This document shows positions 1-64,000 of a DNA stretch of 64,000 bases, piece by piece. The stretch is from an uncultured bacterium (GTDB taxonomy: Bacteria; Patescibacteriota; Minisyncoccia; Phycocordibacterales; GWA1-40-21), in the NCBI GenBank assembly GCA_903831305.1, contig CAIKXE010000011.1, positions 12,002 to 76,001 of the forward strand, in the 5' to 3' direction. Below the pieces are notes generated by a model, which was given only the letters and a program-made list of their open reading frames with translations, did no database searches and was not told the origin of the DNA. How positions within the stretch are numbered: position 1 is the stretch's first letter; the number at the start of each line of letters is the position of its first letter. A program made the position numbers and the translations under genes.

Positions 1-237
1 ATCTAAAAATTCTCCATCATTTTTAATTCTGTATAACATTTCTTCCGTCTTGTTTTTTGCTACCTCTTTGTCATTTATATTAAATATTCCTTTCTGTTTC
101 TCAATTTCTTTGTAGTCAAAATTTATGTTAGTAATATGATCTGGTGTAATACCTACGTCGTCTCTTATGTCTATAAGTCTTTGAACAAACCACCGCATTT
201 CTCTTTTTGTAGGTATATTCATGTTGTTTATTATCAT
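1..237 (-). CDS. hypothetical protein, N-terminal 79 codons only (gene runs off window start)
   Basis: Manual minus-strand translation from ATG at 237-235 gives MIINNMNIPTKREMRWFVQRLIDIRDDVG...AKNKTEEMLYRIKNDGEFLD, open to the window edge. No recognisable motif. Confidence 0.3.
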   Translation of the reverse strand, partial: MIINNMNIPTKREMRWFVQRLIDIRDDVGITPDHITNINFDYKEIEKQKGIFNINDKEVAKNKTEEMLYRIKNDGEFLD

Positions 238-291
238 AGCAGAAAAACCGCTTAATTTCACTATTTGTCTGCCTGGGGGTGGAGTATACGG

Positions 292-1188
292 TTAATCGTT
301 TGTGCTGTAGTGTGCCTTAAGATTCTCTACATGCTGGGATGGAGAGATATCCACGGTTTGGCATAGAAGGGATAGTTTTCCTATGATTAACAGGATACTT
401 TCTTCAGTTAGACGTCCTTGCTCGAACTTTTTGAAATATTGGATTAGATCATCTATCTGGAGTACTCCTTCTATTGGTGGTGTTTTTATTTCACAAGCTT
501 CAGTAAAGACAACGATGCTTTCAAAACTATTTTCGGGGATAGCCGGAAACAGCTCCTTTAGCGCCATTATATGGGACCAGTTTTGTCTGATGGGATTTTG
601 AAATTGAAACTTATTTTCTCCACCCGGCAATGACTGTGTCCAGCTCTCTTGGTCTTTGCTACCAAATATCCAACCTTTATAATCCTTGCTTTCAATTACA
701 AAAATTCCAAATTTTGATATAACAAGGTGGTCTATCTGCGAGGAACCATTATTAGTTGCCGGGATGATCAGATTGTTGAAAATATAGTAGTCTTTATAGT
801 TTAAGCCTTCAGCGAGAATATCAGCCACTTCTTGTTCACCCCAGGATAGACCTTTAGTATAACACCGACTTGTGTGCTTTCTATAATTAATTTCGGCAAT
901 ATCTTCCGTCTTTGGATTAGCGGGTATTGATTCTGTATTATATGCGGCGCTCCATCCCAAAATCTTTCTTATGATTTTGACTATTAGGAAAACAATTACA
1001 AATAAAATACCGAGGGAGAAGATAGCACCAATAAATACTCCAGGTGAAGAGGTAAAAAATCCAATCAACAACAAAGAACCGACAAAGACAAATATGGGTT
1101 TTATCATTGAATCATCTCTTGAATTACGATATGCCGATCGGCGTAAATAATATGAACCTCTTTTTCTGTAGTTGTGAAAGTAACCCAT
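292..1188 (-). CDS. NERD-domain (nuclease-related domain) protein with N-terminal membrane anchor
   Basis: Hydrophobic N-terminal helices (IFVFVGSLLLIGFF, LGILFVIVFLIV). The C-terminal region ...IDHLVISKFGIFVIESKDYKGWIFG... resembles NERD-family proteins (family assignment from memory of the fold). Confidence 0.55.
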   Translation of the reverse strand: MGYFHNYRKRGSYYLRRSAYRNSRDDSMIKPIFVFVGSLLLIGFFTSSPGVFIGAIFSLGILFVIVFLIVKIIRKILGWSAAYNTESIPANPKTEDIAEINYRKHTSRCYTKGLSWGEQEVADILAEGLNYKDYYIFNNLIIPATNNGSSQIDHLVISKFGIFVIESKDYKGWIFGSKDQESWTQSLPGGENKFQFQNPIRQNWSHIMALKELFPAIPENSFESIVVFTEACEIKTPPIEGVLQIDDLIQYFKKFEQGRLTEESILLIIGKLSLLCQTVDISPSQHVENLKAHYSTND

Positions 1189-1189
1189 A

Positions 1190-2032
1190 TTAATTACAAT
1201 TTAACGCTTTACGCCAACCGGCATCAGTAGCTTCTTTCTCAGTACAGAACCACCTTTCACCCTTACTTTCATCTATCGTTGTTTTAGCATAGGACCCACA
1301 ACCTATCATATGGTAGATCTTTTCCTTTGTTGAGCCAATATTACCCTTGATGGAGCAGGTACTCGTCCCATTTGTCTGGGTAGCTGCACCGGTAGTGGTG
1401 ACCCCAGCCGTTGAGGTAGCGTTTGGACAAACACTATCTCCCCACAGGCCAGCTTTATTAACCTCAGCCTCTTTTTGCGCTTTCTTGAACTCTGACTGAT
1501 ATTTATAGGGCACATCATAAGTATACTCGTAAGCATAGCCCTCCTTAATCATCAGGAGATTAAAACTGGTCCCATCTTCAAGAAAAACATATCTAAGTAA
1601 CCGGTCGTACTTATCTCTTTCGCCAGAAATTATATCAGCTTCCAAATATACTTTCTGACCACTTAAAAGTTTCTTAGCCTTATCTGAGGCTTCTCGTCCA
1701 AAACACTCTACTGGCTTCCTAGGGTCCACTGTTTCCGGTGTGTTTATTCCTATCAGCCTTACTCTCTCTGTTTTACCATCAAGTGAGACATCAATAGTAT
1801 CGCCGTCCACCACTTTGACTACATCAAGCAACTTCAGATCTGTTGTGAGTGGTTTGACAGAAAGACTTGCTCCAGTACTAGAAGCTATGGACCCTGCTAC
1901 CGTATTTATCTGCTCCTTTTTTGTGTTGGTATCATGACTAGATAGGGAGATAAAAATAATTAATAATACAACTGCTATAATTCCTGTAACATACGCCCTA
2001 TTTTTAAAAATATCTTTTATTTTATTGATCAT
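1190..2032 (-). CDS. secreted/membrane-anchored thermonuclease (staphylococcal nuclease, SNase-like) with Cys-containing C-terminal domain
   Basis: N-terminal TM anchor. SNase motifs [42 protein letters not shown]-terminal ...[14 protein letters not shown]...[19 protein letters not shown]... conserved Cys module. Confidence 0.8.
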
Positions 2033-2152
2033 AATAAGGATAGTGTATAACCAAACGTGATACTTCGCAACTTTCCACGGGGCTAATAGTAGGGTGGTAA
2101 AAAGTCAAAAAACGTGTAATAATAAAGGCTATTATAAATATGATATTAAATT

Positions 2153-3949
2153 ATGCAAAAATATACAGTTAATCAGTATTTTGTAAGCAATATATTAAAT
2201 TGGGTTCAAGAAAAGGAAATAGCGATCCCCGAGATTCAGCGACCATTCGTTTGGGATTCAGTGAAGGTCCGTGATTTAATGGACTCTTTATATAAAGGTT
2301 TTCCTATCGGATATATTATTGCGTGGAAGAACCCTGATGTTCGCTTGAAAGATGGAACTATATCAGGTGGTAAAAAAGTATTAATTGATGGCCAGCAACG
2401 CATTACGGCACTTAGGGCGGCGGTTCTTGGTCAAAATATAGTAAATACTGATTACAAAGAAGGACGTATTTATATTGCCTTCCACCCAATTACCGAAGAG
2501 TTCGCAACACTTACACCGGCTATCGAAAAGGACAAGGCTTGGATTCCAGATATTTCTAAGTTAATGACTAAAGATGGCGGACTCTTTCAGGATGTTACAA
2601 ATTATTGTGAAAAAAATCCTGAAGTAAGCAGAGATCTTATAGAAAGGAATATAGAAAAATTACTTCAGATTAAGAGTAAGCAAGTTGGATTTATTGAACT
2701 TGATTCAAATTTGGACATTGAGACGGTCACAGAAATATTTATTCGCATTAACTCCAAAGGGGTAGTCTTAAGTCAGGCGGATTTTGCCATGTCCAAGATT
2801 GCCTCATATGACAATGAAGATAATTTTGGAGTGAACTTAAGAAAGTGTATTGATTATTTCTGTCACCTTTCTCGTGAACCGCATTTTTATAAATACATAA
2901 GTGAGAACGACCAGGAGTTCAGTAAGACCCAGTATCTTTCCAAGATAGCCTGGCTTAAAGATGAAAATGATGATCTGTATGATCCTGATTACTCAGACGT
3001 ATTAAGAGTTAGTTTTACAAAACAGTTTGAAAGAGGAAAGATGGCTGACCTGGTAGGATTACTTTCGGGAAGGAATTTTGAAACAAGGAGTTTTGAGCAA
3101 TCAATAATGGACGAGTCGTTTCAGAAGTTAAGCATGGCTCTATTGGACTTCGTAAACGAAACATATTTTAAAGATTTTGTGATGGCTATCAAGTCCTCCG
3201 GTTTTATAAGCAAGGATTTGGTCAATTCACAAAATACCTTAAACTTTGCATATATTTTATATCTCAAGCTTAGAGAAAAAGGCGTAAACAGGGATGAGAT
3301 TAAACGATTAGTTTCAAGGTGGTTCGTGATGTCTTTATTGACCGGCAGATATTCTGGTTCACCAGAGAGTAAGTTTGATTTTGACATCAAACAGATTTCA
3401 AAGGATGGCGCTGATAAGGTGTTAAAAGCAATTGAGGATGCGGAGCTATCTGATGCTTATTGGAATTTTGGCTTGGTCCAGGCGCTCGATAAGGCTACTA
3501 TAAATAGCCCCTTTCTGAACCTGTTCTTTGCTGCTCAAATTAAGGCTAATGACAGAGGCTTCTTGTCCACGGACATAACGGTGGGAAGCATGATTGAGCA
3601 CAGAGGTGATATACATCATCTATTCCCAAGGGATTATTTGAAATCTAAAGGCTTAGAGCGCGGTGAATATAATCAAATTGCAAACTTTGTGTATGCTCAG
3701 TCGGAAATTAATATCAATATTGGAAACAAAACACCGAAGGGCTACATGCTAGATGTCATTGAGCAGACAATGGGCGGCAAATCAAAGTATGGAGGAATTG
3801 ATAATAAAGAGATTCTGATTGAAAATCTAAGACAGAACTGTATCCCTGAAGGTTTTGAGAAAATGGAAGTCGGTGATTATGAAAATTTTCTTAAAGATAG
3901 GCGTAAGTTGATGGCAAAGAAGATAGAGGGGTATTATAAGAGTTTGTAA
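2153..3949 (+). CDS. GmrSD-family DUF262/DUF1524 protein (type IV restriction-like; ParB-like NTPase/nuclease N-domain + HNH/His-Me C-domain)
   Basis: N-terminal DUF262 hallmarks IPEIQRPFVW and LIDGQQRITAL. C-terminal DUF1524-like HHLFPRDYL. Confidence 0.8.
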   Translation: MQKYTVNQYFVSNILNWVQEKEIAIPEIQRPFVWDSVKVRDLMDSLYKGFPIGYIIAWKNPDVRLKDGTISGGKKVLIDGQQRITALRAAVLGQNIVNTDYKEGRIYIAFHPITEEFATLTPAIEKDKAWIPDISKLMTKDGGLFQDVTNYCEKNPEVSRDLIERNIEKLLQIKSKQVGFIELDSNLDIETVTEIFIRINSKGVVLSQADFAMSKIASYDNEDNFGVNLRKCIDYFCHLSREPHFYKYISENDQEFSKTQYLSKIAWLKDENDDLYDPDYSDVLRVSFTKQFERGKMADLVGLLSGRNFETRSFEQSIMDESFQKLSMALLDFVNETYFKDFVMAIKSSGFISKDLVNSQNTLNFAYILYLKLREKGVNRDEIKRLVSRWFVMSLLTGRYSGSPESKFDFDIKQISKDGADKVLKAIEDAELSDAYWNFGLVQALDKATINSPFLNLFFAAQIKANDRGFLSTDITVGSMIEHRGDIHHLFPRDYLKSKGLERGEYNQIANFVYAQSEININIGNKTPKGYMLDVIEQTMGGKSKYGGIDNKEILIENLRQNCIPEGFEKMEVGDYENFLKDRRKLMAKKIEGYYKSL

Positions 3950-3957
3950 TTGTAATT

Positions 3958-6900
3958 ATGTCTAAAGAGCCTAGAAAAACAAATAAATCTAACGATATAA
4001 ATGAAACTTTTTCATACGGTGTAGTTTATGTTTATTCTATTCCGGACGAAAAACATAAGGGGCGTTTAAAAATCGGTAGTGCAACTATAACTTCAGCCAA
4101 GTCAACTCAAGATGACGTCAATTTAGCTGCTGAAGAGCGAATACAGCAACAAACAAAAACGGCTGATATTTCTTATGTACTTGAGCATGCAGAGCTCGCT
4201 ATTACAAATGACAACTGTTTTTTCCGTGATCATGATGTTCATGAAGTTCTCAAGCGATCAGGTTATGAACGTAAAACAGAGAATGTTAAAAATGCACACT
4301 CGGAGTGGTTTGAAGTTAGTTTAGACGTTGCAAAGAAAGCAATTCAAGCTGTAAAAGAAGGGCGAACAGCATTAATGACTGGAGAAAAAATTGCTCCCAA
4401 GACTTCTGAATTTTCTTTTCGTCCAAACCAGCGCGAAGCGATTGATAAAACTATCAGAGCCATTAAGAAAAATCGCAAACATTTTCTTTGGAATGCAAAG
4501 ATGCGTTTCGGTAAAACATCAGCGGCTATGCAAGTGGCTAAAGAGAATGAAATGAAAAGAGTCATTATCGTCACTCATCGCCCTAGCGTAAGTGTTGATT
4601 GGTACGATGACTTCAACAAAGTATTTATTGGCACAAACTATGAATACTCTTCAAAAACAAAAGGCTTAAATATAAGTACCCTCATGAAAGGTGACAAACC
4701 TTTTGTTTATTTTGCATCTTTACAAGATTTACGCTTATCAAAACGGGTAGTAGAGGATGGGTCCGCTGGATCTAAGGCTGCAGGATTTGATAAAAATGAT
4801 GAAGTTTTTGATACAACCTGGGACATGCTAATTATTGATGAAGCCCATGAGGGAACACAAAGTAATCTCGGGGATGCTACTTTTTTAAAGATACCAACAA
4901 ACTTTACGCTACAGCTTTCCGGCACACCTTTTAATATTCTACATAAGCACGAAGAAGAAGATATATACACCTGGGACTATGTAATGGAACAGGAAGCAAA
5001 GCTCAATTGGGACGAGCGCAATCCCGGAGTACCAAACCCTTATGCTGAACTACCAGCTCTGAGTATTTTTACTTACGACATAGATACATTTGCTAGCCAT
5101 ATTGGTAAATTAGGCGAAGGTTTTCATGATTCCTTAGACGGTGCTTTTAAATTCCATGAGTTTTTCCGTGTACAAAAAGATAATGAGGGTAATGATACTG
5201 CTGAGTTTGTCCATGAGCCGATGGTTAAGAAGTTCTTAGATTTATTGGCTGATGATAAGTTAAAGACAAAATTCCCATACGCGACAGAAGAATACCGTAA
5301 CTATAACAAGCATTCCCTCTGGTTATTACCGAATCGTGTCAAAGTTATTGAAGCAATGGAGAAATTGCTTAAGGACCACCAGATTTTTGGTTCTAATCAA
5401 TTTGGCGTTGTAAATATTTCTGGAGATAGTCGTGATGATGAAGAAGATAAAGACGCCAAGGATCGCGTTACCAAGGCAATTAAAAATTATGACTATACAA
5501 TAACACTAACAGGTCAACGTCTCACAACTGGGGCATCTGTTCCTGAATGGACAGCAATCTTTATGATGTCTGACACAAACTCTGCCACTACCTACTTACA
5601 GACAGCTTTTAGATGTCAAACTCCAGCAAGAATAGATGGTAAGCTAAAAACACAAGGATATGTATTTGATTTTGCTCCAGATCGTACTTTGAAACTGGTC
5701 GCTGAGGCGATAGAGCTTAACCACAAATCAGGAAAGACTAATTCACCAGAACAGAAAGAAGCGATGAGACAATTTCTTAACTTCTGCCCAATTTTAGCCG
5801 CGGAGGGTGGAACAATGAAGCTATATGATGTGGGGAAAATGCTCGTTCAATTGAAAAAAGCCATTATTGAAAGGGTTAGCCGTAATGGTTTTGATGATCC
5901 TAAATTATACAACGATGAGTTGTTACGACTTGATGAGCTAGATGTAGCTAAGTTTAATGCGCTCAAAGCTATTGTTGGTAAATCTACTAGTGAAAGAATA
6001 AACGAAATTGAGATTAACAGTCTTGGTATGACTGATCTCCAAGCAAAGAAAGCAGAAGAAGCTGAACGTAAGAATAAACAAAAGAAAGAGCTATCAGAAG
6101 AAGAAAAGGAAAATTTGAAAAAATTAAAGGAAGCCCGTGAGCAGAAGCAGACGGCTATTAGTATATTACGCGCTGTGAGTATACGTATGCCGATGTTGGT
6201 ATATGGAGCAAATGTATCAATCCACGATGATATAACTTTGCAAAAGTTTATTGAGCTTGTTGATGAAGAGTCTTGGCAAGAGTTTATGCCGGTGGGACTA
6301 ACAAAAGAAAAGTTTAAGGAATTTACTAAATATTATGATGAGGAAGTATTTAAGGGGGTTGCTCACAGTATTCGGGCCAAAGCTTTTGATTGTGATGACC
6401 TCTTACCGACAGATAGAATACGCACAATTTCTGAAATATTCAGCACTTTTAAGAATCCAGACAAGGAAACCGTCCTAACACCTTGGAATGTGGTGAATAT
6501 GCATCTAACCAAAGCTTTTGGTGGCCATGATTTTTGTAGTGAGGTTATAGATAAAAAAGGAAAACCAGAATGGAAGAGTTATAATGTTGATACTAGTGTA
6601 TGGTCCCAGGACGACACAAAGATCCTTGAAATAAATTCAAAGTCTGGTTTGTATCCCTTGTTAGCATGTTATAATGTATATTCGAGACAGCTTAAGAATA
6701 GTAAAGAGAGAAATAAACTAGAAGAGAAGATATTTAGACAAGTATGGAATAAGGTTTTGGCGGATAATATTTTCGTGCTTTGTAAGAGTCCAATGGCTGT
6801 GAGTATCACAAGACGAACGCTTGCCGGATATAGCGGTGCTAGGACGAATATTATTTATATTAAGGACCTGGTTAATAAACTCCAACAGAAAGGTGGTTTT

Positions 6901-7974
6901 AAGGATTATAATTTAAAGAATGAATTATTAGAAAAGTTTAATTTAAAAGATAAAGATATGAAATTCACAGCCGCCGTAGGAAATCCCCCATATCAAATAC
7001 AAACTAAAGATACGAGTGATAATCCTGTCTACCATCTTTTTATGGATGAGTCTTACAAATTAGCAGATAAGGTTGCATTGATTCATCCAGCTCGTTTTTT
7101 ATTTAATGCCGGAAAGACTCCAAAAGAATGGAATAAAAAGATATTAAATGATAAGCATACTAAAGTCATTTTTTATGAACAGCAGTCGTCCAAGGTTTTC
7201 CCGAACACAGATATTAAAGGAGGGATTGCAATAACCTACCATGATATTAGTAAGGATTTTGGTAAAATTGGTTCATTTACTAGTCATCCTGAACTTAAAA
7301 CGATACAGGAGAAAGTCGAGAACCACGACAATTTTGCACCGCTGAGCGGAATGATATACCTACAGAACAAATTTAATCTTGATGCGTTATATAAAGATAA
7401 TCCATCGTTTAAAAAAATAATTGGAAGTAGTGGCAGAGAGAAACGTTTAACTTCTCCAATATTTGAACAACTTAATGTTTTTGTGGATAATCCAAAGCAC
7501 GATACAGATGTTAGAATTTTTGGTTTGATAAAAAATAATCGAACCTATAAATGGATAGGCAAAAACTATTTAGAAAAACATCCGAACTTAGAGAAGTATA
7601 AAGTCTTAGTTGCTAAGGCTAATGGAAGCGGGGCTCTTGGTGAGGTGCTCTCATCTCCTATTATCTGTGAACCTTTTACAGGTTTTACATTTAGTTTTAT
7701 CTCATTTGGCGCCTTTAATGATGAAGATGAAGCTCAAGCGGTTCTAAAATATATCAAAACAAAGTTTGCGCGAACTATGTTGGGAGTATTAAAAATTACA
7801 CAGGATAATCTTCCTAGGACTTGGTCAAAAGTTCCTCTTCAGAATTTCACTAATAAATCTGATATTGATTGGTCGAAATCTATTCCTGAGATAGATAAAC
7901 AACTGTATGCGAAATATGGTCTTGATAAAAAAGAAATAGACTTCATCGAGACACATGTGAAGCCTATGGTTTAA
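3958..7974 (+). CDS. fused T5orf172 (GIY-YIG-superfamily) domain - SF2/SNF2-like DEAH helicase - gamma-class N6-adenine DNA methyltransferase (Type ISP/IIG-like restriction-modification enzyme) with C-terminal putative target-recognition region
   Basis: N-terminus GVVYVYSIPD...GRLKIGSAT...HEVLKRSGYERK...EWFEV (T5orf172 pattern). Helicase motif I FGKTSAA, motif II LIIDEAHEG, motif III LSGTPF and Q/R motif TGQRLTTGAS. MTase motif X-like VLTPWNVVNM, motif I-like ILEINSKSGLYPLLA and motif IV AVGNPPYQ. About 330 aa follow NPPY. Confidence 0.8.
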   Translation: MSKEPRKTNKSNDINETFSYGVVYVYSIPDEKHKGRLKIGSATITSAKSTQDDVNLAAEERIQQQTKTADISYVLEHAELAITNDNCFFRDHDVHEVLKRSGYERKTENVKNAHSEWFEVSLDVAKKAIQAVKEGRTALMTGEKIAPKTSEFSFRPNQREAIDKTIRAIKKNRKHFLWNAKMRFGKTSAAMQVAKENEMKRVIIVTHRPSVSVDWYDDFNKVFIGTNYEYSSKTKGLNISTLMKGDKPFVYFASLQDLRLSKRVVEDGSAGSKAAGFDKNDEVFDTTWDMLIIDEAHEGTQSNLGDATFLKIPTNFTLQLSGTPFNILHKHEEEDIYTWDYVMEQEAKLNWDERNPGVPNPYAELPALSIFTYDIDTFASHIGKLGEGFHDSLDGAFKFHEFFRVQKDNEGNDTAEFVHEPMVKKFLDLLADDKLKTKFPYATEEYRNYNKHSLWLLPNRVKVIEAMEKLLKDHQIFGSNQFGVVNISGDSRDDEEDKDAKDRVTKAIKNYDYTITLTGQRLTTGASVPEWTAIFMMSDTNSATTYLQTAFRCQTPARIDGKLKTQGYVFDFAPDRTLKLVAEAIELNHKSGKTNSPEQKEAMRQFLNFCPILAAEGGTMKLYDVGKMLVQLKKAIIERVSRNGFDDPKLYNDELLRLDELDVAKFNALKAIVGKSTSERINEIEINSLGMTDLQAKKAEEAERKNKQKKELSEEEKENLKKLKEAREQKQTAISILRAVSIRMPMLVYGANVSIHDDITLQKFIELVDEESWQEFMPVGLTKEKFKEFTKYYDEEVFKGVAHSIRAKAFDCDDLLPTDRIRTISEIFSTFKNPDKETVLTPWNVVNMHLTKAFGGHDFCSEVIDKKGKPEWKSYNVDTSVWSQDDTKILEINSKSGLYPLLACYNVYSRQLKNSKERNKLEEKIFRQVWNKVLADNIFVLCKSPMAVSITRRTLAGYSGARTNIIYIKDLVNKLQQKGGFKDYNLKNELLEKFNLKDKDMKFTAAVGNPPYQIQTKDTSDNPVYHLFMDESYKLADKVALIHPARFLFNAGKTPKEWNKKILNDKHTKVIFYEQQSSKVFPNTDIKGGIAITYHDISKDFGKIGSFTSHPELKTIQEKVENHDNFAPLSGMIYLQNKFNLDALYKDNPSFKKIIGSSGREKRLTSPIFEQLNVFVDNPKHDTDVRIFGLIKNNRTYKWIGKNYLEKHPNLEKYKVLVAKANGSGALGEVLSSPIICEPFTGFTFSFISFGAFNDEDEAQAVLKYIKTKFARTMLGVLKITQDNLPRTWSKVPLQNFTNKSDIDWSKSIPEIDKQLYAKYGLDKKEIDFIETHVKPMV

Positions 7975-7977
7975 ATT

Positions 7978-8910
7978 ATGAAAGTCTCGACGCGTAATAT
8001 TGATATACTCGAAAACACGCTTCGTCGTACCGGTGATTTGCTGGATATTCTTCTATTGGACCGCACCACAAAAAAGAATATCATCTGGGCAACAGATTCA
8101 TATGAAAAACATGGCAGAGATTTTTTAGCTAAAACGAGAATCATGCCAGAATTGGTAACTGGTAAGTGTGGCTTGCTCATACAACCACGCGCTGCTAAAA
8201 GTTTGGATGAACAACGTCTACGCACTAAAGACAAGGCTGAGGTTTTTACACCATTAAAGATTGTAGATCAGATGAATAAAATGATTGAGACTGCTGACCA
8301 CAGTAGTCTGCCTAGTAAAAGTAATTGGCAAGAATACGTTCGTGAATTGAAGATTGAGATTACCTGCGGTGAGGCCCCCTTTATTGTTAGTCGCTATAAT
8401 CCAATTGCAAATACTCGCAAAATTATTAAATTAGATAGTCGCGTTGGTTTTTTAGATAGAAAATTGAAAATAGTATCTAAATATTGTCCTACGAAAAAAG
8501 AGTGGTTGTTTTGGGCAAAAGAAGCTTTTAGGGCAAGTTATGGCTATGAATGGCAGGGGGATAATGTGCTGCTTGCGCGTGAGAACTTGTTGTACACGCT
8601 TATTGACTATTACAAAGCTAAATTTAAAGAGAAACCATCTCTCAAGATACAAGAAGAATTTGCGGAAATTATAAGTTGGAATATATTCCAAATGGACGGC
8701 CTGCGGTACGTTATTCCTATGAGTTGCCATCATGAGAGCAGGGTTATTCCTAGTGTAGCTACGCTTTTTGGTGAAATACCAGGTAAGGTTGAGAAGAATG
8801 AATGTGAAGGCTGTAAGTATAATCGTCCAAATAAACACAACGGAAGACATGTCCAAATTATGGATTGGAGTAAGAATAAGGTAGTAAGGTTCGTGGATTT
8901 AATTAAATAA
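7978..8910 (+). CDS. MTase-like protein carrying HsdM/Eco57I-type motif X and motif I but no NPPY catalytic motif; C-terminal Cys/His cluster (putative Zn site)
   Basis: AEVFTPLKIVDQMNKMI matches the G-E-F-F-T-P-x-x-V motif X of gamma-class N6A MTases. EITCGEAPFIV resembles motif I. No (N/D/S)PP(Y/F) anywhere. C-terminal cluster CHHESR...NECEGCKYNRPNKHNGRH. Confidence 0.45.
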   Translation: MKVSTRNIDILENTLRRTGDLLDILLLDRTTKKNIIWATDSYEKHGRDFLAKTRIMPELVTGKCGLLIQPRAAKSLDEQRLRTKDKAEVFTPLKIVDQMNKMIETADHSSLPSKSNWQEYVRELKIEITCGEAPFIVSRYNPIANTRKIIKLDSRVGFLDRKLKIVSKYCPTKKEWLFWAKEAFRASYGYEWQGDNVLLARENLLYTLIDYYKAKFKEKPSLKIQEEFAEIISWNIFQMDGLRYVIPMSCHHESRVIPSVATLFGEIPGKVEKNECEGCKYNRPNKHNGRHVQIMDWSKNKVVRFVDLIK

Positions 8911-8992
8911 GACTAAAATTAGGGGCGTAATATATAAAGTATCCAGTAGTAGGTAGTTACGGCGGTTTAATGGAAAAAATAAGGAAACAAAT

Positions 8993-11900
8993 ATGAAGAC
9001 ATTTTTTTACAAAAATATTATTTTAAAAATAAAGAGCTTTTTTCAAAAGAAAGAAAGGTCCTTATTAGACATAGCAAATAGAGAAAAAAAGAATAATAAA
9101 GAACTAAAACGTATTGTTAAAAATAAACTTCCACCGCTATGGATGCCATCCGTTTCGTCCTTTCTAAGAATATTTTTTGTAATGATGTTTTTTTGGATAA
9201 TTTCACATCCAAAATATTTAGTAGAGTTAATACTTTCACCGTTACATAGTTTGTTTTTACACACACCATTTCTTAAAACGGTAGTTCCTTACATTATAAA
9301 AATGTTTAGCTTATTACCACATTCAATACCTATTATTAGCGAAGGTGGTAATTTATTAGCAGTTCACGCGGGTGTAGGATCTGTTTTGATTGGGTTAGCC
9401 TTTTTTGTTGCACAAAGTTTAACAGACAAGAGCGATTCTGAAAAATCTAGGGTGCTATTGTATAAAAGTTATTTTTTCCCCTTACTGGTAGCTGAGGTAA
9501 TGGCTTTCTTTTTCTTTATTGGAAAGACCAACGTCTTGGTATATATACCGATTGCAGGAATTGCTTTTTGGACTTTGTATTCTTTGGGTAAGGTAATAGA
9601 TATTCTTGTTAAAGAGTATAAAATGGAAGAAGCGAAAAAGAGAGTTCTTTTAAACGTAACAAAAGAGAATTTTATTAGAATATTAGATAGAGAAACAACA
9701 TATAGAATTGGTAATAATTTTATTTATAAAAAATATGAGAGTAGCGGGATTTTAGATGTCAATCCTTTTGGATTTTCCAGAGATAAAAAGACGGTGGTCA
9801 GAATAAAATCACAAAAAAGTGGTGCAATCGTGGATATTAAAATGAACGAGCTTGAGAGATTAATACTACTATTGAGTCAGGCGGTAAAAGTAGATTTTCC
9901 TATAGGAAATGCTGAGACAACTAACGATAATGGGGTCAAAGTTAAAAGTGAATCACTATGTTGTTTATTAACATTACTAGGTCATAAAATAGAATTAGAG
10001 CAGCCATTATTCGAGATCAAAAAAGAAATCGCTGATAAGATTGGTGTGAAAAGATTAGAAAAAATAATCGAGAGAGTGTTTTTAATAAAAGATGACATCT
10101 CAGAAGTTGAGGCACGTACCGAAGTTTTAAAATTAAAGGATAGGTGTATCCTAGCAATAAACAATCAACAAACAGGAGAATTAGAGAAGATAATAAAATT
10201 GTATGTCGAACTTGTTAATGAATTTTCTAAATATTTTAATTTGTATCATGGCGGATGTTTTTCGTCAGAACAAGCAAGACAGGAAAGAAACTCATTTTTT
10301 GAAAGACTTAAGCCTCTAGACTGGATATCAAAAGATATTAGAGAAATTTTTGATAGAGGGATAAATTCTGAAGATCTAAATATTATCAGAGATGTTGCCT
10401 ACTTGCCCATAATGCTGGTGCAACAAGCTATTGAAAGTAAAGACCATCTTATTTTTCAGGAATTCATACCTTATTCTTTGGTTCTGTACGAAAAAGCCTT
10501 TGATTTCTCAAAAAAAGATAGAGAAAAGGAATCAGAGATAATGTTTGATCGGACTTGGCGATATTTGAAGGAACTATCCGCATATTATCTCGAATCAAAA
10601 TTAAAGGAAGAAGATTACCCTGAGGGTGACTTTAAAGACTATTACATCCAGATACTTAAAATTTTACAGGCACTATTAAAGTCATCATTTGATAAGAAGG
10701 ATTTGACTAATTTTAATAAGTTCTTAAAAGTTACCTCAGATTTATTTAACAGATTAGATAGACCGTACTCAAATTCTTCTTATACTAATACTGAAAAAGT
10801 CTTTAATCTTCTAGACGGTAAACGTCAGGAAATGTTCTTTGGGGTTTCTAGTTGGATTTTATTTATCTTAAAGAACAATAAAGATCTCCAGGTCAGAGAA
10901 TTTTATAATGCAGTACAAAATGAATTACCTTCAGATATCATCGAATTCACAAGGGTGTTTTTACAATCTCATAGTTTTGATACCGAAGATCATTGGGGTT
11001 GGGATTGGTGGGAATCCAGGCCGGATGAGGGCGTACATACGATAAATGTACTTGAAAAACTTGAGCAATTCTTTGTGGTTAGACTATTGATATTATTAGG
11101 ATCAAAAAGTGACCAAGAAATTGAAAAAATTAGTTTACCTCATAATAGGGATTTAGCTTTTCTTGCCGAAGGAACAAGAGACGCAATCAAGATTATAGAT
11201 GATATTGAAAAAAACCCTGGTAATTGGACTTTTATTTTAGATAGCGAATCTGTAAAAAGATGTCTAGCATTACGTAATCTACTTAAAAAAGCACATGATC
11301 AGCAGGAACAAGATGATTTAAGGTGTAAACGTGAAGCTGATATTTCAAGAGATAAAGTTGAAAAATTTAAGAAGTATTTTATTGAAAATTATAAACAGAG
11401 TCATCCAATCAAAGAGATGTTAAAAGACTTTGGTCTTCTTTCAAATAAAACCAATAAAAAAGTTGGAAAAGAGATAAAAAAACTGGGAATTAATACTTTG
11501 TTTGATAAAGGTGCTTTTTTGGGTGATGAGGTCAATTGGTACATTCATTATACGGGAATTAAAGAAGCTTTTGGTTTTGGTAGGAGTATGGTTTATGGTG
11601 AGAATGAATATGTTCTTGGAAAAATCAGAGGTAAAGCTAAAGAAATAACAGAAGATAGGTTTGAAAATACTTTGGCGGGGATCCAATTATCTAACATCGT
11701 CCTTATTGCTACAAACCATGCTGTATGGAAGTTCTTTGAGAGATCAAATAGTAATTGGATACCTAAGTGGCATAGCGAATTTCCTAAAGAGCTCTTCGGT
11801 AATCAAATAATTGAAGGTGTCTACAGATTTAAAGATAAAATCATTCCGGTCTATCAGCTATTTACTTCAGGTTCTAGTAGTTCAGATATCTTTATTTTAG

Positions 11901-12190
11901 ATAAAACTAAAATTGGGAAATTGGTACAATTTTCTCCACTTGAGGATGGTGATAGTACAGATGTATTGTTCGATGTTTTCCTTATAGATGTTCAGGAATT
12001 TATTTTAAACTCTACCTTAATTACCGAATTTATTGATAAGCCTCCACAGTGGCTGTCGGATATTGGTAATAAAGAGAAACAGATTGAACATCTGCAAGAG
12101 TGTGTTTTGATTCATGTCTTTGAAAAAATTCAATTTAAACTTCACAATGAATTTAGTGGGTATATATTACTAACAGATAAGATAAAATAA
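8993..12190 (+). CDS. large (1065 aa) hypothetical protein, N-terminal multi-pass membrane region plus ~850-aa predicted cytoplasmic alpha-rich domain; no recognisable catalytic motif
   Basis: Hydrophobic segments LRIFFVMMFFWIISHP, VLIGLAFFVAQSL, VAEVMAFFFFIG and IPIAGIAFWTLYSLG in the first ~200 aa. The remainder is K/E-rich with no Walker A, HxK or PD-(D/E)xK motif seen. Confidence 0.6.
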   Translation: MKTFFYKNIILKIKSFFQKKERSLLDIANREKKNNKELKRIVKNKLPPLWMPSVSSFLRIFFVMMFFWIISHPKYLVELILSPLHSLFLHTPFLKTVVPYIIKMFSLLPHSIPIISEGGNLLAVHAGVGSVLIGLAFFVAQSLTDKSDSEKSRVLLYKSYFFPLLVAEVMAFFFFIGKTNVLVYIPIAGIAFWTLYSLGKVIDILVKEYKMEEAKKRVLLNVTKENFIRILDRETTYRIGNNFIYKKYESSGILDVNPFGFSRDKKTVVRIKSQKSGAIVDIKMNELERLILLLSQAVKVDFPIGNAETTNDNGVKVKSESLCCLLTLLGHKIELEQPLFEIKKEIADKIGVKRLEKIIERVFLIKDDISEVEARTEVLKLKDRCILAINNQQTGELEKIIKLYVELVNEFSKYFNLYHGGCFSSEQARQERNSFFERLKPLDWISKDIREIFDRGINSEDLNIIRDVAYLPIMLVQQAIESKDHLIFQEFIPYSLVLYEKAFDFSKKDREKESEIMFDRTWRYLKELSAYYLESKLKEEDYPEGDFKDYYIQILKILQALLKSSFDKKDLTNFNKFLKVTSDLFNRLDRPYSNSSYTNTEKVFNLLDGKRQEMFFGVSSWILFILKNNKDLQVREFYNAVQNELPSDIIEFTRVFLQSHSFDTEDHWGWDWWESRPDEGVHTINVLEKLEQFFVVRLLILLGSKSDQEIEKISLPHNRDLAFLAEGTRDAIKIIDDIEKNPGNWTFILDSESVKRCLALRNLLKKAHDQQEQDDLRCKREADISRDKVEKFKKYFIENYKQSHPIKEMLKDFGLLSNKTNKKVGKEIKKLGINTLFDKGAFLGDEVNWYIHYTGIKEAFGFGRSMVYGENEYVLGKIRGKAKEITEDRFENTLAGIQLSNIVLIATNHAVWKFFERSNSNWIPKWHSEFPKELFGNQIIEGVYRFKDKIIPVYQLFTSGSSSSDIFILDKTKIGKLVQFSPLEDGDSTDVLFDVFLIDVQEFILNSTLITEFIDKPPQWLSDIGNKEKQIEHLQECVLIHVFEKIQFKLHNEFSGYILLTDKIK

Positions 12191-12193
12191 TTT

Positions 12194-13696
12194 ATGAAGC
12201 CCATATCCAAATCTCTATTCCTTCAATACTTAATCTGTCCTAAAGACGCGTGGTTTAGGCTGCACCAGCCGGACCTGGAGGAATTTAATGTCTCCTTTTC
12301 GGACCAAAATGTGATGGCCCAGGGTAATGTGGTGGAGGATTGTGCTAAGAAACTTAAGATATTCTCCGGTTTTGTGGAAGTCAAAAGCCGGGCTTTCTCG
12401 GCCAGCAAGGAGATAGACAAGCTGATTGCTGAAGAAGTACCAGCAATCTATCAGCCAACCTTCAGCGTTGATGGTTTTATAATCCGCTGTGACTTTCTGG
12501 TTTGGAATGCCAAAACCAAGAAATGGGACTTATACGAGGTTAAAGGTACAAATTCCAAGAAGGATGACGATGGACCGCGGGACCATATCTCTGATCTAGC
12601 TTTCCAAACAATTGTGCTGGAGCGATACGGTCTTAGCATCGGTAGTAAATATATTGTTCATTTGAACAAAGAATACGTTAGGGGTAAGGAGCTGGATGTT
12701 GAAGAACTCTTTGTTATTAATGATAGCACCGAGCAGGTAGAACTAAAGAAAGCTACTACCGATGCGCAGATGGAGAAAGCTAAGGCGTATTTGAATCAAG
12801 AGGATGAGCCTAAAGACGGCTGTAACTGTCATTTATTAGGTAGAAGTAATCATTGTGAGACATTTAAGAAATCACACCCCGAGATACCGGATTATTCCGT
12901 CCATGATATATCCAGGATAGGTTCAACGCCTGATAAGCTGATTCAACTGGTCAAGAACGGTATCTATCATCTCCACGAAGCGGAAGACATATCTGATTTT
13001 ACCATTCCCCAACAAAACCAGATTCAGGCCCATAAGACAAAGAAAGAGATAATTGTCAGAGAAGAAATTGCTAATATTCTGGACAATTATACCTATCCGC
13101 TGTACTTCTTTGATTATGAGACCTTTGCACCTGCCGTGCCTATCTATGAAGGATTTAGCTCATATCAGCGTATACCAATCCAATTTTCCTTGCATATTAT
13201 TGAAAAGATGGCCGGACCTGTCCGTCATCTGGACTATCTTCACCTAGAGAATACTGACCCTTCAGAAACTGTTGCTAAGATGCTAGGCGAGGTCATAGAT
13301 CCTAAAGGAACAGTCCTGGCCTGGAATGTCTCTTTTGAGAAAGGCGTTACATCGGAGATAGCGGAAAGACTGCCTAAGTATGAGCCGGTGATAACGAGGA
13401 TTTGTGGCCAGATGAGAGACCTTCGGGATATTTTTTCCCAGCAGCATTATGTCCATAAGGATTTTAAAGGGAAAACCTCAATTGAAGCTGTTATGAACGT
13501 GTTATTGCCAGATATGACTTATGATCATTTACCATATACTGGTAGTGATGTGGGTTTTGTCTGGTGGAATGATATAGTCAATCAAGGTAAGGAACCTTCT
13601 GAAAGGGAGGAGAAGATACATCTAATCCGGGAATACTGTAAACAAGATACTTTTGTAATGGTGGAGATTTTTAGAATATTGAATAGTATTATATAA
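12194..13696 (+). CDS. two-domain nuclease: Cas4/RecB-like PD-(D/E)xK domain with Fe-S Cys cluster + DnaQ-like DEDDy 3'-5' exonuclease domain (DUF2779-like architecture)
   Basis: The Cys arrangement C15...CNCHLLGRSNHC (C-x-C-x8-C) matches Cas4/AddB Fe-S clusters. PD-(D/E)xK-like ...DGFIIRCDFLVW...WDLYEVKG. Exo I YFFDYETFAP, Exo II-like AWNVSFEKG and Exo III YCKQDTF. Confidence 0.65.
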   Translation: MKPISKSLFLQYLICPKDAWFRLHQPDLEEFNVSFSDQNVMAQGNVVEDCAKKLKIFSGFVEVKSRAFSASKEIDKLIAEEVPAIYQPTFSVDGFIIRCDFLVWNAKTKKWDLYEVKGTNSKKDDDGPRDHISDLAFQTIVLERYGLSIGSKYIVHLNKEYVRGKELDVEELFVINDSTEQVELKKATTDAQMEKAKAYLNQEDEPKDGCNCHLLGRSNHCETFKKSHPEIPDYSVHDISRIGSTPDKLIQLVKNGIYHLHEAEDISDFTIPQQNQIQAHKTKKEIIVREEIANILDNYTYPLYFFDYETFAPAVPIYEGFSSYQRIPIQFSLHIIEKMAGPVRHLDYLHLENTDPSETVAKMLGEVIDPKGTVLAWNVSFEKGVTSEIAERLPKYEPVITRICGQMRDLRDIFSQQHYVHKDFKGKTSIEAVMNVLLPDMTYDHLPYTGSDVGFVWWNDIVNQGKEPSEREEKIHLIREYCKQDTFVMVEIFRILNSII

Positions 13697-13727
13697 TCAA
13701 TTTAATACAAAAATCTGTAAATAAAAT

Positions 13728-14444
13728 ATGAAAAATAAAAGATATATAATCATAGTGCTTACAGTCCTTTTGTTGCTTATTTTGGGTGCGTATCAATTAT
13801 TTATTCTTAATCAAGAAAAACAACTAGATGTAGTCAATAAAAACACTGTTCGTGTTTGGGATGCAGAAACCGCATCATTCGTAGAATACGCTTCTTATGA
13901 AGAAATGGAGCAAGAATGGGAGAATGAAAGAAAAAGAGAAGTTGAGGAATATGATAAAACCACTAGGGGGACAATTGTGGAGCAAATTCAAAATATAAAT
14001 ATCCCATCAGATGTTGATGAAAGTGAGGTAGCCCAATTACAACAAGGAGAGGTAGAGGTTCGTAGCGAAAAATCGGAGGATTTTCCAGACGGGATTTTCT
14101 CGTGGGGAGCTTACTTAGTTGAAAATATAAAATCTTTCACTATTGGTGATTTTAATAACGACGGACTAGATGATGTTGCCCATATCATTGCATACACAGG
14201 TGGCGGTAGTGGAATGTTTTACAATCTCGTTATCTTTATGAATAATCAAGGCAAATTAAAGTATTTAACTCAAGAAGGGTTGGGTGACAGAGTTATCATC
14301 CAGAGTGTAAAATATGAATCTGGAGAGTTTATTGTTGATATAATTACTCAAGGTGAAGGGGATAATTTTAAAGGGTATTGTTGTCCAAACGTACCAAAGA
14401 CTGTTAAATTTAAGCTAGAAAATAGTAAATTAGTAGAATTTTAA
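13728..14444 (+). CDS. hypothetical membrane-anchored/secreted protein
   Basis: N-terminal anchor IIIVLTVLLLLILGAY and an acidic linker. No known motif. Confidence 0.5.
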   Translation: MKNKRYIIIVLTVLLLLILGAYQLFILNQEKQLDVVNKNTVRVWDAETASFVEYASYEEMEQEWENERKREVEEYDKTTRGTIVEQIQNINIPSDVDESEVAQLQQGEVEVRSEKSEDFPDGIFSWGAYLVENIKSFTIGDFNNDGLDDVAHIIAYTGGGSGMFYNLVIFMNNQGKLKYLTQEGLGDRVIIQSVKYESGEFIVDIITQGEGDNFKGYCCPNVPKTVKFKLENSKLVEF

Positions 14445-14445
14445 A

Positions 14446-14583
14446 ATGGATATGGATGATGAAGTATTTGAAAAAGCAAAAGAGGAGGATTTGACACTAG
14501 ATGAAGCTGAACAGCTTCAGGAGCTTGTCGACGAAACAGGTCTTGATGTTGATGAAGCTGAAGAACTTCGCCAGGAATTATAA
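14446..14583 (+). CDS. small (45 aa) highly acidic peptide, hypothetical
   Basis: Manual translation gives MDMDDEVFEKAKEEDLTLDEAEQLQELVDETGLDVDEAEELRQEL, about 40% D/E. It starts 2 nt after the upstream stop and ends 7 nt before the next ATG. Absent from the ORF track only because it is <60 aa. Confidence 0.4.
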   Translation: MDMDDEVFEKAKEEDLTLDEAEQLQELVDETGLDVDEAEELRQEL

Positions 14584-14590
14584 AAAAGTC

Positions 14591-15127
14591 ATGGGAGAAG
14601 AAAATAAACAAAAGTATATCAAGATATTAAAATTGGACCCAAACCTTGCTAGGACCGGTAGGTATACCAGGTCACTTGAAAAGTATCTTGAAAAGAATAA
14701 CCGGTCATTTAACATAGTAGACGGTAATTACATTGTCTATGTGTCTGATAAAAATGAGGCTATAAGAATAGGTTTTGAATTGAGAAAATATGAAATTGAG
14801 TATTTTGATGGTGTGGAATTATTACCCTTGGAACTTGAACCAAAAAGAATAAAAGGCGAACGAGCAAAAAGAGCGGCGCCAGATTCTTCCTCCGGTAAGA
14901 CAGTGACAGTTAGTCAGTTCATGAAAAAAACCAAACAAGATATCAAGCTAGATTGTTTAGTTAAGGCTGAAATAATCAAAAGGAAATTACTAACAAGAAA
15001 AGAAATGGAGACGGCTATATCTTGGGGGAAGTTAAAGACAATAAAGTTTAGAAATAAGGAGTATTTTGATCGTCAGGAAATATTTGATTACCTGAAAAGT
15101 AATTTTCGTTATGATACTGGAAACTAA
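14591..15127 (+). CDS. hypothetical protein with C-terminal excisionase/MerR-like helix-turn-helix
   Basis: The ORF track start at 14501 overlaps the small acidic ORF. The in-frame ATG at 14591 (MGEENKQ) follows its stop. The C-terminus TVTVSQFMKKTKQDIK...GKLKTIKFRNKEYFDRQEIFDYL resembles excisionase-family HTH (…GKLPxIKIGRRWRIxxxDLDEFL). Confidence 0.45.
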   Translation: MGEENKQKYIKILKLDPNLARTGRYTRSLEKYLEKNNRSFNIVDGNYIVYVSDKNEAIRIGFELRKYEIEYFDGVELLPLELEPKRIKGERAKRAAPDSSSGKTVTVSQFMKKTKQDIKLDCLVKAEIIKRKLLTRKEMETAISWGKLKTIKFRNKEYFDRQEIFDYLKSNFRYDTGN

Positions 15128-15132
15128 TTTTA

Positions 15133-16077
15133 CTACCAGCAAATCACTGGCTCCCCATCAGTAACTTCATTTAGATAGGCTTTAGCTTCTTCAATTCCTC
15201 CTATTTTATCTATCAGGCCTAGTTCCTTAGCTTTCTCTCCTAAGACGGATGAACTATCAGCAAAGCTTTTGACCGCAGCCATGGTGAGTCCACGATTCTC
15301 AGAAACTGACTTGATAAAATTGTTATAAATAATATTTATATCTCTCATAAAAAGAGCCTTTTCACCGGCAGTTAAGGCTTTGTCAGGATTGCCAGAATCT
15401 TTAAACTCCCCAGAAGAAATTTGCTCATAGATCAACCCTTCCTTTTTATTTTTCTCTACATTGCTGACATAAGACATGGTGACGCCAATACTACCCACAT
15501 CAGAATTAGCCGAGGCAAATATTTTATCCGCACTACTTATTGCCCAATAGGCAGATGAAACGCCTAGATCTCGTATAACAGCAATGACTGGTTTTGCACT
15601 AGCTTTTACCGCCTTAGCAATTTCCTCACCGGCTACTGGAGAACCACCACCAGAATCAACTTCTATTAGAATAGCCTTAATGTCTGGATCTAAATTAGCA
15701 TCTTCAATTGACCAGGTGACTTCTTCGCTGGAGGTTTGATCATAATCAAAGAATGAATCACCTTCAGCGTGATTCGGAATATAGGTGACGACTGTGCCAT
15801 GGAGGTTAATACCTATAACAGAACAAGCTTGATCTGAACTAGTCTCTGATTCACTACTATAATCACTCGAAGATAAATCTTCTGAGTTGTAACCAGAAGA
15901 TCCACCAAAAACATAAAAAGAAATAAAGCAACCAATAAAGACACCGGCGGCAATGACAGCTATACCAATAAGCGCTGGCGAAATCTTTTTTAAAAAAGCG
16001 TAGACTTTTTTAACCTGACCTTTTTCTTTTTTTGTTACATTTATTCCTTCCATAAAGTTATAGTGATTATAGCACAA
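15133..16077 (-). CDS. sppA: signal peptide peptidase SppA (S49 family), membrane-anchored
   Basis: KPVIAVIRDLGVSSAYWAISSADKIFASANSDVGSIGV is the S49/ClpP-fold core. N-terminal TM anchor. Confidence 0.75.
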   Translation of the reverse strand: MCYNHYNFMEGINVTKKEKGQVKKVYAFLKKISPALIGIAVIAAGVFIGCFISFYVFGGSSGYNSEDLSSSDYSSESETSSDQACSVIGINLHGTVVTYIPNHAEGDSFFDYDQTSSEEVTWSIEDANLDPDIKAILIEVDSGGGSPVAGEEIAKAVKASAKPVIAVIRDLGVSSAYWAISSADKIFASANSDVGSIGVTMSYVSNVEKNKKEGLIYEQISSGEFKDSGNPDKALTAGEKALFMRDINIIYNNFIKSVSENRGLTMAAVKSFADSSSVLGEKAKELGLIDKIGGIEEAKAYLNEVTDGEPVICW

Positions 16078-16132
16078 GATTGTTTGGTAATCCTATTTTT
16101 CAGTTATTTCTATTTGTGCTATCATCGAATAT

Positions 16133-16630
16133 ATGAAAAGAGAGATTAAATCACTGATGAAAACCCGGCAAATGGGTGTCCTGCCTTATACCTACAGAGA
16201 CTTGGATAGCTTGGAGGAGATAAGAGACCGGAAGATAGATGGTGTTCACGCCTATTGTTTTTATAATGATAAATTGGTTCTGGTTTATTCTGATAAAAAA
16301 GGCTATTGGACCCCAGCCGGCGGAGGAACAGAGAAAGGAGAAAATGTTGAAGAAACAGTTATAAGAGAAGTTAAGGAGGAAACCAATATGAGAGTTTTGA
16401 AGCAGAAAATAATTGGCTATCAGGAAGTCTTTGAACCAGACAGAATCCATGTTCAAACCAGATCAGTTTGTTTGGTAGAACCTTATGGACCTTTTGTTTC
16501 TGATCCCGACGGTGATATTACGGTCATAAAATTAATTGATCCAAAAGATTACAAACAATATTTTGACTGGGGAGAGGTGGGGGATTATATTATGCAGAGA
16601 GCGTTGGAATTATTAAAAGATTTAAAGTAA
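16133..16630 (+). CDS. NUDIX hydrolase
   Basis: Nudix box GGGTEKGENVEETVIREVKEETN. Confidence 0.8.
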   Translation: MKREIKSLMKTRQMGVLPYTYRDLDSLEEIRDRKIDGVHAYCFYNDKLVLVYSDKKGYWTPAGGGTEKGENVEETVIREVKEETNMRVLKQKIIGYQEVFEPDRIHVQTRSVCLVEPYGPFVSDPDGDITVIKLIDPKDYKQYFDWGEVGDYIMQRALELLKDLK

Positions 16631-16631
16631 A

Positions 16632-17702
16632 ATGGAAAAAGGCAGTAATAAAAAAATACACGTCGCCCTCTTGTTCGGCGGAAAATCGGCGGAACATGAA
16701 GTCTCTATAAGATCGGCACAGAGTATTTATAATGTTCTAGACAAGAGTAAATATAAAATCACGCTTGTTGGCATTGATAAGAACGGTACTTGGTTGTCTT
16801 TGAATACTCAGCAATTTCTTTCAAGTAAAGAAATTCTTTTAGACAAACAAATACTACCCTATAGTATTGATAATTTATTCCAGTCAGACAAATCAAAAGT
16901 CGATGTTGTCTTTCCAGTCCTTCACGGTCCTTTTGGTGAAGACGGCACGATTCAAGGTTTGCTAAAATTAGCTAATATCTCTTTTGTCGGGGCGGGTGTC
17001 CTTGGTTCAGCGGTGGGTATGGATAAGGAAGTTGCTAAGAGACTTTTGCGAGATGCTGGATTATCGACCGCTAAGTTTAATGTCTACAGTGAATTTGAAA
17101 GAAAAACTATTTCCTTTGAAAAAGTCAGAAAAAATCTTGGTTTGCCACTCTTCGTTAAGCCAGCGAATCTGGGATCTTCTGTTGGTATTACGAAGGTTCA
17201 TAATAAAGCTGAGTTTATAAAAGCAATTAATTTTGCTTTCCAGTATGACAGCAAAATCCTCATCGAAGAATTCATAAAAGGGAAAGAGATAGAGTGTTCC
17301 GTATTGGGAAATGAAAAGCCTATCGCTTCAGTTTGTGGTGAGATTATACCTCATCACGAGTTTTATTCTTACGAAGCAAAATATTTGGATGATAATGGTG
17401 CAGCTCTTTCCATCCCCGCTAAGATTACAAAACCACTTATGAAAAAGATTCAGACACTAGCCGTAAGAGCATTTAATGTCCTCTGCTGTGAAGGAATGGC
17501 GAGAGTAGATTTTTTCTTAAAGGAAAATGGAGAAATTTATATAAACGAAATAAACACCATTCCGGGTTTTACTTCAATCAGTATGTACCCTAAACTTTGG
17601 GAGGAAAGTGGTATCCCTTATGGAAAACTTATTGATACCTTAATTAAACTAGCAATCAGCAGACACAATAAGGAACAAAAATTAAAAACATCTTTTAAAT
17701 AA
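16632..17702 (+). CDS. ddl: D-alanine--D-alanine ligase
   Basis: HGPFGEDGTIQGLL, ATP-grasp core, EINTIPGFT. Confidence 0.85.
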   Translation: MEKGSNKKIHVALLFGGKSAEHEVSIRSAQSIYNVLDKSKYKITLVGIDKNGTWLSLNTQQFLSSKEILLDKQILPYSIDNLFQSDKSKVDVVFPVLHGPFGEDGTIQGLLKLANISFVGAGVLGSAVGMDKEVAKRLLRDAGLSTAKFNVYSEFERKTISFEKVRKNLGLPLFVKPANLGSSVGITKVHNKAEFIKAINFAFQYDSKILIEEFIKGKEIECSVLGNEKPIASVCGEIIPHHEFYSYEAKYLDDNGAALSIPAKITKPLMKKIQTLAVRAFNVLCCEGMARVDFFLKENGEIYINEINTIPGFTSISMYPKLWEESGIPYGKLIDTLIKLAISRHNKEQKLKTSFK

Positions 17703-17706
17703 AAAT

Positions 17707-18669
17707 ATGACATATAAATATTCATCACAAGTAGAGTCTGAGTATGGTCTCAAAGGACCTCTAGCTTTTGACCAAATCCATAATGGTCCGGATAACGATG
17801 TTTTTATTGTCACTGATTTTAAAAATACTAATTATGTCTTAAGACAGAGCAAAAGACTGGGTAAAAACGCCATGTTTGAAATGGAGGTACTTACCAAACT
17901 TGCTCAAGTTAGTTTTTTATCGCCGGAACCATTACAAACAAAGTCTAAAGCATTTTTAATAAATATTGATAAAATCCAGTTAGTCCTTTTTACTTATATA
18001 AAAGGAACACAAATTCCCCAGCTTGGTACCGAGCATCTGGAAACCGATGTTATAGAGCGTGGTGCTAAAAAGCTTGGTGAATTGCATAGTCTGACCAAAA
18101 ACATAAAAGTTAGTGATATACCTTCGCGGACTATTTTTACCGAGTATGACCGTCTACTCGCGCTTGACATGGAAAAGCTCAAGCCTTTTAAGGATTTTGA
18201 AATTCTTTTGGATCAAGTAAAAGATTTTTATTCAAAGGCGGAATCGAGAATTAAGGGTGGCAAAGAATTATATGGTGTAATCCATAATGATTATGGTATC
18301 CAAAATTTAATTTACATAAAGGACGATTGCTATATTATTGATTTTGACTGGGCGTGTTATGGGCCATTGTTAAAGGATCTTGGATTAGCCGTCGCTATCT
18401 GGCCTCTATATTCAAAAGATGGTGTTCCGTCCAGAACTATAATTGACAGATTTCTTAAGAGTTATAACGAAACAGCGCCTCAAACAGTCGCTTACGATAA
18501 AGATCTGATTTTTTGGGTATGTTTCGCTTGTTTATCTGATACATGTACTTTTATCACCGATACAGTTCAAAATAATTACAAATATGGTGAGAAGGCCATT
18601 AATGATGTGGAACAATGTCGAATGTATAAGAAATTCGAGTATTTTTATAAGGAACTAAAAAATAAATAA
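17707..18669 (+). CDS. phosphotransferase (APH/choline-kinase-like) family protein
   Basis: Brenner motif HNDYGIQNLIY and IIDFDW (DFD). Confidence 0.65.
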   Translation: MTYKYSSQVESEYGLKGPLAFDQIHNGPDNDVFIVTDFKNTNYVLRQSKRLGKNAMFEMEVLTKLAQVSFLSPEPLQTKSKAFLINIDKIQLVLFTYIKGTQIPQLGTEHLETDVIERGAKKLGELHSLTKNIKVSDIPSRTIFTEYDRLLALDMEKLKPFKDFEILLDQVKDFYSKAESRIKGGKELYGVIHNDYGIQNLIYIKDDCYIIDFDWACYGPLLKDLGLAVAIWPLYSKDGVPSRTIIDRFLKSYNETAPQTVAYDKDLIFWVCFACLSDTCTFITDTVQNNYKYGEKAINDVEQCRMYKKFEYFYKELKNK

Positions 18670-18830
18670 AATATTAGAATAATTTAGAAGGATATGAGGA
18701 AAGAATTAAGAAATTTGGTATTTACAGGATTGAGGTGGGGCCAGTTTTGTAGTTCTGATTTTTGTGTTATTATCCTTAATATAAAAGGTATCATGCAAAT
18801 CTAAATGCCGTGTAGTATAGTTATAATTTA

Positions 18831-20324
18831 ATGCAAAATAATCTAAACGAGAAAACTACAGAAAAGAAAATAACAAGTCGAAGCGAGGATTATTCCCAGT
18901 GGTATTTAGATGTTATTGAGGCCGCTGATTTAGCTGATAGCAGTCCAGTTCGTGGTTGCATGATCATTAAGCCTTATGGCTACGCGATTTGGGAGAAAAT
19001 TCATGATATTTTAGACAAGAAGTTCAAACAGCAAGGTGTTCAGAACGCGTATTTTCCACTATTTATACCGCAAAGCTTTTTGACGAAAGAAGCTAAACAT
19101 GTCGAGGGTTTTGCTAAAGAGGTGGCTATAGTAACTCATCACCGGTTAGAAAGTGACGGCCATGGTGGATTAAAACCTGCTGGTGAACTAGCCGAGCCTC
19201 TAATTATACGTCCAACCTCTGAAACCATAATTTATGATACTTTTTCTCGTTGGATCCACTCCTATCGTGATTTACCATTATTAATTAACCAATGGGCAAA
19301 TGTGGTTCGTTGGGAAATGAGAACGCGTCCGTTTCTCCGTACTACGGAATTCCTATGGCAGGAGGGACATACTGCTCACAAAAATAAAGAGGAAGCCGAA
19401 GAAATGACCTTAAAGATGATCAAAGAATATCAAGATTTTTCGGAAACATATATGGCTCTGCCTGTTATCCCGGGATACAAAACTGAGAGTGAAAAATTTG
19501 CCGGCGCAGATTATACCACCTGCATCGAGGCTATGATGCAAGACGGAAAATCTTTACAAGCCGGTACCTCTCATCTGCTAGGTCAAAACTTTGCGAAGGC
19601 TTTTGAGGTTTCTTTTTTAAATGAAAAAGGTGAAAAAGAGTATGTCTGGCAAACAAGCTGGGGCGTCAGTACTCGTCTGATTGGCGCTTTAATTATGGCT
19701 CATAGTGATGATAAAGGATTAGTCTTGCCTCCTAATTTAGCACCTATTCCAGTAGTCATCATTCCTATCGGCCAAGGGAAACCAGATTATGAGCAGGTTC
19801 TAAGTTTTGCCAAGAATCTGTCAGTGAAGATAAGCAAAGAAACTAATTTAACAATTAATCTTGACGATCGAGACCTTCGTCCTGGAGAAAAATTTTTCTA
19901 TTGGGAAAAAAGAGGTGTGCCTATTAGGATTGAAATTGGACCCAAGGATTTGCAAAACAATTCTGTCGTCTTTGCTCGTAGAGACACCGGGGAGAAGGCC
20001 ACCGTCTTAATTCAGGATGTTATTCTTAAAACTCGAGAAACTCTTAACGATATTCAAAAGAGTTTATATCTGAAGGCTGAATCATTCAGAAATGATAACA
20101 CTCATTTCATTGATAATCTGGCTGATTTTAAGAAAATGGTTGATGGTAAAGGAGGATTTATTAATTCTCATTGGTGCGGAAGCTCTGAGTGTGAAGCTAA
20201 GATTAAGGAAACAACTGGGGCGACCATCCGTTGTGTACCTTTTAATCAGAAAGAAGAGGTAGGGAAGTGTATTTTATGTGGAGGTAAATCTAATGGTCGG
20301 GTCATGTTTGCAAAGTCGTACTAA
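18831..20324 (+). CDS. proS: proline--tRNA ligase, archaeal/eukaryote-type with C-terminal Zn-binding domain
   Basis: Class II motifs, ...IVTHHRLE..., and the typical C-terminal ...GKCILCGGKSNGRVMFAKSY. Confidence 0.85.
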   Translation: MQNNLNEKTTEKKITSRSEDYSQWYLDVIEAADLADSSPVRGCMIIKPYGYAIWEKIHDILDKKFKQQGVQNAYFPLFIPQSFLTKEAKHVEGFAKEVAIVTHHRLESDGHGGLKPAGELAEPLIIRPTSETIIYDTFSRWIHSYRDLPLLINQWANVVRWEMRTRPFLRTTEFLWQEGHTAHKNKEEAEEMTLKMIKEYQDFSETYMALPVIPGYKTESEKFAGADYTTCIEAMMQDGKSLQAGTSHLLGQNFAKAFEVSFLNEKGEKEYVWQTSWGVSTRLIGALIMAHSDDKGLVLPPNLAPIPVVIIPIGQGKPDYEQVLSFAKNLSVKISKETNLTINLDDRDLRPGEKFFYWEKRGVPIRIEIGPKDLQNNSVVFARRDTGEKATVLIQDVILKTRETLNDIQKSLYLKAESFRNDNTHFIDNLADFKKMVDGKGGFINSHWCGSSECEAKIKETTGATIRCVPFNQKEEVGKCILCGGKSNGRVMFAKSY

Positions 20325-20404
20325 TTTTTTTAGTCTTAACGACATGAAACAAATTTTATTGCTTAATCTATAAAGGCCACTAAAAAGAGGTAAAAAGCTA
20401 GAAA

Positions 20405-21229
20405 TTGGGTTATAATACCAAGATGAAAGTTGCTTTAGTAAATTTTGCCGAATATGAGAAATTCAATAGCACTGTTTCCTTTAAACAGGACTTGGAATTC
20501 TTAGTGGAAAACAAAATTGACTATGTTGATTATTGTTTTAACTACGATAAGAAGTTAGACCTATTGGCCGGTTTCAGAAAGGCCCTTGCTAATCCTGAGA
20601 TAGATTTGATTTGGTTTGTCTGTGGCGGAAATAAAACAATAAAATTTCTGGACGATATTGATTGGGAGGTCGTCAAAAAAGCTAATAAAATATATGCCGG
20701 GGCGTCTGACTTTACTCATTTCTCATTTAAAGCAGTTCAAAACGGGCAGGTTTGTTATTACGGTACTAGTTTACAAGAAATCAAAAAATATCATCCATCG
20801 CCTAAATCAAGAAAATATCTAGCTGATTTTTTACAGACTGGAAAAATTGAAAAATATAATCATACAAATCTGTATAAAACTGTGAGTAATTTGGATGAGG
20901 AGAAAATCGTAGGTGGACATACTTTCCTGACCACTTTTATGCTTAATGAGGTCAAAATTGATTTAAGAGATAGATTTCTGTTTCTTGAACACCACTATAT
21001 ACCAGGTGAATCCCTAGAGGATCTTGAATATTTTGTTGATCAAATCAAAATGGTCACCAAAGGTAATTTACCAAAGGGCTTTATCTTTGGTCACAGCATG
21101 TTGTTTGGAAAAAAAGGTAAAATTATGAATGTCGCCACGATTAATAAAAAAATGGTTGAATGGCTAAGGGAGTATGATTTGCCTATAGCCTATATTGATC
21201 ATTTTAAACAGATCGTTAAATTTTCTTAA
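20405..21229 (+). CDS. S66-family LD-carboxypeptidase/MccF-like serine peptidase (tentative)
   Basis: GASDFTHF matches the G-x-S-D-x-T nucleophile motif of the S66 family. C-terminal GFIFGHS is a candidate catalytic His region. Confidence 0.5.
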   Translation: MGYNTKMKVALVNFAEYEKFNSTVSFKQDLEFLVENKIDYVDYCFNYDKKLDLLAGFRKALANPEIDLIWFVCGGNKTIKFLDDIDWEVVKKANKIYAGASDFTHFSFKAVQNGQVCYYGTSLQEIKKYHPSPKSRKYLADFLQTGKIEKYNHTNLYKTVSNLDEEKIVGGHTFLTTFMLNEVKIDLRDRFLFLEHHYIPGESLEDLEYFVDQIKMVTKGNLPKGFIFGHSMLFGKKGKIMNVATINKKMVEWLREYDLPIAYIDHFKQIVKFS

Positions 21230-21234
21230 ATATT

Positions 21235-22146
21235 ATGTACAGGAAAGGTGTCTCAGCGCTTATAATCAACAATAAGAACGAGTTTCTTTTAGTTAATTTA
21301 GAATCTTTTGAGGATAAGTATTTTGCAATTCCCGGCGGTGGAGTTGAACTAGGAGAGACTTTAGAAAACGCAGTATATCGAGAGATACATGAAGAGTTGA
21401 GCATAGAGAAAAAATCTCTTCAATTTGTAGGGCAAAGTGATATTCCTGTTAGATTTAAATTCAAGTTAATAAAAATGATTCGTGACGATAAGGATTATGA
21501 AGGGTCAGAACGATATTTTTTTGGATTCTGCTTTGTTGGAGATAATAATGAAATTAAACCGAAAAAAGGAGAGGTTAGATTTTATAAGTGGATACCCCTT
21601 ATACAGTTGAAAGACTATTTACTTTTTGATGGGCAATTAAAAGATACTCAAGAAAAAATAAAAGAAATATTTTCTGACCTGCAACAAATTCAAACAGGAG
21701 ATAAAAAAATGGAAACTGTTCTCCAGTGCGTTATAGATGTATCAGAGAAAACCTTGAAAGAGATGGCGGAAACTTTAGGAATGTCTTGGGTTAATCCACG
21801 AGTTACTGATACATTCTATCCTTTCCGGGATTCGTTCTTAGGAAAGTGGAAGGTTGAAGTGCAAAGACTTCGAAGAAAGGAGAAATTCGAGGAAATTGTA
21901 CGGGCGACCAGAGAAGACAATTGGCAGCCAGCGACTATTTATCACCTTCTAACCCTTCTCACTTCACCAGATAGTAAGCATCTATCTGGGTCATTTATGG
22001 CACCGGGATCCTTGTGTATAGATGACTTTGAATATCCGGGGTGTGTTGTGTTAAGTATAAAGGGTGAGGACAAAAAGATAGGCCTCGGTAATTGGAGAGG
22101 TTCTAAAATTGGTGGTTATGATGTCGTAAGGGTGAAGAGAGAGTAA
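21235..22146 (+). CDS. NUDIX hydrolase fused to C-terminal domain of unknown function
   Basis: Nudix box PGGGVELGETLENAVYREIHEELS. C-terminal ~150 aa unassigned. Confidence 0.7.
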   Translation: MYRKGVSALIINNKNEFLLVNLESFEDKYFAIPGGGVELGETLENAVYREIHEELSIEKKSLQFVGQSDIPVRFKFKLIKMIRDDKDYEGSERYFFGFCFVGDNNEIKPKKGEVRFYKWIPLIQLKDYLLFDGQLKDTQEKIKEIFSDLQQIQTGDKKMETVLQCVIDVSEKTLKEMAETLGMSWVNPRVTDTFYPFRDSFLGKWKVEVQRLRRKEKFEEIVRATREDNWQPATIYHLLTLLTSPDSKHLSGSFMAPGSLCIDDFEYPGCVVLSIKGEDKKIGLGNWRGSKIGGYDVVRVKRE

Positions 22147-22222
22147 GCCGTAATTATAAATGATGGGGAATGGGAGATAACTCCATAATGATTTTTCACC
22201 AGATTTTAATATAAAATATTAT

Positions 22223-22723
22223 ATGAATGATTCATCACACACAATTCTTATACCATATCAACCGTCCTGGAAAGATAAGTTTGAGGTAGAGAAGATAAAA
22301 ATTAAAGATATATTTGGCGATAAAGCTATTGCCGTTGAGCATATCGGTAGTACCTCGATTCCTGGTCTTTCGGCAAAACCAATTATTGATATTGCCGTGA
22401 TGATAGAAAATCATAAAGAAGCCGATGTTTTTACTGGATTATTAGATAAAATAAATTATCGATTTGATTCATTCAGCACCGAGAGACACTTTTATACCAA
22501 AGGTGATCCCATAGAATATCATCTCTCTATTGCCTATAAAGATAAGGGTGGTTTTTGGGAAAGGCAGATTTTATTTAGAGATTATTTAAGAAATCACTCA
22601 GATTTACGGGGTGAATATCAAAAATTAAAAGAAGATTTACTTAAAAATGATCCAACCGGTAAAGACATGTATATTAGTGGTAAAACTGAGTTTATAAAAA
22701 AAATCTTAGACTTGTGTAAATAA
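22223..22723 (+). CDS. GrpB-family (UPF0157) nucleotidyltransferase-fold protein
   Basis: VEHIGSTSIPGLSAKPIIDI is typical of GrpB. Confidence 0.65.
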   Translation: MNDSSHTILIPYQPSWKDKFEVEKIKIKDIFGDKAIAVEHIGSTSIPGLSAKPIIDIAVMIENHKEADVFTGLLDKINYRFDSFSTERHFYTKGDPIEYHLSIAYKDKGGFWERQILFRDYLRNHSDLRGEYQKLKEDLLKNDPTGKDMYISGKTEFIKKILDLCK

Positions 22724-22741
22724 TATGATATCATCCAATAT

Positions 22742-23410
22742 ATGAAGGAATCTTTAATAAATAAATTAATTCTAATCTCTAAGAATCGGCAAGTAAAAAA
22801 TGATCCATCTCATGACTTTCAACATGTTCAGCGAGTATTAAATCTTGCTGTTGAGATTGGTAAAAAAGTTGAAGCAGATCTTGATATTGTCATTCCTGCG
22901 GCCTTATTTCATGATACGGTTGTTTATCGTAAAGACAGTCCGAAGAGTAAATATGAGACCGATGAAAGTGCTGAAGTTGCTGGTCATATTTTAAAAAAGA
23001 TTCGCGAGTATCCAAAAGAAAAAATCGAAAAAGTAAAGATCTGTATTAGACAGTGTTCTTTTTCTAAGGGTATTATTCCTGATATTTTGGAGTCAAAAGT
23101 ATTACAGGATGCTGATATGCTTGAATCTACTGGAGCCATATCAATTATGCGTACTTTTTCGTCCGGTGGACAAATGAATCGTCCATTCTATGATTTAAAT
23201 GATCCTTTTTGCAAAAAAGGTTTATTCGGAGTACACTCAGGATTGTGGTTGTTTTATAAAAGGTTGTTACTTGTTGAAAAAAGAATGCATACAAAATTTG
23301 CTAAAAAGATAGCAAAAAGAAGGACTAATTTTCTGATAACTTTTCTAGATGAATTTAAAAAAGAGCTTATTGAAACCGAAATAATTTATGAAAAAAGAAG
23401 ATCTAGATAA
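22742..23410 (+). CDS. HD-domain phosphohydrolase
   Basis: H...HD signature: HDFQHVQRV, AALFHDT, LQDADMLE. Confidence 0.7.
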   Translation: MKESLINKLILISKNRQVKNDPSHDFQHVQRVLNLAVEIGKKVEADLDIVIPAALFHDTVVYRKDSPKSKYETDESAEVAGHILKKIREYPKEKIEKVKICIRQCSFSKGIIPDILESKVLQDADMLESTGAISIMRTFSSGGQMNRPFYDLNDPFCKKGLFGVHSGLWLFYKRLLLVEKRMHTKFAKKIAKRRTNFLITFLDEFKKELIETEIIYEKRRSR

Positions 23411-24263
23411 CACTGGTAATCTGTGTGATAAATTGGACCTTGTTGGAGAAAACAGACGGCAGGATGCTGAAAAAATTATAAAAATAGTAGAACACGAAAA
23501 GGAATCGTGGAATAATATATTTGAGGAGGAATTAAAAAATATAGATAATGTAAATTATTTATCTTACTGGTGGAGTGATCATTATTGCCAGATTGTAGAA
23601 TATATAGATAAATCCATAAAGTTTAAATGTACACCATCAATTTTGGAAGCTGGGTGTGGCTCTGGTCAATCAACTCTTCAGTTGTCAACAAAAACAAAGT
23701 TGATATCACTTTTGGATATTTCACCAGTTGCACTTGATTTAGCTAAAAAACTTTCAAAAATATACAATAAAAATAATGTCGAATTTATAGAGGGTAATAT
23801 TTTATCTATGCCATTTAAAGACAAGGAATATGATCTTACCTGGAATATTGGCGTTTTGGAGCATTACGATAAAACATTGATTCCTTATTTGCTAAAGGAA
23901 ATGATTAGGGTAACAAAAGATGGTGGTTATATAGCAATAGGAATACCTAATCCAAAGTCTTTGGCTATAAAAAAAGCTAAATTTCTCGCAAACGAGAAGT
24001 TAAAAAATCTTTTAAAATTTATCCCTGGTTATAGACTAGATACTGAAAATTTATATTCAGCTAAAGAGGTAGAAGAGATTCTTTTTGAAGTTAGTAGAAA
24101 AATAGGGCTTAAATTAAGTGAAATAAAAGTAACCCACGTAGGTAGTCCTTTGTTAGTGTGGTCTCCTAAATTTCTTATTAAGTTTTTTAAAATTTTTGAA
24201 AAATTTGAATTTATAAAAAAAAGAAAGTTTCTAATATTGATAATTGCTAAAATTAATTATTAA
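23388..24263 (+). CDS. class I SAM-dependent methyltransferase
   Basis: Motif I ILEAGCGSGQSTLQL followed by LLDISPVALDLA. Confidence 0.75.
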   Translation: MKKEDLDNTGNLCDKLDLVGENRRQDAEKIIKIVEHEKESWNNIFEEELKNIDNVNYLSYWWSDHYCQIVEYIDKSIKFKCTPSILEAGCGSGQSTLQLSTKTKLISLLDISPVALDLAKKLSKIYNKNNVEFIEGNILSMPFKDKEYDLTWNIGVLEHYDKTLIPYLLKEMIRVTKDGGYIAIGIPNPKSLAIKKAKFLANEKLKNLLKFIPGYRLDTENLYSAKEVEEILFEVSRKIGLKLSEIKVTHVGSPLLVWSPKFLIKFFKIFEKFEFIKKRKFLILIIAKINY

Positions 24264-24269
24264 AATATC

Positions 24270-25727
24270 GTGGCAAACTATTTCAACAAATTTATTAAAA
24301 TTGCAGAAATTAATAAAGATAATGTTGCTATTATCTATCCTATTTATAAAGATGGGATAAATAATGGATGTATAAAATATTTATATATAGATATAATCAA
24401 TCATATTCTATCAGCCGGGCCTATTATCTATAAAACAAATATTAAAAAAAATCCTGTTGGCTTATTTATTCCGAACCATCCATTATTTACGTCTGCACTT
24501 ATTAGCGTCTTATCGCAGGATTTTATTGCCGTTCCGATTAATCCAAAATCAACAAAGGAAATAATTTTAAAAATAATATCTGATAATAATTTAGACGTAA
24601 TTATTACTGATAATCATTATTATCAATATTTGATTGGTATCTGTTCCACTAATCAGGTTATTCTAAAAATAGGTGATATAATTTCGACACCTTCTTTTCA
24701 AAAAATCCCTAAAAGTCAGAAAAAATCTGGTGATATTGCAATTATCTCTTACACCAGTGGTACCTCAGGTAACCCCAAAGGGGCATTAATTACAAACAAG
24801 AATATACTATTTGTAACAATGAAATACTGTAGTATCTATCGTCTTGATAAAAACAGCCATGTATTAGCTGCTCTGCCTCTTTGGCATAATTACGGGACAT
24901 TTGATGTTTTGCTGGATACACTCATTAGTGCAGGAACTATTGTCTTAATGGATGATTGGGTAAGTAAAAAAGCGATTGATATAATACATAAGTACAAAAT
25001 TTCTGTATTTCCTGGTTTCCCATTTATGTTTATGGATATTGTTAATGATGATTCCAGAGAATTAGATTTTTCAACTTTAAAAGTTTGCGAGTCAGGCGGA
25101 TCTGGATTACCTCGCAGATATATTGAGCGGTTTAAGAAAAAGACAGGTATAGTTATAACTGAAGGTTACGGTTCAGCAGAAACCACGTCTCTTACACATA
25201 TAAATAATCTAACTGAGACCAGAAGAGCTGGAAGTATTGGTGAAAATATTCCTGAAGCTTTCTGTAAAATACTAGACCAAGGGGGGAGGAGAGTTAAAAC
25301 TGGTGAATGTGGAGTATTGTGGGTTCGTGGTCCAATGGTTTGTAAAGGTTATTCTAATCTTAAGTCAAACAGTTTTAATGGAAAATGGTTTAATACTGGG
25401 GATATTGCTTGTCTTGATTCGAACAATAATTATTGTGTCGTCGGTAGATTAGATAATACTAAAAAGGTTGATACTGATATTGACTCATATTCAACCAGCG
25501 TCGGGGAAATTTTGTACGAATTTGATGGCTTAATTAAATTTAACATTAAAAAAAAGGCAGGAAATAATTTAGATTATTTGTACGTTGTTTTAAAAGATAA
25601 TAGACGAAGAGCTGATTTCAGAGATTTTTTGAAAAGTAAATTTGATAAAGGTAGGTTCTACAAAATAGTTTTTGTAAAAGATATTCCAATCACGGCAACT
25701 GGTAAAATTAAGCATAGTCTTTCTTAA
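24270..25727 (+). CDS. AMP-dependent synthetase/ligase (adenylate-forming enzyme)
   Basis: AMP-binding motifs ISYTSGTSGNPKGA, TEGYGSAETT, NTGDIA and the C-terminal GKIKH lysine. Confidence 0.85.
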   Translation: MANYFNKFIKIAEINKDNVAIIYPIYKDGINNGCIKYLYIDIINHILSAGPIIYKTNIKKNPVGLFIPNHPLFTSALISVLSQDFIAVPINPKSTKEIILKIISDNNLDVIITDNHYYQYLIGICSTNQVILKIGDIISTPSFQKIPKSQKKSGDIAIISYTSGTSGNPKGALITNKNILFVTMKYCSIYRLDKNSHVLAALPLWHNYGTFDVLLDTLISAGTIVLMDDWVSKKAIDIIHKYKISVFPGFPFMFMDIVNDDSRELDFSTLKVCESGGSGLPRRYIERFKKKTGIVITEGYGSAETTSLTHINNLTETRRAGSIGENIPEAFCKILDQGGRRVKTGECGVLWVRGPMVCKGYSNLKSNSFNGKWFNTGDIACLDSNNNYCVVGRLDNTKKVDTDIDSYSTSVGEILYEFDGLIKFNIKKKAGNNLDYLYVVLKDNRRRADFRDFLKSKFDKGRFYKIVFVKDIPITATGKIKHSLS

Positions 25728-25884
25728 ATATTAGCTAATATATAATTGTGGGCTGGTCAGCTTTTTTAAAGAGTAAAATTTAGTGTTTAACTTAAGGACG
25801 CATACTTGTGCGTGTGTGTTGAATAAATATGCATTGTATGTTATATTATAAACTATTAAGTTTAATAGTTTAAATTAGTAAATT

Positions 25885-27357
25885 ATGTATTTAATATCAC
25901 AGACAACAGGTATAACAACGTTATTAATTTTTGGATTAGTAATGATAGTCATTGTTTATTTTCTGACAAGAAAGCAATTTAACTCCAAAGATGCTTTCTT
26001 GGTGGCAAGACGTGAGGTTGGCTGGCTTCGTGGATCCTTAAGTATTGCTGTAAGTTGGATCTGGGCCCCAGCAGTTTTTATCGCTTCAATGCAGGCCTAC
26101 AATCAAGGTATAGCTGGAGCTTTCTGGTTTATTGTACCTAATGTTGTCTGTTTTTTTGTTTTTGCACCTTTGGCGATTAGGTTAAGGAGGTTTTTACCAG
26201 AAGGATATACCTTGCCGCAGTTTATTTTAAAAAGGTATGATAATGATAAAAAAACTCATTTAGCTTTTCTGGTACTATTTTTTGGTTATCAATTAGGTGC
26301 AATTATTATTAACACATTAGCTGCCGGAGTCTTGTTAAATGCTTTGACTGGCATCAGTTTTTATCTTGTCGTCTCATTGATAATGGTTTTGGTATTAATA
26401 TATGCAATAATGAGTGGTTTAGAGGCTTCAATAATTACTGATGTTATTCAAATGGCAATGGTTCTGCTATTTTGTTTTATTCTAGTCCCGTGGGTAATTA
26501 TAAAAGCCGGTGGCTTTTCTGCAGTTACTGGAGGGTTTGGTGGTATAACTGGAATGTTTGGTAATGTGTTTAACCCTTGGATTGCCTATTCCTTTGGTAT
26601 AGCCACAACACTAAGCTTAATCTCTGGTCCAATTGGTGATCAAATGTTTTTTCAGAGAGTTTATGCTTCAAAAAAAGAGCAAATTGTTAAAACTTTTGTC
26701 GCTGGCGGTTTAATTTTTGGATTAGTTCCAACTATCTTGTGTCTCTTAGGTTTTATCGCAGCCAATCCACATTTTAGTTCCCTTATTACCGTTGCAGATC
26801 CTCAAATGGTGGGACCAGTTGTTATTGGTTATTTCTTACCAAAGATAGCATTAGTGGCGTTCCTTTTTATGGCCTTTGCAGCTTTGGCATCCACTATTGA
26901 TAGTGCATATTGTGCGATAAGTTCATTAGGTACAATAGATATTTATAGAAAATATTTTAATCCGGAAGCTAGTGATAGACAATTGCTAAGTATGTCACGT
27001 AAGGTCATGTTGGCTATGGCACTACTTGGTACTGGAATAGCCCTACTTCAACCTAAGCTTTTATGGGTCTTCTTAATTTATGGTGCTTTAGCATCAGCCG
27101 GTTTTTTCCCAACAGTTTTCAGTCTATATTGGAAAAAATTAAACAAACAAGGAGTGTTTTGGGCAGTTACGCTTTCTTTAATTATCGGTTTACCTCTTTC
27201 GATATATGCCAATATTACAGAGAATGTGAACCTTATTGTGTTGGCGTCAATATTAAGTGTGGTTATCGGATTAATTACTTGTTTGATAGCTGGTTTCTTA
27301 AATAAAAAAACTGTATACAACTTTGCAAGTGGTGAAATCGAGGCAGTTGTCGAATAA
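25885..27357 (+). CDS. multi-pass permease, sodium:solute symporter-like (tentative)
   Basis: About 12-13 hydrophobic helices with G/A-rich TM packing. Family assignment is by overall resemblance only. Confidence 0.45.
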   Translation: MYLISQTTGITTLLIFGLVMIVIVYFLTRKQFNSKDAFLVARREVGWLRGSLSIAVSWIWAPAVFIASMQAYNQGIAGAFWFIVPNVVCFFVFAPLAIRLRRFLPEGYTLPQFILKRYDNDKKTHLAFLVLFFGYQLGAIIINTLAAGVLLNALTGISFYLVVSLIMVLVLIYAIMSGLEASIITDVIQMAMVLLFCFILVPWVIIKAGGFSAVTGGFGGITGMFGNVFNPWIAYSFGIATTLSLISGPIGDQMFFQRVYASKKEQIVKTFVAGGLIFGLVPTILCLLGFIAANPHFSSLITVADPQMVGPVVIGYFLPKIALVAFLFMAFAALASTIDSAYCAISSLGTIDIYRKYFNPEASDRQLLSMSRKVMLAMALLGTGIALLQPKLLWVFLIYGALASAGFFPTVFSLYWKKLNKQGVFWAVTLSLIIGLPLSIYANITENVNLIVLASILSVVIGLITCLIAGFLNKKTVYNFASGEIEAVVE

Positions 27358-27358
27358 A

Positions 27359-28336
27359 ATGAAAAAAATTCTTTTGATAGGTCTAGGCGGTACAATAGCT
27401 TGTTCGGCCACTAAAGAAGGTTTAGTCCCGATGTATTCGCCTGAAAGGTTTCTTTCTCAAGAACCCAGACTTTTAACGGTTGCTCATATAAAGACTATTC
27501 AGTTGATGATGAGGACCATTATCTACCCTAAGGACTGGATAACTATTGCCAAATTCATATCAAAGTCCGTTAAAGATTTTGATGGTTTTGTGATAACGAT
27601 GGGAACAGATACTCTAGCTTATACTTCCTCGATGTTGTCTTTTATGCTTAGAAGTATCAATAAACCTGTAATTATAACCGGGGCCATGATTCCGATCGAG
27701 AAGGAAAATTCTGATGCTAGGAAAAATCTGATAGACAGCGTTATATTCGCCTGTGAACCAACCTCAGGAATTTTTGTTGTCTTTAATGGTAACGTTATCA
27801 GGGGGTGCCGAGCGTCCAAAGTGTCTGGAGTAGAAATTGACGCGTTTAAGAGTATTAATTTTCCTTTGATCGCAAAGATTATTAATGGACAAGTCAAATA
27901 TGATTTATCAATAAAAGAAGAAATTAGAGAAAATAATAAACTCTCTTTAGAGGTAAAAATCGATACAAAAGTATTGGATATTAAGCTTACCCCACAGGTA
28001 GAGCCAGATTTATTTGGGAAGCTTTTAGGTTACAAAGGTTTTGTAATTGAAGGGTATGGTGACGGCAATATATCTGATAATTTAATTCCAGTGATTATAA
28101 AACTAATTAAGGGAGGGAAAGTGGTAGTTTTAGCGTCTCAATGTGCTTACGGCCATGTAGAGCATAAATATAGAGGTGGTCTTATGGCGGTGAAGAATGG
28201 TGCAATTTCGGTCAGAGACATGACTAAGGAAAGTGCCCTTACTAAATTGATGTGGTGTATGGGAAAGACGAAGAATGTAAAAACCATAGGTAATATGATG
28301 ACTAGTAATATGTGCGGCGAAATTAAGATAATATAA
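27359..28336 (+). CDS. L-asparaginase (type I-like)
   Basis: ILLIGLGGTIACS (TGGTIAG motif) and VITMGTDTLAYTSS (HGTDT motif). The ATG at 27359 is preferred over the track start at 27323, which overlaps the upstream gene. Confidence 0.8.
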   Translation: MKKILLIGLGGTIACSATKEGLVPMYSPERFLSQEPRLLTVAHIKTIQLMMRTIIYPKDWITIAKFISKSVKDFDGFVITMGTDTLAYTSSMLSFMLRSINKPVIITGAMIPIEKENSDARKNLIDSVIFACEPTSGIFVVFNGNVIRGCRASKVSGVEIDAFKSINFPLIAKIINGQVKYDLSIKEEIRENNKLSLEVKIDTKVLDIKLTPQVEPDLFGKLLGYKGFVIEGYGDGNISDNLIPVIIKLIKGGKVVVLASQCAYGHVEHKYRGGLMAVKNGAISVRDMTKESALTKLMWCMGKTKNVKTIGNMMTSNMCGEIKII

Positions 28337-28340
28337 ATAT

Positions 28341-28982
28341 ATGAGATTGTATTTATCATCATTTAAAATAGGAAATCACCCAGAGAGATTAGCTGATTTA
28401 ACTGATGGTGGTAAGAAAGCGGTCTTTATCGTTAATGCTTTGGATTATAAGTTGGAATCTCGAAATAAATTTTTAGCAAGCGAAATCCAAATGCTTGGTG
28501 AGTTAGGTTATGATGTTGAAGAATTGGATTTGAGGATGTGGTTTGGCAAGAAAGAAAAAGATCTTGAAGAATATCTAAGAACAAAGAATCTCGTTTGGGT
28601 TAATGGAGGGAATTCCTTCTTACTTAGAAGAGCTATGAAACAAAGTGGGTTTGATAAAATTATAACTAAGCTTCTGAAAGAGGACGTGATTGTTTATGCC
28701 GGCTTTAGTGCCGGATGTGCTGTCCTTCATAAGGATTTGCACGGAATTGATATAACTGATGATCCATACATCTTAGCCGAAGGATATCATAAGAATGTTG
28801 AATGGGTGGGTCTCGATATTATTGATTTCAATATTGTGACTCATTTTGATTCTAATCAGAATGAGTCAGACGAGTCCAGAAAGGAGATGAAATTTTATAA
28901 AGATAATAATATACCATTTAAGACATTACGTGACGGTGAGGTCTTAATCGTTAATGGCAAAAATGTAGAAATAATAAAATAA
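28341..28982 (+). CDS. S51-family peptidase (dipeptidase E/cyanophycinase-like)
   Basis: VWVNGGNSFLLRR and VYAGFSAGCAV (Ser nucleophile context). Confidence 0.7.
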   Translation: MRLYLSSFKIGNHPERLADLTDGGKKAVFIVNALDYKLESRNKFLASEIQMLGELGYDVEELDLRMWFGKKEKDLEEYLRTKNLVWVNGGNSFLLRRAMKQSGFDKIITKLLKEDVIVYAGFSAGCAVLHKDLHGIDITDDPYILAEGYHKNVEWVGLDIIDFNIVTHFDSNQNESDESRKEMKFYKDNNIPFKTLRDGEVLIVNGKNVEIIK

Positions 28983-28983
28983 T

Positions 28984-30216
28984 ATGAGATACATAGTTAC
29001 CAAAAATAAACAGATAAAAAAAAGAATGCGCTCTTTTAACGAATATTATTCATTATTAAGAGAGGCAATAGTTAGCGGTAATCTCAAAAGTTCATTAGAC
29101 CGTGGTGCTTTTACGCATCCAAAACAAATCTTAAATCGTGAAATTATAAATTCTCTTGGTCTAAAAAGACATAGGATTTCTTTAGGTTATGGTCAAGAGG
29201 TTGGAGAAGATATCGTCAGAGAAAAGATTGTCGAACGAGAGAATCTTATTCATGGTACAGATTATAATCTAGAAAATGTAACGGTGGTTGCTGGGGCATG
29301 GTTTGGTGTTGAGGTTGTTATTGAGGAAATTACACAAAAATATGCAAATAAGAAACCAAAAATTGCTGTAATTGGCCCCACTCATTATCAGTTGTTCCAA
29401 AGACCAATTGAAGTCCTCGGTTTGGAGGTAATAGGTTTTGACTTCGTAAATTTTAAAGGTAGTACTCCTAAGACAAAGGAAGAAATTGATCAGATATTAA
29501 AATGTAAGCCAAACGTTGTTTTTGTTACTAATCCTAATAATCCAATTGGAGAATATTTTCCATCAAATTTACTTAGGTATCTTATCTCAACATGTAAAAA
29601 GAGGAAAATATTTGTCATTATTGATGAAATGCAGAATTTTTTAGCTACAGATGGTAAAGGAATAAATTATGGAAAATGGATAAAAGCTAAAAATGTTATC
29701 CGTATAGATTCTTTTTCAAAGCATTATGCTTTGGCAGAATATCGCGTTGGATGGGTTATTGCTGATAAAAGTATTATTGGTAGCAGATATACTGGAATCA
29801 CACAACATGTAAGAGGCTTGATGGGTAATGCTCCAAGGGCCGCGAATGATGCCATTGTAAAATTATTAGACTTTGAGATAAACGAGATTAGAAATAAAAT
29901 AGAGCATCCTCTGGGACGAAGAATTAAGCTGTTGTATAAAAAAGAGGATTTTATAATTAAACTTCTTTCTAAGAACCCAAGAATAGAAATAATACATAGA
30001 GATGCCTGTTTTAATTTGACCGTCAGAATAAAAGACTTTCCAAGTGATATAGAAATGTCGAGACGATTGATGAACCGTGGTACTCTAATTATGCCATGCA
30101 CTGGTTATGGGTATCGAACTGAGGACGTGGTTATGAGGATAACTTTTGCGGAAAGATGGAGTAGAATAAAGCATTCCATGGCAGTTCTGACTAGTATATT
30201 GAATGAAAAAAAATGA
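28984..30216 (+). CDS. PLP-dependent aminotransferase, class I/II
   Basis: DSFSKHYALAEYRVGWVIA, the S-x-S-K...R-x-G PLP-lysine motif. Confidence 0.75.
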   Translation: MRYIVTKNKQIKKRMRSFNEYYSLLREAIVSGNLKSSLDRGAFTHPKQILNREIINSLGLKRHRISLGYGQEVGEDIVREKIVERENLIHGTDYNLENVTVVAGAWFGVEVVIEEITQKYANKKPKIAVIGPTHYQLFQRPIEVLGLEVIGFDFVNFKGSTPKTKEEIDQILKCKPNVVFVTNPNNPIGEYFPSNLLRYLISTCKKRKIFVIIDEMQNFLATDGKGINYGKWIKAKNVIRIDSFSKHYALAEYRVGWVIADKSIIGSRYTGITQHVRGLMGNAPRAANDAIVKLLDFEINEIRNKIEHPLGRRIKLLYKKEDFIIKLLSKNPRIEIIHRDACFNLTVRIKDFPSDIEMSRRLMNRGTLIMPCTGYGYRTEDVVMRITFAERWSRIKHSMAVLTSILNEKK

Positions 30217-31607
30217 AAGAAAAAGTTTGGATAAAATTTTATGAAGGAGGTGTCTTAAGGGAAGAATTGACCTTTATACAAGCTGAAGAAAGAATTAAGG
30301 CAAAAGTCGCTGAATTGTCTCAACTTGGTATTGAGAATGGGGATCGTGTTGTAATTAGACTACCTAATTCACCTCTGTGTGTTATAACATATTTGGGAAT
30401 ATACCGTTTGGGTGCCGTAGCTGTTCCCGTCGGTCTATTGGAGGATCAGATTAGGTTGAATTTTATAATCTCTGACTCCGGATCAAAAGCAATAATTGAT
30501 AATTCTGGTATTAAGATCTTACCTTTAAAATCTTTGAATAATAAAATAAAGAGTGTCTGTACGATAATTTATACTTCTGGGACGACTGGTACGCCTAAGG
30601 GTGTATGTTTAAATTGGAATAACTGGGTGAAGAATGCAGAGTCGTTAATTAAGCACCATCATATTAATGAAAATACGGTTTTTGCGAGTCCTCTTTTTTT
30701 GTCGCATTGTAACGCTCATGGTTTGGCAATGATCACTACATATATCTCGAAATGTACGTGGATATTGTTTGATAAAAGTCCGAAAAATATCTTGGAAATA
30801 ATTTCAAAAGAAAAAGTACGTATTCTTAGTGTGGTCCCGTCCATTTTATATGATATTTATAATTCAAATAAAAATTGGAAGCCAAATAAAGAACTTCGGT
30901 ATATCATAACCGCGGCTGCGCCACTGAGCCCCGATCTGTTACAAAGCGTTATGGATACTTGGAAGACTAGGGTAATTCAAGGTTATGGTCTCTCAGAAAG
31001 TACTAATTTTTCATGTACTATGCCGACCAATCTAAGTGAAAAGGTATATAAACAGGTAATGTTTCCATGGCCATCTATTGGTGTGGCATTAAGTGGAGTT
31101 AAAATAAAGATAGGTCGTAAAAATAAAGAGGAAGAATTGGGGGAATTATTTATATCATCAAAATCAAACTTTAGTGGATATTGGAATAAAGATAAGATCA
31201 AACTAAGGCCGACTATTCATACGGGCGATTGGGGTTATTACAAAACTATAGCACGAAAAAGATACTTTTATTTTAAGGGAAGAATTAAGGAAATAATAAA
31301 TAGGGGTGGTGAAAAAATTAGTCCAATTGAATTGGAATATGAGTTAAGAAAAAATGGCTTGAAGGGAGAATTCGCTATAATATCATTGCGTAGTGAAAAA
31401 TATGGTGAAGAAGTTGGCCTTGCAGTTTGCAAACATTTTGATCTGTCGTTAATCGAGAAGATACCAAGATATCGTAGACCAAAACAGGTATTTCTTCTAA
31501 AGACTCTCTTTTATACACCGAATGGTAAATTACAAAGGAGGAAAATTTCAGAATTTTGTTGTAATAGTAAAGCTGAAATACTAATTAACCCGGATCCATT
31601 GACTTAA
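30213..31607 (+). CDS. AMP-dependent synthetase/ligase (second adenylate-forming enzyme)
   Basis: IIYTSGTTGTPKGV, QGYGLSEST, HTGDWGY, PNGKLQRR. Confidence 0.85.
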   Translation: MKEKVWIKFYEGGVLREELTFIQAEERIKAKVAELSQLGIENGDRVVIRLPNSPLCVITYLGIYRLGAVAVPVGLLEDQIRLNFIISDSGSKAIIDNSGIKILPLKSLNNKIKSVCTIIYTSGTTGTPKGVCLNWNNWVKNAESLIKHHHINENTVFASPLFLSHCNAHGLAMITTYISKCTWILFDKSPKNILEIISKEKVRILSVVPSILYDIYNSNKNWKPNKELRYIITAAAPLSPDLLQSVMDTWKTRVIQGYGLSESTNFSCTMPTNLSEKVYKQVMFPWPSIGVALSGVKIKIGRKNKEEELGELFISSKSNFSGYWNKDKIKLRPTIHTGDWGYYKTIARKRYFYFKGRIKEIINRGGEKISPIELEYELRKNGLKGEFAIISLRSEKYGEEVGLAVCKHFDLSLIEKIPRYRRPKQVFLLKTLFYTPNGKLQRRKISEFCCNSKAEILINPDPLT

Positions 31608-31654
31608 TCTCCTTGAGATGGTAAACTTGGTTTAGATTTTGTTTATAGGTAAGA

Positions 31655-32980
31655 ATGTACATTAACAAGCCACCCATAACGGTGGCAGAAAGGGAGTGTT
31701 ATATGTGGCAGATAAAGGTTCTTCTTGAGAAGTTCGTGTCGTTACTTGGTGTCGAAGTCAAGGTACGTGGACGGATCATCTCGATTCGTCGAATGAAGAG
31801 ATCAGTATTCGCTGATCTTTTTTCCATCGACTCGAAAGTACAATGTCGCTTTGATCCGGCAGGCGGTCTCTGCCCGAACAATGGCGACTTGGTTGAGGTC
31901 GTTGGGAAATGTGTTGTGTCAAAGAGTGGTGAATCGACGATTGACGTCTCAAGCGTAGTGGTTGTGGGCAAATGGTCTGCTAACATCGACTTTAAGGAAG
32001 TGTCGAATGGCGGATCTAGTCCACTTCTGGCTTTCATGCCAGGGGCGTATGGTCGCTTCCACTACTCACAGGTCGCTAGAAACCAAGTGAGGACATTCTT
32101 GACTTCCGAGGGTTATTTCGAGGTTCAGACCCCAATTCTTGGAAGGAATTACAACGGAGGTAGATCCTTTCCTGTATCGAGCTTTTGTTCTGGTAACAGG
32201 ATTGGTTTCAACAGAACGACGGTGGAAGATCGCATGCAAGCATTGATTGCAATGGGGTACGAAAGAGTTTTCCAGGTCGGTAGTGTGTTTCGTAGCGGAA
32301 AGGAATTAACCTTCCTCGAAGGGTACGAAGCATTCACTGAATGGGAAGCCGGCAAATGTCGTATCAAGCAGTTGCTTGCATCTGTAGTAGAAAAGCTCAT
32401 TCAAAGCGGAATCGGGAGTCCAAATGACACATCCGACCACCTGATTGGTTGTGATTGGTTAGAAGTGGATTTCCTTGACAGTGTGAGTGAGTCGACTAAG
32501 GTGTCGTCACAGCAGATAATGGAGGTAGACAGTACTCTTGCTGGATTTCTCAGAGATAGAGGGGTCATTAAGGAGGAAGAAGTATCGCCAGAAACCATCG
32601 CCGACGAACTGGCTAATCTTGTCGCCGAGGCGACGGGTGTGCCAACGATAGTCAATGGTTTTCCGGTCTGGTCATCTCCGTTGTATGCATTAAGTGAGGA
32701 TGGTGGTGAACGACTCGTTCGTAGTCGCATGTACATTCCAGGTCAAAAGGGTGGGTTTGAAATAGGTATGCAGGAAAACAATTACGAGAGATTTACTGAA
32801 AGGATTTCCCGACAGCGAAAGATGTGGAATTTGGCTACTGATGACGACCGAGTGAGAGAGTCGGATCTCTCTACGGTTATATCAGGTGGCTTACCACCAA
32901 CCTTTGGCTACGGGCTCAGTCCAGACAGACTCGTAAAGATATGGCGTCAGGATTGCAGTAATGACCCATATCGTGAGTAG
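31655..32980 (+). CDS. class IIb aminoacyl-tRNA synthetase paralog (AsnRS/AspRS/LysRS-like) with N-terminal OB-fold and apparently shortened motif-2 loop; GC-rich, compositionally foreign
   Basis: OB-like VEVKVRGRIISIRRMKRSVFADL. Motif 1 GYFEVQTPIL. Motif 2 core VFQVGSVFRSG-KELTFLEGYEAF lacks the ~8-aa ...RH..EF... loop. Motif 3 GGLPPTFGYGLSPDRLV. GC is visibly far above the flanks. Confidence 0.65.
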   Translation: MYINKPPITVAERECYMWQIKVLLEKFVSLLGVEVKVRGRIISIRRMKRSVFADLFSIDSKVQCRFDPAGGLCPNNGDLVEVVGKCVVSKSGESTIDVSSVVVVGKWSANIDFKEVSNGGSSPLLAFMPGAYGRFHYSQVARNQVRTFLTSEGYFEVQTPILGRNYNGGRSFPVSSFCSGNRIGFNRTTVEDRMQALIAMGYERVFQVGSVFRSGKELTFLEGYEAFTEWEAGKCRIKQLLASVVEKLIQSGIGSPNDTSDHLIGCDWLEVDFLDSVSESTKVSSQQIMEVDSTLAGFLRDRGVIKEEEVSPETIADELANLVAEATGVPTIVNGFPVWSSPLYALSEDGGERLVRSRMYIPGQKGGFEIGMQENNYERFTERISRQRKMWNLATDDDRVRESDLSTVISGGLPPTFGYGLSPDRLVKIWRQDCSNDPYRE

Positions 32981-33102
32981 GTGTTTCTCGAAGGTTTGAG
33001 AACCCATCCATGAAGCCGCCGAGGTTACACTCGGCGGCTCTTTCATCATTTATAAATATTTTTTCGCTTTCTTTTTATGTTTTTTTATGTTTAGATAGTT
33101 GT

Positions 33103-33507
33103 ATGTTGAACGATATTTTAACTATTTCAATCTCAGAGAAGTATATCGGTAGTAGTGGGTGTGTGAATCGCACTCATTATCTGAACTTACTTATGGAAGC
33201 ACAAAATATTTCTTTGATTAAGCACAAAATAAGTTTTGATGATATTGAGAAAAAAAATAATATACATTTTGTTCAAAGAGCATTTTCTATTGAATTTATT
33301 AAGCCTTTATTTCTGAATGATGAGGTCGTTATAAAAATATCAATACCCACACTTGGTTTGTCCAGTTTTGTATTAAAACAAGAGATTACAAAAAATAATC
33401 AAATTGTAACAACTGCCCAGACCGTGTATGTTGCCGTTGACAACTCAAAGAATAAAATATTATTACCTGATAGTATTCGAACTTTATTTTCATTAAAAAA
33501 GGGGTAA
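33103..33507 (+). CDS. hotdog-fold acyl-CoA thioesterase-like protein (tentative)
   Basis: From the internal ATG at 33103 (MLNDIL...). VNRTHYLNLLMEA resembles 4HBT/YbgC thioesterases. The upstream part of the track ORF (33010-33102) is hydrophobic junk adjoining the GC-rich gene. Confidence 0.45.
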   Translation: MLNDILTISISEKYIGSSGCVNRTHYLNLLMEAQNISLIKHKISFDDIEKKNNIHFVQRAFSIEFIKPLFLNDEVVIKISIPTLGLSSFVLKQEITKNNQIVTTAQTVYVAVDNSKNKILLPDSIRTLFSLKKG

Positions 33508-33520
33508 TTATATAAATAAT

Positions 33521-34006
33521 ATGAAACTTACGCCTAAAATTGCAAAATTAACAGCTGAAAAGTATTTTAGAAAGCATAAAGATAAGGAGGAACGGGACTT
33601 TGCTAGGGTTCATACTGCGGCCGTAGTTGAAATAGCAGTAATTCTTGCAAAAAAGTTTAAAACGGATGTTTCTACAGTAGAAATATCTGGCTGGCTTCAT
33701 GATATCGGTTCTATCGTAGAGAGATCTGATCACGCTAAATACAGCCTTGATTTATTGAACAAAGAAGGATTTGAAGTCAGTCCGTTGATTAAGGATTGTA
33801 TTCTTAATCACGGGACAGATGGCAAACCGGAATCTAAAGAGGCTAAAATACTACAGATAGCGGACAAGCTCAGTATTTTGAGTATTCCTGTACTTAAACT
33901 CTTATTTAAACAAAAAAGCATCACCCCGTATGATATTGAATTTGTTGATAAAATGACAACAGGAGCGGTAGCTTACCTGAAAGAATTAAGCACAAAAGGA
34001 ATATAA
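33521..34006 (+). CDS. HD-domain protein
   Basis: RVHTAA, SGWLHDIGS, NHGTDG. Confidence 0.6.
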   Translation: MKLTPKIAKLTAEKYFRKHKDKEERDFARVHTAAVVEIAVILAKKFKTDVSTVEISGWLHDIGSIVERSDHAKYSLDLLNKEGFEVSPLIKDCILNHGTDGKPESKEAKILQIADKLSILSIPVLKLLFKQKSITPYDIEFVDKMTTGAVAYLKELSTKGI

Positions 34007-34617
34007 TGCTTCACGATATTACTTTCATAGCAATTGGCGTCATAGTTCTAGGAATAATCATCTTTCTCATCTCCAAAAACCTAAAACGAACCGCCCAAGT
34101 GATGTCCGGCTGGGGGATATACGAGGCGTATAATTTCTCTGTCGATTATGTTCTCTGGCCGGTCTTGCAGTCCCTCTACGGACTGTATGGTATTTTGATT
34201 TTAATTGTCATGGCCTTGATCAACAACTTTATCATCCTACTCTGGTATCACCGGAAGAAAGTTGACTGGTTGGGAGTCAGTGAAGTGGAGAATTTGAAGG
34301 CCAAGGGTCACTTATGGGTCCATCAGGTCAGTAATCATGAGAACTTGGTAAGAAGATTCAGTCTGTACCTCCCAGCCAAGTTCCTGCAATTTATGATTTG
34401 GATTCTTAATAAGAATGATATCTTTGCTTTCGTAACCCTTTCCGTCTGGCAGGATTCTTTTATTACTACCATTTTTCTCCGACACGGCTCCTTTGAAAAG
34501 TTAGATAAGCGTGATTACTTTATCTTTATTTTTAGCACCATTTTTGGCTGTTTGGGTTGGAGTTTGCTTATGCAGGTCATAATTACCGCCATCAGAGCTA
34601 TTTTAGGTTTTTTCTGA
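34006..34617 (+). CDS. hypothetical integral membrane protein
   Basis: About 5 hydrophobic helices. No motif. Confidence 0.5.
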   Translation: MLHDITFIAIGVIVLGIIIFLISKNLKRTAQVMSGWGIYEAYNFSVDYVLWPVLQSLYGLYGILILIVMALINNFIILLWYHRKKVDWLGVSEVENLKAKGHLWVHQVSNHENLVRRFSLYLPAKFLQFMIWILNKNDIFAFVTLSVWQDSFITTIFLRHGSFEKLDKRDYFIFIFSTIFGCLGWSLLMQVIITAIRAILGFF

Positions 34618-34621
34618 TATA

Positions 34622-35008
34622 ATGTCTGACATGGATCGGAAATCTAAAATCCTGCTGACAGTTTTCCTTTTGCTTTTGATTGGCACTATTGCTGTGACGG
34701 TTTATAAGTATGGAATCAAGAAGGATTATCTAATTGCCGGGCAAGCTCCTTGTGATATTCAAACGGAGGCCTGTTTTTATTTTCCTTGTGAAGAAGGTGA
34801 TGCAACCTGTGATCTGGCCGAAATAGAATATTACAAAAAAGTCGAAAAGAAAGCCTACAACATTACCTTATGTGACCCAGCGGTGGAAGGTTGTAACCCT
34901 CTGGTTTGTACAGAAGGGGAAAATGATTGCACTGTCACCTATTGCTCCTCTGATACGCTGGATGAAGGAGAAGAATGTTCAACCGCTACACCCGCAATAC
35001 AAGAATAA
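34622..35008 (+). CDS. small Cys-rich (10 Cys) membrane-anchored/secreted protein
   Basis: Signal anchor LLTVFLLLLIGTIAV. The Cys spacing suggests a disulfide-rich extracytoplasmic domain. Confidence 0.5.
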   Translation: MSDMDRKSKILLTVFLLLLIGTIAVTVYKYGIKKDYLIAGQAPCDIQTEACFYFPCEEGDATCDLAEIEYYKKVEKKAYNITLCDPAVEGCNPLVCTEGENDCTVTYCSSDTLDEGEECSTATPAIQE

Positions 35009-35017
35009 TATACTGTT

Positions 35018-35770
35018 ATGAACCTAGACGAAATCTACACACCGCTCGAAGAAGCGAAGGAAGAAATACAGAGAAGATGGGAAGACAAGGAGCTGAAGAA
35101 AAAAGTGGATGAGTTTTTAGGTGGCGATATTCCGGATTTTCTGCTGGATAGTCCCAAGGCATATTTGGCTAGGCACGTGGCTAGCCCTAATTTTGAATTT
35201 TTCCGGTTTTTGGAGCAAGCTCACAATACAAATATGGATTATATTGTCCCCGAATATTTAAATGATAAATTTCATCCGGCCAATTCAATGAAATATCACC
35301 TGGGAAGAATCTTTATTTATAACGGAAAGAACAAAAACGGCGGTCATAATATTGAGTCTGAAACTATTATTGATTTTAATAAATCAAATGGAAAGAAGTT
35401 TACTGAAATGGTAACCATGTGGGATGAAAATTTTGTCGATTTTCACCATCGTATTTTAAAAGATAAGGTTTGCGATTCCCATCTAAAGGTTTGTAATATG
35501 TCAGATTGGATAAAAAAAATGGGGGATACCCCGGAAAAGTTTTATGTGTATTTTTTAGCCCTATTCATTAGAAATGGAATTTTATTTGAAAACTTTTTAA
35601 ACAACAATGAAGAAAGGATGTTTACCCTGGAAAATGTTATCCCTAGCTTAAAAATTTTACTTAAAAAGTTTGGTGTTAAACCTTTAATTGTTAGGCTTGT
35701 ACCCAAAGAAACAGAGGAAGATATTTATTGGTTATGTTATAATAATAGTGTTAAAGATCATTTAAAATAA
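35018..35770 (+). CDS. hypothetical protein
   Basis: 250-aa ORF tightly packed in the operon. No motif recognised. Confidence 0.45.
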   Translation: MNLDEIYTPLEEAKEEIQRRWEDKELKKKVDEFLGGDIPDFLLDSPKAYLARHVASPNFEFFRFLEQAHNTNMDYIVPEYLNDKFHPANSMKYHLGRIFIYNGKNKNGGHNIESETIIDFNKSNGKKFTEMVTMWDENFVDFHHRILKDKVCDSHLKVCNMSDWIKKMGDTPEKFYVYFLALFIRNGILFENFLNNNEERMFTLENVIPSLKILLKKFGVKPLIVRLVPKETEEDIYWLCYNNSVKDHLK

Positions 35771-35772
35771 TT

Positions 35773-37404
35773 ATGTCATTTGATTTAATAAAGAATATTG
35801 AGATATGCTTTGCCTATAGATCTGAAGCTCCTCTAGCTTTGATTTACTATTCTCACCTTTCCACGGTTTGTATTGCAATTATTGTGGGTATCTTTGTTTT
35901 TGTAAAGGACAAAAATTCTCTATTAAGTATGCTCCTTTTGACGCTTTCTGCCTCCTTTTCTTCTTGGGTATTGTTGGATTATATTATATGGAATTGGGGG
36001 TATAACAGTATTTTGACAATGGTGGCCTGGTCGCTACTCGGAATTATGGCTGGTTTGATCTCAGTTTCATCCTTCTATTTTTTCTATGTTTTTTCTTTTA
36101 AAAAGGACTTGAGTTTTTCTAGTAAGAGTCTGTTGTTTGCACTATTACTGCCGATATTGTTTTTTACGCCTACAGTATTCAATCTTACCCATTTTGATTT
36201 AATTAACTGTGAAGCAACTGAAAACTTTTATTTTACTAATTATTACTATGCTCTTGGAGGACTTGCTATGGTTGGGATTTTACTTTTGGCCATTTTTGGC
36301 TGGAAAAGAGCTGAAAAGACCTTTAAAAAAGAAATAGCATTAATGGCTACGGGGTTAGAATTATTCTTATTTTCATTTTTCTCACTGGGATTTATTTCAA
36401 GCTATTTTGATAATTATAGTATTGAGTTTTATGGTTTAGTCGGCATTGCTATATTTATGGCCTTCCTCGCTTATCTCATTGTTAAATTTAAGACTTTTAA
36501 TATCAAATTAATTGGAACACAAGCCCTGGTCTGGGCGTCGGCGATTCTGATTGGGTCCCAATTCTTCTTTATTCAGACGAATGTAAATCGAGTTCTGACT
36601 GGCATTACTTTAATTGTCTTTTCCTTTGTCGGCTGGATGATTGTCCGTAGTGTCAAGAAGGAAATCAGACAGAAGCAGGAGATTGAGCATTTGTTAAAGA
36701 TCAAGTCAGAGTTTATAGATATTGTGTCTCATCAGTTACGAACCCCGGTGTCCGTGATAAAAGGAATGGCCTCAATGTTGAAAGAAGGGGATTTAGATGA
36801 TGCCCCTAAAGAGCAAAAGGACCAATTCATTGCCGGTATTTATGAGAAGTCGGAAAAGTTGGCAGATATTTTGAACGACATTTTGAAAGCAGCGGAATTG
36901 GATATGGACAATTTTACTTTTGCCCCTGGTAGCGTCAAACCGGTTAATTTGGTTTTGCTGGTAAAAGGAATATTTACTGACCTCACTAGTCTGGCGGAAA
37001 CCAAAAAGCTTAATTATCAAATTAAAATCAGCCCAGAAGTCAGTGATTTAAATTTACTGACCGACGAGTCATTCTTAAAACATGCCTTTCAAAATACCAT
37101 AGACAATGCCATTAAATATTCCCGAGAAGGTGGTTTTGTAACTGTGGACATAAGTAAAGAAGGCAACTATTTTCTGTGCAAGATTATTGATAGTGGAATC
37201 GGCATACCGGCGGATCAGGCTAGCCGATTATTTGAAAAGTTCTTCCGGGCCAAGAATGCGGTTGACGCCCACGCTTATGGTACCGGCCTAGGTTTGTTTA
37301 TTACCAGGAAGATTTTTGAAGCTCATGCCGGAGGGAAAATCTGGTTTGAGTCGGTTGTAGATAAGGGCACCACTTTTTACATAAAGTTACCAATAGTCAA
37401 ATAG
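35773..37404 (+). CDS. sensor histidine kinase with polytopic N-terminal membrane domain
   Basis: H-box SHQLRTPVSVIKGM. N-box and G2 box GTGLGLFITRKIFEAHAGGKIWFES. About 8 TM helices N-terminally. Confidence 0.85.
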   Translation: MSFDLIKNIEICFAYRSEAPLALIYYSHLSTVCIAIIVGIFVFVKDKNSLLSMLLLTLSASFSSWVLLDYIIWNWGYNSILTMVAWSLLGIMAGLISVSSFYFFYVFSFKKDLSFSSKSLLFALLLPILFFTPTVFNLTHFDLINCEATENFYFTNYYYALGGLAMVGILLLAIFGWKRAEKTFKKEIALMATGLELFLFSFFSLGFISSYFDNYSIEFYGLVGIAIFMAFLAYLIVKFKTFNIKLIGTQALVWASAILIGSQFFFIQTNVNRVLTGITLIVFSFVGWMIVRSVKKEIRQKQEIEHLLKIKSEFIDIVSHQLRTPVSVIKGMASMLKEGDLDDAPKEQKDQFIAGIYEKSEKLADILNDILKAAELDMDNFTFAPGSVKPVNLVLLVKGIFTDLTSLAETKKLNYQIKISPEVSDLNLLTDESFLKHAFQNTIDNAIKYSREGGFVTVDISKEGNYFLCKIIDSGIGIPADQASRLFEKFFRAKNAVDAHAYGTGLGLFITRKIFEAHAGGKIWFESVVDKGTTFYIKLPIVK

Positions 37405-37431
37405 GTATTTAGTAGTATAATTAAGATAAAT

Positions 37432-37809
37432 ATGAAAAAACTATTATACATTGATGATGATCAAGAACAATTAGACCTCTATAAAATGTCTTTTGCTATT
37501 AACGCCCCGCAAATTGATTTCTACACGGAAAGTGATCCGTTTAAGTCTATTAAAAGGATTAGAGAAATAAAACCAGATGTTGTGCTTTTGGATTTGGTAA
37601 TGTCCGCGGAAATGAGTGGAATCGATGTTCTTAAGCTTATTCGCAAGCAGGAAGATATCAAGGATATTTTGATAATTGCCTTTACTAATTCTATGCTTAC
37701 TAGTGTAGTCTCTGAGCTGAATAGTCTGGAAGTAACGGAAATCTGGGAGAAGATAAAGGGTACACCGAAGAGCTTTGCGCTGAAGATAAATAAGATTTTA
37801 AATTTGTAG
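37432..37809 (+). CDS. stand-alone response-regulator receiver domain (CheY-like, no output domain)
   Basis: Receiver fold DVVLLDLVMS. 125 aa only. Confidence 0.75.
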   Translation: MKKLLYIDDDQEQLDLYKMSFAINAPQIDFYTESDPFKSIKRIREIKPDVVLLDLVMSAEMSGIDVLKLIRKQEDIKDILIIAFTNSMLTSVVSELNSLEVTEIWEKIKGTPKSFALKINKILNL

Positions 37810-37834
37810 TCTATTCAATCCTGATAGAGTGACA

Positions 37835-37885
37835 TAAAAAAACGGCAGGACCCAATTAATTAAGGATCCCGCCGTTATTTTATTT
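37835..37885. terminator. bidirectional intrinsic terminator between convergent genes
   Basis: aaaaaaACGGCAGGACCC-aattaattaa-GGATCCCGCCGT-tattttattt. The GC stem is flanked by an A-run and a T-run. Confidence 0.6.
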
Positions 37886-37892
37886 ATGCTTT

Positions 37893-38135
37893 CTACCCCA
37901 AACGAGAGGTTTCAAAAATATAGTCATCTGCTTCACTTTGTGTAAGCTCGTTCAAGGCATCGATTTTTTCTTCTTTTTCCTCTTCGCTCTCATTTCCAGA
38001 AGCTAGGATATAGGCTGTGAGCTGACGCTTCTGTTTCTCGGTGATCATTTCTGTACTTCTGCAATCTTCATAATCAGGGAAGAAGTACCCCTTCCTAGGG
38101 CCAAACATACCACACTTTACTTTTGCTGTTGTCAT
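37893..38135 (-). CDS. small hypothetical protein (acidic C-terminus)
   Basis: The track ORF 37893-38225 overlaps the upstream gene out of frame. The internal ATG at 38135 (MTTAKVKCGMFGP...) removes the overlap. Confidence 0.4.
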   Translation of the reverse strand: MTTAKVKCGMFGPRKGYFFPDYEDCRSTEMITEKQKRQLTAYILASGNESEEEKEEKIDALNELTQSEADDYIFETSRLG

Positions 38136-38152
38136 AATATTTTGATAAATAA

Positions 38153-38770
38153 TTAAGCTGGTAATAAACTTGAAATCAACTCTGACGCTTGAAAACTGCT
38201 CAAGTAAGGTTCGTTCAACTGGCAAAGATATTCTTTCTTCGACTCTTCGTCACATTTAGTCTCAATCAAATTTTGCAAAAAAGTTCTTTGCTTTTGACTG
38301 GCAATTTTCAATGTCCCATCATCAGAAAAGGAACAGGTGCGATCTCGACCCTCAAGGTCTGGCTCATCTTTTACTGGAAATGCCCCAGCCGTGGCTACTA
38401 CATCAGGAGAATCAATTTTCAAGGCATCTATCATCTTACAGGCCATCATTATTGAATTGATTATGGCCGTATTCCGGGCAAAAGCTAAACCACGCTCAAT
38501 CCAACGGTTCTCTTGATTAAGAAGTACACTACCATGACCCAAACCCACGATCTCTGATTCTCGGCGTAAGGTAGCCACAAAACTAACCAAACCGGGCCTC
38601 TTGAATTGGTTCATGAGTTGAGTATCTTCTGTAATTTTCAAGGATAAATTGATTTCACCGGTATTTTTGATAATCAGCTTATTAACCGGATGTCGTTTAT
38701 CATGAATATCAGCCTTTTCTTTAAGCACCGAATAAGGTGATTTAACGCTTGTTGGTTTATAATTGTTCAT
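38153..38770 (-). CDS. hypothetical protein (205 aa)
   Basis: Complete ORF in a co-directional four-gene cluster. No motif recognised. Confidence 0.45.
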   Translation of the reverse strand: MNNYKPTSVKSPYSVLKEKADIHDKRHPVNKLIIKNTGEINLSLKITEDTQLMNQFKRPGLVSFVATLRRESEIVGLGHGSVLLNQENRWIERGLAFARNTAIINSIMMACKMIDALKIDSPDVVATAGAFPVKDEPDLEGRDRTCSFSDDGTLKIASQKQRTFLQNLIETKCDEESKKEYLCQLNEPYLSSFQASELISSLLPA

Positions 38771-38964
38771 AATTTGTAACTTAGATTAGACTTCTTGATA
38801 ATAATTTCTCCGAATGAATAACAAACGGTCACTCTCTCGTTAATATCAAAGCCGGAGATATTTTTGATATGATGATTGGCTAAAGAAATATAGGGGACGG
38901 GTGGCAAGTCATGATGGGATCCTTCACGGTTCTGGTAGCCCACCTTTTGTTCACGTTCTAACAT
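38767..38964 (-). CDS. small hypothetical protein (65 aa)
   Basis: 4-nt start/stop overlaps with both neighbours suggest translational coupling. Confidence 0.35.
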   Translation of the reverse strand: MLEREQKVGYQNREGSHHDLPPVPYISLANHHIKNISGFDINERVTVCYSFGEIIIKKSNLSYKL

Positions 38965-39290
38965 GACTTTTTATCTTTTAACGGTTCCACACTGCGATAG
39001 TAGAAGAGATTGATGGTTCGTGGATAACGGCTGATAACATTACCTTGAGCATCCTTCTTTTCAATAATTGTGATACTCTTCAAAGCTTTTGAGCCCTTCC
39101 TCGGGGCGTAACCCAGACTCAACCATTTACTAAACGGAAGAGCTGACCTCTCGGGAGAATAGTTCTTTAGTTCTGCTTTTCCCCAGATTTTTTCCACCTG
39201 CGCGGCAACGGCGTCTCTCGTTTTCTTGGAATCGTGCCAATTGGAAACCTTGGGTCCAGCCAAGATCTCGGCAATACTTAATACTGTCAT
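38958..39290 (-). CDS. hypothetical protein (110 aa)
   Basis: First gene of the minus-strand cluster. No motif. Confidence 0.4.
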   Translation of the reverse strand: MTVLSIAEILAGPKVSNWHDSKKTRDAVAAQVEKIWGKAELKNYSPERSALPFSKWLSLGYAPRKGSKALKSITIIEKKDAQGNVISRYPRTINLFYYRSVEPLKDKKSC

Positions 39291-39670
39291 TTGATTTATA
39301 GATTAATAATAAATTTACACGAGGGACTAACTCGTGTGCTATGAGGATCTATATCGACCTGATTCTCATTGATATAGTTTTAAATGGTTTGTGGTGATAA
39401 TTTAAAAGGGGGTATGGGGGGGGCTGTCTGATTTGTTCCATGGCCGGTAGCGGGTGGATAGGGGGAAACGACCCTATTTGTGTCCTGGGCTACTATTTTA
39501 AAAAAGGTGGGGGGTTGTTTCAAAAGTGTGTCTCCATAAAATTTCTGCCGGAATTTTTGGAAAAGGACGTTTGCCTTATTTTGACTTTGGAGCTATGATT
39601 ATGGAGTCGGAAAAATTGAATAAATAGTAATCTAAATCAGAGAGTAAAATCTCTGACATGATGAAAAAAT

Positions 39671-39777
39671 CTGCAACAGTTTAAAGAACCCAGCATATGG
39701 GGCTACTGTTGCAGTCATATCGGGAAACCGGTATGGAGGGCCACAAGCTCTCACCTATGTGCTGGGCTTTTTGCGTC
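39671..39777 (+). ncRNA. structured RNA candidate (leader/riboregulator or sRNA) ending in intrinsic terminator
   Basis: Perfect 10-bp stem ctgcaacagt/actgttgcag. A 7-bp GAAA-tetraloop hairpin atatcgg-gaaa-ccggtat. Long-range cccagcatatg/tatgtgctggg pairing followed by ctttttg. Confidence 0.4.
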
Positions 39778-39790
39778 TAAAAATTAAAAC

Positions 39791-41803
39791 ATGCAAACAT
39801 TAAATCTTGATAATATTGAGACAATAATCGGCCACTGGGGAGAATTTAAAACAAATGCTCTGGAGCTTTTGGACAGGATGTTAGAATCATACCCAAATAA
39901 TGTAATTTTGTTACAGAATAGAGGATCCGTCTTAAATGACCGTGGTGAATTTCAAGAAGCAATAAATAATTCCGATAAATTGCTAGAGATTGATAGTCAA
40001 AATATAACGGCATTAAATAGTTTGGGGTATGCGCTGAGAAAGCTTGATAGGAATCAAGATGCAATTAGGATTCTTGATGAAGCACTTAAAATAGACCCTC
40101 AGAATTTAAATGCTCTAAACAATAAAGGTGTTGCTCTCAGTAATATGAATAAAAATCAGGAGGCTATCGAATTATATAATGAGATTCTAAAAATTGACCC
40201 GAGTTTTGAATATGCACTAAATAATAGAGAATATGCTCAAAAAAGTCTAAAAAAAGATAGCATTTTTTTAGGGAGTGATTTTGAGAATGCTATAAATCTA
40301 ATGAATGAAACGAACGGTAATCTATTTTTAACGGGTAGTGCTGGTACTGGAAAATCTACAGCAATTGAGTATTTTAGAAAAAAAACAAAGAAAAAAATTG
40401 TGATTCTAGCACCGACAGGTGTCGCCGCTTTAAATGTCGGGGGTGAAACGATCCATTCATTTTTTCATTTTGGCATCGATATTACCCCAGATTCTGTTAA
40501 AAAAAATGATTTGCTAAACCAAGGTAACGATATTTACAGGAATATAGACACAATAGTAATAGATGAAATATCAATGGTCAGGGCTGATTTGATGGATTGT
40601 GTAGATAAATTCATGAGGCTTAATGGTAAGGATGCTAATAAACCTTTTGGCGGTGTGCAGATTATACTTGTTGGTGATCCGTACCAGCTTCCACCAGTTG
40701 TCACAAAAGATGAAGAAGAACTATTCACTTCATATTATAAAAGCCCATATTTTTTTGATTCAAAAGTTTTTAGTCAAGCAGCATTCTTGTTTGTTGAGCT
40801 TAAAAAAATATATCGACAAAATGATTTGAAATTTATACAAACATTGGAAGCTTTTCGTCTTGGTCAATTTACTGGGAGTCATTTAGAATTGATAAATACG
40901 AGGTATTCAAGCCAGGCCTTATCTGAGCACGATTTACATATTAATCTTGTATCAACCAATGCTGTGGCAGATGCAATTAATAATAAAAGGCTTTCTAAGT
41001 TATCAACTAAACAATACATATCCACAGCTATGGTAACTGGAAGGTTTGATAGGAATCCACCAGCAAATAAAGAGCTACTTATTAAGGAGGGGTCAAAAAT
41101 AATGTTGTTAAAAAATGATCCGGGTGATAGGTGGGTTAATGGTGATCTTGGTGAAATAGTCAGTATTAAAGAAGAAAATAGTCAGATAAAAGAAATTGTA
41201 ATAAAGCTTGATGATAAATCGGAACATATTATCAATCGTATAACTTGGGAAAAAATCAAATTTTTTTACAACAGAAATACTAAATCGATTGAAACAGAGG
41301 TTATAGGCACCTTTACTCAATTTCCTATAAAATTAGCCTGGGCGGTTACGATCCATAAAGGTCAAGGTAAAACATACAAAAATATGGTTGTGAATTTTGG
41401 AAGAAGAACTTTTGCTCATGGGCAAGCATACGTAGCAATAAGTAGGTGTCAAAGCTTAGGTGGCTTATTTCTCACTACTCCATTAAGAAAGGATGATGTT
41501 TTAATTGACAAAAGAGTGTGCGAATTCATGGAAAGTAATATCTGTTCTGAAAAAGTAAACTCTAAGTCTCCAGAAAATGAACTAATGGGTCTCGTAGAAA
41601 GACAGGGGCAAGAATTAGGAGAATTTAGAAAGTTTTTTTCTGACATCGCACCACTCCTAGATAAACTAGATAAGAGTCCTGAAATTGTACAGGCGATTAT
41701 GAATGGAAGAATAACAACAGACATAGCTAAAGCTCTCACTGAAGATAATTTAAATCCTAAAGAAGCCCCAGAAAAAATTAATCCCAATGACATTCCGTTT
41801 TAA
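39791..41803 (+). CDS. TPR-repeat domain fused to PIF1/RecD-like SF1 helicase
   Basis: N-terminal TPR-like repeats (NLNALNNKGVAL...). Walker A LTGSAGTGKST. Walker B IVIDEISMV. ILVGDPYQLPPV, AVTIHKGQGKTY, YVAISRCQS. Confidence 0.8.
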   Translation: MQTLNLDNIETIIGHWGEFKTNALELLDRMLESYPNNVILLQNRGSVLNDRGEFQEAINNSDKLLEIDSQNITALNSLGYALRKLDRNQDAIRILDEALKIDPQNLNALNNKGVALSNMNKNQEAIELYNEILKIDPSFEYALNNREYAQKSLKKDSIFLGSDFENAINLMNETNGNLFLTGSAGTGKSTAIEYFRKKTKKKIVILAPTGVAALNVGGETIHSFFHFGIDITPDSVKKNDLLNQGNDIYRNIDTIVIDEISMVRADLMDCVDKFMRLNGKDANKPFGGVQIILVGDPYQLPPVVTKDEEELFTSYYKSPYFFDSKVFSQAAFLFVELKKIYRQNDLKFIQTLEAFRLGQFTGSHLELINTRYSSQALSEHDLHINLVSTNAVADAINNKRLSKLSTKQYISTAMVTGRFDRNPPANKELLIKEGSKIMLLKNDPGDRWVNGDLGEIVSIKEENSQIKEIVIKLDDKSEHIINRITWEKIKFFYNRNTKSIETEVIGTFTQFPIKLAWAVTIHKGQGKTYKNMVVNFGRRTFAHGQAYVAISRCQSLGGLFLTTPLRKDDVLIDKRVCEFMESNICSEKVNSKSPENELMGLVERQGQELGEFRKFFSDIAPLLDKLDKSPEIVQAIMNGRITTDIAKALTEDNLNPKEAPEKINPNDIPF

Positions 41804-41819
41804 TTATTATTATCAACGA

Positions 41820-42596
41820 ATGACAAAACTCACCCCTAAAACAATAATCTCTATCCTCCTACCAATAATGGTTATTCTTCTTGTCGTTAATTTTTTTCTT
41901 TATTATCACCCTAAATCAAAACCTATTCACCAGAAATGCCCTGACGAATACAGCACTGATGCCGCCGGAACAGCGGAATCCAATACCGCCTTTTATAAAT
42001 GGACTAATGATTTTTATGACAACTACCCACAAGCCACCGTGGCGGACTGGTCTAAGGCCAGAGTTCAGTTTTGGGTAGATAATGACTGTAAAGCCGCCCT
42101 ACAGAGATACAAAGAAGCAAAGGATGGCACAGTGGATACTGCCAAAATGAACGCTATAAAAATTATGGTGTCGGAAATGGTAGTTAATTCTAAATACGTC
42201 AGCGAACTGGGTTTCTCCTTTAATCTCCCAAACGGTATGTCGGTTATGGCCGATCCTGATGCCCCTCGCTTATTTATAATTCTGGATTCCTGGGATGCTA
42301 AGGGAGACCAAGACCCCGTAGCCGTGATAATAACCGCAACGCCAAATGATCCCTCACAAACACCTTTACAATGGCTTAATGGACCGAATTCTGGTGCTGA
42401 TATGTCAAAGGGATATACGACGATAAAGATCGACGGACAGGAAGCTATATCATTGAGGGAAGGGACTTGGGTTACCGTTAACACGCCGGACAGCAAAAGA
42501 CAGTTGAGTATTGCCACTCTTCCGTCCCTGGACCCTAGTTCAGAATTGATAGCGAAGATGAAATCTATCATAGATTCTCTTGTTTTTACTAGATAA
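41820..42596 (+). CDS. hypothetical membrane-anchored protein
   Basis: The ATG at 41820 (MTKLTPKTIISILLPIMVILLVV) avoids overlap with the helicase gene. N-terminal TM anchor. Confidence 0.5.
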   Translation: MTKLTPKTIISILLPIMVILLVVNFFLYYHPKSKPIHQKCPDEYSTDAAGTAESNTAFYKWTNDFYDNYPQATVADWSKARVQFWVDNDCKAALQRYKEAKDGTVDTAKMNAIKIMVSEMVVNSKYVSELGFSFNLPNGMSVMADPDAPRLFIILDSWDAKGDQDPVAVIITATPNDPSQTPLQWLNGPNSGADMSKGYTTIKIDGQEAISLREGTWVTVNTPDSKRQLSIATLPSLDPSSELIAKMKSIIDSLVFTR

Positions 42597-42605
42597 TAAT
42601 TAATT

Positions 42606-43394
42606 ATGAATAAAATATTCAATAAGTTCACCATTGCTTCGTACGTTCTAGGTTTGATCACTATCTGTGGCCTTGGTTACTATCTTATATATCTAGATGA
42701 CGTTTCTTGCGATGGTAATAATGTGGGGGTAATTGACATAATTGGAGATATTGATATTTTAGAAGATTCAGAATACATCAGTGTGTCGTCGATAAACGTT
42801 GTTCAACAAATTCAAGATCTGGAAGATAACCCAGATATCAAAGGAATAGTGTTAGATATTGACTCTAGTGGCGGCCGATTAGAACCAGGAGAGGAGATAA
42901 TGCTGGCTATACAAAAAGTTTCCAAGCCAACGATAGCGGTGATTCGTGACACTGGTGCCTCAGCGGCCTACTTAATTGCCAGTGGTGCGGATAGAATTTT
43001 TGCTAGTCGTTTATCTAGTGTGGGCTCAATTGGAGTTACGACCGACTTCTTAGACACCAGTGAAAGAGATAGGAGAAATGGTGTTATTTTCTATGACCTG
43101 TCATCCGGTATTCATAAGGGGGCCATGAAAGAGAATAGTCAACTTACTTCTGCCCAAAAGCAAGTGATTATGGGAGATATAATGAAACTTTATGAGGTCT
43201 TTGTTGAATATGTAGCTAAAAATCGAAATTTATCGGTAGAGAAGGTAAAAAACCTGGCAGATGGGCGTGTCTACGTGGGTGACGATGCTTTAAAATTTGA
43301 ACTTATAGATCAAATAGGAGGTATGCCAGAAGCGACGGAATGGCTGGAAAATAAGATAGGAGAGGAAGTGAGTTATTGCTATTTGGGAGAGTAG
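42606..43394 (+). CDS. sppA: signal peptide peptidase SppA paralog (S49 family)
   Basis: KPTIAVIRDTGASAAYLIASGADRIFASRLSSVGSIGV. Clear paralog of 15133-16077. Confidence 0.75.
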   Translation: MNKIFNKFTIASYVLGLITICGLGYYLIYLDDVSCDGNNVGVIDIIGDIDILEDSEYISVSSINVVQQIQDLEDNPDIKGIVLDIDSSGGRLEPGEEIMLAIQKVSKPTIAVIRDTGASAAYLIASGADRIFASRLSSVGSIGVTTDFLDTSERDRRNGVIFYDLSSGIHKGAMKENSQLTSAQKQVIMGDIMKLYEVFVEYVAKNRNLSVEKVKNLADGRVYVGDDALKFELIDQIGGMPEATEWLENKIGEEVSYCYLGE

Positions 43395-43417
43395 TAGGAC
43401 TAGTGTATCATGTAAGT

Positions 43418-43978
43418 ATGGCTGAATTAATTGAATATTGCTTTGCTATAACCACTAAAAGGTTCAGACAGGACCTGCAGCGAGTAAAGGAGCAAGGAAA
43501 GAGTGTAAGTGGCTATATTGATATAAAACACGGGAATAAGACATCTGTGGCTGATTATACTGTGGAATATGGCACTGAATATGACTATTTAGTGATCCAT
43601 AATGCCGGAGTGGAGCAAAGAATCAGGCTTGTGGACGGTCAACTAAAGTTGGGGGTCAGAATCTGGTTTTTGTGTGAGTGCGGGGCACATATGGCCAAAC
43701 TATACCTACCACCCGGCGGTAAGGAGTTTAAATGCCGAAAATGTCACCATTTGGTATACCAAAGATCCAGTATTAATAAGAACAGTAAACATGGGGCTTT
43801 TATTTATAAAAATAGTCTTATATTAAAGATTATGGCGATGAGGGAAAACTTGGGACGTATATTCTACTGTTCAAAATACACCAAGCGCTTCAAACGTTGG
43901 CTTGATTTGTGTGATAAGGCCGGACTGACAGACGAGAGGGTGAACGCAAATAATCTTATGAGCGGTATTAATCGTTGA
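43418..43978 (+). CDS. hypothetical protein with Cys4 zinc-ribbon
   Basis: CECGAHM...CRKCHH. The start is uncertain (track 43376 overlaps the upstream gene). Confidence 0.4.
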   Translation: MAELIEYCFAITTKRFRQDLQRVKEQGKSVSGYIDIKHGNKTSVADYTVEYGTEYDYLVIHNAGVEQRIRLVDGQLKLGVRIWFLCECGAHMAKLYLPPGGKEFKCRKCHHLVYQRSSINKNSKHGAFIYKNSLILKIMAMRENLGRIFYCSKYTKRFKRWLDLCDKAGLTDERVNANNLMSGINR

Positions 43979-44100
43979 TATCAGTAGATTTAGATAATCA
44001 CAGTGGATTTAGTGTGTTTGGAGCTTTAATAGCCATTAGTGGGTATATACAGGGGGCGGAAAAATCCGTAATTATCTTAGAAGTTACGTGTGGCCAGATT

Positions 44101-44134
44101 AAAAACACACCGCTTGTTTTACGGCGTGTTTTTT
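44101..44134 (+). terminator. intrinsic terminator-like hairpin
   Basis: aaaaacacACCGcttgttttaCGGcGTGTTTTTTg. A-run and T-run flank an imperfect GC stem. Confidence 0.4.
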
Positions 44135-44214
44135 GTTAATAGGTATGCTATATTTTACCTATGTTAATAAGGGTGGGGAACTGTTCCTATCTTAATAACA
44201 CCTCAAACATTGTC

Positions 44215-45717
44215 ATGGAAAATAAATACAAAGCGACAATAGGGCTGGAAATACATGCGGAGATGAAGACCAAAACAAAGATGTTTTGTGCTTGTAAAAA
44301 CAATCCGGATGAGGATAAACCCAATGTAAATATCTGCCCCATCTGTACCGGTCAGCCGGGGACCTTGCCGGTGATAAATAAGCAGGCGGTAAAGAATGTG
44401 CTGAAAATGGGAGTGGCGCTAGGGGCTAAATTGGCGGATTTTACGGAGTGGGATCGGAAGAATTACTTTTATCCAGATATTCCAAAAGGGTATCAGATCA
44501 GTCAGTATAAATATCCGCTTATCACCGGCGGTAGACTAAATGGTATAAATATCACTCGGGTGCATTTGGAGGAGGACACGGCTAAGTCCAGTCATGATCA
44601 AGGGGAGTTTTCACTAGTGGATTTTAACCGAGCTGGGGTGCCTTTGATGGAGCTCGTGACTGAGCCAGAGCTACATAGTGGTAAGGAGACGGCGGATTTT
44701 GCGCGTGAGCTTCAGTTGCTTTTACAATATTTAGGCGTGGGCGATGCGAATATGGAGAAAGGTGAGATGCGTATTGAAGCCAATATCTCCGTCAGTACCA
44801 CGGACAAGCTGGGTACTAAAGTGGAAGTAAAAAATATAAACTCTTTCAAGGCGGTGGAAAAGGCGGTGGCTTATGAAATCGACCGCCATATTCAGGTACT
44901 TGAAGGTGGTGGTAAAATAGTGCAGGAGACCAGGGGTTGGAATGAAGATAAACAAATCACTTTTACCCAGCGTCTAAAGGAGGATTCTCATGATTACCGC
45001 TATTTCCCTGATCCGGATTTGCCAAAGATGAAGATTTCCGAGATGACTGAATTTTCTGCAGAGAATTTGAGTAAAGAACTGCCAGAATTACCTTGGCAGA
45101 AGCGGGAGCGCTATGAAAAGGATTATGGTATAAAGGCGGTGGATGTAGAGATATTTGTTCGTCCCGGAATTATCAGTTCCTTCTTTGAAAAAGTGTGTGC
45201 GGATTTTGCGGGTGATACCCGTCCGACCGAGTCATCCGGGCGGGAAAACTTAATTAAATTAGCTTCAAACTACATTATTTCAGACTTGTTAGGTTTGATG
45301 AAAAATGTATCAGAAAAAGTCGGGGAGAATCCTCTCCGCTTAACGGAGTACCTAATCGCTCCGAGGAATCTCCCCGGCTTTTTAACAGATAAAGATTTTG
45401 CTAATCTGATAAAGATGGTAGCAGAGGCCAAGATTTCTTCTCGTGGCGCCAAGGATATTTTAAAGATTATGTTTGAACAGGGTGGAAGTCCGGCTGAGAT
45501 TGCGGAGAAAGAGGGTTTACTTCAAAAGAGTGATTTAGGTGAATTAGAAAAGATTGCGGAGAAGATTATTACAGATAATCCCAAAGTAGTGGCAGATTAT
45601 AAGGCCGGTAAGGAAGCCGCTCTGATGTCACTTGTTGGCCAGGGGATGAAGGCCACTAAAGGCTCTGGTAATCCGGTGGTTTTGAAGGAATTGTTTTTGA
45701 AATTGTTGGTCAAATAG
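44215..45717 (+). CDS. gatB: Asp-tRNA(Asn)/Glu-tRNA(Gln) amidotransferase subunit B
   Basis: MENKYKATIGLEIHAEMKTKTKMFC is the canonical GatB N-terminus. The C-terminal YqeY-like tail is present. Start set at the internal ATG 44215. Confidence 0.85.
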   Translation: MENKYKATIGLEIHAEMKTKTKMFCACKNNPDEDKPNVNICPICTGQPGTLPVINKQAVKNVLKMGVALGAKLADFTEWDRKNYFYPDIPKGYQISQYKYPLITGGRLNGINITRVHLEEDTAKSSHDQGEFSLVDFNRAGVPLMELVTEPELHSGKETADFARELQLLLQYLGVGDANMEKGEMRIEANISVSTTDKLGTKVEVKNINSFKAVEKAVAYEIDRHIQVLEGGGKIVQETRGWNEDKQITFTQRLKEDSHDYRYFPDPDLPKMKISEMTEFSAENLSKELPELPWQKRERYEKDYGIKAVDVEIFVRPGIISSFFEKVCADFAGDTRPTESSGRENLIKLASNYIISDLLGLMKNVSEKVGENPLRLTEYLIAPRNLPGFLTDKDFANLIKMVAEAKISSRGAKDILKIMFEQGGSPAEIAEKEGLLQKSDLGELEKIAEKIITDNPKVVADYKAGKEAALMSLVGQGMKATKGSGNPVVLKELFLKLLVK

Positions 45718-45881
45718 TGTATTATTAGAGAGTGCCTAGTAAGATTAAGATTAATTCTTTTTTCTTTGCACGATAATAATTTTGTCGTCACAAAATTATT
45801 TCTCTACTCCCTCACTTTTTTGCTAAAAAGTTCAGTCCGTAAGGCACGAAAAAGTATTAATTATAATCTTATAAAAAAGTA

Positions 45882-46394
45882 ATGGTGTCATCCAAAACAA
45901 AAAAAGAAATAGTGCATATTGGGGCGGATCATGCCGGCTATTATTTGAAGGAAGCACTGGTAGATTATTTGAAAAAACTCCATTATGAAGTGGTGGATCA
46001 TGGCGCACACTTTTTTGATGAATATGATGATTATCCGGATTTTGTTGGTCCGGTGGGTAAGGCGGTGTCAGACCGGCCGAGTGTGGTAAAGGGGATTGTG
46101 ATCGGTGGGTCTGGCCAGGGTGAGGCCATGGTGGCTAATCAGTTTCCGGGCGTCCGAGCGGTAGTCTTTTACGGTAATAAATTTTTAAAAGGTTCGGATA
46201 TTATCAAATTATCACGCGAGCATAATGATGCCAATGTGTTGTCCTTGGGGGCCAGGTTTTTAACAACCGGGGAGGCCAAGCGAGCAGTGAAAACCTGGCT
46301 TACCACTCCTTTTTCTGGTGAATATAAACACCTCCGCCGAATTAAAAAGATTGAAAAGGTTTTACGTGAGGTACGTTTAAAGAAGAATTTTTAA
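45882..46394 (+). CDS. rpiB: ribose-5-phosphate isomerase B
   Basis: IGADHAGYYLKE, GIVIGGSGQGEAMVANQFPGVRA. Confidence 0.8.
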   Translation: MVSSKTKKEIVHIGADHAGYYLKEALVDYLKKLHYEVVDHGAHFFDEYDDYPDFVGPVGKAVSDRPSVVKGIVIGGSGQGEAMVANQFPGVRAVVFYGNKFLKGSDIIKLSREHNDANVLSLGARFLTTGEAKRAVKTWLTTPFSGEYKHLRRIKKIEKVLREVRLKKNF

Positions 46395-46441
46395 TAGCAC
46401 ATAAAAATATAAATATCAAAATTTTGTGCAGAACATTTTTC

Positions 46442-46476
46442 CAGCGAAAAATCTTCTTATTCCTCGCTGATTTTTT
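46442..46476 (+). terminator. intrinsic terminator after rpiB
   Basis: cagcga-16 nt-tcgctg followed by atttttt. Confidence 0.5.
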
Positions 46477-46557
46477 CGTCTCAGAAGCCGAAACCAAGCA
46501 AAATCAGCTGCGGCACCCAAAATTTTAATATTCTTATTTTTATGTTAGAATAGTGTT

Positions 46558-47286
46558 ATGATAGAAATAATACCCGCCATATTACCAAAAGATTTAGAAG
46601 ACTTGAGAGACAAGATGGCTCAAGTGAGTGGTCTGGCGCCTTTGGTGCAGATAGACATTTGTGATGGTAAATTTGTTCCGAGTAAGACCTGGCCTTATGT
46701 GAAAGGTGGTATGGCCGAGTTTGAGGGAATTATCACCGAGGATGAAGGTTTCCCTTTTTGGGATTCTCTGGATTTGGAGATTGATCTCATGGTCAGAAAT
46801 CCTGGGGATGTGGTGGATGGTTGGATCAAGGCCGGGGCAAAACGGCTAGTTTTACATTGGGAGTCCGCGCCAAATATTTTAGAGATTGTGGAAAAACTGC
46901 GCGCCGAATATGGTACCGCTAGAGAGGAGGCCTTTGGCCTGGAGATTGGTGTAGCCCTAGACATCCGGACGCCCAATGAGGAGATCTATGAAGTGTTGGA
47001 TCTGATAGATGATGAAGGTAATTGCATTATTGATTTTGTGCAGTTTATGGGAATAGACAATGTGGGTTACCAAGGTCAGGAATTTGATGATTTGGTTTTA
47101 GAAAAAATTAGTGATTTGCGTGACCTGTATCCCAATATTCCGATCAGTGTGGATGGCGGTGTAGGCTTTGATAATGCGGCGGATCTGATTTCCGCTGGGG
47201 CTACCAAACTCATTTCTGGTTCAGCTATTTTTGACAGTGGTGACATTGCCGAGGCTATCCATAATCTGGCTAATTCGGGAGAATAA
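46558..47286 (+). CDS. rpe: ribulose-phosphate 3-epimerase-like TIM-barrel protein
   Basis: IIPAILPKD...VQIDICDGKFVP and the C-terminal VDGGV region fit the RPE family. Confidence 0.65.
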   Translation: MIEIIPAILPKDLEDLRDKMAQVSGLAPLVQIDICDGKFVPSKTWPYVKGGMAEFEGIITEDEGFPFWDSLDLEIDLMVRNPGDVVDGWIKAGAKRLVLHWESAPNILEIVEKLRAEYGTAREEAFGLEIGVALDIRTPNEEIYEVLDLIDDEGNCIIDFVQFMGIDNVGYQGQEFDDLVLEKISDLRDLYPNIPISVDGGVGFDNAADLISAGATKLISGSAIFDSGDIAEAIHNLANSGE

Positions 47287-47302
47287 ATGTTATAATTAAA
47301 AT

Positions 47303-48172
47303 ATGAAGACTTTAAAACAATATATTTTAGAAGCGGAGAAAAAGGGGATAGCGATCGGACATTTTAATATCTCTAACCTGGAGACTTTGAAAGGCATCTT
47401 TGAAGCCGCTCGGAAGCTGGACTTGCCGGTGATTATTGGTACCGCGGAGGGAGAGAGAAATTATATTGGTGTTAAGCAAGCCGTGGCACTCGTAAAAAGT
47501 CTACGGGAGGAGTTTGATTACCCTATTTTTCTAAATGCTGATCATACTTACTCCTTTGATAAAGTAAAAGAAGCCGTGGATGCTGGTTATGATGCGGTGA
47601 TCTTTGATGCTACCAGCCTACCCTTTGAGGAAAATATTAAAATTACCAAGCAGTGTGTGGAGTATGCTAGAAGTGTGAATCCGGATATTATCGTGGAAGC
47701 GGAGCTTGGTTTTATTGGTAGCTCATCTAAGGTGCTGGATGGTATTCCGGAAGGAGTAAAAATTACAGAAGAATATTTGACCAAGCCTGAAGAAGCCAAA
47801 AAGTTTGTGGTGGAAACTGGGGTGGATATGCTGGCCCCAGCAGTCGGTAATATTCACGGGATGCTCAAAGGTGGTAAGGACCCAGCCTTAAATATCAAGC
47901 GTATCAAGGAGATTAAGAAAGCCGTGGGTATCCCTATGGTTCTACATGGGGCTTCGGGTAACTCGGCTTCAGATGTAAAAGAAGCTATTTTAGCTGGAAT
48001 GTCTGTGGTCCATGTCAGTACGGAAATTCGCGTGGCTTTCCGCAAGGCCTTGGTTAAGTCTCTCCAGGATAATCCTGACGAAGTGGCGCCATATAAATAC
48101 CTCAAGGAAGCCGTTATGGCGGTGGAACAAGTAGTGGAGCAAAAACTCAGCCTTTTTAGTAATTTGGATTAG
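47303..48172 (+). CDS. fba: class II fructose-bisphosphate aldolase
   Basis: GIAIGHFNISNLE, NADHTYSFD, VLHGASG. Confidence 0.8.
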   Translation: MKTLKQYILEAEKKGIAIGHFNISNLETLKGIFEAARKLDLPVIIGTAEGERNYIGVKQAVALVKSLREEFDYPIFLNADHTYSFDKVKEAVDAGYDAVIFDATSLPFEENIKITKQCVEYARSVNPDIIVEAELGFIGSSSKVLDGIPEGVKITEEYLTKPEEAKKFVVETGVDMLAPAVGNIHGMLKGGKDPALNIKRIKEIKKAVGIPMVLHGASGNSASDVKEAILAGMSVVHVSTEIRVAFRKALVKSLQDNPDEVAPYKYLKEAVMAVEQVVEQKLSLFSNLD

Positions 48173-50088
48173 ACACCGATAATCACCGGGATCACCATCG
48201 GTTTTTTAGCCGTCTTTTGGAAGAGGTATTTACTGATGGCATCGGTGACGGCATTTTTTACATAGTCAAAATCAATCGGCTTCATGCCAGCTGCGGTAGT
48301 CTCAATAGTTTTCTTAATGATAAACCGAGTTTCAGTCAAAAGTTCTTGGGACTCACGTAAGTAGACAAACCCGCGTGAAATAATATCTGGGGATTTTTTG
48401 AGCTTACAAGTAGTGGTGTTGATACTAGCAATGATGACAAACATCCCGTCTTGAGCCAGCATTTGACGGTCTCTGATTACCACTTCCTGGACATCACCAA
48501 TGGAGAAACCATCCACCATCACTAGTCCGGATGGTGCCTTTTCTTTCAGGATTTGAATTTTCTCGCCATCACGGATTTCAATAATACTACCATTGTCTGG
48601 TACCACAATATTTTCTCGGGGGGTGCCGAGGGAAGCGGAGAGGTCCGCATTCATCTTGAGCATATAGTGATGTCCGTGCACGGGCATAAAAAACTTGTGT
48701 GGAATCTGTTTTTGGATCCAGGCTAGTTCTTCACGTTTGCCGTGTCCACCAGCATGCACATCCGTATCAGAATAAGTGATAATCCGGGCATCATGGCGGT
48801 AGAGGTTATCCTTTAGACCAGTGATAGCACGTTCGTTGCCAGGAATTACGGAGGAAGAAAGGATGATAGTATCAGTTTTATTCAGTTTGATTTGTTTATG
48901 ATTATTGTTAGCCATACGCATGAGCGCTGCAAACTCTTCACCCTGGGCACCAGTAGCAAGGATCATGAGCTTGTGTGGAGGATAATCTGCAATATCTTCC
49001 ACGGCAATAATGTGCTCCACGTCAGCTAGTTTGAGGAATTTGATTACTTCCACATTGTTCTTCATACTGCGACCTTCAATCACTAGTTTCTTGCCATACT
49101 TTTTGGCCATATTGATAAAGTGGATAATGCGCTCAACCTGCGAGGCAAAGGTGGCAATCACAATCCGTCCGGTCACCTCACTCACTATCTTATCAATGGT
49201 TTTAATCACTTGATTTTCGGAGATGGTCCAACCCGGTTTTTCAATACCGGTGGAGTCCATGGTCAAAAGCAGGACTTTGCGGTCTTTGAAAAATTTGTAT
49301 TGCTCAAATTCTTTTGGGGCCACTACTCCGTTTTCATTTTCCACGCGAACATCACCGGTGTTTACAATGTCACCAAGTGGAGTTTCAATGATGATACCAG
49401 TAGAATCAGGAATAGAGTGGGTAAGGCCAAAAAATTTTAGTTTTAAATCAGGGGTGAGTGGTAAAAAGCCATCATCTTTACCCACTATCTTAATATTTAA
49501 TTCTGGCAGATGAGGAAATTCGGTTTGCCTCTTTTTGATAAGTAAGGCGCCAAATTCTCTGGTGTAAATAGGTGGGTTACCAAGCTTTTCAATGAGATAG
49601 GGAATACCACCGATATGGTCCAAGTGGCCGTGGGTAATCACTAGAGCGCGAATCTTACCCCGCCTTTCCTCAAGATATTTAGTGTTAGGTAAAATGTAGT
49701 CAATACCAGGGGTTTCTTCGGTTTTAAATTGAATACCAGCATCTATCACAATGATGTCATTCTTGTACTCAATGGCGATCATGTTTTTACCCACCTCTTC
49801 CACTCCACCCAAAGGGATTACTCGGAGGGTCTTTTCTTTTAATAGGGGTACCACATCCTCAAACTTTTTGTGAGTACTTGGGCCGGTTCTTTTTTGAGGA
49901 GTAGGCCTCCGAGTATTTTTTAATTGCCTTTTGGCATTATGTTGAAGTCCAATCATAGAAGATAGGTGACCATCATGTTTTGGTACCTGCACATTTTTAA
50001 AGATAGAGCTATCGGCATGAAAAGGAGTAGAACGGCGTCTTTCGCCACCGGGGGTGTTTACGTTGCTAGTAGTGTTGTTTGTAATCAT
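48169..50088 (-). CDS. rnj: ribonuclease J (beta-CASP metallo-beta-lactamase)
   Basis: THGHLDHIGG zinc motif plus beta-CASP region. 639 aa. Confidence 0.8.
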   Translation of the reverse strand: MITNNTTSNVNTPGGERRRSTPFHADSSIFKNVQVPKHDGHLSSMIGLQHNAKRQLKNTRRPTPQKRTGPSTHKKFEDVVPLLKEKTLRVIPLGGVEEVGKNMIAIEYKNDIIVIDAGIQFKTEETPGIDYILPNTKYLEERRGKIRALVITHGHLDHIGGIPYLIEKLGNPPIYTREFGALLIKKRQTEFPHLPELNIKIVGKDDGFLPLTPDLKLKFFGLTHSIPDSTGIIIETPLGDIVNTGDVRVENENGVVAPKEFEQYKFFKDRKVLLLTMDSTGIEKPGWTISENQVIKTIDKIVSEVTGRIVIATFASQVERIIHFINMAKKYGKKLVIEGRSMKNNVEVIKFLKLADVEHIIAVEDIADYPPHKLMILATGAQGEEFAALMRMANNNHKQIKLNKTDTIILSSSVIPGNERAITGLKDNLYRHDARIITYSDTDVHAGGHGKREELAWIQKQIPHKFFMPVHGHHYMLKMNADLSASLGTPRENIVVPDNGSIIEIRDGEKIQILKEKAPSGLVMVDGFSIGDVQEVVIRDRQMLAQDGMFVIIASINTTTCKLKKSPDIISRGFVYLRESQELLTETRFIIKKTIETTAAGMKPIDFDYVKNAVTDAISKYLFQKTAKKPMVIPVIIGV

Positions 50089-50097
50089 TATTGTTAA

Positions 50098-51837
50098 TTA
50101 TTTTAATAAAAAGTTCCAAATCTGGTCCGTTTCGATATACCATTTATAGACCTCGTCAAACCGCTCCGAGCGGTTGTTCACTAGTCCGGATTTAAAGCCT
50201 TGGATTCTGGCTGGTAAAACATAAATAAATTTTGGGGAATAAATGAAAATGGCTGGAATATCGTTTTTAATTTCTGTTTCAAAAAGAGTATACTTTTTTA
50301 AGCGGGTAGCTTTGTCTGATATTTGTCTAGCATCTTCTAATAATTTATCAGCCTTGCTGTTAGTATACATGGCTATGTTATAGCCAGTATTTCTTTGTGA
50401 GGAGTGCCAAAAAGCAAAAAGGTCTAAACTCCGGTTGATAATTTCCCCAAAAAGCAAGGCGTCATATTTTCTAGGTCCGATGACACTTTGATTCAGGTCA
50501 CTGGGATCAAAGGTCTCAATTTCCACTTGTACACCAAGTAAAGCCCAGTCTTCTTTTAAAATATCCGCCACTTTTTTAAGTTCAACGGCGTTAGAAGTAG
50601 AAATAGAAAAAGCTAATTTTAAGGTTTCGGTCTTGCTTATCTTTTTTTCCCAAACACTGCCAGTTTCGTTAAATTTCCAGCCGCCTTTGGTTAGTATTTC
50701 CTTGGCTGTGGTTATGGCTTTTTCTTTATTATAGGAATTTGGTTTGCTTTCATTATTATCTAGAACCCCGTTGGGAAGGGGACCGTCTATCATTTCTCCA
50801 TAACCACCAAGCGCCTCGTTCACAATCCGGTTTTTATCCACCGTTATATCTAGAGCTTGTCTGACTTCCTTATTTAAAAATATTTTAGCTTGATTCTGAT
50901 TAAAGAATAAACCAAAGACTCGTGGTAAGGAAATCTCTTCGGTATTTGCGTTATCGTTCTTTTTAAGACTTTCCAAGCCCTGTAGTGATAGGGCATTGGT
51001 GCCATCTATCTCTCCTCTTAAATAGCCATTTAATAAATCTTTTTCGTTTAAATAAAAAATAAATTTTAAATCAGTAATATATGGTTTGCCTAGGGTGTAT
51101 TTATCAAAAGATTTTAAATCATAACTTGCAGGGATACCCAAATTATTCCGACTGACTTTACTGATGAGGTATGGTCCGGAACCAATAGGCTCAATGTTAT
51201 ATAGGCTTTGAGAAAACTGATTAGTCGTTGCGGTGCCCCAGATATGTTTTGGTAAAATACCCAAAGTGGTGTTTTCTAAAAAGGGTGAGTACGGTTGATT
51301 AAGCTTGAAGGTGACTTCTGTCTCGCTCATTTTTTTTGTTTCTACACCAACCCAGTTATTTCTCTTGGGACTGCGGAGGTTCATATCTTGGGTCATCTCA
51401 ACTGTATAGATAATATCATCAGCTGTAACCTTTACTCCGTCATGAAAATAAGCATTTGGGCGTAATTTAAAAGTATAGGTTAGTCCATCTTCAGAGACCG
51501 TATAACTCTCAGCCAAGTCTGGTATCAAATCACCACTGGCGGTGGCCCGCATCAGTCCAGAATAAATAAGGTAAGTTAAATCTCGGTCAGAATCTGATAA
51601 TTCTAGTAGGGGGTTTATAAACTGGGCTCCACCGATCAAGCCTTCAGTAAATGAACCACCATAAGCTGGTACACTGGTAACAAAGTTTAGGTTCATTTTC
51701 CAGAGTAATGATAAGCTGGATATCATGAGGACTATAGTCAAAGTTATAAAAAGAGCTTTTTCCGTCAAGCCAAAAGATTTGGCAATTTTTTCCAAATAGT
51801 TAATCCTGGTCCGATATATATTTTTGATATTTAACAT
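50098..51837 (-). CDS. ABC transporter substrate-binding protein, family 5 (peptide/nickel)
   Basis: N-terminal anchor. Overall OppA/DppA-like domain order. Confidence 0.65.
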   Translation of the reverse strand: MLNIKNIYRTRINYLEKIAKSFGLTEKALFITLTIVLMISSLSLLWKMNLNFVTSVPAYGGSFTEGLIGGAQFINPLLELSDSDRDLTYLIYSGLMRATASGDLIPDLAESYTVSEDGLTYTFKLRPNAYFHDGVKVTADDIIYTVEMTQDMNLRSPKRNNWVGVETKKMSETEVTFKLNQPYSPFLENTTLGILPKHIWGTATTNQFSQSLYNIEPIGSGPYLISKVSRNNLGIPASYDLKSFDKYTLGKPYITDLKFIFYLNEKDLLNGYLRGEIDGTNALSLQGLESLKKNDNANTEEISLPRVFGLFFNQNQAKIFLNKEVRQALDITVDKNRIVNEALGGYGEMIDGPLPNGVLDNNESKPNSYNKEKAITTAKEILTKGGWKFNETGSVWEKKISKTETLKLAFSISTSNAVELKKVADILKEDWALLGVQVEIETFDPSDLNQSVIGPRKYDALLFGEIINRSLDLFAFWHSSQRNTGYNIAMYTNSKADKLLEDARQISDKATRLKKYTLFETEIKNDIPAIFIYSPKFIYVLPARIQGFKSGLVNNRSERFDEVYKWYIETDQIWNFLLK

Positions 51838-51906
51838 AAATAAAGAATAAAGAGATTTAGCTTGGGCAAGCTAAGAAAATGACTTTTAATAAATAAAAAT
51901 AAATGA

Positions 51907-52152
51907 TTATTTTATAATCAGGGCTAGTAGGGAAGAAACCACAAACAGGACGGCACAGGCGATGGTGAAGTAAAATAATTTTTGTTCAAAACCTCGTCTG
52001 GTGTGAAAACCGGCGTTAAAATTGTCACCCCCGCCGAAAGAACCGCCGACGCCAGCTTCTGACTTTTGTATTAAAACAGCCACCACTAAAAGGACAGACA
52101 AGGCTATTTGGATGTATGGCAATATGCCGGCTAAACTGGTCATTCGTGCCAT
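51907..52152 (-). CDS. secG: preprotein translocase subunit SecG
   Basis: 81 aa with two TM segments and the G-rich loop GGSFGGGDNFNAG. Confidence 0.6.
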   Translation of the reverse strand: MARMTSLAGILPYIQIALSVLLVVAVLIQKSEAGVGGSFGGGDNFNAGFHTRRGFEQKLFYFTIACAVLFVVSSLLALIIK

Positions 52153-52276
52153 TATAGCATAGGGGTATATTATTGCAACCTCTTGGAACCATTTTACTGG
52201 TGGATATTTATCCGATTATATGGTATACTTTTGAGCAGTCGGTTTAATAGCTTAGCAATTATTTAATTAAAATTTT

Positions 52277-52831
52277 ATGACCATTATTTATGTTTTGATT
52301 GGAATTATCATTATTTTAGCCGTTTGGGTTATCTTTGCCTATAATCATTTTATTTCTCTGATTAACAATGCCAAGGAAGCTTGGTCTGATATTGATGTCC
52401 AGCTCAAGAGGCGTTATGATTTGATTCCAAACTTGGTTAATACGGTAAAAGGGTATGCTACTCACGAAAGTAGTGCCTTTGAAAAGGTGACTCAGGCCCG
52501 CACTGCGGCTATGGGTGCCGGTAATGTGGCTGACAAGGGTAAGGCTGAGAATATGCTGACCGGAGCCTTAAAATCTGTTTTTGCTATCGCTGAGGCTTAT
52601 CCGGATCTTAAAGCTAATCAGAATTTCCTCAGTTTGCAGACCGAGCTATCAGATACTGAAAATAAAATTCAGGCTTCCCGCCGTTTTTATAATGGTAATG
52701 TCCGTGATCTAAATATTGCTATTGAGGCCTTTCCGGGCAATTTGATTGCTGGCCGTTTTCACTTTGCTAAGATGGAGCTTTTTACTCTGGAAGAAGAGGC
52801 TGCCAAGCAACCAGTTGAGGTCAAGTTCTAA
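52277..52831 (+). CDS. LemA family protein
   Basis: N-terminal TM segment. YNGNVRDLNIAIEAFPGN matches the LemA signature. Confidence 0.75.
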   Translation: MTIIYVLIGIIIILAVWVIFAYNHFISLINNAKEAWSDIDVQLKRRYDLIPNLVNTVKGYATHESSAFEKVTQARTAAMGAGNVADKGKAENMLTGALKSVFAIAEAYPDLKANQNFLSLQTELSDTENKIQASRRFYNGNVRDLNIAIEAFPGNLIAGRFHFAKMELFTLEEEAAKQPVEVKF

Positions 52832-53749
52832 ATGTCCACACTGTATACTGAACAATCTAAGAATGTCCGAAATACTTGGTTTTTGATGACCATGTTTTTG
52901 GTCGTGATTGTCGCCCTTGGCTACTTTATTAGTTACTACTACAGCAGTCCGGTAATTTTGTATGGGGCAATTATTTTTAGCTTGCTGATGAATATTTTAA
53001 GCTATTGGTATTCGGATAAAATAGTGCTTACTATGGCCGGGGCCAAGGAAGCGGATCATGATACTTATACAGATTTATATCATACGGTGGAGAATCTCTC
53101 TCTTACGGCCGGTTTGCCCATGCCCCGGGTTTACCTTATAAAGGACGGTTCACCAAATGCTTTTGCGACCGGGCGGGATAAGGAGCACGCGGTGGTAGCG
53201 GTAACTACCGGACTGTTACAGATTTTAAATAAGACCGAGCTTGAAGGTGTGATTGCTCATGAGTTATCACATATCGGCAATAGAGATATTTTACTTCAAA
53301 CCGTGATTGTGGTCTTGGTGGGCTTTGTGTCTATCCTGGCTAATATTTTTATGCGGGGTGGTATGAGGCGAGGGGATAGGGATAATGATAAGGGCGGGGG
53401 AATCCTTATGGTGGCGGGTATTGTTTTAGTTATTTTATCACCACTTTTTGCTAAATTGATTCAACTGGCTATTTCACGAAAGAGAGAATTTCTGGCCGAT
53501 GCCTCCGGGGTTCTCCTCACTCGGTATCCGGAAGGTCTTGCTTCTGCTTTGCAGAAGATTTCTCAGGCCAATATTCCTCTGCGTAATCCTAATCAGGCTA
53601 CTGCTCATCTGTTTATTGCTAATCCTTTCCCTCAAGTAAACTTGGGACAAGTTAGTAATTTAGGTAATAAGTTCTCTAGCTTATTTAGTACACATCCGCC
53701 GGTAACTGAACGTATAAAAGCTATTTTAGGAGAAAGAAAAGTAGAATAG
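52832..53749 (+). CDS. htpX: M48-family zinc metalloprotease (HtpX-like)
   Basis: HELSHIGNRD (HExxH) and 4 TM segments. A LemA-HtpX pair is common. Confidence 0.75.
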   Translation: MSTLYTEQSKNVRNTWFLMTMFLVVIVALGYFISYYYSSPVILYGAIIFSLLMNILSYWYSDKIVLTMAGAKEADHDTYTDLYHTVENLSLTAGLPMPRVYLIKDGSPNAFATGRDKEHAVVAVTTGLLQILNKTELEGVIAHELSHIGNRDILLQTVIVVLVGFVSILANIFMRGGMRRGDRDNDKGGGILMVAGIVLVILSPLFAKLIQLAISRKREFLADASGVLLTRYPEGLASALQKISQANIPLRNPNQATAHLFIANPFPQVNLGQVSNLGNKFSSLFSTHPPVTERIKAILGERKVE

Positions 53750-53753
53750 GATA

Positions 53754-54419
53754 ATGAATAAAACTAAGCTTAAAAAAATAGAGGAGAAAATAAATAACCG
53801 GATTGAAGATAAAATCCTATCCCTGAAGATTTTTGATGAGCCACGCCCAAATTATATTTCTGATGTCACTATTATTGATCGGGTTTTAGAGAAGACTGTT
53901 TTGAAACTGTTCCCGCTCTTTATTCGCCCAAACTTTTTAACTATTTTTAGGTTTATTTCTATTCCTTTCATTGTTTTACTTTTGTTATCAGAAAATTATG
54001 TGTTTGGTTTTTGGTTGTTTATTGTGTCAGCTTTTACAGATGCTTTAGACGGGGCCATGGCCAGAACCAGGAATCAGATCACCGACTGGGGAATAGTTTT
54101 TGATCCTTTTGCTGATAAACTTTTAATTAGCAGTGTTTCTTTAATTGTGATTTCTAAATTCATTAGTCCGGTTTTGGCGGGGATAATAGTAGCCATAGAA
54201 GCTTTTTTGATAATTTCTTCTTATATTCGCTTCAAAGGGGAAGTGGTACCAGCCAAAACTGCGGGCAAGATAAAAATGATTTTACAATCTGTGGGAGTGG
54301 GGTTTTTATTATTATCAATTATGCTTAATCTGCCAGTCCTTATTATTGTTTCTACCTATATTTTGTATTTAGCTATCATCTTTGCTCTCCTTAGCTTGTT
54401 TGTCTATCGGTCTATTTAG
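53754..54419 (+). CDS. CDP-alcohol phosphatidyltransferase family protein
   Basis: DALDGAMAR-x8-G-x3-D-x3-D (DALDGAMARTRNQITDWGIVFDPFADK). Confidence 0.8.
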   Translation: MNKTKLKKIEEKINNRIEDKILSLKIFDEPRPNYISDVTIIDRVLEKTVLKLFPLFIRPNFLTIFRFISIPFIVLLLLSENYVFGFWLFIVSAFTDALDGAMARTRNQITDWGIVFDPFADKLLISSVSLIVISKFISPVLAGIIVAIEAFLIISSYIRFKGEVVPAKTAGKIKMILQSVGVGFLLLSIMLNLPVLIIVSTYILYLAIIFALLSLFVYRSI

Positions 54420-54503
54420 TACTTGACAAAACGTATTTAATTGTCTATTCTATTTTTAGATTGTTTGAGCACCTAGATTCTATGTAGAGAGAAAGGGGTA
54501 GCT

Positions 54504-55088
54504 ATGGCCACGAAGTTTGTGTACCTGCAAGGGGAGGATAGAGAGTTTTTGACTGATCTGTGCCAAGGGATGTATCTGGACGGTTCCTGCTACATCTTTG
54601 CCTTGGCCATGCATCGTGCCCTGGGCTGGCCGATCATCGGTCTCATGGAGGGACGCACTATCCGGCATGCTCTAGTGAGGCACCCCGGTGGTAAGCTCTG
54701 GGATGTCCGTGGGCCGGTGCCGGAGGAGATGGCGGTTGCCCCGTTTGGTCTCGCCACCTATGACTTCTCAGAAGTGGCCGAGGCCGAGCTCGTTACCCTC
54801 TGTCATGGTGAGGAGCACGTGGAGTACAAGGTAGAAATGGCCGAGAGGATGGCCCAGTCCCTGTGGCCGAACTTGCCCTGGAAGTCCAGTCAAAAGGAAC
54901 GTCTTCAGGAGTTTGCGGATGGGCTGGAGGAGTTGTCCAGGCGGACAGGGGTTTGGATTCGCAGTCCGGTGCCTGGTTGCCCGCCTGTTCTCGCCCCTGG
55001 TCTGGGGGATGAGGGCGGCTACCGGCTGAGTCAGATGCCCGTCCCCCAAGGCTACACAATAGACCGGTACTTCCCGGCCTTGATGTAA
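54504..55088 (+). CDS. hypothetical protein encoded in GC-rich foreign segment
   Basis: 194-aa ORF in a ~0.6-kb stretch that is far more GC-rich than the window. Codon usage is unlike its neighbours. No motif. Confidence 0.45.
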   Translation: MATKFVYLQGEDREFLTDLCQGMYLDGSCYIFALAMHRALGWPIIGLMEGRTIRHALVRHPGGKLWDVRGPVPEEMAVAPFGLATYDFSEVAEAELVTLCHGEEHVEYKVEMAERMAQSLWPNLPWKSSQKERLQEFADGLEELSRRTGVWIRSPVPGCPPVLAPGLGDEGGYRLSQMPVPQGYTIDRYFPALM

Positions 55089-55194
55089 AAAAAGGAAAGC
55101 ACAAATATCACTCGAGAAGGTCACCCGACCGCTCGGGTGATTTTCTTTTTAGGCTGTAAAATTATCCTTTTATATGTTAGGATACTTTTTAGAT

Positions 55195-55279
55195 GGAGAG
55201 ATGCGAGAGTGGTTTAATCGACAGACCTGGAAAGTCTGCGTGGGGCAACCCACCAAGGGTTCGAATCCCTTTCTCTCCG
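55195..55279 (+). tRNA. tRNA-Ser (anticodon GGA)
   Basis: Acceptor ggagaga/tctctcc. 3-bp D stem. Anticodon stem cagac/gtctg with loop cuGGAaa. Long variable arm. T arm aaggg-ttcgaat-ccctt. No CCA encoded. Confidence 0.8.
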
Positions 55280-55305
55280 CAATTTTTAGTGATATTATGT
55301 AGGTT

Positions 55306-55743
55306 ATGAAATCTAAGATATTAATAACCAGCATAATAATTTTAGTGGTGGTTTTTGTTTTAGTGGCGTTTTCCGCAAGGAAAAGTCCCCAAATAACCAT
55401 TGCCGGTAATACTTGGGTAGTGGAGCTAGCTGATACGGAGGATAAACAGACTTTGGGTTTGTCCAGCCGAGCCAGCTTGGTGGAAAAAACTGGTTTACTT
55501 TTTACTTTTCCAAGATTAGATAAACAATATTTCTGGATGAAGGACATGCTTTTCCCGATTGATATGATTTTTCTTGATGATAAGTGGAAAATTGTTTTAA
55601 TTGAATCAAATGTTGGGCCAGAAACTTTTCCCACAACTTTTGGTGGGCAAATTTTGGCTAAATACGTATTAGAAGTGAATGCAGGAGAAGCCAAGAAGGC
55701 AGATTTGAAAGTGGGGGACACGGCCGTTTTTCAAATTAACTAA
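55306..55743 (+). CDS. DUF192 family protein (membrane-anchored)
   Basis: YFWMKDMLFPIDMIFLD is the DUF192/COG1430 signature. Confidence 0.65.
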   Translation: MKSKILITSIIILVVVFVLVAFSARKSPQITIAGNTWVVELADTEDKQTLGLSSRASLVEKTGLLFTFPRLDKQYFWMKDMLFPIDMIFLDDKWKIVLIESNVGPETFPTTFGGQILAKYVLEVNAGEAKKADLKVGDTAVFQIN

Positions 55744-55942
55744 TTTTTCCTAAAATTTAGGTCCTTTTTGTCTTGTATTATAAGTAAATTTTTCTGACTG
55801 GCTTTACACCTCCTTTTTTTTGACTCAGACTGTGGATTTTTAGACTTTTCCTATTCTTTTGTGTTTGGAATTAGTGTAAAATTAGCAGACCTTAAAAATA
55901 TTTTAAGAAAATTTTATTAGTCAGGATAATTTAATAAGAAAA

Positions 55943-58225
55943 ATGGTAAAGAACACTGTCGGCGGTAAAAAAGAAGTGATGTTGGTCAAGAGCATTCAGA
56001 AAAGAGACGGCACTATCGTTCCTTTTGATTTAGCCAAGATTGTTTCCGCTATTCATAAAGGGATGCTCGTGGTCAATGAGGGTTCTTTAGAGGAGGCGGA
56101 GCTTGTAGCTACTAAAGTTTTTGCTGATTTGGTCCGAATTACCAAAAAATATCCGAATTTTGTGCCGACGGTGGAGGGGATACAGGACTCCGTGGAAAAG
56201 GAACTGATCCTAAGTGAATATGTGAAGACCGCCAAGGAATATATTCTCTATCGTCAGGAGCGGGCCAGATTGCGCGAGCAAGGGGTGAGTGTTCCACCTA
56301 AAGTGCGTAAACTAACCGCTGAAAGTAAAAAATATTTTCGTAACTCTTTGGGTGAGTTGGTTTATTACCGTTCTTATTCCAAATGGATTGAGGAGGAGTC
56401 TAGACGTGAGACCTGGATTGAGACAGTGGATAGGTATATGGATTATATGAAAAGCAAAATGGGTGCCAAATTAAAAACGGCTGAGTATGCGGAGCTCCGG
56501 GAGTCTATCCTCAAACAAGAAGTGATGCCGTCTATGCGTATGTTTCAGTTTGCGGGTCGGGCAGTGGAGAAGACAAACGTCTGTGCTTATAACTGTTCCT
56601 TTATTGCCCCATCTTGTTTACAAGACTTTGGGGAGATCATGTATCTATCCATGTGTGGAACCGGGGTGGGCTTCTCGGTGGAGAGTAAAAATATTCAGTC
56701 CTTACCACAGATAAAAATACAGACCAAGAAAAAGCTACCCACTTTTGTGATACCTGATACTAAGGAAGGTTGGGCTGATGCTCTGGTCTTTGGGATGAAG
56801 ACCTGGTATGACGGTCATGATGTGGATTTTGATTTTTCTAAGATCCGTCCCTCAGGTGCTAGACTAAAAATTATGGGTGGTCGTGCTTCTGGTCCGGATC
56901 CATTGATTCGCCTCTTGAAATTAGTGGGGGAGAAAGTCATGAAGAAGCAGGGTCGCCGTCTGTCAAACTTGGATGCTCATGACATTATCTGCTCTATCGG
57001 TGACTGTGTAGTGTCCGGTGGGGTGCGCCGTAGTGCTCTGATTTCACTTTCTGATTTAGATGATGAAACTATGCGTGATGCCAAGAAAGGTCAGTTTTAT
57101 CTCACTGATCCACAAAGAAGTATTGCTAATAACTCTGCCGTCTATATGCAGAAGCCTAGCAGTGTAGAGTTTATGGATGAGTGGGTGGCCTTGATGAAAA
57201 GTGGTTCCGGTGAGCGAGGAATATTTAACCGTGGGTCTTTAGCTAAGATGCTTCCCGAGAGAAGGATCAAAGCCCTTAAGGGTCATATTGAAGACTTAGG
57301 AACTAATCCTTGTGGTGAAATAATTTTACCTTCTAAGAGTTTTTGTAACTTGTCTGAAGTGGTGGCTCGTTTTGAAGATGATGAAAAGACCCTTTTAAAG
57401 AAAGCCAGACTCGCCACCATCCTCGGCACCTATCAGAGCACTTTGACAAACTTTGGTTATTTATCTAAAGAGTGGAAGGAAAATTGTGAGCGGGAGAGAC
57501 TCATCGGCGTGTCTATCACTGGTCAGTGGGATTGTCCGGCTATTAGGAATGAAGAGATGCTCCGCAAGATGAGGAAGGAAGTGTTAAAAGTAAATGAGAT
57601 CTATGCCAAACGTTTTGGTATTAATGCCTCTACTTGTACCACTTGTGTGAAGCCATCTGGTACTGTATCCCAGACGGTGGACTGCTCTTCCGGTATGCAC
57701 ACCAGACACGCACCGTATTATATCCGCCGCGTGCGCATTTCCGCTACGGATTCTTTATTTAAAATGCTCAAGGATCAAGGCGTACCATATTTTCCAGAAG
57801 TCGGTCAGTCCAAAGAAAGTGCCACCACCTTTGTTTTGGAGTTTCCTATCAAGGCTCCCAAGGCCGCAGTGTATAAGGACAGCTTGACCGCTATTGAACA
57901 GCTAGAATTTTGGAAGATGGTTAAAATAAATTATACCGAGCATAATCCTTCTATCACTATCTCAGTGGGGGAGAATGAGTGGATTTTGGTGGCTAACTGG
58001 GTGTATGAAAATTGGGATATTGTGGGTGGACTTTCTTTCTTGCCTCGTAGTGAGCATGTCTATCAGCTGGCCCCTTATGAGGAGATAGATGAGAAGAGAT
58101 ATAACGAGCTGTCTGAGAAAATGCGCAATATTGATTTCTCCAAGATCATTACTTATGAAAAGCATGATGAGACCGAGGCTAAAAAGGAGTTAGCTTGCAG
58201 CGGTGGAACTTGTGAAGTAGTGTAA
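55943..58225 (+). CDS. nrdJ: class II (adenosylcobalamin-dependent) ribonucleotide reductase with N-terminal ATP-cone
   Basis: ATP-cone VKSIQKRDGTIVPFDLAKIVSAI. Large RNR catalytic barrel. C-terminal redox Cys pair CSGGTCEVV. Confidence 0.8.
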   Translation: MVKNTVGGKKEVMLVKSIQKRDGTIVPFDLAKIVSAIHKGMLVVNEGSLEEAELVATKVFADLVRITKKYPNFVPTVEGIQDSVEKELILSEYVKTAKEYILYRQERARLREQGVSVPPKVRKLTAESKKYFRNSLGELVYYRSYSKWIEEESRRETWIETVDRYMDYMKSKMGAKLKTAEYAELRESILKQEVMPSMRMFQFAGRAVEKTNVCAYNCSFIAPSCLQDFGEIMYLSMCGTGVGFSVESKNIQSLPQIKIQTKKKLPTFVIPDTKEGWADALVFGMKTWYDGHDVDFDFSKIRPSGARLKIMGGRASGPDPLIRLLKLVGEKVMKKQGRRLSNLDAHDIICSIGDCVVSGGVRRSALISLSDLDDETMRDAKKGQFYLTDPQRSIANNSAVYMQKPSSVEFMDEWVALMKSGSGERGIFNRGSLAKMLPERRIKALKGHIEDLGTNPCGEIILPSKSFCNLSEVVARFEDDEKTLLKKARLATILGTYQSTLTNFGYLSKEWKENCERERLIGVSITGQWDCPAIRNEEMLRKMRKEVLKVNEIYAKRFGINASTCTTCVKPSGTVSQTVDCSSGMHTRHAPYYIRRVRISATDSLFKMLKDQGVPYFPEVGQSKESATTFVLEFPIKAPKAAVYKDSLTAIEQLEFWKMVKINYTEHNPSITISVGENEWILVANWVYENWDIVGGLSFLPRSEHVYQLAPYEEIDEKRYNELSEKMRNIDFSKIITYEKHDETEAKKELACSGGTCEVV

Positions 58226-58341
58226 ATTAAAAAGATTAGGAAATTTTCTCGTAGCGATTAGTCCTGACGTTAAGCGAAGAGAATTTTTCCTAATCTTTTT
58301 ATGTTGTTGCATTTATAATAAATATGTGTTATTATTATAAA

Positions 58342-58704
58342 GCTTCCGTATTGGACGATTGCTGGATATTAGCAATAGTATCTGGAGGAAAGTCCGAACA
58401 CAGCCAGGTGTTAGCAATAATATTTGGAGACAGGTAGTGGGTAACGCCCACCGTCCGCAAGGATAGAGGTGACCACAGTGACGTCAAAGGCGAAAGCCAG
58501 CGACTCCCTTCGGGGAGAATCCTACCGGAAGGTAGGAGTGCAACGAGCAAATCCTTACCCCTGTGCAAGGTCGTGTCCCGCAAAGCATTATGCGAAGTGG
58601 GAAGTGCCGCTTGATCCGCCGAGTAATCGGCGAGACAGATAAATGATCGTCCATCCTGCGATTTTTTCAAGGGAGGACAGAATTCGGCTTATAGGTACGA
58701 AAGC
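58342..58704 (+). ncRNA. rnpB: RNase P RNA (bacterial type A)
   Basis: Universally conserved GGAGGAAAGTCCG, P11/12 aggtagtgggtaacgcccacc and the P4 3' strand ACAGAAttCGGCTTA. Ends are approximate. Confidence 0.85.
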
Positions 58705-58713
58705 ATTATGCAA

Positions 58714-58740
58714 GATCGCTCCCCGAAGGGGCGATTTTGC
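58714..58740 (+). terminator. hairpin + short T-run downstream of rnpB
   Basis: atcgctcccc-gaag-gggcgat followed by tttt. Confidence 0.4.
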
Positions 58741-58820
58741 ATTTACAGTGGTACGGTAATACGAGGTTGTTTTTGGTTTCCAAAAATATAAAAATTCCTG
58801 TATAATGACAAGTATTAGCA

Positions 58821-60497
58821 ATGGTTAAAAAGTTTTTCAATTTTTTTAATAAAGAAATTAGTGGCCTGCATGAGGCCGCATATTTACTTGGGTTTTTTGC
58901 TTTTATGTCACAGCTTTTGGCCTTGTTTCGGGATCGAATATTGGCAGCCACCTTTGGCGCTGGGCATGAGCTGGATTTATATTATTCGGCTTTTCGAATT
59001 CCCGATTTTATTTTTGTGACGGTGGCTTCACTCGTGGCTATATCTGTGCTTGTACCGTTTATTATTGAAAAAGTAAGCGTTAGTCCAGAAGAAAGTAAAA
59101 AATTTATTAATAATATCTTTTCTTTTTTCTTTCTACTGATCATCGCTGTCTGCCTGGTCACTTTTTTCTTGATACCGTATTTGGTACCAATTATTTTTAA
59201 AGGCTTTTCTACCGCGGATTTTTCTGAGCTGATAATCCTCACTCGGATTCTTCTCTTGTCACCGATCCTGCTTGGCCTTTCTAACTTTTTTGGTAGTATT
59301 ACTCAAGTCTATAAACGCTTCCTTATCTATTCTATTAGCCCGTTATTTTATAATCTTGGTATCATCTTGGGTATTTTGGTTCTATATCCGATATTAGGAA
59401 TTAAAGGCTTGGTCTACGGGGTAGTTTTGGGAGCAATTTTACATTTGGCAATCCAAGTTCCGTTTGTTATCAAACAGGGGATGTTTCCTAAATTCAGTTT
59501 CCGTTTTGATTTTAAAGAGATAAAAAAAGTCATGGTTTTGTCTGTCCCTAGAACCTTTACCTTAGGTCTCACCCAGATCACCACTATTTTCTTGATTGCT
59601 ATGGCTACTTATATGCAAGAGGGCTCAGTGGCGATTTTTAACTTTTCTTTGAATCTGCAGTCTGTCCCACTATCAATCATCGGTGTCAGTTATTCTATTG
59701 CGGCTTTCCCTGCGCTGGCTAGCTATTTTGCTAATAAGCAGAAGGAAAAGTTTTTGGCTGAAATAGTCACTTCCGCTCGACATATTATATTTTGGTCAAT
59801 ACCCATTTCCATTTTGTTTATTGTTTTACGGGCACAAGTGGTTCGAACCATTTTAGGAGCAGGGGAATTTAGCTGGTCAAACACCAGGCTCACGGCGGCA
59901 GCTCTCGCTCTCTTTTCGCTTTCGGCCATGGCTCAGGGTCTGATTTTGCTTTTTGTGCGCGGTTATTATGCTATGAATAATACTAAAAAGCCCCTCCTGA
60001 TCGGTACTATTTCTGGTATTCTGATTATTGTTTTGTCATATTCTTTTACCAAGCTTTTTGCTGGTAGCCTCCTCTTCCAATATTTTATTGAAGCACTCTT
60101 CCGGGTGAGTGATATTCCTGGTACTACGGTCTTAATGCTACCGCTTGGTTATACCCTGGCCGTCTTTATGAACTGTTTGCTCTTGTGGGTTTATTTTGAT
60201 CGGGAGTTTAAGGGTTTTACTAAGTCACTACTAGGCACACTCTTTCATAGTTTTTCCGCTTCAGTGATTATGGGGGCGGTTTCTTATCTCTGTCTAAATA
60301 TCTTTGACAATATCTTTAATATTAATAAGGTGTTTGGCATCTTTATGCAGGGTTTCCTGTCTGGTATTATTGGGATTCTGGCGGGGATCATAATTCTTAA
60401 AATATTAAAAAATAAGGAGCTAGAGGAAATCTGGCGTACGCTACACCACAAGATTTGGAAGGCTAAACCATTACCGGTGGATATTGTGGAGATTTAA
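58821..60497 (+). CDS. murJ: lipid II flippase MurJ (MviN)
   Basis: About 14 TM helices. N-terminal ...AAYLLGFFAFMSQLLALFRDRILAATFGAGHELDLYYSAFRIPDF is typical of MurJ. Confidence 0.8.
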   Translation: MVKKFFNFFNKEISGLHEAAYLLGFFAFMSQLLALFRDRILAATFGAGHELDLYYSAFRIPDFIFVTVASLVAISVLVPFIIEKVSVSPEESKKFINNIFSFFFLLIIAVCLVTFFLIPYLVPIIFKGFSTADFSELIILTRILLLSPILLGLSNFFGSITQVYKRFLIYSISPLFYNLGIILGILVLYPILGIKGLVYGVVLGAILHLAIQVPFVIKQGMFPKFSFRFDFKEIKKVMVLSVPRTFTLGLTQITTIFLIAMATYMQEGSVAIFNFSLNLQSVPLSIIGVSYSIAAFPALASYFANKQKEKFLAEIVTSARHIIFWSIPISILFIVLRAQVVRTILGAGEFSWSNTRLTAAALALFSLSAMAQGLILLFVRGYYAMNNTKKPLLIGTISGILIIVLSYSFTKLFAGSLLFQYFIEALFRVSDIPGTTVLMLPLGYTLAVFMNCLLLWVYFDREFKGFTKSLLGTLFHSFSASVIMGAVSYLCLNIFDNIFNINKVFGIFMQGFLSGIIGILAGIIILKILKNKELEEIWRTLHHKIWKAKPLPVDIVEI

Positions 60498-60649
60498 AAA
60501 GACACACCGCCCCGTCATCAGAATGCCACCCCGCCTTGACTAAGGCGGGGAAAGGGAACACTAGAAAAGTTAGGGTCTGCTTTCTCCTCCTTAGTCAAGG
60601 AGGAGTGGCGAGGCTTGGCGAGCCGAGGTGGTTGTGTTAATATCTCATA

Positions 60650-62446
60650 ATGGATTTAAAGCATATCAGGAATTTCAGCATTATTGCCCATATTGATCAC
60701 GGTAAGTCCACCTTGGCTGACCGTATGCTTGAGATGACCCATACCATAGAAAAGCGTAAAATGATGGAGCAGGTGCTGGATAGTATGGAGCTCGAGCGTG
60801 AGCGGGGTATCACTATTAAAATGACCCCGGTTTGCATGAATTACAAATTAGATGGGGTGGATTATAAACTAAACTTGATTGATACGCCTGGGCATATAGA
60901 CTTCTCTTATGAGGTCTCTCGGGCTCTAAAGGCCGTGGAAGGCTCAATTCTGCTTGTAGACGCTACCCAAGGCGTTCAAGCTCAGACTCTCACTACCTTA
61001 AATATGGCTAGGGAATCAGGCCTTAAAATCATCCCAGTTGTCAGCAAGATAGACTCACCTTTGGCCCGGGTAGATGATGTCAAAATGGAAATTATCTCTC
61101 TTTTAGGGGTGGAGCCGGATGAGATTTTAGAAGTATCTGGTCGGACGGGTGAGGGAGTGGCAAATTTGTTAGCTGAAGTTATAAAGAGGGTGCCACCACC
61201 ACATGATGAATATCCCGGGGACAATACTTTCCGCTCTTTAGTTTTTGATTTTCAATATTCTAATCATCGTGGAGTGATTGTCTATATTCGGGTGCTTAAC
61301 GGCGAGGTGACAAAAAATACCCCACTTTTATTTAAAGTGGCCGATGAAAAGTTTTCTGCTCTTGAGGTCGGTATCTTTTCTCCTGGTGAAGTGCCAGTGG
61401 AGAAATTAACTTCCGGGGACATTGGTTATATTGTGACCGGAATCAAACAACCGGGCATTGCCTCAGTGGGAGACACTGTTTCTTCATTGAAGGACGCTAA
61501 TCCACCCTTGCATGGTTATATGACGCCAAATCCAGTGGTGTGGGCCTCAGTCTATCCAGAAAGTGCGGATGATTTTGATTTTTTGAAGCAAGCGCTCGGT
61601 CGGCTTCGATTATCTGACTCATCGTTTGTCCATGAGGAGGAATCCTCAGGAACTTTGGGGCGGGGCTTCCGTTGTGGTTTCTTGGGGATGCTTCATTTGG
61701 AAATAATCATGGAGAGGCTCAAGCGGGAGTTTAATTTAAATTTAGTGGTGACTAATCCGAGCATCACTTATAAAATTATTTATAAAAATGGCAAGGAAGA
61801 GATGATCTATTCACCGTCACTTTTCCCTGAGGATCATACCGTGGAGCAAGTGCTCGAACCTTGGGTCAATGTAAAAATTATTACACCAGCTAAATATTTG
61901 GGTGAAATAATGCAGAGTCTTTATGATCATGAAGCGGTGGTGGGGGACTCAGAAGTGTTTGGTGATACTAGGACTTCAGTCAGTTTGTCTATGCCACTGC
62001 GCGAGCTTATGCGTAATTATTTTAACGAGCTCAAAAGTCTGACTTCTGGTTATGCTTCTATTTCTTATGAGATTGGAGAGATGAAACTAGCTGATGTGGT
62101 CCGGTTAGATGTTTTAGTAGCGGATGAAATAGTCCCGGCTTTTTCTCGGGTAGTGTCTAGACGCCGAGCGGACATTGAGGCTGAGGATGCGGTGGAAAAA
62201 CTGCACAAGATATTACCTCGTCAGCTTTTTAATTTTAAAATTCAAGGTAAGGCTATGGGGCGGATTATTTCTTCCCGGAGTCTGTCTGGTATGAAGAAAA
62301 ATGTGACCGCCCATATGTACGGTGGTGATATTACTCGTAAAATGAAATTACGGGAAAGGCAAAAAGAGGGTAAGAAAAGAATGCAAGACCGGGGAGTGGT
62401 AAATATTCCCCAGGATGTGTTTCTCAAGATGATTCAGAATGATTAA
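60650..62446 (+). CDS. lepA: translation elongation factor 4 (LepA)
   Basis: G domain IAHIDHGKSTLADR, DTPGHIDF, and the LepA-specific C-terminal domain. Confidence 0.9.
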   Translation: MDLKHIRNFSIIAHIDHGKSTLADRMLEMTHTIEKRKMMEQVLDSMELERERGITIKMTPVCMNYKLDGVDYKLNLIDTPGHIDFSYEVSRALKAVEGSILLVDATQGVQAQTLTTLNMARESGLKIIPVVSKIDSPLARVDDVKMEIISLLGVEPDEILEVSGRTGEGVANLLAEVIKRVPPPHDEYPGDNTFRSLVFDFQYSNHRGVIVYIRVLNGEVTKNTPLLFKVADEKFSALEVGIFSPGEVPVEKLTSGDIGYIVTGIKQPGIASVGDTVSSLKDANPPLHGYMTPNPVVWASVYPESADDFDFLKQALGRLRLSDSSFVHEEESSGTLGRGFRCGFLGMLHLEIIMERLKREFNLNLVVTNPSITYKIIYKNGKEEMIYSPSLFPEDHTVEQVLEPWVNVKIITPAKYLGEIMQSLYDHEAVVGDSEVFGDTRTSVSLSMPLRELMRNYFNELKSLTSGYASISYEIGEMKLADVVRLDVLVADEIVPAFSRVVSRRRADIEAEDAVEKLHKILPRQLFNFKIQGKAMGRIISSRSLSGMKKNVTAHMYGGDITRKMKLRERQKEGKKRMQDRGVVNIPQDVFLKMIQND

Positions 62447-62665
62447 AGACACACCACCTCGTCATCAGAATGCCACTCCTCCTTAGAAAAGGAGGAGATG
62501 CCGCCCGGGGACTAGGACCAGAGAATAGGGATATACAAGGCAATCATACTAACAGCTACTAAAATACAAACAATCGCCCAAACTACACTGACCTTCTTTT
62601 TGTGTTTTTGATCAAATAACATACGTTTGTTTTTAAATTATTAAGAGTTATACTATACTCTATAA

Positions 62666-63043
62666 ATGCTCGAATTTCAAGAAAAAAGAAGGTTAAAGCG
62701 GTTTATGTATTCAAGGGTCACTCTGGCTATTTTACTTATCATTGTTCTTTTTCTTTTTAATTCTGTTTGGAAAGTTTATCAAAAGCAGGATATGGCCAGG
62801 GATAATTTGACCAAGACCGCCGTCAGTTTGGCTAGTTTGCAGGCCCGAGAGAAAATGCTATCATCAGAAGTTGAGAGGTTAAAAACTGAGGCTGGCAAGG
62901 AAGAGGAGATCAGAGAAAAGTTTGGTCTGGTCAAGCCCGGAGAAGAAGTGATAGTGGTAGTGGATAAGGCTGACGGCCGGGGTCAAATTACCGCTACCTC
63001 ATCCCCGAGCTTCTGGGGAAAAATAGTAAATTGGTTTAGGTAA
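62666..63043 (+). CDS. septum formation initiator (FtsB/DivIC-like) family protein
   Basis: TM anchor, coiled coil and conserved GLVKPGEEVIVV. Confidence 0.6.
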   Translation: MLEFQEKRRLKRFMYSRVTLAILLIIVLFLFNSVWKVYQKQDMARDNLTKTAVSLASLQAREKMLSSEVERLKTEAGKEEEIREKFGLVKPGEEVIVVVDKADGRGQITATSSPSFWGKIVNWFR

Positions 63044-63047
63044 AACT

Positions 63048-63121
63048 TGGTGCGGGTAGCGAGAATCGAACTCGCGTCTCAACCTTGGGAAGGTCGCATT
63101 CTGCCACTGTACCATACCCGC
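63048..63121 (-). tRNA. tRNA-Gly (anticodon CCC)
   Basis: The reverse complement gives GCGGGTA...cgacc-uuCCCaa-gguug...T-loop TTCGATT...TACCCGC-A-CCA, with CCA encoded. Confidence 0.8.
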
Positions 63122-63188
63122 GCTGGTACTTATCTTAGCAGATATGGTAGAATATTCCAGTGTTTATTAACAGTTAATAAAAAAAGAT

Positions 63189-63422
63189 ATGAAAAAAGTA
63201 GTTATATATTCCACCCCCACTTGTCATTATTGTCATTTAGCTAAGGGTTTCTTTGACGCTAAAGGTGTTAAGTATGAAGATTTTAACGTGGGTACTGACT
63301 TGGCTAAGAGGAAGGAGATGGTGGACAAGAGCGGTCAGATGGGGGTTCCGGTGATAGATATTGGCGGAGAAATCGTCGTTGGTTTTGACGAGGCTACCGT
63401 GTCACACCTGCTCGGTCTGTAG
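63189..63422 (+). CDS. glutaredoxin/NrdH-like thioredoxin-fold protein
   Basis: VVIYSTPTCHYCHLAKGFF (CxxC) and GVPVIDIGGEIV. Confidence 0.75.
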   Translation: MKKVVIYSTPTCHYCHLAKGFFDAKGVKYEDFNVGTDLAKRKEMVDKSGQMGVPVIDIGGEIVVGFDEATVSHLLGL

Positions 63423-63461
63423 TTTTAAATTTTTGGTTATTTGTGCTATATTGGGCACCAG

Positions 63462-63536
63462 GCCCTCATAGCTCAACGGATAGAGCAATCCCGTCCTAAG
63501 GGAGAGATGTAAGTTCAATTCCTACTGGGGGCACCA
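63462..63536 (+). tRNA. tRNA-Arg (anticodon CCU), tentative
   Basis: Acceptor GCCCUCA/UGGGGGC (one G-U). D arm GCUC-AACGGAUA-GAGC. Anticodon loop gUCCUaa. T loop TTCAATT. CCA encoded. Single mismatches in the anticodon and T stems. Confidence 0.6.
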
Positions 63537-63638
63537 AAAGACTGGAAATTAATTATAAAATAGTGTAATATCTTTTGTATACCAAACGCTGAGATATGCT
63601 GTTTTGGTAGATAACATCCTTTAGAAGAAAATACCAAT

Positions 63639-63711
63639 GCCGAGATAGCTCAGTTGGTAGAGCATTCCCCTGAAGAGGGAAGGGTCCCCAGTTCGAGCCT
63701 GGGTCTCGGCA
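63639..63711 (+). tRNA. tRNA-Phe (anticodon GAA)
   Basis: GCCGAGA-TA-GCTCAGTTGGTAGAGC-a-TTCCC-cuGAAga-GGGAA-ggtcc-CCAGG-TTCGAGC-CCTGG-TCTCGGC-A. Confidence 0.85.
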
Positions 63712-63720
63712 CACAAAAAT

Positions 63721-63981
63721 CTACTGTTTTCCACCCATCCAAGTAGGGAGAGCGGGGAGCTTGTCTGTGATGGTTTTTATACTGTTTACACTATCACGCA
63801 TGCCGTTGTAGCTTTTTATCAAGGGGTCAATAAACGGTTGTATGGCGTAGTAAGCACCAAAAGTAGCTCCAATAATGATGACCCAATACAAGATCCGGAG
63901 GATAGTAGAGATCCGGGCACTACGGCGCATACCGCGTAACATTTTATTGTTTTCTTCAGCCAGCTCTATGGATTTGGTCAA
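63721..63981 (-). CDS. hypothetical small membrane protein
   Basis: 86-aa ORF with one TM segment (ILYWVIIIGATFGAYYAI). Confidence 0.35.
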   Translation of the reverse strand: MTKSIELAEENNKMLRGMRRSARISTILRILYWVIIIGATFGAYYAIQPFIDPLIKSYNGMRDSVNSIKTITDKLPALPTWMGGKQ

Positions 63982-64000
63982 TAACTCTCTTTCTTCTGGT

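What the first reader, a model, noticed from the sequence alone, without database searches (positions are those of the whole stretch)
12194..13696. Fusion of Cas4-like Fe-S PD-(D/E)xK nuclease and DEDDy 3'-5' exonuclease as terminal gene of the operon
C15 plus C-x-C-x8-C (CNCHLLGRSNHC) and the ...DLYEVKG core fit Cas4/AddB-type nucleases. The C-terminal half has Exo I (FFDYETF), Exo II-like (AWNVSFEKG) and Exo III (YCKQDTF) motifs of DnaQ-family exonucleases. A dual 5'/3' end-processing enzyme coupled to a helicase-MTase is reminiscent of DNA-degradation effectors of defense systems. I recall this two-domain architecture as a DUF2779-type protein of unknown function, but I cannot verify that here.
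Basis: partly seen in the sequence, partly recalled or inferred. Interest (0 to 1): 0.55.

Follow-up and report, generated by a model that had tools for sequence, protein, structure and literature searches.

The report
DUF2779 double nuclease behind restriction genes
This gene encodes a member of a widespread, never-tested protein family that joins two different DNA-trimming enzymes in one chain; like many of its relatives it lies directly behind restriction-enzyme genes, which hints that it degrades DNA those enzymes have cut.

Summary
It is a full-length member of Pfam DUF2779. It has an N-terminal Cas4/Exo5-like PD-(D/E)xK nuclease (D100, E115-x-K117) with a conserved four-cysteine set, a short helix-hairpin-helix-like linker, and a C-terminal DEDDy 3'-5' exonuclease (D307, E309, E382, Y481-x3-D485). 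These residues are 81-100% conserved in 239 homologs. An AlphaFold model (pLDDT 93) matches Cas4, Exo5, MrfB and polymerase proofreading domains. This two-nuclease architecture is already published (NAR 2014; mSphere 2026) but has never been tested biochemically.

The proposed coupling to the helicase-methylase is not supported. That module, and the 1065-aa gene in between, occur elsewhere without DUF2779.

A broader link does hold. In 12 of 14 close relatives, and in about 25-40% of distant ones, restriction-modification or type IV restriction genes of many different types lie directly upstream on the same strand. In one Patescibacteria lineage the gene instead behaves as a vertically inherited core gene, and a Mycoplasma homolog is quasi-essential.

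My best reading is a partner-independent DNA-end-degrading nuclease that assists restriction, in a RecBCD-like way. Confidence is moderate.

The parts
12194..13696 (+). DUF2779-family gene, 500 aa: Cas4-like nuclease + helix-hairpin-helix-like linker + DEDDy exonuclease
   Evidence: ORF. Pfam PF11074 at 122.8 bits. 5891 family clusters with full-length matches. AlphaFold pLDDT 93.4, pTM 0.88.
12194..12877 (+). N-terminal Cas4/Exo5-like PD-(D/E)xK nuclease domain (aa 1-228). Catalytic D100 (12491-12493), E115 (12536-12538), K117 (12542-12544), plus Q138 and Y161.
12236..12238 (+). C15, the N-terminal cysteine of the putative 4Fe-4S site
   Evidence: 88% conserved. Lies at the end of the first helix, as in Cas4.
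12821..12856 (+). C210-x-C212-x8-C221, the three C-terminal cysteines of the putative 4Fe-4S site
   Evidence: 94%, 81% and 95% conserved. Spacing C-x-C-x8-C in 153 of 239 members; C-x5-C-x5-C in others.
12878..13093 (+). Linker of aa 229-300 with a helix-hairpin-helix-like motif (S235, H237, D238, I-S-R-I-G243)
   Evidence: Nearly invariant residues. Helices 247-254, 271-282 and 289-297 in the model. PF10391 (pol lambda fingers) hits 2 of 100 members at E 8.7e-5. The helix-hairpin-helix assignment is my reading of the motif and is weakly supported.
13094..13693 (+). C-terminal DEDDy 3'-5' exonuclease domain (aa 301-500). Exo I D307/E309 (13112-13120), Exo II N378-x2-F-E382 (13337-13339), extra invariant D409 (13418-13420), Exo III Y481-C-x2-D485 (13634-13648).
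8993..12190 (+). Upstream neighbour p1065 (stop codon 3 nt before the DUF2779 ATG). It is an independent gene, not a partner.
   Evidence: No Pfam, NCBIfam, PADLOC or PDB sequence hit. Only 33 homologs. They occur as solo genes without DUF2779.
3958..8910 (+). T5orf172-SF2 helicase-Eco57I-type methylase (3958-7974) plus its 310-aa partner (7978-8910): a self-contained, mobile restriction-modification-like module
   Evidence: Pfam and PADLOC. More than 8000 homologs at 68-82% identity across phyla. The partner is always adjacent and DUF2779 is absent in 4 of 4 other contexts.
2153..3949 (+). GmrSD-type (DUF262) type IV restriction gene, the left conserved flank of the exchangeable cassette
   Evidence: PF03235 E 7.5e-32. 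83.5% identical to the GmrSD of L005, while the genes between it and DUF2779 are replaced.

Best explanation
What it is: the gene encodes a cytoplasmic, motor-less double nuclease of the DUF2779 family.

Shown by sequence and by the structure model:
- an N-terminal Cas4/Exo5-like PD-(D/E)xK nuclease (D100, E115-x-K117), stapled by a four-cysteine site of the kind that binds a 4Fe-4S cluster in Cas4, AddB, Dna2 and Exo5;
- a short DNA-binding-like linker;
- a C-terminal DEDDy 3'-5' exonuclease with a complete active site.

Inferred mechanism: at a DNA end, the 5' strand is threaded into the Cas4-like domain and the 3' strand into the DEDDy domain, so both strands are degraded. This resembles the nuclease half of RecBCD or AddAB without a helicase. 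Unwinding would come from end fraying or from whichever translocase is present.

Inferred role here: the gene is not a subunit of the neighbouring helicase-methylase. It is a partner-independent ancillary nuclease. Its start lies 3 nt after the upstream stop codon, so it is probably co-transcribed at the 3' side of a mosaic restriction island (GmrSD, the T5orf172-helicase-methylase pair, p1065). It would degrade DNA ends produced by restriction. In reduced genomes the same activity would also serve general DNA-end processing, which would explain why some lineages keep the gene as a core gene.
For: Architecture and active sites. Published in-silico descriptions agree (PMC3985635; PMC13621843).

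Link to restriction genes in close relatives (at least 59% identical), 12 of 14 loci:
- Different restriction systems lie directly upstream on the same strand: type I hsdMSR plus GmrSD (L005); N6_Mtase/Eco57I (L009); N6_N4 methylase (L007); SNF2 plus methylase plus ResIII (L100); type III Mod plus Res (L103, L105); two methylases plus a NOV_C nuclease (L104); T5orf172-helicase plus GmrSD (L107); DpnII restriction-modification (L101); Dcm-type methylase plus Vsr (L102); GmrSD-HNH (L106).
- In 8 of these 12 the gap to DUF2779 is at most 13 nt.

Link in wider sets:
- Unbiased scans of the -1/-2 genes in 76 species found ResIII in 7, Hhe-type helicase-nucleases in 4, OLD/AriA-type in 3, type III restriction enzymes in 3, HsdR in 2 and GmrSD in 2. 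The +1/+2 genes are mostly housekeeping, for example PheRS in 8.
- In 51 distant metagenome loci not used to choose the search seeds, restriction-type homologs make up 26 of 198 upstream genes against 9 of 185 downstream genes (Fisher p = 0.007).
- Plasmid copies in Arcobacter, Planktothrix and Selenomonas also sit after nuclease, helicase or ATPase genes.
- Large upstream helicase/ATPase genes abut DUF2779 more tightly than other upstream genes (median gap 3 nt against 19 nt, p = 0.02).
- Identities of upstream Res-type helicases track those of their DUF2779 in 10 locus pairs (r = 0.88, small sample).

Precedent: UvrD-Cas4-like fusions sit in the same two contexts (type III Mod/Res, and Dcm plus Vsr) and were proposed to be ancillary defence nucleases (PMC5704561). 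ACE1, a Cas4-family enzyme, assists Argonaute defence (PMC12094033, abstract only).
Against: - No biochemical or genetic data exist for any family member. The iron-sulfur cluster, substrate, polarity and role are all inferred.
- About 60-75% of loci outside the close clade show no restriction gene nearby.
- In one Patescibacteria lineage the gene is syntenic with PheRS and other core genes, and it diverges in step with them (r = 0.88-0.90).
- The Mycoplasma homolog is quasi-essential in a phage-free minimal cell, and its authors conclude that the role goes beyond immunity (PMC13621843).
- Defence cargo turns over independently of DUF2779. The Hhe proteins of L032 and L069 are 80% identical while their DUF2779 proteins are 43% identical. 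The helicase-methylase of L073 is 60-77% identical to the window's, while its DUF2779 is 38% identical. This pattern also fits a hotspot next to a resident gene.
- The seed-based counts are biased, because the seeds were taken from upstream genes. Only searches are free of this bias.
- PADLOC holds no model for this protein as a defence component.
Confidence: 0.45

Rival explanations
1. Housekeeping repair or recombination nuclease that merely borders a defence-gene insertion hotspot. DUF2779 would be a resident core gene, defence cassettes would land and be exchanged in its 5' flank, and there would be no functional cooperation.
For: - Vertical, core-like behaviour next to PheRS in one lineage.
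- Quasi-essential in JCVI-syn3.0 (PMC13621843). A growth-deficient transposon mutant in M. bovis was grouped with replication and repair genes (PMC7373297).
- The same defence gene has inserted independently upstream of distantly related DUF2779 genes.
- Between the window and L005 the cassette was replaced precisely. Nucleotide homology ends 19 nt after the GmrSD stop and resumes 10 nt before the DUF2779 ATG.
- The helicase-methylase module, p1065 and Hhe all occur without DUF2779.
- None of 50,697 phage records and only 29 of 72,556 plasmids carry the gene.
Against: - Within the close clade there is little conserved synteny on either side, so the gene does not look like a fixed anchor there.
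- The association recurs across phyla and on plasmids.
- Junctions of 0-16 nt leave no room for a promoter of its own.
- Res-type helicases and DUF2779 co-vary in several pairs.
- Other Cas4-like nucleases occupy the same two contexts (PMC5704561).
Confidence: 0.35
2. Nucleic-acid turnover or salvage enzyme. In organisms that cannot make nucleotides (Patescibacteria, Mollicutes), the two exonucleases would degrade DNA or RNA fragments, or nanoRNA, to mononucleotides.
For: - The family is abundant and well conserved in Patescibacteria.
- It is quasi-essential in a minimal Mycoplasma (PMC13621843).
- The M. bovis mutant was isolated in the same screen as nanoRNase and phosphodiesterase mutants (PMC7373297).
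- A 5'-nucleotidase gene follows DUF2779 on an Arcobacter plasmid.
- DEDD enzymes include RNases.
Against: - The closest folds are DNA enzymes: Cas4, Exo5, MGME1, Dna2, polymerase proofreading domains and MrfB.
- The neighbourhoods are restriction or helicase genes, not salvage genes.
- The family also occurs in free-living Hyphomicrobium and Bradyrhizobium.
Confidence: 0.1
3. A true CRISPR adaptation Cas4, as some source annotations call it ('CRISPR/Cas system-associated exonuclease Cas4').
For: JGI names for several homologs. Weak Cas4 HMM hits. Cas4-like fold.
Against: - No CRISPR-like repeat array in the window.
- No cas gene among the neighbours here, and no Cas1 or Cas2 among the most frequent neighbour families of 76 loci.
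- TIGR00372 scores 16.7 bits against a cut-off of 65.
- The DEDDy fusion and the cysteine spacing differ from Cas4.
Confidence: 0.03

Closest known systems
DUF2779 / PF11074 proteins, e.g. MMSYN1_0389 of JCVI-syn3.0 (PMC13621843), family F.17 of the RNase H-like classification (PMC3985635)
   Same: Same family (122.8 bits). Same two-domain order, same D...ExK and D-E-E-D-y residues, and the same best structural relatives (Cas4 7MID/7MI4, MrfB 8UN9).
   Different: The Mycoplasma protein is longer and keeps only two of the four cysteines (PMC13621843). The window protein and most of the family keep all four. The Mycoplasma gene is quasi-essential, whereas this one sits in a restriction island.
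Cas4 (SSO0001 4IC1, Pcal_0546 4R5Q, Cas4-Cas1 7MI4) and the related Exo5, MGME1 and Dna2 nuclease domains
   Different: Below the Cas4 HMM thresholds. Cysteine spacing is C-x-C-x8-C, whereas from my recollection Cas4 and AddB use C-x2-C-x5-C. No cas genes or CRISPR array nearby. Carries an extra fused exonuclease.
UvrD-Cas4-like fusion proteins encoded next to type III Mod/Res or Dcm plus Vsr (PMC5704561)
   Same: A Cas4-like nuclease found in the same two gene contexts seen here for DUF2779 (type III in L103, L105 and L100; Dcm plus Vsr in L102). Proposed to be an ancillary component of several defence systems.
   Different: Those proteins carry a helicase and no 3'-5' exonuclease. DUF2779 carries a DEDDy exonuclease and no motor.
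RecBCD / AddAB / AdnAB end-processing machines
   Different: DUF2779 has no helicase domains and no Chi-recognition module, and the 3' strand would be handled by a DEDDy domain. The analogy is functional only and is untested.
DEDD exonucleases: family B polymerase proofreading domains, MrfB, DNA polymerase III epsilon, TREX1, Cas2-DEDDh
   Different: The Exo II acid is an invariant Glu. There is an extra invariant D409, an invariant C482 inside Exo III, and conserved H334 and H345 of unknown role.
COG2251 / PF13482 'RecB-family nuclease, TM0106-type' proteins (PMC3985635, family F.13)
   Same: The other known family that combines a Cas4-like (DUF83) domain with an RNase H-like exonuclease domain. 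PF13482 weakly hits 35 of 100 DUF2779 members.
   Different: A different family, often with tandem AAA domains (PMC3985635). Not examined here.

Membership tests
DUF2779 (Pfam PF11074) | Match to the family HMM above the gathering score | tested here: met
   122.8 bits against a cut-off of 23.3, aa 304-429, covering the full profile. 100 of 100 diverse homologs also match.
DUF2779 (Pfam PF11074) | Full-length two-domain architecture shared with family members | tested here: met
   Homologs align over residues 4-498 down to 29% identity.
Cas4 / RecB-like PD-(D/E)xK nucleases | Catalytic D...E-x-K core on the restriction-endonuclease-like fold | tested here: met
   [not shown]
Cas4 / RecB-like PD-(D/E)xK nucleases | Four cysteines (one N-terminal, three C-terminal to the core) for a 4Fe-4S cluster | tested here: met
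   C15, C210, C212 and C221 are present and 81-95% conserved, but with C-x-C-x8-C spacing. Actual cluster binding cannot be tested with these tools.
Cas4 / RecB-like PD-(D/E)xK nucleases | Match to curated Cas4 HMMs above threshold | tested here: not met
   TIGR00372 scores 16.7 bits against 65. There is no PF01930 hit for the window protein at E <= 0.01, although 23 of 100 relatives hit it. PADLOC Cas4 model E 1.7e-6. The protein is Cas4-like in fold but is not a Cas4 family member by HMM.
CRISPR-associated Cas4 (adaptation module) | Encoded with cas1/cas2 or next to a CRISPR array | tested here: not met
   No repeat array in the 64 kb window. No cas hits among the neighbours. No Cas1 or Cas2 among the frequent neighbour families.
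DEDDy (DnaQ-like) 3'-5' exonucleases | Exo I D-x-E, Exo II N-x2-3-(F/Y)-D and Exo III Y-x3-D on an RNase H-like fold | tested here: met
   [not shown]
DEDDy (DnaQ-like) 3'-5' exonucleases | Metal-dependent 3'-5' exonuclease activity | not testable with these tools
   Requires purified protein.
UU173 family (NCBIfam NF045869) | Match above the curated cut-off | tested here: not met
   42.5 bits against a cut-off of 225. It is a distant relative only.
Component of the T5orf172-helicase-methylase restriction-like system | Conserved co-occurrence with that system in other genomes | tested here: not met
   None of 4 other contexts has DUF2779 within 8 kb, while the 306-aa partner is present in all 4. 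One distant locus (L073) has a frameshifted copy 5 kb upstream of its DUF2779.
Known anti-phage defence systems (PADLOC-DB v2.0.0) | Match to a model of a described defence component | tested here: not met
   Only weak Cas4 models hit. No system model fits.
Ancillary nuclease of restriction systems (proposed, not an established family) | Non-random adjacency to restriction-modification genes | tested here: inconclusive
   12 of 14 close relatives have such genes upstream. In the independent distant set the counts are 26 of 198 upstream against 9 of 185 downstream, p = 0.007. A resident gene next to a hotspot would give the same pattern.

The most novel reading that the evidence does not exclude
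DUF2779 is a generic, partner-agnostic 'finisher' nuclease for restriction and other helicase-nuclease defence systems. It would be recruited, or simply co-expressed, behind type I, II, III, IV and ISP-like systems and behind Hhe- or OLD-type genes. There it would destroy both strands of DNA ends created by them, doing the job RecBCD does in E. coli. In RecBCD-poor reduced genomes (Patescibacteria, Mollicutes) the same enzyme would have become the main DNA-end processor, which would explain the quasi-essential 'unknown' gene MMSYN1_0389 of the minimal cell.
Probability: 0.3. Interest if true: 0.65.

Novelty: new member of a known kind. Interest (0 to 1): 0.45.

Why it matters
The family is large: 5891 clusters at 50% identity. 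It is conserved and untested, and it includes one of the unexplained quasi-essential genes of the minimal cell JCVI-syn3.0.

The residue and fold analysis here gives a concrete biochemical prediction. The protein should be an iron-sulfur Cas4-like 5'-end nuclease combined with a DEDDy 3'-end exonuclease acting on DNA ends.

The neighbourhood survey adds a biological context I did not find in the papers searched. The gene has a strong, type-independent association with restriction genes on its 5' side. If that association is functional, it would define a common accessory of restriction systems and suggest how bacteria without RecBCD dispose of restricted DNA. If it is not, the 5' flank of DUF2779 would still be a useful marker of a defence-gene hotspot in Patescibacteria.

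Tried and rejected
- Sequence searches against solved structures found nothing usable, with the single protein or with two family profiles. The relationship to Cas4 and to DEDD enzymes is visible only by fold and by weak HMM hits.
- The AFDB50 fold library was unavailable.
- Model coordinates could not be read, so I could not measure whether the four cysteines cluster in space.
- Promoter and terminator scans were no better than shuffled sequence, so the operon boundaries remain unproven.
- Composition is not decisive. DUF2779 has GC3 of 0.44 and p1065 has 0.26, both within about 1.4 sd of the window's genes.
- No tRNA or Rfam element lies near the gene.
- I rejected p1065 as the partner of DUF2779. 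Its 33 homologs are solo genes in other settings.
- I rejected the helicase-methylase as the partner.
- I rejected the idea of a single conserved neighbour. Clustering of 965 neighbour proteins from 80 loci found no family present in more than 13 loci.
- I rejected a phage origin, because no phage record matches.
- The seed-based positional counts include the seed proteins themselves. I rely on the unbiased subsets instead.
Full report
**Observation.** The window has an ATG-initiated ORF at 12194-13696 on the + strand, 500 aa. No ORF of 80 aa or more overlaps it on the other strand. No tRNA, Rfam family or tandem array lies nearby.

**Family and conservation.**
- Pfam assigns residues 304-429 to DUF2779 (PF11074) at 122.8 bits against a cut-off of 23.3.
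- The family is large. 1418 of the 8000 scored candidates matched in the 90%-identity cluster database. 5891 clusters at 50% identity matched at E <= 1e-3, and nearly all align over residues 4-498.
- In 239 full-length homologs the predicted catalytic residues are essentially invariant:
  - D100, E115, K117 and Q138 in the N-terminal half;
  - D307, E309, E382, D409, Y481, C482 and D485 in the C-terminal half.
- The cysteines are 81-95% conserved. 153 of 239 members use the C-x-C-x8-C spacing, and others use C-x5-C-x5-C.
- In 100 members only 29-39% identical to the query, the DEDDy residues remain invariant.
- Two details need correcting. The PD-(D/E)xK aspartate is D100, not D112. The Exo II acid is always Glu.

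**Structure.**
- An AlphaFold2 model built on 71 sequences has pLDDT 93.4 and pTM 0.88.
  - N-terminal domain: Cas4-Cas1 (12.9), Dna2 (12.0), type I-C Cas4 (12.0), MGME1 (11.9), SSO0001 (11.5), Exo5 (10.6), AdnAB (10.9).
- Foldseek ranks Cas4 Pcal_0546 and human Exo5 first.
- No solved structure contains both domains together.
- At HMM level the Cas4 relationship is weak for this protein: PADLOC Cas4 E 1.7e-6 and TIGR00372 at 16.7 bits against 65.
- PF01930 hits 23 and PF13482 hits 35 of 100 diverse members.
- Between the domains, residues 229-300 carry nearly invariant S235, H237, D238 and G243 in an 'ISRIG' hairpin. I read this as helix-hairpin-helix-like, on weak support.

**What is already known.**
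- Majorek et al. 2014 placed DUF2779 in the 3'-5' exonuclease clade of RNase H-like proteins and noted its co-occurrence with a DUF83 (Cas4) PD-(D/E)xK domain (PMC3985635).
- A 2026 paper described the JCVI-syn3.0 homolog MMSYN1_0389 as a Cas4-like nuclease fused to a DEDD(y) nuclease. It found both domains probably active, noted that the gene is quasi-essential, and concluded that the role must go beyond immunity (PMC13621843).
- An M. bovis transposon mutant is growth-deficient in cell culture (PMC7373297).
- Full-text searches for 'DUF2779' and 'PF11074' returned seven and two papers. I read the relevant passages of three of them and saw no biochemical test in those.
- The architecture is therefore not new. 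The window gene is a new member of a known but uncharacterised family.

**The local 'operon'.** Upstream on the same strand lie four genes:
- GmrSD_N (2153-3949);
- a 1338-aa T5orf172-ResIII helicase-Eco57I methylase (3958-7974);
- a 310-aa protein that PADLOC scores as a type II methylase (7978-8910);
- a 1065-aa protein with no family hit (8993-12190), whose stop lies 3 nt before the DUF2779 ATG.

Downstream, two more + strand ORFs follow before a convergent SppA gene, so DUF2779 is not the terminal same-strand gene. Signal scans do not define transcription units.

I tested each neighbour as a possible partner.
- The helicase-methylase belongs to a huge family that is 68-82% identical across phyla. 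In four other contexts it is always followed by the ~306-aa partner, GmrSD is adjacent in three of them, and DUF2779 is never within 8 kb.
- The 1065-aa protein has only 33 homologs. In the three contexts examined they are solo genes, two of them close to serine recombinase genes (one of these also beside an AlwI restriction-modification system), and none has DUF2779.
- The island is therefore a mosaic of independent modules, and the specific helicase-methylase coupling is not supported.

**Context of the family.**
- In 80 species-level loci from genome assemblies, mostly Patescibacteria, no single neighbour family is conserved. That set also contains Hyphomicrobium and Bradyrhizobium copies at 42-49% identity, some of them closer to the query than many Patescibacteria copies are, which implies horizontal transfer.
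- Unbiased scans of the two genes upstream found many restriction or defence types: ResIII in 7, Hhe-type SF1 helicase plus endonuclease in 4, OLD/AriA in 3, type III restriction enzyme in 3, HsdR in 2 and GmrSD in 2.
- The two genes downstream are mainly housekeeping: PheRS in 8, ExoX in 5 and DsbA in 4.
- Among proteins at least 59% identical to the window protein, 12 of 14 loci with enough upstream sequence carry restriction-type genes just upstream on the same strand. The types differ from locus to locus:
  - type I;
  - type II (DpnII-like; two methylases plus a NOV_C nuclease);
  - type III Mod plus Res;
  - Dcm plus Vsr;
  - GmrSD;
  - the ISP-like module.
- In 8 of those 12 loci the junction to DUF2779 is at most 13 nt.
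- In 51 distant metagenome loci (29-33% identity), none of which supplied search seeds, restriction-type homologs are 26 of 198 upstream genes against 9 of 185 downstream genes (p = 0.007).
- Plasmid-borne copies in three other phyla also follow nuclease, helicase or ATPase genes.
- No phage record encodes the protein.

**Evidence pointing the other way.**
- In one Patescibacteria lineage DUF2779 is syntenic with PheT and other core genes, and its divergence tracks theirs (r = 0.88-0.90).
- Defence cargo turns over independently. The Hhe genes of L032 and L069 are 80% identical while their DUF2779 genes are 43% identical. The helicase-methylase of L073 is 60-77% identical to the window's while its DUF2779 is 38% identical.
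- Between the window and its closest relative L005, GmrSD and DUF2779 are both 83% identical in protein (76-78% in nucleotides). Homology stops at the gene boundaries, and the cassette between them is replaced by a type I system. More distant backbone genes are 36-66% identical.
- This is what a hotspot next to resident genes looks like.
- On the other hand, the close clade shows little conserved synteny on either side. Large upstream helicase genes abut DUF2779 unusually tightly. In several locus pairs the Res-type helicase and DUF2779 co-vary.

**Interpretation.**
- Shown: a motor-less protein with two complete nuclease active sites, a Cas4-type cysteine set and a strong, type-independent 5' association with restriction genes.
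- Inferred: it degrades both strands at DNA ends, the 5' strand through the Cas4-like domain and the 3' strand through the DEDDy domain. It would serve as an ancillary nuclease for whatever restriction system is expressed with it, and as a general end-processing enzyme in reduced genomes.
- The closest precedent is the UvrD-Cas4-like fusion family. It is found in the same type III and Dcm-Vsr contexts and has been proposed to be an ancillary defence nuclease (PMC5704561).
- I give this reading 0.45, the pure 'core gene next to a hotspot' reading 0.35, a salvage or RNA role 0.10, and a true CRISPR Cas4 role 0.03.

**Verdict.** The domain interpretation is correct but already published. The specific operon coupling is not supported. 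A broader, previously unreported (as far as I could search) association with restriction loci is real but ambiguous as to function. Interest is moderate at 0.45.

Noticed in passing
[not shown]
   Followed up: partly
window 3958-8910 (+): The T5orf172 (GIY-YIG-like)-SF2 helicase-Eco57I-type methylase (1338 aa) plus a 306-310-aa partner form a two-gene module. It is 68-82% identical across Patescibacteria and at least two Bacteroidota lineages (Saprospiraceae, Parabacteroides), with more than 8000 homologs. It sits in mobile-element settings (integrases, T4SS genes, a CBASS-like neighbour), with GmrSD adjacent in 3 of 4 other contexts and in the window. It looks like a single-polypeptide restriction-modification enzyme with an unusual nuclease domain. 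I did not characterise it further.
   Followed up: partly
window 2540-3968 and 12184-13697 versus L005 10-1438 and 9990-11507: This is a precise cassette exchange. Nucleotide homology to the closest relative (76-78%) ends 19 nt after the GmrSD stop and resumes 10 nt before the DUF2779 start. The 8.2 kb in between (ISP-like module plus p1065) is replaced in L005 by a type I hsdM-hsdS-hsdR cluster with extra genes. Backbone genes farther away are only 66-70% identical in nucleotides.
   Followed up: yes
window 292-2032 (-): Two divergently oriented genes lie left of GmrSD. The gene at 1190-2032 matches the PADLOC model C3a212 (SNc nuclease plus LTD, E 9e-50). The gene at 292-1188 has a weak PglW-like kinase hit (E 7e-6). 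A homolog of the first (50% identical) lies downstream of the DUF2779 gene of L104. The defence island therefore probably extends to or beyond the start of the window.
   Followed up: no
window 15133-16077 (-); also L097 7084-7926, L099 15486-16439, L101 8676-9494: An SppA / peptidase S49 gene recurs next to these restriction islands. It follows DUF2779 in the window and in L101, and it flanks the helicase-methylase module in two unrelated genomes. The window copy has a weak hit to the ClpP-related phage head-maturation protease model (E 1e-4). The significance is unknown.
   Followed up: no
window 13112-13648 (residues H334, H345, D409, C482 of the DUF2779 protein): Besides the canonical DEDDy residues, the exonuclease domain has an invariant extra aspartate (D409), an invariant cysteine inside the Exo III motif (Y481-C482) and two 96-98% conserved histidines (H334, H345). 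Their role is unexplained; possibilities include a second metal site or a variant catalytic mechanism.
   Followed up: no
L018, L032, L040, L069 (gene at -1 of DUF2779): Hhe-type proteins (SF1 helicase plus MTES_1575/Vsr-like endonuclease, 1174-1633 aa where complete) lie immediately upstream of DUF2779 (gaps 0-14 nt) in four distantly related genomes. The Hhe proteins of L032 and L069 are 80% identical while their DUF2779 proteins are 43% identical. This implies independent insertion at the same position.
   Followed up: partly
L073 1-4801: A copy of the helicase-methylase module is broken into several ORFs by frameshifts or stops. It is 60-77% identical to the window's and lies 5 kb upstream of a distantly related DUF2779 gene. 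It may be a decaying system or the result of assembly errors.
   Followed up: partly
window 39629-39752 (+): Rfam LOOT RNA (RF03000), 78.8 bits against a gathering score of 46.4. Unrelated to the finding.
   Followed up: no

Follow-up and report, generated by a model that had tools for sequence, protein, structure and literature searches.

Gene content of the region

The window analysed here, 64,000 nucleotides of contig CAIKXE010000011.1, contains a 13-kb block of genes at 20405-33507, listed in Table 1 together with two promoter-like sites. All open reading frames of the original prediction were recovered at their positions on the forward strand, and Pfam and NCBIfam confirmed its S66 peptidase, methyltransferase, AMP-ligase, permease, asparaginase, S51 peptidase, aminotransferase and thioesterase labels. 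Two NUDIX and two HD genes had been counted in the block, which holds one of each; the second NUDIX gene (16133-16630) and the second HD gene (33521-34006) lie outside it. Both predicted AMP-ligases are present but are not a duplicated pair, sharing only 24% identity.

Table 1. Genes and promoter-like sites of the 13-kb block, with positions in the window
Feature	Position	Strand	Evidence
S66 peptidase	20405-21229	+	Pfam N-domain 50.8 bits, above cutoff; C-domain 21.3 vs cutoff 23.7
NUDIX	21235-22146	+	Pfam/NCBIfam
GrpB	22223-22723	+	Pfam/NCBIfam
HD	22742-23410	+	Pfam/NCBIfam
Class I methyltransferase (MTase)	23388-24263	+	Pfam/NCBIfam
AMP-ligase 1	24270-25727	+	AMP-binding; benzoate-/feruloyl-CoA-ligase-like
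Promoter-like TTGAAT-17-TATATT, TG-extended	25819-25847	+	Consensus scan; in 157-nt gap before symporter gene
SSF sodium:solute symporter, first gene of module	25885-27357	+	Pfam SSF 3.4e-33; TIGR00813 152 bits
Type I (cytosolic, GatD-related) asparaginase	27323-28336	+	Pfam Asparaginase N and C domains; TIGR00519 264.2 bits, cutoff 260.5
Peptidase S51, PepE/cyanophycinase family, class I glutamine-amidotransferase-like fold	28341-28982	+	Pfam S51 1.4e-24
AT, fold-type I PLP AspAT/AlaAT-like aminotransferase	28984-30216	+	Pfam Aminotran_1_2 (class I/II)
AMP2, ANL-superfamily adenylate-forming ligase, acyl-CoA-synthetase-like	30213-31607	+	Pfam AMP-binding 2.3e-57
Promoter-like TTGACT-17-TAAACT	31599-31627	+	AMP2-KRSp spacer; conserved in five genomes of the window's clade
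KRSp, divergent class II LysRS paralogue	31655-32980	+	Pfam tRNA-synt_2 and weak OB fold
YbgC-like hotdog (4HBT) thioesterase	33010-33507	+	Pfam 4HBT weak; TIGR00051 49.6 bits

The S66 peptidase carries the motifs GASDFT, LFLEHH and FGHS, with the Ser/Glu/His triad intact. Its gene lies next to ddl, and an ordinary function as a murein LD-carboxypeptidase is equally compatible with it. PADLOC returned no system match for the genes of 20405-25727.

Between 2153 and 37809 the forward strand carries almost all genes, with GC skew positive throughout, so that the common direction and minimal gaps of the block, noted in the original prediction, are by themselves no evidence for an operon. GC3 is 0.22-0.36 in most genes of the region, compared with 0.43-0.47 in the core genes of the window, a contrast that supports the accessory nature of the region.

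Extent and distribution of the conserved operon

The largest gap within the block is an AT-rich stretch of 157 nt at 25728-25884, and synteny between the window and its relatives begins exactly there. A comparison with about 16 distinct related loci revealed none of the six upstream genes (S66, NUDIX, GrpB, HD, MTase and AMP-ligase 1) near the downstream module; in L010, the closest relative (80% identity), they have no syntenic counterparts, and a MacB-type ABC transporter precedes the module instead. The 13-kb block, which had been proposed as a single cluster, is not one functional unit; comparative genomics divides it at this gap, and the six upstream genes are unrelated neighbours of the module. 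One part of the proposal that stands is the co-localisation, across lineages, of an aaRS paralogue, an adenylate-forming enzyme, an aminotransferase and Asp/Asn hydrolases.

Positions 25885-32980 constitute a single operon of Patescibacteria (CPR) that is both conserved and laterally mobile; in the window's clade the thioesterase gene extends it to 33507. It opens with the Na+/solute importer, followed by type I asparaginase, S51 peptidase and AspAT-like aminotransferase and then by the ANL ligase AMP2 and KRSp, and neighbouring genes overlap or sit 1-4 nt apart in the window and in its relatives. The promoter-like site in the 157-nt gap, weak when taken alone, probably marks the start of the module's transcription unit.

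A tblastn survey of 34 related loci found AT, AMP2 and KRSp adjacent in every non-Saccharibacteria locus with enough flanking sequence, usually together with the SSF symporter. This adjacency persists, with overlapping reading frames and through rearrangements, across lineages whose KRSp proteins are 40-45% identical. The module recurs in diverse Patescibacteria and in one Woesearchaeota-labelled MAG; KRSp is present in 8 of 185,579 species genomes. Such a patchy spread, the low GC3 and the transposase or recombinase genes often found beside the module agree with the predicted status of the region as accessory rather than core. The flanks in L010 differ from those in the window on both sides, with YchF, NUDIX and LeuRS genes downstream, and a NUDIX gene also follows the module in L008. 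In Saccharibacteria KRSp is accompanied by an ABC transporter, without AT or AMP2.

Of 10 loci that do not belong to the window's clade, 9 encode a canonical class II LysRS in or beside the operon. The LysRS gene overlaps the module or lies within 0-140 nt of it in L007, L008, L012, L016, L024, L025, L027 and L028, and is 0.9 kb away on a JGI contig, where an Orn/Lys/Arg decarboxylase gene is present as well; its position and orientation relative to the module differ between loci. No LysRS gene adjoins the module in the window's clade, and none is located within the window. Neither a riboswitch nor a T-box goes with the module, no locus has a dedicated tRNA gene nearby, and Pfam and NCBIfam searches detected no MccB/E-like, NRPS/PKS, carrier-protein or nucleoside/nucleotide-tailoring genes travelling with it.

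Enzymes of the module

The symporter scores only about 72 bits against PanF/PutP; it is 86-88% identical in L005, L010 and L019 and 36-40% identical in distant clades, and always adjoins the module. The asparaginase, which the window's clade shares with the distant L024/L025 clade, scores 220 bits against the archaeal GatD model, below that model's cutoff. The S51 peptidase scores 43.7 bits against the PepE model, well below cutoff, and a divergent S51 gene also follows the asparaginase gene in L024. Asparaginase and S51 peptidase recur in two distant clades and are missing from the module variants in L007, L008 and L012. At the opposite end of the operon, the thioesterase gene is conserved after KRSp only in L010 and is a clade-specific appendage of the module.

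Judging by their motifs, AT and AMP2 look intact as enzymes. AT contains NPNNPIG, SFSK with the PLP lysine and RITFA with the α-carboxylate Arg, and its family profile is nearest to the T. maritima AspAT 1O4S (1e-18), followed by P. furiosus 1XI9. The core motifs of AMP2 (A3 TSGTTGTPKG, A5 GYGLSE, A7 TGD, A8 GR...GGEKI and A10 PNGK) are intact, and its profile is nearest to FadD13 and malonyl- and oxalyl-CoA synthetases (1e-45 to 1e-50). The AT and AMP2 frames overlap by 4 nt; AT copies 46-87% identical adjoin AMP2-KRSp in all module loci, and AT relatives also occur in other contexts. Down to 39% identity the AMP2 family comprises about 44 members, after which the next matches fall to 33%; it is similarly small to that of KRSp. 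Two AMP2-like genes are known without KRSp. Pairwise identities of AMP2 and KRSp are correlated at r=0.94, making these the tightest evolutionary partners, and those of AT are partly discordant with both (r about 0.65).

A divergent LysRS paralogue

The aaRS-like protein had been described as an Asx-type paralogue. It is a class II aaRS paralogue, but the profile comparison with the PDB identified it as LysRS-type (145 bits) rather than AspRS-type (at most 53 bits). The best NCBIfam match is also LysRS, at 108 bits, far below the cutoff of 468. The AF2 model (pLDDT 88.5) has as its top Foldseek matches only full-length LysRS structures, with a TM of about 0.72 and the OB domain included. Searches revealed about 38 relatives among 5.8 billion proteins, beyond which canonical LysRS follows at 24% identity, and about 25 full-length representatives among 1.84e9 proteins. 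KRSp is a rare, undescribed LysRS paralogue; its true start is probably ATG 31703, preceded 6 nt upstream by GGGAG, giving a protein of 425 aa.

Human LysRS contacts U35/U36 of the anticodon via R136, F144, Q155 and E195 (PMC11643047). Mapped by alignment and motif correspondence rather than by superposed structure, with the hairpin alignment uncertain by about one residue, the KRSp equivalents are R45 (34/35 family members), F52 (35/35), Q63 (35/35) and E93 (28/35). The equivalents of the α-amine-binding Glu/Glu/Tyr (E191, E222 and Y224) show little or no variation, and next to the ε-ammonium site there is an invariant E374. Seven residues of the motif-2 loop are missing, which removes the His/Asn/Phe ATP contacts, and the distal pocket is remodelled, with F426 changed to G, E428 to Q and N424 to E/D, and a new R/K358; the deletion and the pocket changes are fixed throughout the family. 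The motif-2 Arg is kept in 34 of 35 members and the motif-3 Arg/Lys in 33, two related members having Trp in place of the motif-3 Arg, and many active-site invariants are family-specific. With its motif-2 loop deleted and its pocket altered, KRSp is, as far as its sequence indicates, not an ordinary LysRS.

An alignment of the AMP2-KRSp spacers (window, L010, L005, L011 and L019) revealed an invariant TTGAC that is followed after 17 nt by TAnnnT, together with a conserved GAACnTTAACAA motif, and a promoter function of this site may be inferred; no consistent RNA fold was found in the spacers. The GC content of the KRSp gene is 47.6%, compared with 33-36% for its operon partners. Given this composition and a promoter-like site of its own, KRSp may be less tightly coupled to the genes preceding it in the window's genome.

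Possible functions of the module

The original prediction proposed an aminoacyl-nucleotide-like biosynthetic or self-resistance island, in which the adenylating enzymes and KRSp would build a compound detoxified by the MccF-like S66 and the NUDIX/HD proteins; by extension, the LysRS co-encoded in relatives would be a resistant target copy. Producers of aaRS inhibitors carry self-resistance aaRS copies, which a patchy, mobile module with its own LysRS in many lineages resembles; the intact S66 triad and the NUDIX genes trailing the module in L008 and L010 would also fit. However, S66 is absent beside the module in every relative, leaving the MccF-like detoxification link without comparative support, and it fits an ordinary LD-carboxypeptidase equally well. 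The NUDIX gene at 21235, GrpB, HD, MTase and AMP-ligase 1 are likewise unlinked to the module elsewhere. An importer-family transporter, a Lys-type paralogue and the lack of the biosynthetic and tailoring genes listed above also speak against such an island, which is the least probable of the explanations considered here, and highly improbable. It is unlikely, if less so, that there is no pathway at all, and that KRSp is a second LysRS, either redundant or specific to certain conditions, comparable to E. coli LysU and standing by chance near amino-acid metabolism genes among unrelated accessory genes of a co-directional small genome. Between 2 and 38 kb one strand carries nearly all genes, the upstream six lack synteny, and KRSp retains the LysRS fold, motifs 1-3 and anticodon residues; in the window's clade a promoter-like site of its own precedes it and its GC is core-like. 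Against this reading stand the recurrent adjacency of AT, AMP2 and KRSp, the AMP2/KRSp co-evolution, the family-wide changes in KRSp and its score so far below the LysRS cutoff.

An operon for scavenging and catabolism of Asn/Asp has a small but real chance of being correct: Asn or Asp-peptides would be imported, Asp and NH3 released, oxaloacetate formed by AT and a short (di)carboxylate handled by AMP2 and the thioesterase, with KRSp as a regulatory or pseudo-enzyme subunit that senses tRNALys or lysine, in the manner of HisZ or the HisRS-like domain of GCN2. The activities of three enzymes meet at aspartate, and the profile neighbours of AT and AMP2 suit such chemistry; KRSp keeps its anticodon-binding residues, lacks canonical ATP-contact elements and in single members lacks the motif-2 or motif-3 Arg, as a non-catalytic binder might. 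The near-universal retention of these residues and the active-site invariants suggest catalysis instead, the tightest co-evolving pair is AMP2-KRSp rather than the Asp-acting enzymes, several variants dispense with asparaginase and S51, and the operonic tie to canonical LysRS is left unexplained. More doubtful than either this or the absence of a pathway is an indirect route that depends on tRNA, or else a non-canonical amino acid, comparable to Asp-tRNAAsn/GatCAB, SepRS/SepCysS or PylS with PylBCD. KRSp would charge tRNALys with a lysine precursor or analogue, such as a diamino-dicarboxylate (for instance diaminopimelate) or a lysine that AMP2 has modified at Nε; the PLP enzyme, AMP2 or both would convert it, either attached to the tRNA or free. 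The enzymes acting on aminoacyl-tRNAs in known indirect pathways are of the fold-type I PLP class, to which AT belongs; the asparaginase is GatD-related, and KRSp has U35/U36 readers and an enlarged, re-charged distal pocket. Against this route, there is no dedicated tRNA gene and no recognisable reductase or decarboxylase, the need for it is not obvious where canonical LysRS is co-encoded, AT retains an α-carboxylate-binding Arg typical for free amino acid substrates, and the motif-2 loop, by which the acceptor end of the tRNA is normally positioned, is deleted in KRSp.

A Lys-type KRSp with a normal LysRS in the same operon in most lineages points to tRNALys/lysine biology rather than to aminoacyl-nucleotide antibiotics. 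The reading tentatively preferred, with somewhat less than even confidence and with its chemistry inferred, is an amino-acid conversion or ligation pathway coupled to tRNALys/LysRS and fed by an imported substrate and aspartate. The importer would take up an amino-acid-type substrate, and asparaginase and the S51 peptidase would free aspartate (and ammonia) from Asn and Asp-peptides. AT would draw on this aspartate to convert an oxo-acid and an amino-acid intermediate into one another, and AMP2 would activate a carboxylate as an acyl-adenylate or CoA thioester. KRSp, predicted to bind the tRNALys anticodon and a ligand resembling lysine (a cationic α-amino acid), would work with the canonical LysRS, co-operonic in most lineages, either by loading a lysine-related product onto tRNALys or, as is slightly favoured, by taking Lys-tRNALys or lysyl-adenylate and coupling lysine to the AMP2-activated partner. 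In its best reading, the locus would thus be a nutrient-conversion or ligation module tied to lysine/tRNALys.

Gene content and limits of the module

All open reading frames of the 20405-33507 region listed in the original prediction are present, all on the plus strand, and their domain labels were upheld by Pfam and NCBIfam searches (see table). That prediction had read the region as one possible 13-kb locus for small-molecule biosynthesis or detoxification. The window proteins were searched by tblastn against 34 related loci, which came from looking up identical proteins, from scanning 185,579 species genomes and from scanning metagenomes; some metagenome contigs carry exact copies of window proteins. 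In every non-Saccharibacteria locus that has sufficient flanking sequence, the genes for an aminotransferase (AT), an ANL ligase (AMP2) and an aaRS paralogue (KRSp) lie side by side; nearly all of these loci also have an SSF symporter gene, placed upstream, downstream or divergently depending on the locus. Asparaginase is present in the window's clade (the window and loci L005, L010, L011 and L019) and again in the distant clade L024/L025, where KRSp identity is 40-42%; there, the asparaginase of L024 is followed by a divergent S51 peptidase. The closest relative, L010, has the order SSF-asparaginase-S51-AT-AMP2-KRSp-thioesterase, with a MacB-type ABC transporter at one end and YchF, NUDIX, LeuRS, MurG and GluRS genes at the other. 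In Saccharibacteria only an ABC importer with an NMT1/THI5-like binding protein, KRSp and LysRS remain, in this order, with neither AT nor AMP2.

Features of the window (coordinates are window positions)
Feature	Coordinates	Strand	Basis or remark
S66 peptidase	20405-21229	+	Pfam/NCBIfam
NUDIX	21235-22146	+	Pfam/NCBIfam
GrpB	22223-22723	+	Pfam/NCBIfam
HD	22742-23410	+	Pfam/NCBIfam
Class I methyltransferase	23388-24263	+	Pfam/NCBIfam
AMP1, ANL/AMP-binding enzyme	24270-25727	+	Pfam/NCBIfam
SSF symporter	25885-27357	+	Pfam/NCBIfam
Type I asparaginase	27323-28336	+	passes TIGR00519
S51 peptidase	28341-28982	+	Pfam/NCBIfam
AT, class I/II aminotransferase	28984-30216	+	Pfam/NCBIfam
AMP2, ANL/AMP-binding enzyme	30213-31607	+	Pfam/NCBIfam
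KRSp, class II aaRS paralogue	31655-32980	+	Pfam/NCBIfam
Hotdog thioesterase	33010-33507	+	Pfam/NCBIfam
Defence-like island	2153-13696		
S49 (SppA/NfeD-like) peptidase	15133-16077	-	among few minus-strand genes
NUDIX, Ddl, APH/choline-kinase-like phosphotransferase	16133-18669		1-4 nt gaps; upstream of ProRS
ProRS, archaeal/eukaryotic type	18831-20324		TIGR00408, 571 bits
LOOT RNA (RF03000)	39629-39752	+	78.8 bits, gathering score 46.4
TPR + PIF1-like helicase gene	39791-41803		
S49 (SppA/NfeD-like) peptidase	42606-43394	+	
GC-rich segment	54504-55088		ORFs open on both strands
tRNA-Ser(GGA)	55195-55280		

The tblastn search found S66, the NUDIX gene at 21235, GrpB, the HD gene at 22742, the methyltransferase and AMP1 near the module in none of the related loci, and a single 13-kb cluster was therefore rejected. 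In the window, synteny breaks off at the widest gap of the block, an AT-rich stretch of 157 nt that carries a promoter-like site, and the genes within the module overlap or lie 1-4 nt apart, except for the spacer before KRSp. Synteny and gaps together thus divide the region into a conserved module at 25885-32980 (with 33010-33507 in this clade), a delimitation held with high confidence, and an unrelated set of accessory neighbours at 20405-25727. In relatives, the module part of the predicted block is co-localised and the S66-to-AMP1 part is not. Co-directionality of the genes, although real, is a property of the entire 2-38 kb stretch, in which GC skew is positive throughout, and so does not by itself indicate an operon. 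Of the two NUDIX and two HD genes predicted, one of each lies within 20405-33507 and the other outside it; both adenylating ligases were confirmed, yet AMP1 and AMP2 share only 24% identity. The accessory region and a module combining Asx chemistry with an aaRS paralogue are real, whereas the single cluster did not hold and no evidence was found for an antibiotic or detoxification function. The original observation was thus largely correct and its interpretation partly supported, and the object of interest is narrower than, and different from, the 20405-33507 block.

Mobile-element genes flank the module in several loci: IS30-like in L005, a serine recombinase and ParB in L008, IS3-like in L024 and Replic_Relax on a JGI contig. 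A defence system was rejected as an explanation, as PADLOC returned only generic domain-level matches (NUDIX, methyltransferase, HD) and no system protein model.

Distribution of the KRSp family

A search of 5.8 billion proteins recovered about 38 relatives of KRSp at 34-80% identity, below which identity falls abruptly to canonical LysRS at 23-26%. An exhaustive HMM search over 1.84 billion cluster representatives gave about 25 full-length members above 270 bits, with canonical LysRS appearing only near 150 bits. The gene occurs in 8 of the 185,579 species genomes; the nearest carriers comprise an uncultured bin with 80% identity, members of Candidatus Falkowbacteria, Parcubacteria (a 1.27-Mb contig), Shapirobacteria and Saccharibacteria, and one MAG labelled Woesearchaeota, which places the window in a Patescibacteria (CPR) genome. 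A literature search found no description of a LysRS paralogue of this kind in CPR. KRSp represents an undescribed LysRS-paralogue family, with anticodon readers kept, co-evolution with AMP2 and an operonic link to LysRS.

Three more distant KRSp-like proteins (P0250, P0253 and P0256; L040 2701-4416) share the deletion in the motif-2 loop described below. Their N-terminal extensions of 150-180 residues have no Pfam domain, and their short contigs are uninformative; one of the three comes from a high-GC organism, which extends the broader family beyond CPR. On contigs of a MAG labelled Woesearchaeota (DPANN archaea; L014, L024 and L025), the module occurs together with a bacterial-type class II LysRS, beside an IS3-like transposase and a Fic protein. 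Either the cassette, including LysRS, was transferred across domains, or these are mis-binned CPR contigs.

A canonical class II LysRS of 490-507 aa, with all motifs intact, lies beside the module in nine of ten distinct loci outside the window's clade. It is upstream of AT with a 4-nt gap in L007, downstream of KRSp with gaps of 8-100 nt in L008, L012, L016 and L027, overlaps KRSp by 25 nt in L028, is divergent from AT in L024 and L025, and lies 0.9 kb upstream on the JGI contig, which also carries an Orn/Lys/Arg decarboxylase gene. Since this adjacency survives changes of order and orientation, it suggests selection for co-expression or co-transfer with the module rather than a mere relic of duplication. 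Within the window's clade no canonical LysRS is adjacent to the module, and none is encoded in the 64-kb window.

Structure and conserved residues of KRSp

The original prediction had described KRSp as an Asx-type paralogue; the best NCBIfam, PDB profile and Foldseek matches are instead of the LysRS type, and the Asx-type identity was discarded. The AlphaFold (AF2) model is confident (pLDDT 88.5), and its best Foldseek matches are all full-length class II LysRS (TM about 0.72). Like canonical LysS/LysU (3E9H, 1E1T, 1BBU), KRSp combines an OB anticodon-binding domain with a class II core, but identity to canonical LysRS is only about 20-25%, and scores against the LysRS models lie below curated cutoffs (NF001756, 108.1 bits, cutoff 468; TIGR00499, 92, cutoff 427.6).

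KRSp was aligned with the LysRS of G. stearothermophilus and with the canonical LysRS genes adjoining the module. The motif 1 proline (P160), motif 2 arginine (R213) and motif 3 residues (G418/R425) are conserved; across the family the motif 2 arginine is present in 34 of 35 sequences and that of motif 3 in 31, being replaced by lysine in two and by tryptophan in two others, which are 78% identical to each other. The Glu/Glu/Tyr set of LysU that binds lysine by its α-amine and side chain, with the offset checked against the aligned 3E9H, is kept as E191, E222 and Y224. Human LysRS stacks F144 on U35/U36 and contacts these bases through R136, Q155 and E195 (PMC11643047). The equivalents in KRSp, mapped by motif alignment, are R45 (34/35), F52 (35/35), Q63 (35/35) and E93 (28/35).

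Other parts of the protein depart from LysRS throughout the family. The N-terminal helix is absent, FRNE is replaced by FRS, and the motif-2 loop is 7 residues shorter, with the conserved His/Asn/Phe ATP contacts gone; this deletion is present in all 35 members (FRS(x)-------KExTFLEGY, against FRNEG...HNPEF in LysRS). Of the residues presumed to line the lysine side-chain pocket of LysU (Y280, N424, F426 and E428), the tyrosine is kept as Y224, and the others correspond to E/D369, G371 and Q373, with an invariant glutamate, E374, adjoining Q373; the alignment here is uncertain by about one residue. Invariant blocks not shared with LysRS are YNGGxSFPV, RTTMEDRMQ, WSSPLY and a C-terminal DPY. 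Unlike a canonical LysRS, KRSp is also encoded together with a normal LysRS.

The changes to the nucleotide site speak against KRSp being an ordinary LysRS. Paralogues of aaRS that no longer use tRNA anticodons (EpmA, AsnA, HisZ, GluQRS and the amino acid:carrier-protein ligases) have lost the anticodon domain, whereas KRSp keeps it together with the U35/U36 readers, which argues, at the level of sequence, that it probably still docks on tRNALys and less likely on tRNAAsn, which shares U35-U36.

Partner enzymes

AMP2 matches the Pfam AMP-binding family (2.3e-57) and has the ANL core motifs A3, A5, A7, A8 and A10 (TSGTTGTPKG, GYGLSE, TGD, GRIKEIINRGGEKI and PNGK). It belongs to no named equivalog among FadD, MenE, MatB, oxalyl-CoA synthetase and NRPS A-domains, its best NCBIfam score being 209.5 against a cutoff of 476 and all its other NCBIfam matches falling far under cutoff. 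Its nearest relatives are FadD13 and the malonyl- and oxalyl-CoA synthetases, with PDB neighbours at about 1e-45 for the family profile. About 44 members form the AMP2 family at 39% identity or more, followed by a gap, and their pairwise divergence tracks that of KRSp (r = 0.94). KRSp is missing beside two AMP2-like genes, of which one accompanies a BtrH_N protein and an ABC exporter and the other is carried by a Prim-Pol element.

AT keeps the PLP lysine and the arginine for the α-carboxylate. Its nearest PDB structures are Asp/Ala aminotransferases (1O4S, AspAT, 1e-18; and 1XI9), and it falls outside the AspAT equivalogs (GntC, the best, 88.5 against a cutoff of 415; archaeal AspAT, 83 against 550). 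A reading as an α-oxoamine synthase (BioF/Kbl-like) found no support, as all best matches are aminotransferases. The AT family is wider, with distant members in other settings, among them AT-thiolase and PALP-AT, and its tree is partly discordant with those of AMP2 and KRSp (r about 0.65), which indicates that AT has been swapped between module variants. The Falkowbacteria copies (L011/L019) are 58-59% identical to the Woesearchaeota-labelled clade (L024/L025), closer than AMP2 and KRSp predict. The asparaginase scores 264.2 bits against the TIGR00519 cutoff of 260.5, with Pfam matches to its N domain (1.4e-51) and C domain (1.3e-27).

Composition and the spacer before KRSp

With a GC3 of 0.48 (47.6% GC overall), KRSp is GC-richer than its operon partners (0.25-0.36) and matches the core genes of the window (0.43-0.47). 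SSF, AT, AMP2 and the thioesterase have GC3 values of 0.25-0.28, and GrpB, HD, the methyltransferase and AMP1 of 0.22-0.25. The contrast recurs in L010, L005, L011 and L019 (55-80% protein identity) and is absent from uniformly low-GC clades. Mosaic origin, expression level or another constraint could each be behind it.

AMP2 and KRSp are separated in the window's clade by a spacer of 47-147 nt, not an overlap. Comparison of five spacers (window 31599-31702; L010 9890-10015; L005 9835-10010; L011 9880-10060; L019 6245-6420) revealed a conserved promoter-like sequence, TTGAC(A/T)-17-TAnnnT (window 31599-31627), and a conserved GAACnTTAACAA motif in all five genomes. No consistent RNA fold was found in these spacers: the window hairpin GCCACC-CAUAAC-GGUGGC is not kept in all five, and a conserved RNA structure was rejected, as only the promoter-like sequence is shared. 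No lysine riboswitch, T-box or other Rfam element was found upstream in the window or in 11 loci. The true start of KRSp is probably the ATG at 31703, behind GGGAG, which fits the homologues, and the annotated start at 31655 is probably wrong.

Other features of the window

Among the products encoded in the window are Ddl, a ProRS of archaeal/eukaryotic type, GatB and a class II fructose-bisphosphate aldolase, and "reduced genome" is a fair description of this Patescibacteria (CPR) genome. The S66 assignment stands on profile search (PF02016, 50.8 bits, cutoff 25; PF17676, 21.3, cutoff 23.7, marginal) and on the Ser-Glu-His triad motifs GASDFT, LFLEHH and FGHS. About 2.7 kb separate this LD-carboxypeptidase-like gene from ddl, which lies upstream of it, a position that fits an ordinary cell-wall role.

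The defence-like island contains a GmrSD_N protein, a DUF2779 protein and a 1338-aa fusion of T5orf172, ResIII helicase and Eco57I-type methylase, together with two large proteins (310 and 1065 aa) for which no Pfam match was found. LOOT RNA, a motif to our knowledge recorded only from metagenomes, lies directly upstream of the TPR and PIF1-like helicase gene, which gives it a genomic setting in CPR. A 585-nt segment just upstream of tRNA-Ser(GGA) has 59.5% GC (GC3 0.70 as a plus-strand ORF) in a window of 38% GC; it has no Pfam match and no Rfam match at E<=1, and could represent either an unusual gene or a structured non-coding RNA.

Comparison with other aaRS-derived systems

EpmA (PoxA/GenX), the LysRS paralogue that β-lysylates EF-P, resembles KRSp in being LysRS-derived and in being encoded with partner enzymes, and acts beyond standard tRNA charging, as KRSp may. 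EpmA, however, has no anticodon-binding domain and a normal motif-2 loop, whereas KRSp has the OB domain and a shortened loop. The KRSp profile scores EpmA at 45 bits and LysRS at 145 in the PDB, and KRSp reaches 44.5 bits against TIGR00462 (genX; cutoff 286.9). No EpmB-like radical-SAM aminomutase is encoded in the module, and efp lies near it in one locus only. Domain architecture and profile scores rule out an EpmA-like EF-P ligase.

AsnA and HisZ, derived from AspRS and HisRS respectively, likewise reuse a class II core in an amino-acid metabolic operon, and an ammonia-generating asparaginase near KRSp would suit an amidation such as that of AsnA; both lack the anticodon-binding domain that KRSp keeps with conserved readers. 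Cyclodipeptide synthases (CDPSs) are aaRS-fold enzymes with a degraded ATP site that use aminoacyl-tRNA from a genuine synthetase, and KRSp is often operonic with LysRS; by analogy only, KRSp may be likened to such an aminoacyl-tRNA-dependent transferase. CDPSs, however, derive from class I (Rossmann) enzymes and have no anticodon domain, while KRSp is of class II and has one, and most KRSp members still have the motif 2 and 3 arginines. We know of no class II equivalent of a CDPS.

Proposed function and alternatives

What was directly observed is which genes make up the module, how rare it is, how it is linked to LysRS and which residues of KRSp are kept or altered. From this we infer, tentatively as to chemistry, a module fed by an importer and by aspartate, in which KRSp would act with LysRS on tRNALys. 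The importer would supply an amino-acid-type substrate, asparaginase and S51 aspartate (and ammonia); AT would interconvert an oxo-acid and an amino-acid intermediate, and AMP2 would activate a carboxylate, its relatives and the thioesterase of the window's clade suggesting CoA-thioester chemistry. KRSp, docked on tRNALys with a lysine-like ligand, might then act with LysRS, either loading a lysine-related product on tRNALys or coupling lysine (from Lys-tRNALys or Lys-AMP) to the AMP2-activated partner.

Asparaginase, the S51 peptidase (PepE family) and the AspAT-like enzyme all converge on aspartate, and the Asp/Asn part of the original prediction stands. The same genes could form an Asn/Asp catabolic operon with KRSp as a sensor of tRNALys or lysine, which is rather unlikely. 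Unlikely too, by a CDPS analogy, is a bolder reading in which KRSp would be the first class II counterpart of the CDPS principle, docking on the tRNALys anticodon and replacing ATP activation with Lys-tRNALys from the co-operonic LysRS; lysine would be moved onto the AMP2 product, or tRNA-bound lysine acylated by it, giving a lysine conjugate made from scavenged substrates. The same low probability covers a sister version, in which a scavenged precursor would be turned into Lys-tRNALys in organisms unable to make lysine. That unrelated genes merely stand beside a spare LysRS is quite unlikely, given the adjacency of AT, AMP2 and KRSp across rearrangements, the co-evolution of AMP2 with KRSp and the motif-2 loop deletion fixed in the family.

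An indirect tRNA-dependent route, or one to a non-canonical amino acid, appears improbable; no tRNA gene, dedicated or suppressor, is conserved near the module in 18 loci. Lysine biosynthesis by the DAP or α-aminoadipate pathway was rejected, as no locus has an Asd, DapA, DapB or LysA gene or a reductase gene. The aminoacyl-nucleotide antibiotic or detoxification island of the original prediction recalls microcin C and MccF, in that adenylating enzymes have an S66 serine peptidase with all triad residues no more than 5 kb away, but is very improbable: no relative shows synteny of S66 with the module, the transporter belongs to an importer family and the paralogue is Lys-type, not Asp-type. A domain search of 16-38 kb found no MccA, MccB, MccD or MccE homologue, and neither an MccB-type adenylyltransferase with a precursor peptide nor equivalent nucleotide-tailoring genes.

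The KRSp module, tentatively read as acting with LysRS on tRNALys, would be an aaRS-paralogue pathway in symbiotic ultra-small prokaryotes. Paralogues of aaRS are known for unexpected chemistry, including EF-P lysylation, asparagine synthesis, carrier-protein aminoacylation and glutamyl-queuosine formation; the KRSp family is set apart by its retained anticodon-reading domain, its co-evolution with an ANL ligase and its operonic association with a genuine LysRS. The module genes are now labelled 'lysyl-tRNA synthetase', 'long-chain acyl-CoA synthetase', 'aspartate aminotransferase' or nothing, an annotation that knowledge of the KRSp reaction would correct. CPR/DPANN-type organisms depend on scavenging amino acids from hosts, and the reaction of KRSp could prove to be a tRNA-linked metabolic step of a new kind, or show a novel means by which ultra-small symbionts acquire or use lysine.

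Follow-up and report, generated by a model that had tools for sequence, protein, structure and literature searches.

KRSL, a family of lysyl-tRNA synthetase-like paralogs with a shortened motif-2 loop encoded in conserved operons of mostly patescibacterial genomes

Known synthetase derivatives and the ancestry of KRSL

Paralogs of aminoacyl-tRNA synthetases (aaRS) have repeatedly revealed new biology, as with AsnA, HisZ, EpmA, the cyclodipeptide synthases, AcmF and SbzA. The derivatives of lysyl-tRNA synthetase (LysRS) named in reviews are LysU, PoxA and LysX only. PoxA, also called EpmA or GenX, β-lysylates EF-P and keeps the adenylation chemistry together with an intact motif-2 loop, and LysX, a LysRS-MprF fusion, links the chemistry of a LysRS to the transfer of lysyl groups to an acceptor other than tRNA. 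AsnA and the archaeal AS-AR are ATP-dependent, AspRS-derived members of class IIb that were recruited to amino-acid metabolism; they have no OB domain, and AsnA and EpmA, both tRNA-independent, have each lost this anticodon-binding module. The amino-acid:carrier-protein ligases combine a SerRS-like core with a carrier protein encoded nearby. HisZ, a HisRS paralog and regulatory subunit of HisG, has reduced catalytic residues, is encoded with cognate biosynthesis genes, no longer has an anticodon-binding domain and works with a single, fixed partner. AcmF (AlaRS-like) and SbzA (IleRS-like) keep tRNA recognition but no longer have the residues for ATP and activation; each is encoded adjacent to a real aaRS that provides the aminoacyl-tRNA, and acts in a small-molecule pathway. 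In the case of AcmF, the tRNA-recognition domain is kept, the ATP-binding residues are lost, the aminoacyl-tRNA comes from an aaRS encoded in the cluster, and a hydrolase of the cluster reverses the transfer reaction (PMC12945691).

Here we describe a LysRS-like paralog of 441 aa, KRSL, encoded by an open reading frame at 31655..32980 on the forward strand of the window, that is, the whole 64-kb stretch of DNA that was analysed. Pfam identified a tRNA-synt_2 domain (54 bits) and a weakly matching OB fold, and NCBIfam scored LysRS at 108 bits against at most 29 bits for AspRS and AsnRS. The top PDB matches by sequence and by fold were all LysRS, and the AlphaFold2 (AF2) model (pLDDT 90.4) aligned with LysRS structures at TM scores of 0.72-0.75. 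An earlier note had proposed a class IIb paralog of the AsnRS/AspRS/LysRS type, distinct from a housekeeping synthetase. Class IIb paralogy holds, with LysRS scores far under the model cutoffs (108 vs 468 bits for NF001756; 92 vs 427.6 bits for TIGR00499), but the AsnRS/AspRS component does not, and on sequence and fold the ancestry of KRSL is class II LysRS specifically. GatB, which the same note had mentioned, is encoded at 44161-45717; the indirect Asn route that the note invoked is irrelevant given the LysRS ancestry, which rules out an AsnRS/AspRS or GatB connection.

KRSL has the OB domain and class II core of class II LysRS (LysS/LysU) at ~20% identity, but is without the N-terminal helix and ends in a conserved sequence of its own, IDPYxE. 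Canonical LysRS is found together with it. Its relatives amount to ~25 clusters at 50% identity among 1.84 billion representatives, are mostly Patescibacteria/CPR and are separated from LysRS by a sharp score gap; we regard them as a discrete small family of neofunctionalised class II LysRS paralogs. N-terminal extensions of 150-180 aa in three members (P0054, P0058 and P0061) gave no Pfam match, and were set aside as informative fusion partners. Our literature searches turned up no earlier description of the family, and it is not among the known LysRS paralogs (PMC9437257).

Comparison with the other derivatives sets KRSL apart from each. It resembles EpmA in its LysRS origin, the role of EpmA being non-translational, but has the OB domain that EpmA lacks, reaches 44.5 bits where TIGR00462 requires 286.9, and has neither EpmB nor a conserved EF-P neighbourhood: no aminomutase (EpmB) gene was present in any locus, and EF-P was encoded only in L003, ~7 kb away. 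No AsnA family appeared among the Pfam and NCBIfam matches, and the pocket carries a LysRS-type E-x-Y signature as opposed to the AspRS-type pocket of AsnA. Whereas the carrier-protein ligases have a SerRS-like core, that of KRSL is LysRS-like, and no carrier-protein gene was found in 15 loci. In contrast to HisZ, KRSL keeps the tRNA-reading domain and has variable partners. LysX consists of a canonical LysRS joined to a GNAT-fold transferase, a domain that KRSL lacks (NF002821, 72.9 bits, LysRS part only).

The motif-2 loop and the substrate-binding sites

The OB fold and motifs 1, 2 and 3 described in the earlier note were all recovered, including the motif 1 Pro, the motif 2 Arg and the motif 3 Arg. 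Motif 1 (32108..32140, forward strand; aa 152-162) contains FEVQTPIL with an invariant P160, and motif 3 (32888..32935, forward strand; aa 412-427, GGLPPTFGYGLSPDRL) is glycine-rich and keeps R425. The motif-2 hairpin (32264..32332, forward strand; aa 204-226) is truncated, as the note had supposed: in pairwise and profile HMM alignments with solved LysRS structures the loop is seven residues short (FRSG-KELTFLE vs FRNEGISTxHNPEFTMLE), and the AF2 model has a strand at 204-213, a two-residue turn and a second strand at 216-226. The deletion is present in all aligned members (37+12), the deepest branch included, and is a defining trait of the whole KRSL family.

Residue roles were mapped from the human LysRS-tRNA structure, in which the part of the loop missing from KRSL contacts the tRNA acceptor end, and in which the motif-2 Glu and His (E325 and H331) are described as invariable (PMC11643047). 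In KRSL the His position is deleted and the Glu position is E or D in only 20 of 37 members. The adenine-stacking Phe (F335) is replaced by Leu in the window protein and the position is variable across the family, being L, R, N, K or H in the CPR branch and retained as Phe in the deepest branch (P0058, P0060 and P0061). Counterparts of G326 and D328 are likewise lost, and the seven-residue deletion removes residues that bind C74/C75 and that sandwich the ATP adenine. Loss of the former also impairs the canonical docking of the CCA end.

A second site of change is a remodelled segment, 'RFE...GxE..NGFSE' (32720..32779, forward strand; aa 356-375), in which a four-residue insertion is accompanied by a three-residue deletion that removes an Asn and the aromatic wall of the pocket. 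Here R358 occupies the position of the Mg2+-binding E414 of LysU, the Glu that binds the ε-amino group becomes Q373, beside E374, and the counterpart of Y499 in the human lysine pocket has been deleted; at the position of human E501, members of the CPR branch have Gln and those of the deepest branch have Glu.

Against these losses stands an extensive set of retained LysRS features. In the N-terminal OB-fold anticodon-binding domain (31754..31969, forward strand; aa 34-105), column statistics show R40, R45, F52 and Q63 to be invariant and E93 to be present in 33 of 37 members; R45, F52, Q63 and E93 correspond to human R136, F144, Q155 and E195, which read U35/U36 (PMC11643047). The A76 pocket is kept as P342, L343, a hydrophobic residue at 384 and Q387, and the amino-acid contacts E301, E339 and Y341 of the human enzyme, which comprise the α-amino-binding glutamates and the Tyr wall, as E191, E222 and Y224, the last two within the motif-2 hairpin together with R213. 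An acidic Mg2+ ligand (E/D369) also remains, as do the motif-2 and motif-3 Arg residues. Conservation of the R/F/Q set and of Q387 could partly reflect structural constraints common to KRSL and LysRS. Furthermore, the active site has acquired new invariant residues (N167, S171, T189, W339, Y344, Q373 and E374), which indicates that the function of KRSL has changed rather than decayed.

Gene neighbourhood and possible functions

The earlier note placed KRSL within a cluster of adenylating, transaminating and thioesterase enzymes, and each of these was matched. On the forward strand, the cassette comprises a sodium:solute symporter (SSF, 25885..27357, assigned as the cassette transporter by synteny), a type I asparaginase (27323..28336; TIGR00519, 264 bits, above the cutoff of 260.5), a peptidase S51 of the PepE/cyanophycinase family (28341..28982), a PLP-dependent fold-type I aminotransferase (28984..30216, from profile matches and synteny), an ANL-superfamily AMP-binding enzyme, AMPb2 (30213..31607; Pfam, 195 bits), KRSL itself and a 4HBT/YbgC-type acyl-CoA thioesterase (33010..33507) that is also present in L006. 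A SAM methyltransferase (23388-24263) and a second AMP-binding enzyme (24270-25727), both also on the forward strand, lie upstream, and their membership of the cassette is uncertain, though methyltransferases recur near KRSL in L013, L019 and L020. AMPb2 overlaps the aminotransferase gene by 4 nt, its stop codon overlaps the KRSL start in 7 related loci, and it is the constant partner of KRSL; the order aminotransferase, AMP-binding enzyme, KRSL is found in the window and in L001, L003, L004, L006, L008, L010, L013, L014 and L016. In the distant branch of the family a DegT-family aminotransferase and an AMP-binding gene lie alongside KRSL, and the S51 peptidase adjoins it even in the very distant locus L019.

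Partner enzymes were too generic for a substrate to be named from homology. Matches to the aminotransferase were weak (at most 88 bits), and the ANL enzyme is nearest to oxalate-CoA, malonyl-CoA and fatty-acyl-CoA ligases, with oxalate-CoA ligase and FadD13 as its closest PDB matches. In Saccharibacteria KRSL is accompanied by an ABC importer and, in L012, by LysRS, with neither an aminotransferase nor an ANL enzyme, which implies that any acceptor-building role of these two enzymes is not universal. An Rfam scan found no riboswitch or T-box near the cassette, and no tRNA gene accompanies it in 13 loci, save an unrelated tRNA-Gly after KRSL in L011, which led us to reject a new genetically encoded amino acid with its own dedicated tRNA.

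Canonical LysRS immediately adjoins KRSL in at least 8 loci. The neighbour is a class II LysRS in L003, L004/5, L008, L010/14, L012 and L013, and a class I LysRS, adjacent or in a divergent operon, in L015 and L019. As the class I enzyme has an unrelated fold, an obligate heterodimer with class II LysRS is unlikely. In the window's own clade no LysRS is adjacent to KRSL. A cognate aaRS within the cluster is also what characterises AcmF and SbzA, from which KRSL differs in its LysRS parent, in an ATP site that is only partly eroded and in its occurrence mainly in reduced CPR genomes as opposed to Streptomyces antibiotic clusters; for KRSL, transfer to an acceptor is a proposal.

With contacts to the anticodon, A76 and the α-amino group kept, and those to the ATP adenine lost, we infer that KRSL binds tRNA-Lys without performing standard activation, and we tentatively favour a tRNA-Lys-dependent enzyme comparable to AcmF over a free adenylating enzyme, while placing its probability somewhat below even. 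KRSL would still bind tRNA-Lys, probably as Lys-tRNA-Lys from a neighbouring LysRS of either class, would no longer carry out the standard ATP-dependent activation, and would most likely hand over or present the lysyl group on the tRNA to a small molecule as acceptor, in the manner of AcmF and SbzA. On this view the transporter would bring in the acceptor, the aminotransferase and the adenylating enzyme would modify it, and the S51 peptidase and the thioesterase would serve as hydrolytic or proofreading partners. Loss of the ATP site is incomplete (R213, R425 and E/D369, and the Phe of the deepest branch), and adenylation may survive.

The earlier note had suggested an enzyme that adenylates an amino acid without charging tRNA, as AsnA, EpmA and the amino-acid:carrier-protein ligases do, and this now appears doubtful. 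Such an enzyme could join an amino acid resembling lysine, perhaps diaminopimelate or Nε-modified lysine, to an amine or thiol of the pathway. Its chemistry would be served by the motif-2 and motif-3 Arg residues, E/D369, the glycine-rich motif 3 and the stacking Phe of the deepest branch; the short loop removes acceptor-end contacts, the enlarged neutral ε-pocket (NGF deletion, Glu to Gln, R/K170) might accommodate a larger or an acidic side chain, and lysA and genes of the DAP pathway are found close to KRSL in L015 and L016. However, KRSL retains the OB domain with invariant base-reading residues and the A76 pocket, EpmA chains in the PDB (325-345 aa) align to its catalytic core only, the equivalents of His331 and Glu325 are lost and the stacking position is unconstrained in the CPR branch, and the 15 loci are devoid of a carrier-protein gene.

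Equally unlikely, on our assessment, is a non-catalytic sensor or regulatory subunit, in the manner of HisZ or the HisRS-like domain of GCN2, that binds lysine and/or uncharged tRNA-Lys and controls the partner enzymes, the transporter or lysine supply. Partial loss of catalytic residues with retention of amino-acid and tRNA contacts would fit, as would the tight coupling implied by the start/stop overlap with its partner, the presence of KRSL in a lysC-asd-lysK operon and beside lysA (L015/L016), the transporter that adjoins it in most loci, and the precedent of HisZ as an aaRS paralog that controls biosynthesis of its cognate amino acid (PMC9437257). In contrast, the new invariant active-site residues and the retained R213 and R425 suggest a functional active site, even if a pocket that senses a ligand would be conserved as well, and a single fixed partner is unlikely, as the partners vary by lineage (aminotransferase/ANL enzyme, ABC importer, class I or class II LysRS).

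We consider it improbable that KRSL is a genuine, divergent LysRS, whether a second copy, an antibiotic-resistant copy or the sole copy in the window's clade. The full-length architecture and the anticodon, A76 and α-amino contacts would allow for it, charging tolerates a shorter motif-2 loop in PylRS2 (PMC9976931), and no canonical LysRS was found in the 64-kb window or beside the cassette in L001, L006 and L007. It is at odds, however, with scores so far beneath the LysRS cutoffs, with the loss of the motif-2 Glu and His, the stacking Phe and part of the lysine pocket, with the canonical LysRS adjoining KRSL elsewhere, and with invariant family-wide substitutions that imply a different function. 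More improbable still is a tRNA-Lys-dependent pathway, with KRSL as its tRNA-binding core, in which a lysine precursor or lysyl moiety is modified on the tRNA. The PLP and adenylating enzymes would then act on a moiety esterified to tRNA-Lys, in parallel with SepRS/SepCysS, SelA and the transamidosome, and organisms that for the most part cannot make lysine would thereby obtain Lys-tRNA-Lys, or a derivative of lysine, by a tRNA-dependent route. We know of no tRNA-dependent lysine pathway.

Inheritance and significance of KRSL

The KRSL gene has a GC content of 0.476 (GC3 0.482), which is above that of the flanking cassette genes (0.297-0.343), as the earlier note had observed, and above the mean of the region from 20.4 to 33.5 kb with the gene removed (GC 0.330, GC3 0.275). 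It ranks third among the 55 ORFs of the window (z = 1.68). GC content across the window is bimodal, with a mean of 0.428 for genes past 41.8 kb and a peak of 0.595 in the ORF at 54504-55088, and the contrast is therefore owed equally to the low-GC neighbours. Three antisense ORFs (31699-32037, 32149-32400 and 32401-32736) lie opposite KRSL; they contain as many stop codons as shuffling of synonymous codons predicts, as is also the case for most orthologs, which bears out their description as spurious and rules out an overlapping antisense gene.

The further claim that the gene was horizontally acquired is opposed by its relatives. The nearest of these are CPR bacteria with the same cassette, pairwise identities of KRSL and AMPb2 are closely correlated (Pearson r = 0.96) with identical clades, and the GC excess of KRSL over its cassette partners recurs in L006, L007 and L001 (80%, 62% and 55% identity to the window's protein), so that the offset must predate their divergence. 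In these three loci the host flanks have a GC content of 0.41-0.53 and it is the remaining cassette, not KRSL, that is the outlier. On this evidence KRSL appears to have been inherited vertically as part of a conserved operon, and not imported recently from a foreign source. Recent transfer of the single gene from a GC-richer donor into a low-GC operon, for which the GC and GC3 contrast speaks, is very improbable and largely refuted by the gene order that recurs across CPR lineages, the congruent distances and the common GC offset, with the integrase and recombinase genes that flank several cassettes also counting against it.

The KRSL family represents a fourth, structurally distinct LysRS derivative, with a signature of loop deletion and conserved tRNA contacts and an operon tied to both LysRS classes and to lysine biosynthesis genes. 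If KRSL is a Lys-tRNA-dependent transferase, the principle established for AcmF and SbzA would extend to a third synthetase lineage and would reach primary or symbiotic metabolism; if it instead forms part of a tRNA-dependent lysine route, it would constitute a new category. Patescibacteria have tiny genomes in which dispensable genes are rarely kept, and KRSL is therefore likely to matter to these symbionts, through a function linked to lysine or tRNA.

KRSL, a family of LysRS-derived paralogs

The gene at 31655-32980 (+) encodes a 441-aa protein, KRSL, for which Pfam reported tRNA-synt_2 at 54 bits, with the OB fold falling below threshold. Among NCBIfam models the LysRS models ranked at the top with 108 and 92 bits (cutoffs 468 and 427.6), compared with 44.5 bits for the EpmA model (cutoff 286.9) and at most 29 bits for the AspRS and AsnRS models, and the top PDB matches by sequence and by fold were all class II LysRSs (TM 0.72-0.75, ~20% identity). 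KRSL is therefore derived from LysRS, and the AsnRS/AspRS/LysRS-type assignment made in the earlier note holds for class IIb but can be narrowed from a generic to a specifically LysRS ancestry. GatB, which had also been reported for this organism, was found at 44161-45717.

Searching 5.8 billion proteins gave 38 relatives of KRSL scoring 209-998 bits, after which scores dropped sharply, with ordinary LysRSs at 75 bits or less; when 1.84 billion 50%-identity representatives were scanned exhaustively with an HMM, only ~25 clusters exceeded 270 bits. The organism labels available for the relatives are Falkowbacteria, Shapirobacteria, Parcubacteria, Saccharibacteria, an uncultured bin and one Woesearchaeota bin, and a few distant members are located on GC-rich contigs. 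Our literature search found no prior description of the family, and the LysRS paralogs named in a 2022 review are limited to LysU, PoxA and LysX (PMC9437257). Three distant members (P0054, P0058 and P0061) carry N-terminal extensions of 150-180 aa without a Pfam match, those of P0058 and P0061 being similar in sequence and apparently common to both. In the bin labelled "Woesearchaeota archaeon" (locus L010, CAYYKU010000015.1), the proteins encoded by KRSL and its recurrent neighbour genes, hereafter the cassette, are 100% identical to those of a JGI metagenome contig (L014), and a bacterial-type class II LysRS accompanies them; the archaeal label may reflect a binning error or CPR-DPANN transfer.

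Composition and inheritance of the cassette

As the earlier note had observed, the GC content of KRSL (0.476; GC1, GC2 and GC3 of 0.525, 0.421 and 0.482) is far above that of the adjacent genes for an aminotransferase (28984..30216, +; 0.333), an ANL-superfamily AMP-binding enzyme (30213..31607, +; 0.343) and a thioesterase (0.297), and it ranks third among the 55 ORFs of the window (z = 1.68). The window is bimodal in GC, with genes before ~42 kb averaging 0.362 and those beyond 41.8 kb averaging 0.428, and the 20.4-33.5 kb block without KRSL has a mean of 0.330 (GC3 0.275). Consequently, the local contrast is genuine but stems in equal measure from the low GC of this block and the high GC of KRSL. 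The antisense ORFs are present but spurious, as had been supposed, since their stop-codon counts match the prediction from synonymous shuffling of the gene and they are thus a by-product of composition.

The strongest compositional outlier of the window is a 194-aa ORF at 54504-55088 (+; GC 0.595, GC3 0.70), which adjoins a tRNA-Ser(GGA) at 55195-55280, has no Pfam family or Rfam match and makes a stronger case for foreign DNA than KRSL does. Cumulative GC skew climbs monotonically along positions 1-64000. Elsewhere in the window, a LOOT RNA motif (Rfam RF03000; 39629-39752, +; 78.8 bits, gathering score 46.4) lies directly upstream of a TPR and PIF1-like helicase gene (39791-41803), and a 1338-aa fusion of T5orf172, ResIII helicase and Eco57I-type methylase domains (3958-7974, +) looks like a single-polypeptide restriction-modification enzyme.

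The proposal that KRSL itself was horizontally acquired was not supported. In pairwise identity matrices from 11 loci, KRSL, the ANL enzyme and the aminotransferase all give the same clades (the window with L006, L007 and L001; L004 with L013 and L008; L010 with the identical L014; L003; and L016), and the identities of KRSL and the ANL enzyme correlate with a Pearson coefficient of 0.96. The nearest KRSL (80%) lies in L006 with the gene order unchanged; GC there is 0.447 for KRSL, 0.33-0.35 for its cassette partners and 0.41-0.49 for the host flanks, with corresponding values of 0.489, 0.36-0.37 and 0.42-0.47 in L007 and of 0.413, 0.32-0.35 and 0.45-0.53 in L001. In these three loci it is the remainder of the cassette, not KRSL, that deviates from host composition, and the offset is absent from the low-GC lineages L003, L004, L008 and L010. 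The congruent clades and the recurring offset indicate that the discontinuity is old and shared, with KRSL co-inherited with its partners. Recent import of KRSL as a single gene is unsupported, given the common clades, the shared offset and the synteny with L006. Despite this co-inheritance, a gap of 7-13 GC points between KRSL and the adjacent AMP-binding gene (9-20 at third codon positions) is kept in four genomes whose protein identity has fallen to 55-80%.

Close to the cassette, at most a few kb away, are integrase (rve) or serine-recombinase genes in L001 (13276-14292), L004 (1484-2812), L013 (1884-3224) and L014 (725-1543); combined with a cassette GC below that of the host flanks in L001, L006 and L007, this suggests that the cassette is mobile as a whole. 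The SSF transporters of the window (25885-27357) and L001 (3622-4941) are 87.7% identical, compared with 55-68% for other cassette proteins, suggesting a separate and more recent exchange of this gene.

Motif-2 deletion and the active site

The shortened motif-2 loop described in the earlier note was confirmed. Pairwise phmmer alignment with the B. stearothermophilus LysRS (3a74) places a 7-residue gap in KRSL between FRS and GKELTFLE, and a profile from 32 family members gives the identical gap against five solved LysRSs, so that the intact loop named in the earlier note as a refutation did not appear under profile alignment. The gap is present in all 37 members aligned with nine canonical LysRSs using MAFFT, as well as in 12/12 further, more distant members, and a confident AlphaFold2 model based on the family alignment (mean pLDDT 90.4, pTM 0.86) has a two-residue turn joining strands 204-213 and 216-226. 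The deepest branch (P0058, P0060 and P0061) shares the loop deletion yet retains the adenine-stacking Phe and motif-2 Glu; the deletion therefore came first, as the founding event of KRSL, with other losses later.

Residue roles were taken from the human LysRS-tRNA-Lys3 cryo-EM paper (PMC11643047), and positions were mapped by motif spacing onto the KRSL alignments. Human R136, F144, Q155 and E195 read anticodon U35/U36 (PMC11643047), and their counterparts are kept, with R45, F52 and Q63 invariant and E93 found in 33/37 members. P342, L343 and Q387 of the A76 pocket (human P471, L472, F512 and Q515; PMC11643047) are likewise invariant, with an aliphatic residue at 384, as are E191 and E222 at the positions of E301 and E339, which bind the α-amino group (PMC11643047). 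Also kept are the Tyr wall of the lysine pocket (Y224; human Y341), the motif-2 Arg (R213 in 36/37; human R323), the motif-3 Arg (R425 in 33/37; human R553) and an acidic Mg2+ ligand (E/D369; LysU E421). In contrast, the motif-2 Glu that binds C74 (human E325) is E/D in only 20/37 members, and human G326, D328 and H331, which bind C74/C75, H331 also stacking on adenine, fall in the deletion. The stacking Phe (human F335) is variable in the CPR branch (L/R/N/K/H), the Mg2+ ligand at LysU E414 is Arg in 32/37, the second aromatic wall (human Y499) is deleted with its preceding Asn, and the ε-ammonium binder (human E501) is replaced by an invariant Q373 adjoining an invariant E374. Newly invariant positions comprise N167, S171, T189, S214, W339, Y344, Q373, E374, W391 and a C-terminal IDPY. 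Contacts to the α-amino group and to the tRNA at its anticodon and A76 are thus kept and those to the ATP adenine and C74/C75 lost, in an active site that has been rebuilt rather than left to decay.

Gene neighbourhood and possible function

The gene order in the window is methyltransferase, AMP-binding 1, SSF symporter, type I asparaginase, S51 peptidase, aminotransferase, AMP-binding 2, KRSL, 4HBT thioesterase and HD protein, and the adenylating, transaminating and thioesterase cluster noted earlier is evident in the ANL enzyme, PLP aminotransferase and 4HBT thioesterase that adjoin KRSL. The aminotransferase-AMP-binding-KRSL trio recurs in L001/L009, L003, L004/5, L006, L008, L010/14, L013 and L016, usually with the SSF transporter and frequently with asparaginase and S51; L007 has AMP-binding and KRSL with the aminotransferase region disrupted. 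The start of KRSL and the stop of the AMP-binding gene overlap in seven loci. A canonical class II LysRS directly adjoins KRSL in L003, L004/5, L008, L010/14, L012 (directly downstream) and L013. In L015 KRSL comes immediately after a class I LysRS (PF01921, 360 bits) within a lysC-asd-lysK-KRSL operon. A multi-pass membrane protein without a family match is encoded next, and a bona fide lysA lies with dapA and dapB opposite this operon; in L016 the trio precedes a cupin and a LysA-like decarboxylase. In the Saccharibacteria loci L011 and L012 an ABC importer directly upstream replaces the aminotransferase and ANL enzyme. Among loci of the distant branch, KRSL in L017 has a DegT-family aminotransferase directly upstream, an AMP-binding enzyme ~700 bp downstream and a hexapeptide acyltransferase beyond. 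L019 has DegT, UDP-glucose dehydrogenase and hexapeptide transferase genes and a divergent operon encoding a methyltransferase, a class I LysRS, an AMP-binding enzyme and a TIM-barrel enzyme, after which come KRSL and an S51 peptidase. The recurrent partners are therefore LysRS of either class, an ANL enzyme, a PLP aminotransferase from two unrelated families, an importer and S51 peptidase; no tRNA gene travelling with the cassette was found. That KRSL can also sit beside a class I LysRS speaks against its pairing with class II LysRS as a heterodimer and points instead to lysine or tRNA-Lys as the link.

We tentatively favour KRSL as a tRNA-Lys-docking transferase or presenter of the lysyl group from Lys-tRNA-Lys, without standard ATP activation. 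KRSL would dock tRNA-Lys via the anticodon and A76 and hold the α-amino acid moiety, its standard ATP-dependent activation gone; the neighbouring LysRS would supply Lys-tRNA-Lys, and the lysyl group would be passed or presented to a molecule that is imported and is modified by the aminotransferase and ANL enzyme, with S51 peptidase and thioesterase as hydrolytic partners. Against this model, the C74/C75 contacts are gone and Saccharibacteria KRSL occurs without the aminotransferase and ANL enzyme. Because KRSL still has the motif-2 and motif-3 Arg and the acidic ligand, and its deepest branch the stacking Phe, adenylation may not have been lost.

The ATP-dependent, tRNA-independent ligase envisaged in the earlier note seems unlikely, as KRSL retains an OB domain with invariant base-reading residues; AsnA and EpmA are without an OB domain. 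Of that proposal, a non-canonical, aaRS-like protein stands in view of the lost loop and residues, but the kept anticodon and A76 contacts favour continued use of tRNA-Lys. A sensor of the HisZ or GCN2 kind, responding to lysine or to uncharged tRNA-Lys, is similarly doubtful. A divergent true LysRS is improbable, given the loss of residues described as invariable and the canonical LysRS next door in other loci, though somewhat less so for the clade of the window, as no canonical LysRS lies within these 64 kb.

The tRNA-dependent transferase model has direct precedents in AcmF and SbzA. AcmF is a class II AlaRS-like protein that retains its tRNA-recognition domain but not the residues for ATP and activation; its substrate Ala-tRNA comes from AcmD, an AlaRS homolog encoded in the cluster, and the cluster hydrolase AcmE opposes it (PMC12945691). 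KRSL is an undescribed, sharply bounded family of LysRS paralogs with a lysine-linked conserved operon, mostly from Patescibacteria, and belongs among the aaRS-derived paralogs, possibly as an aa-tRNA-dependent transferase.
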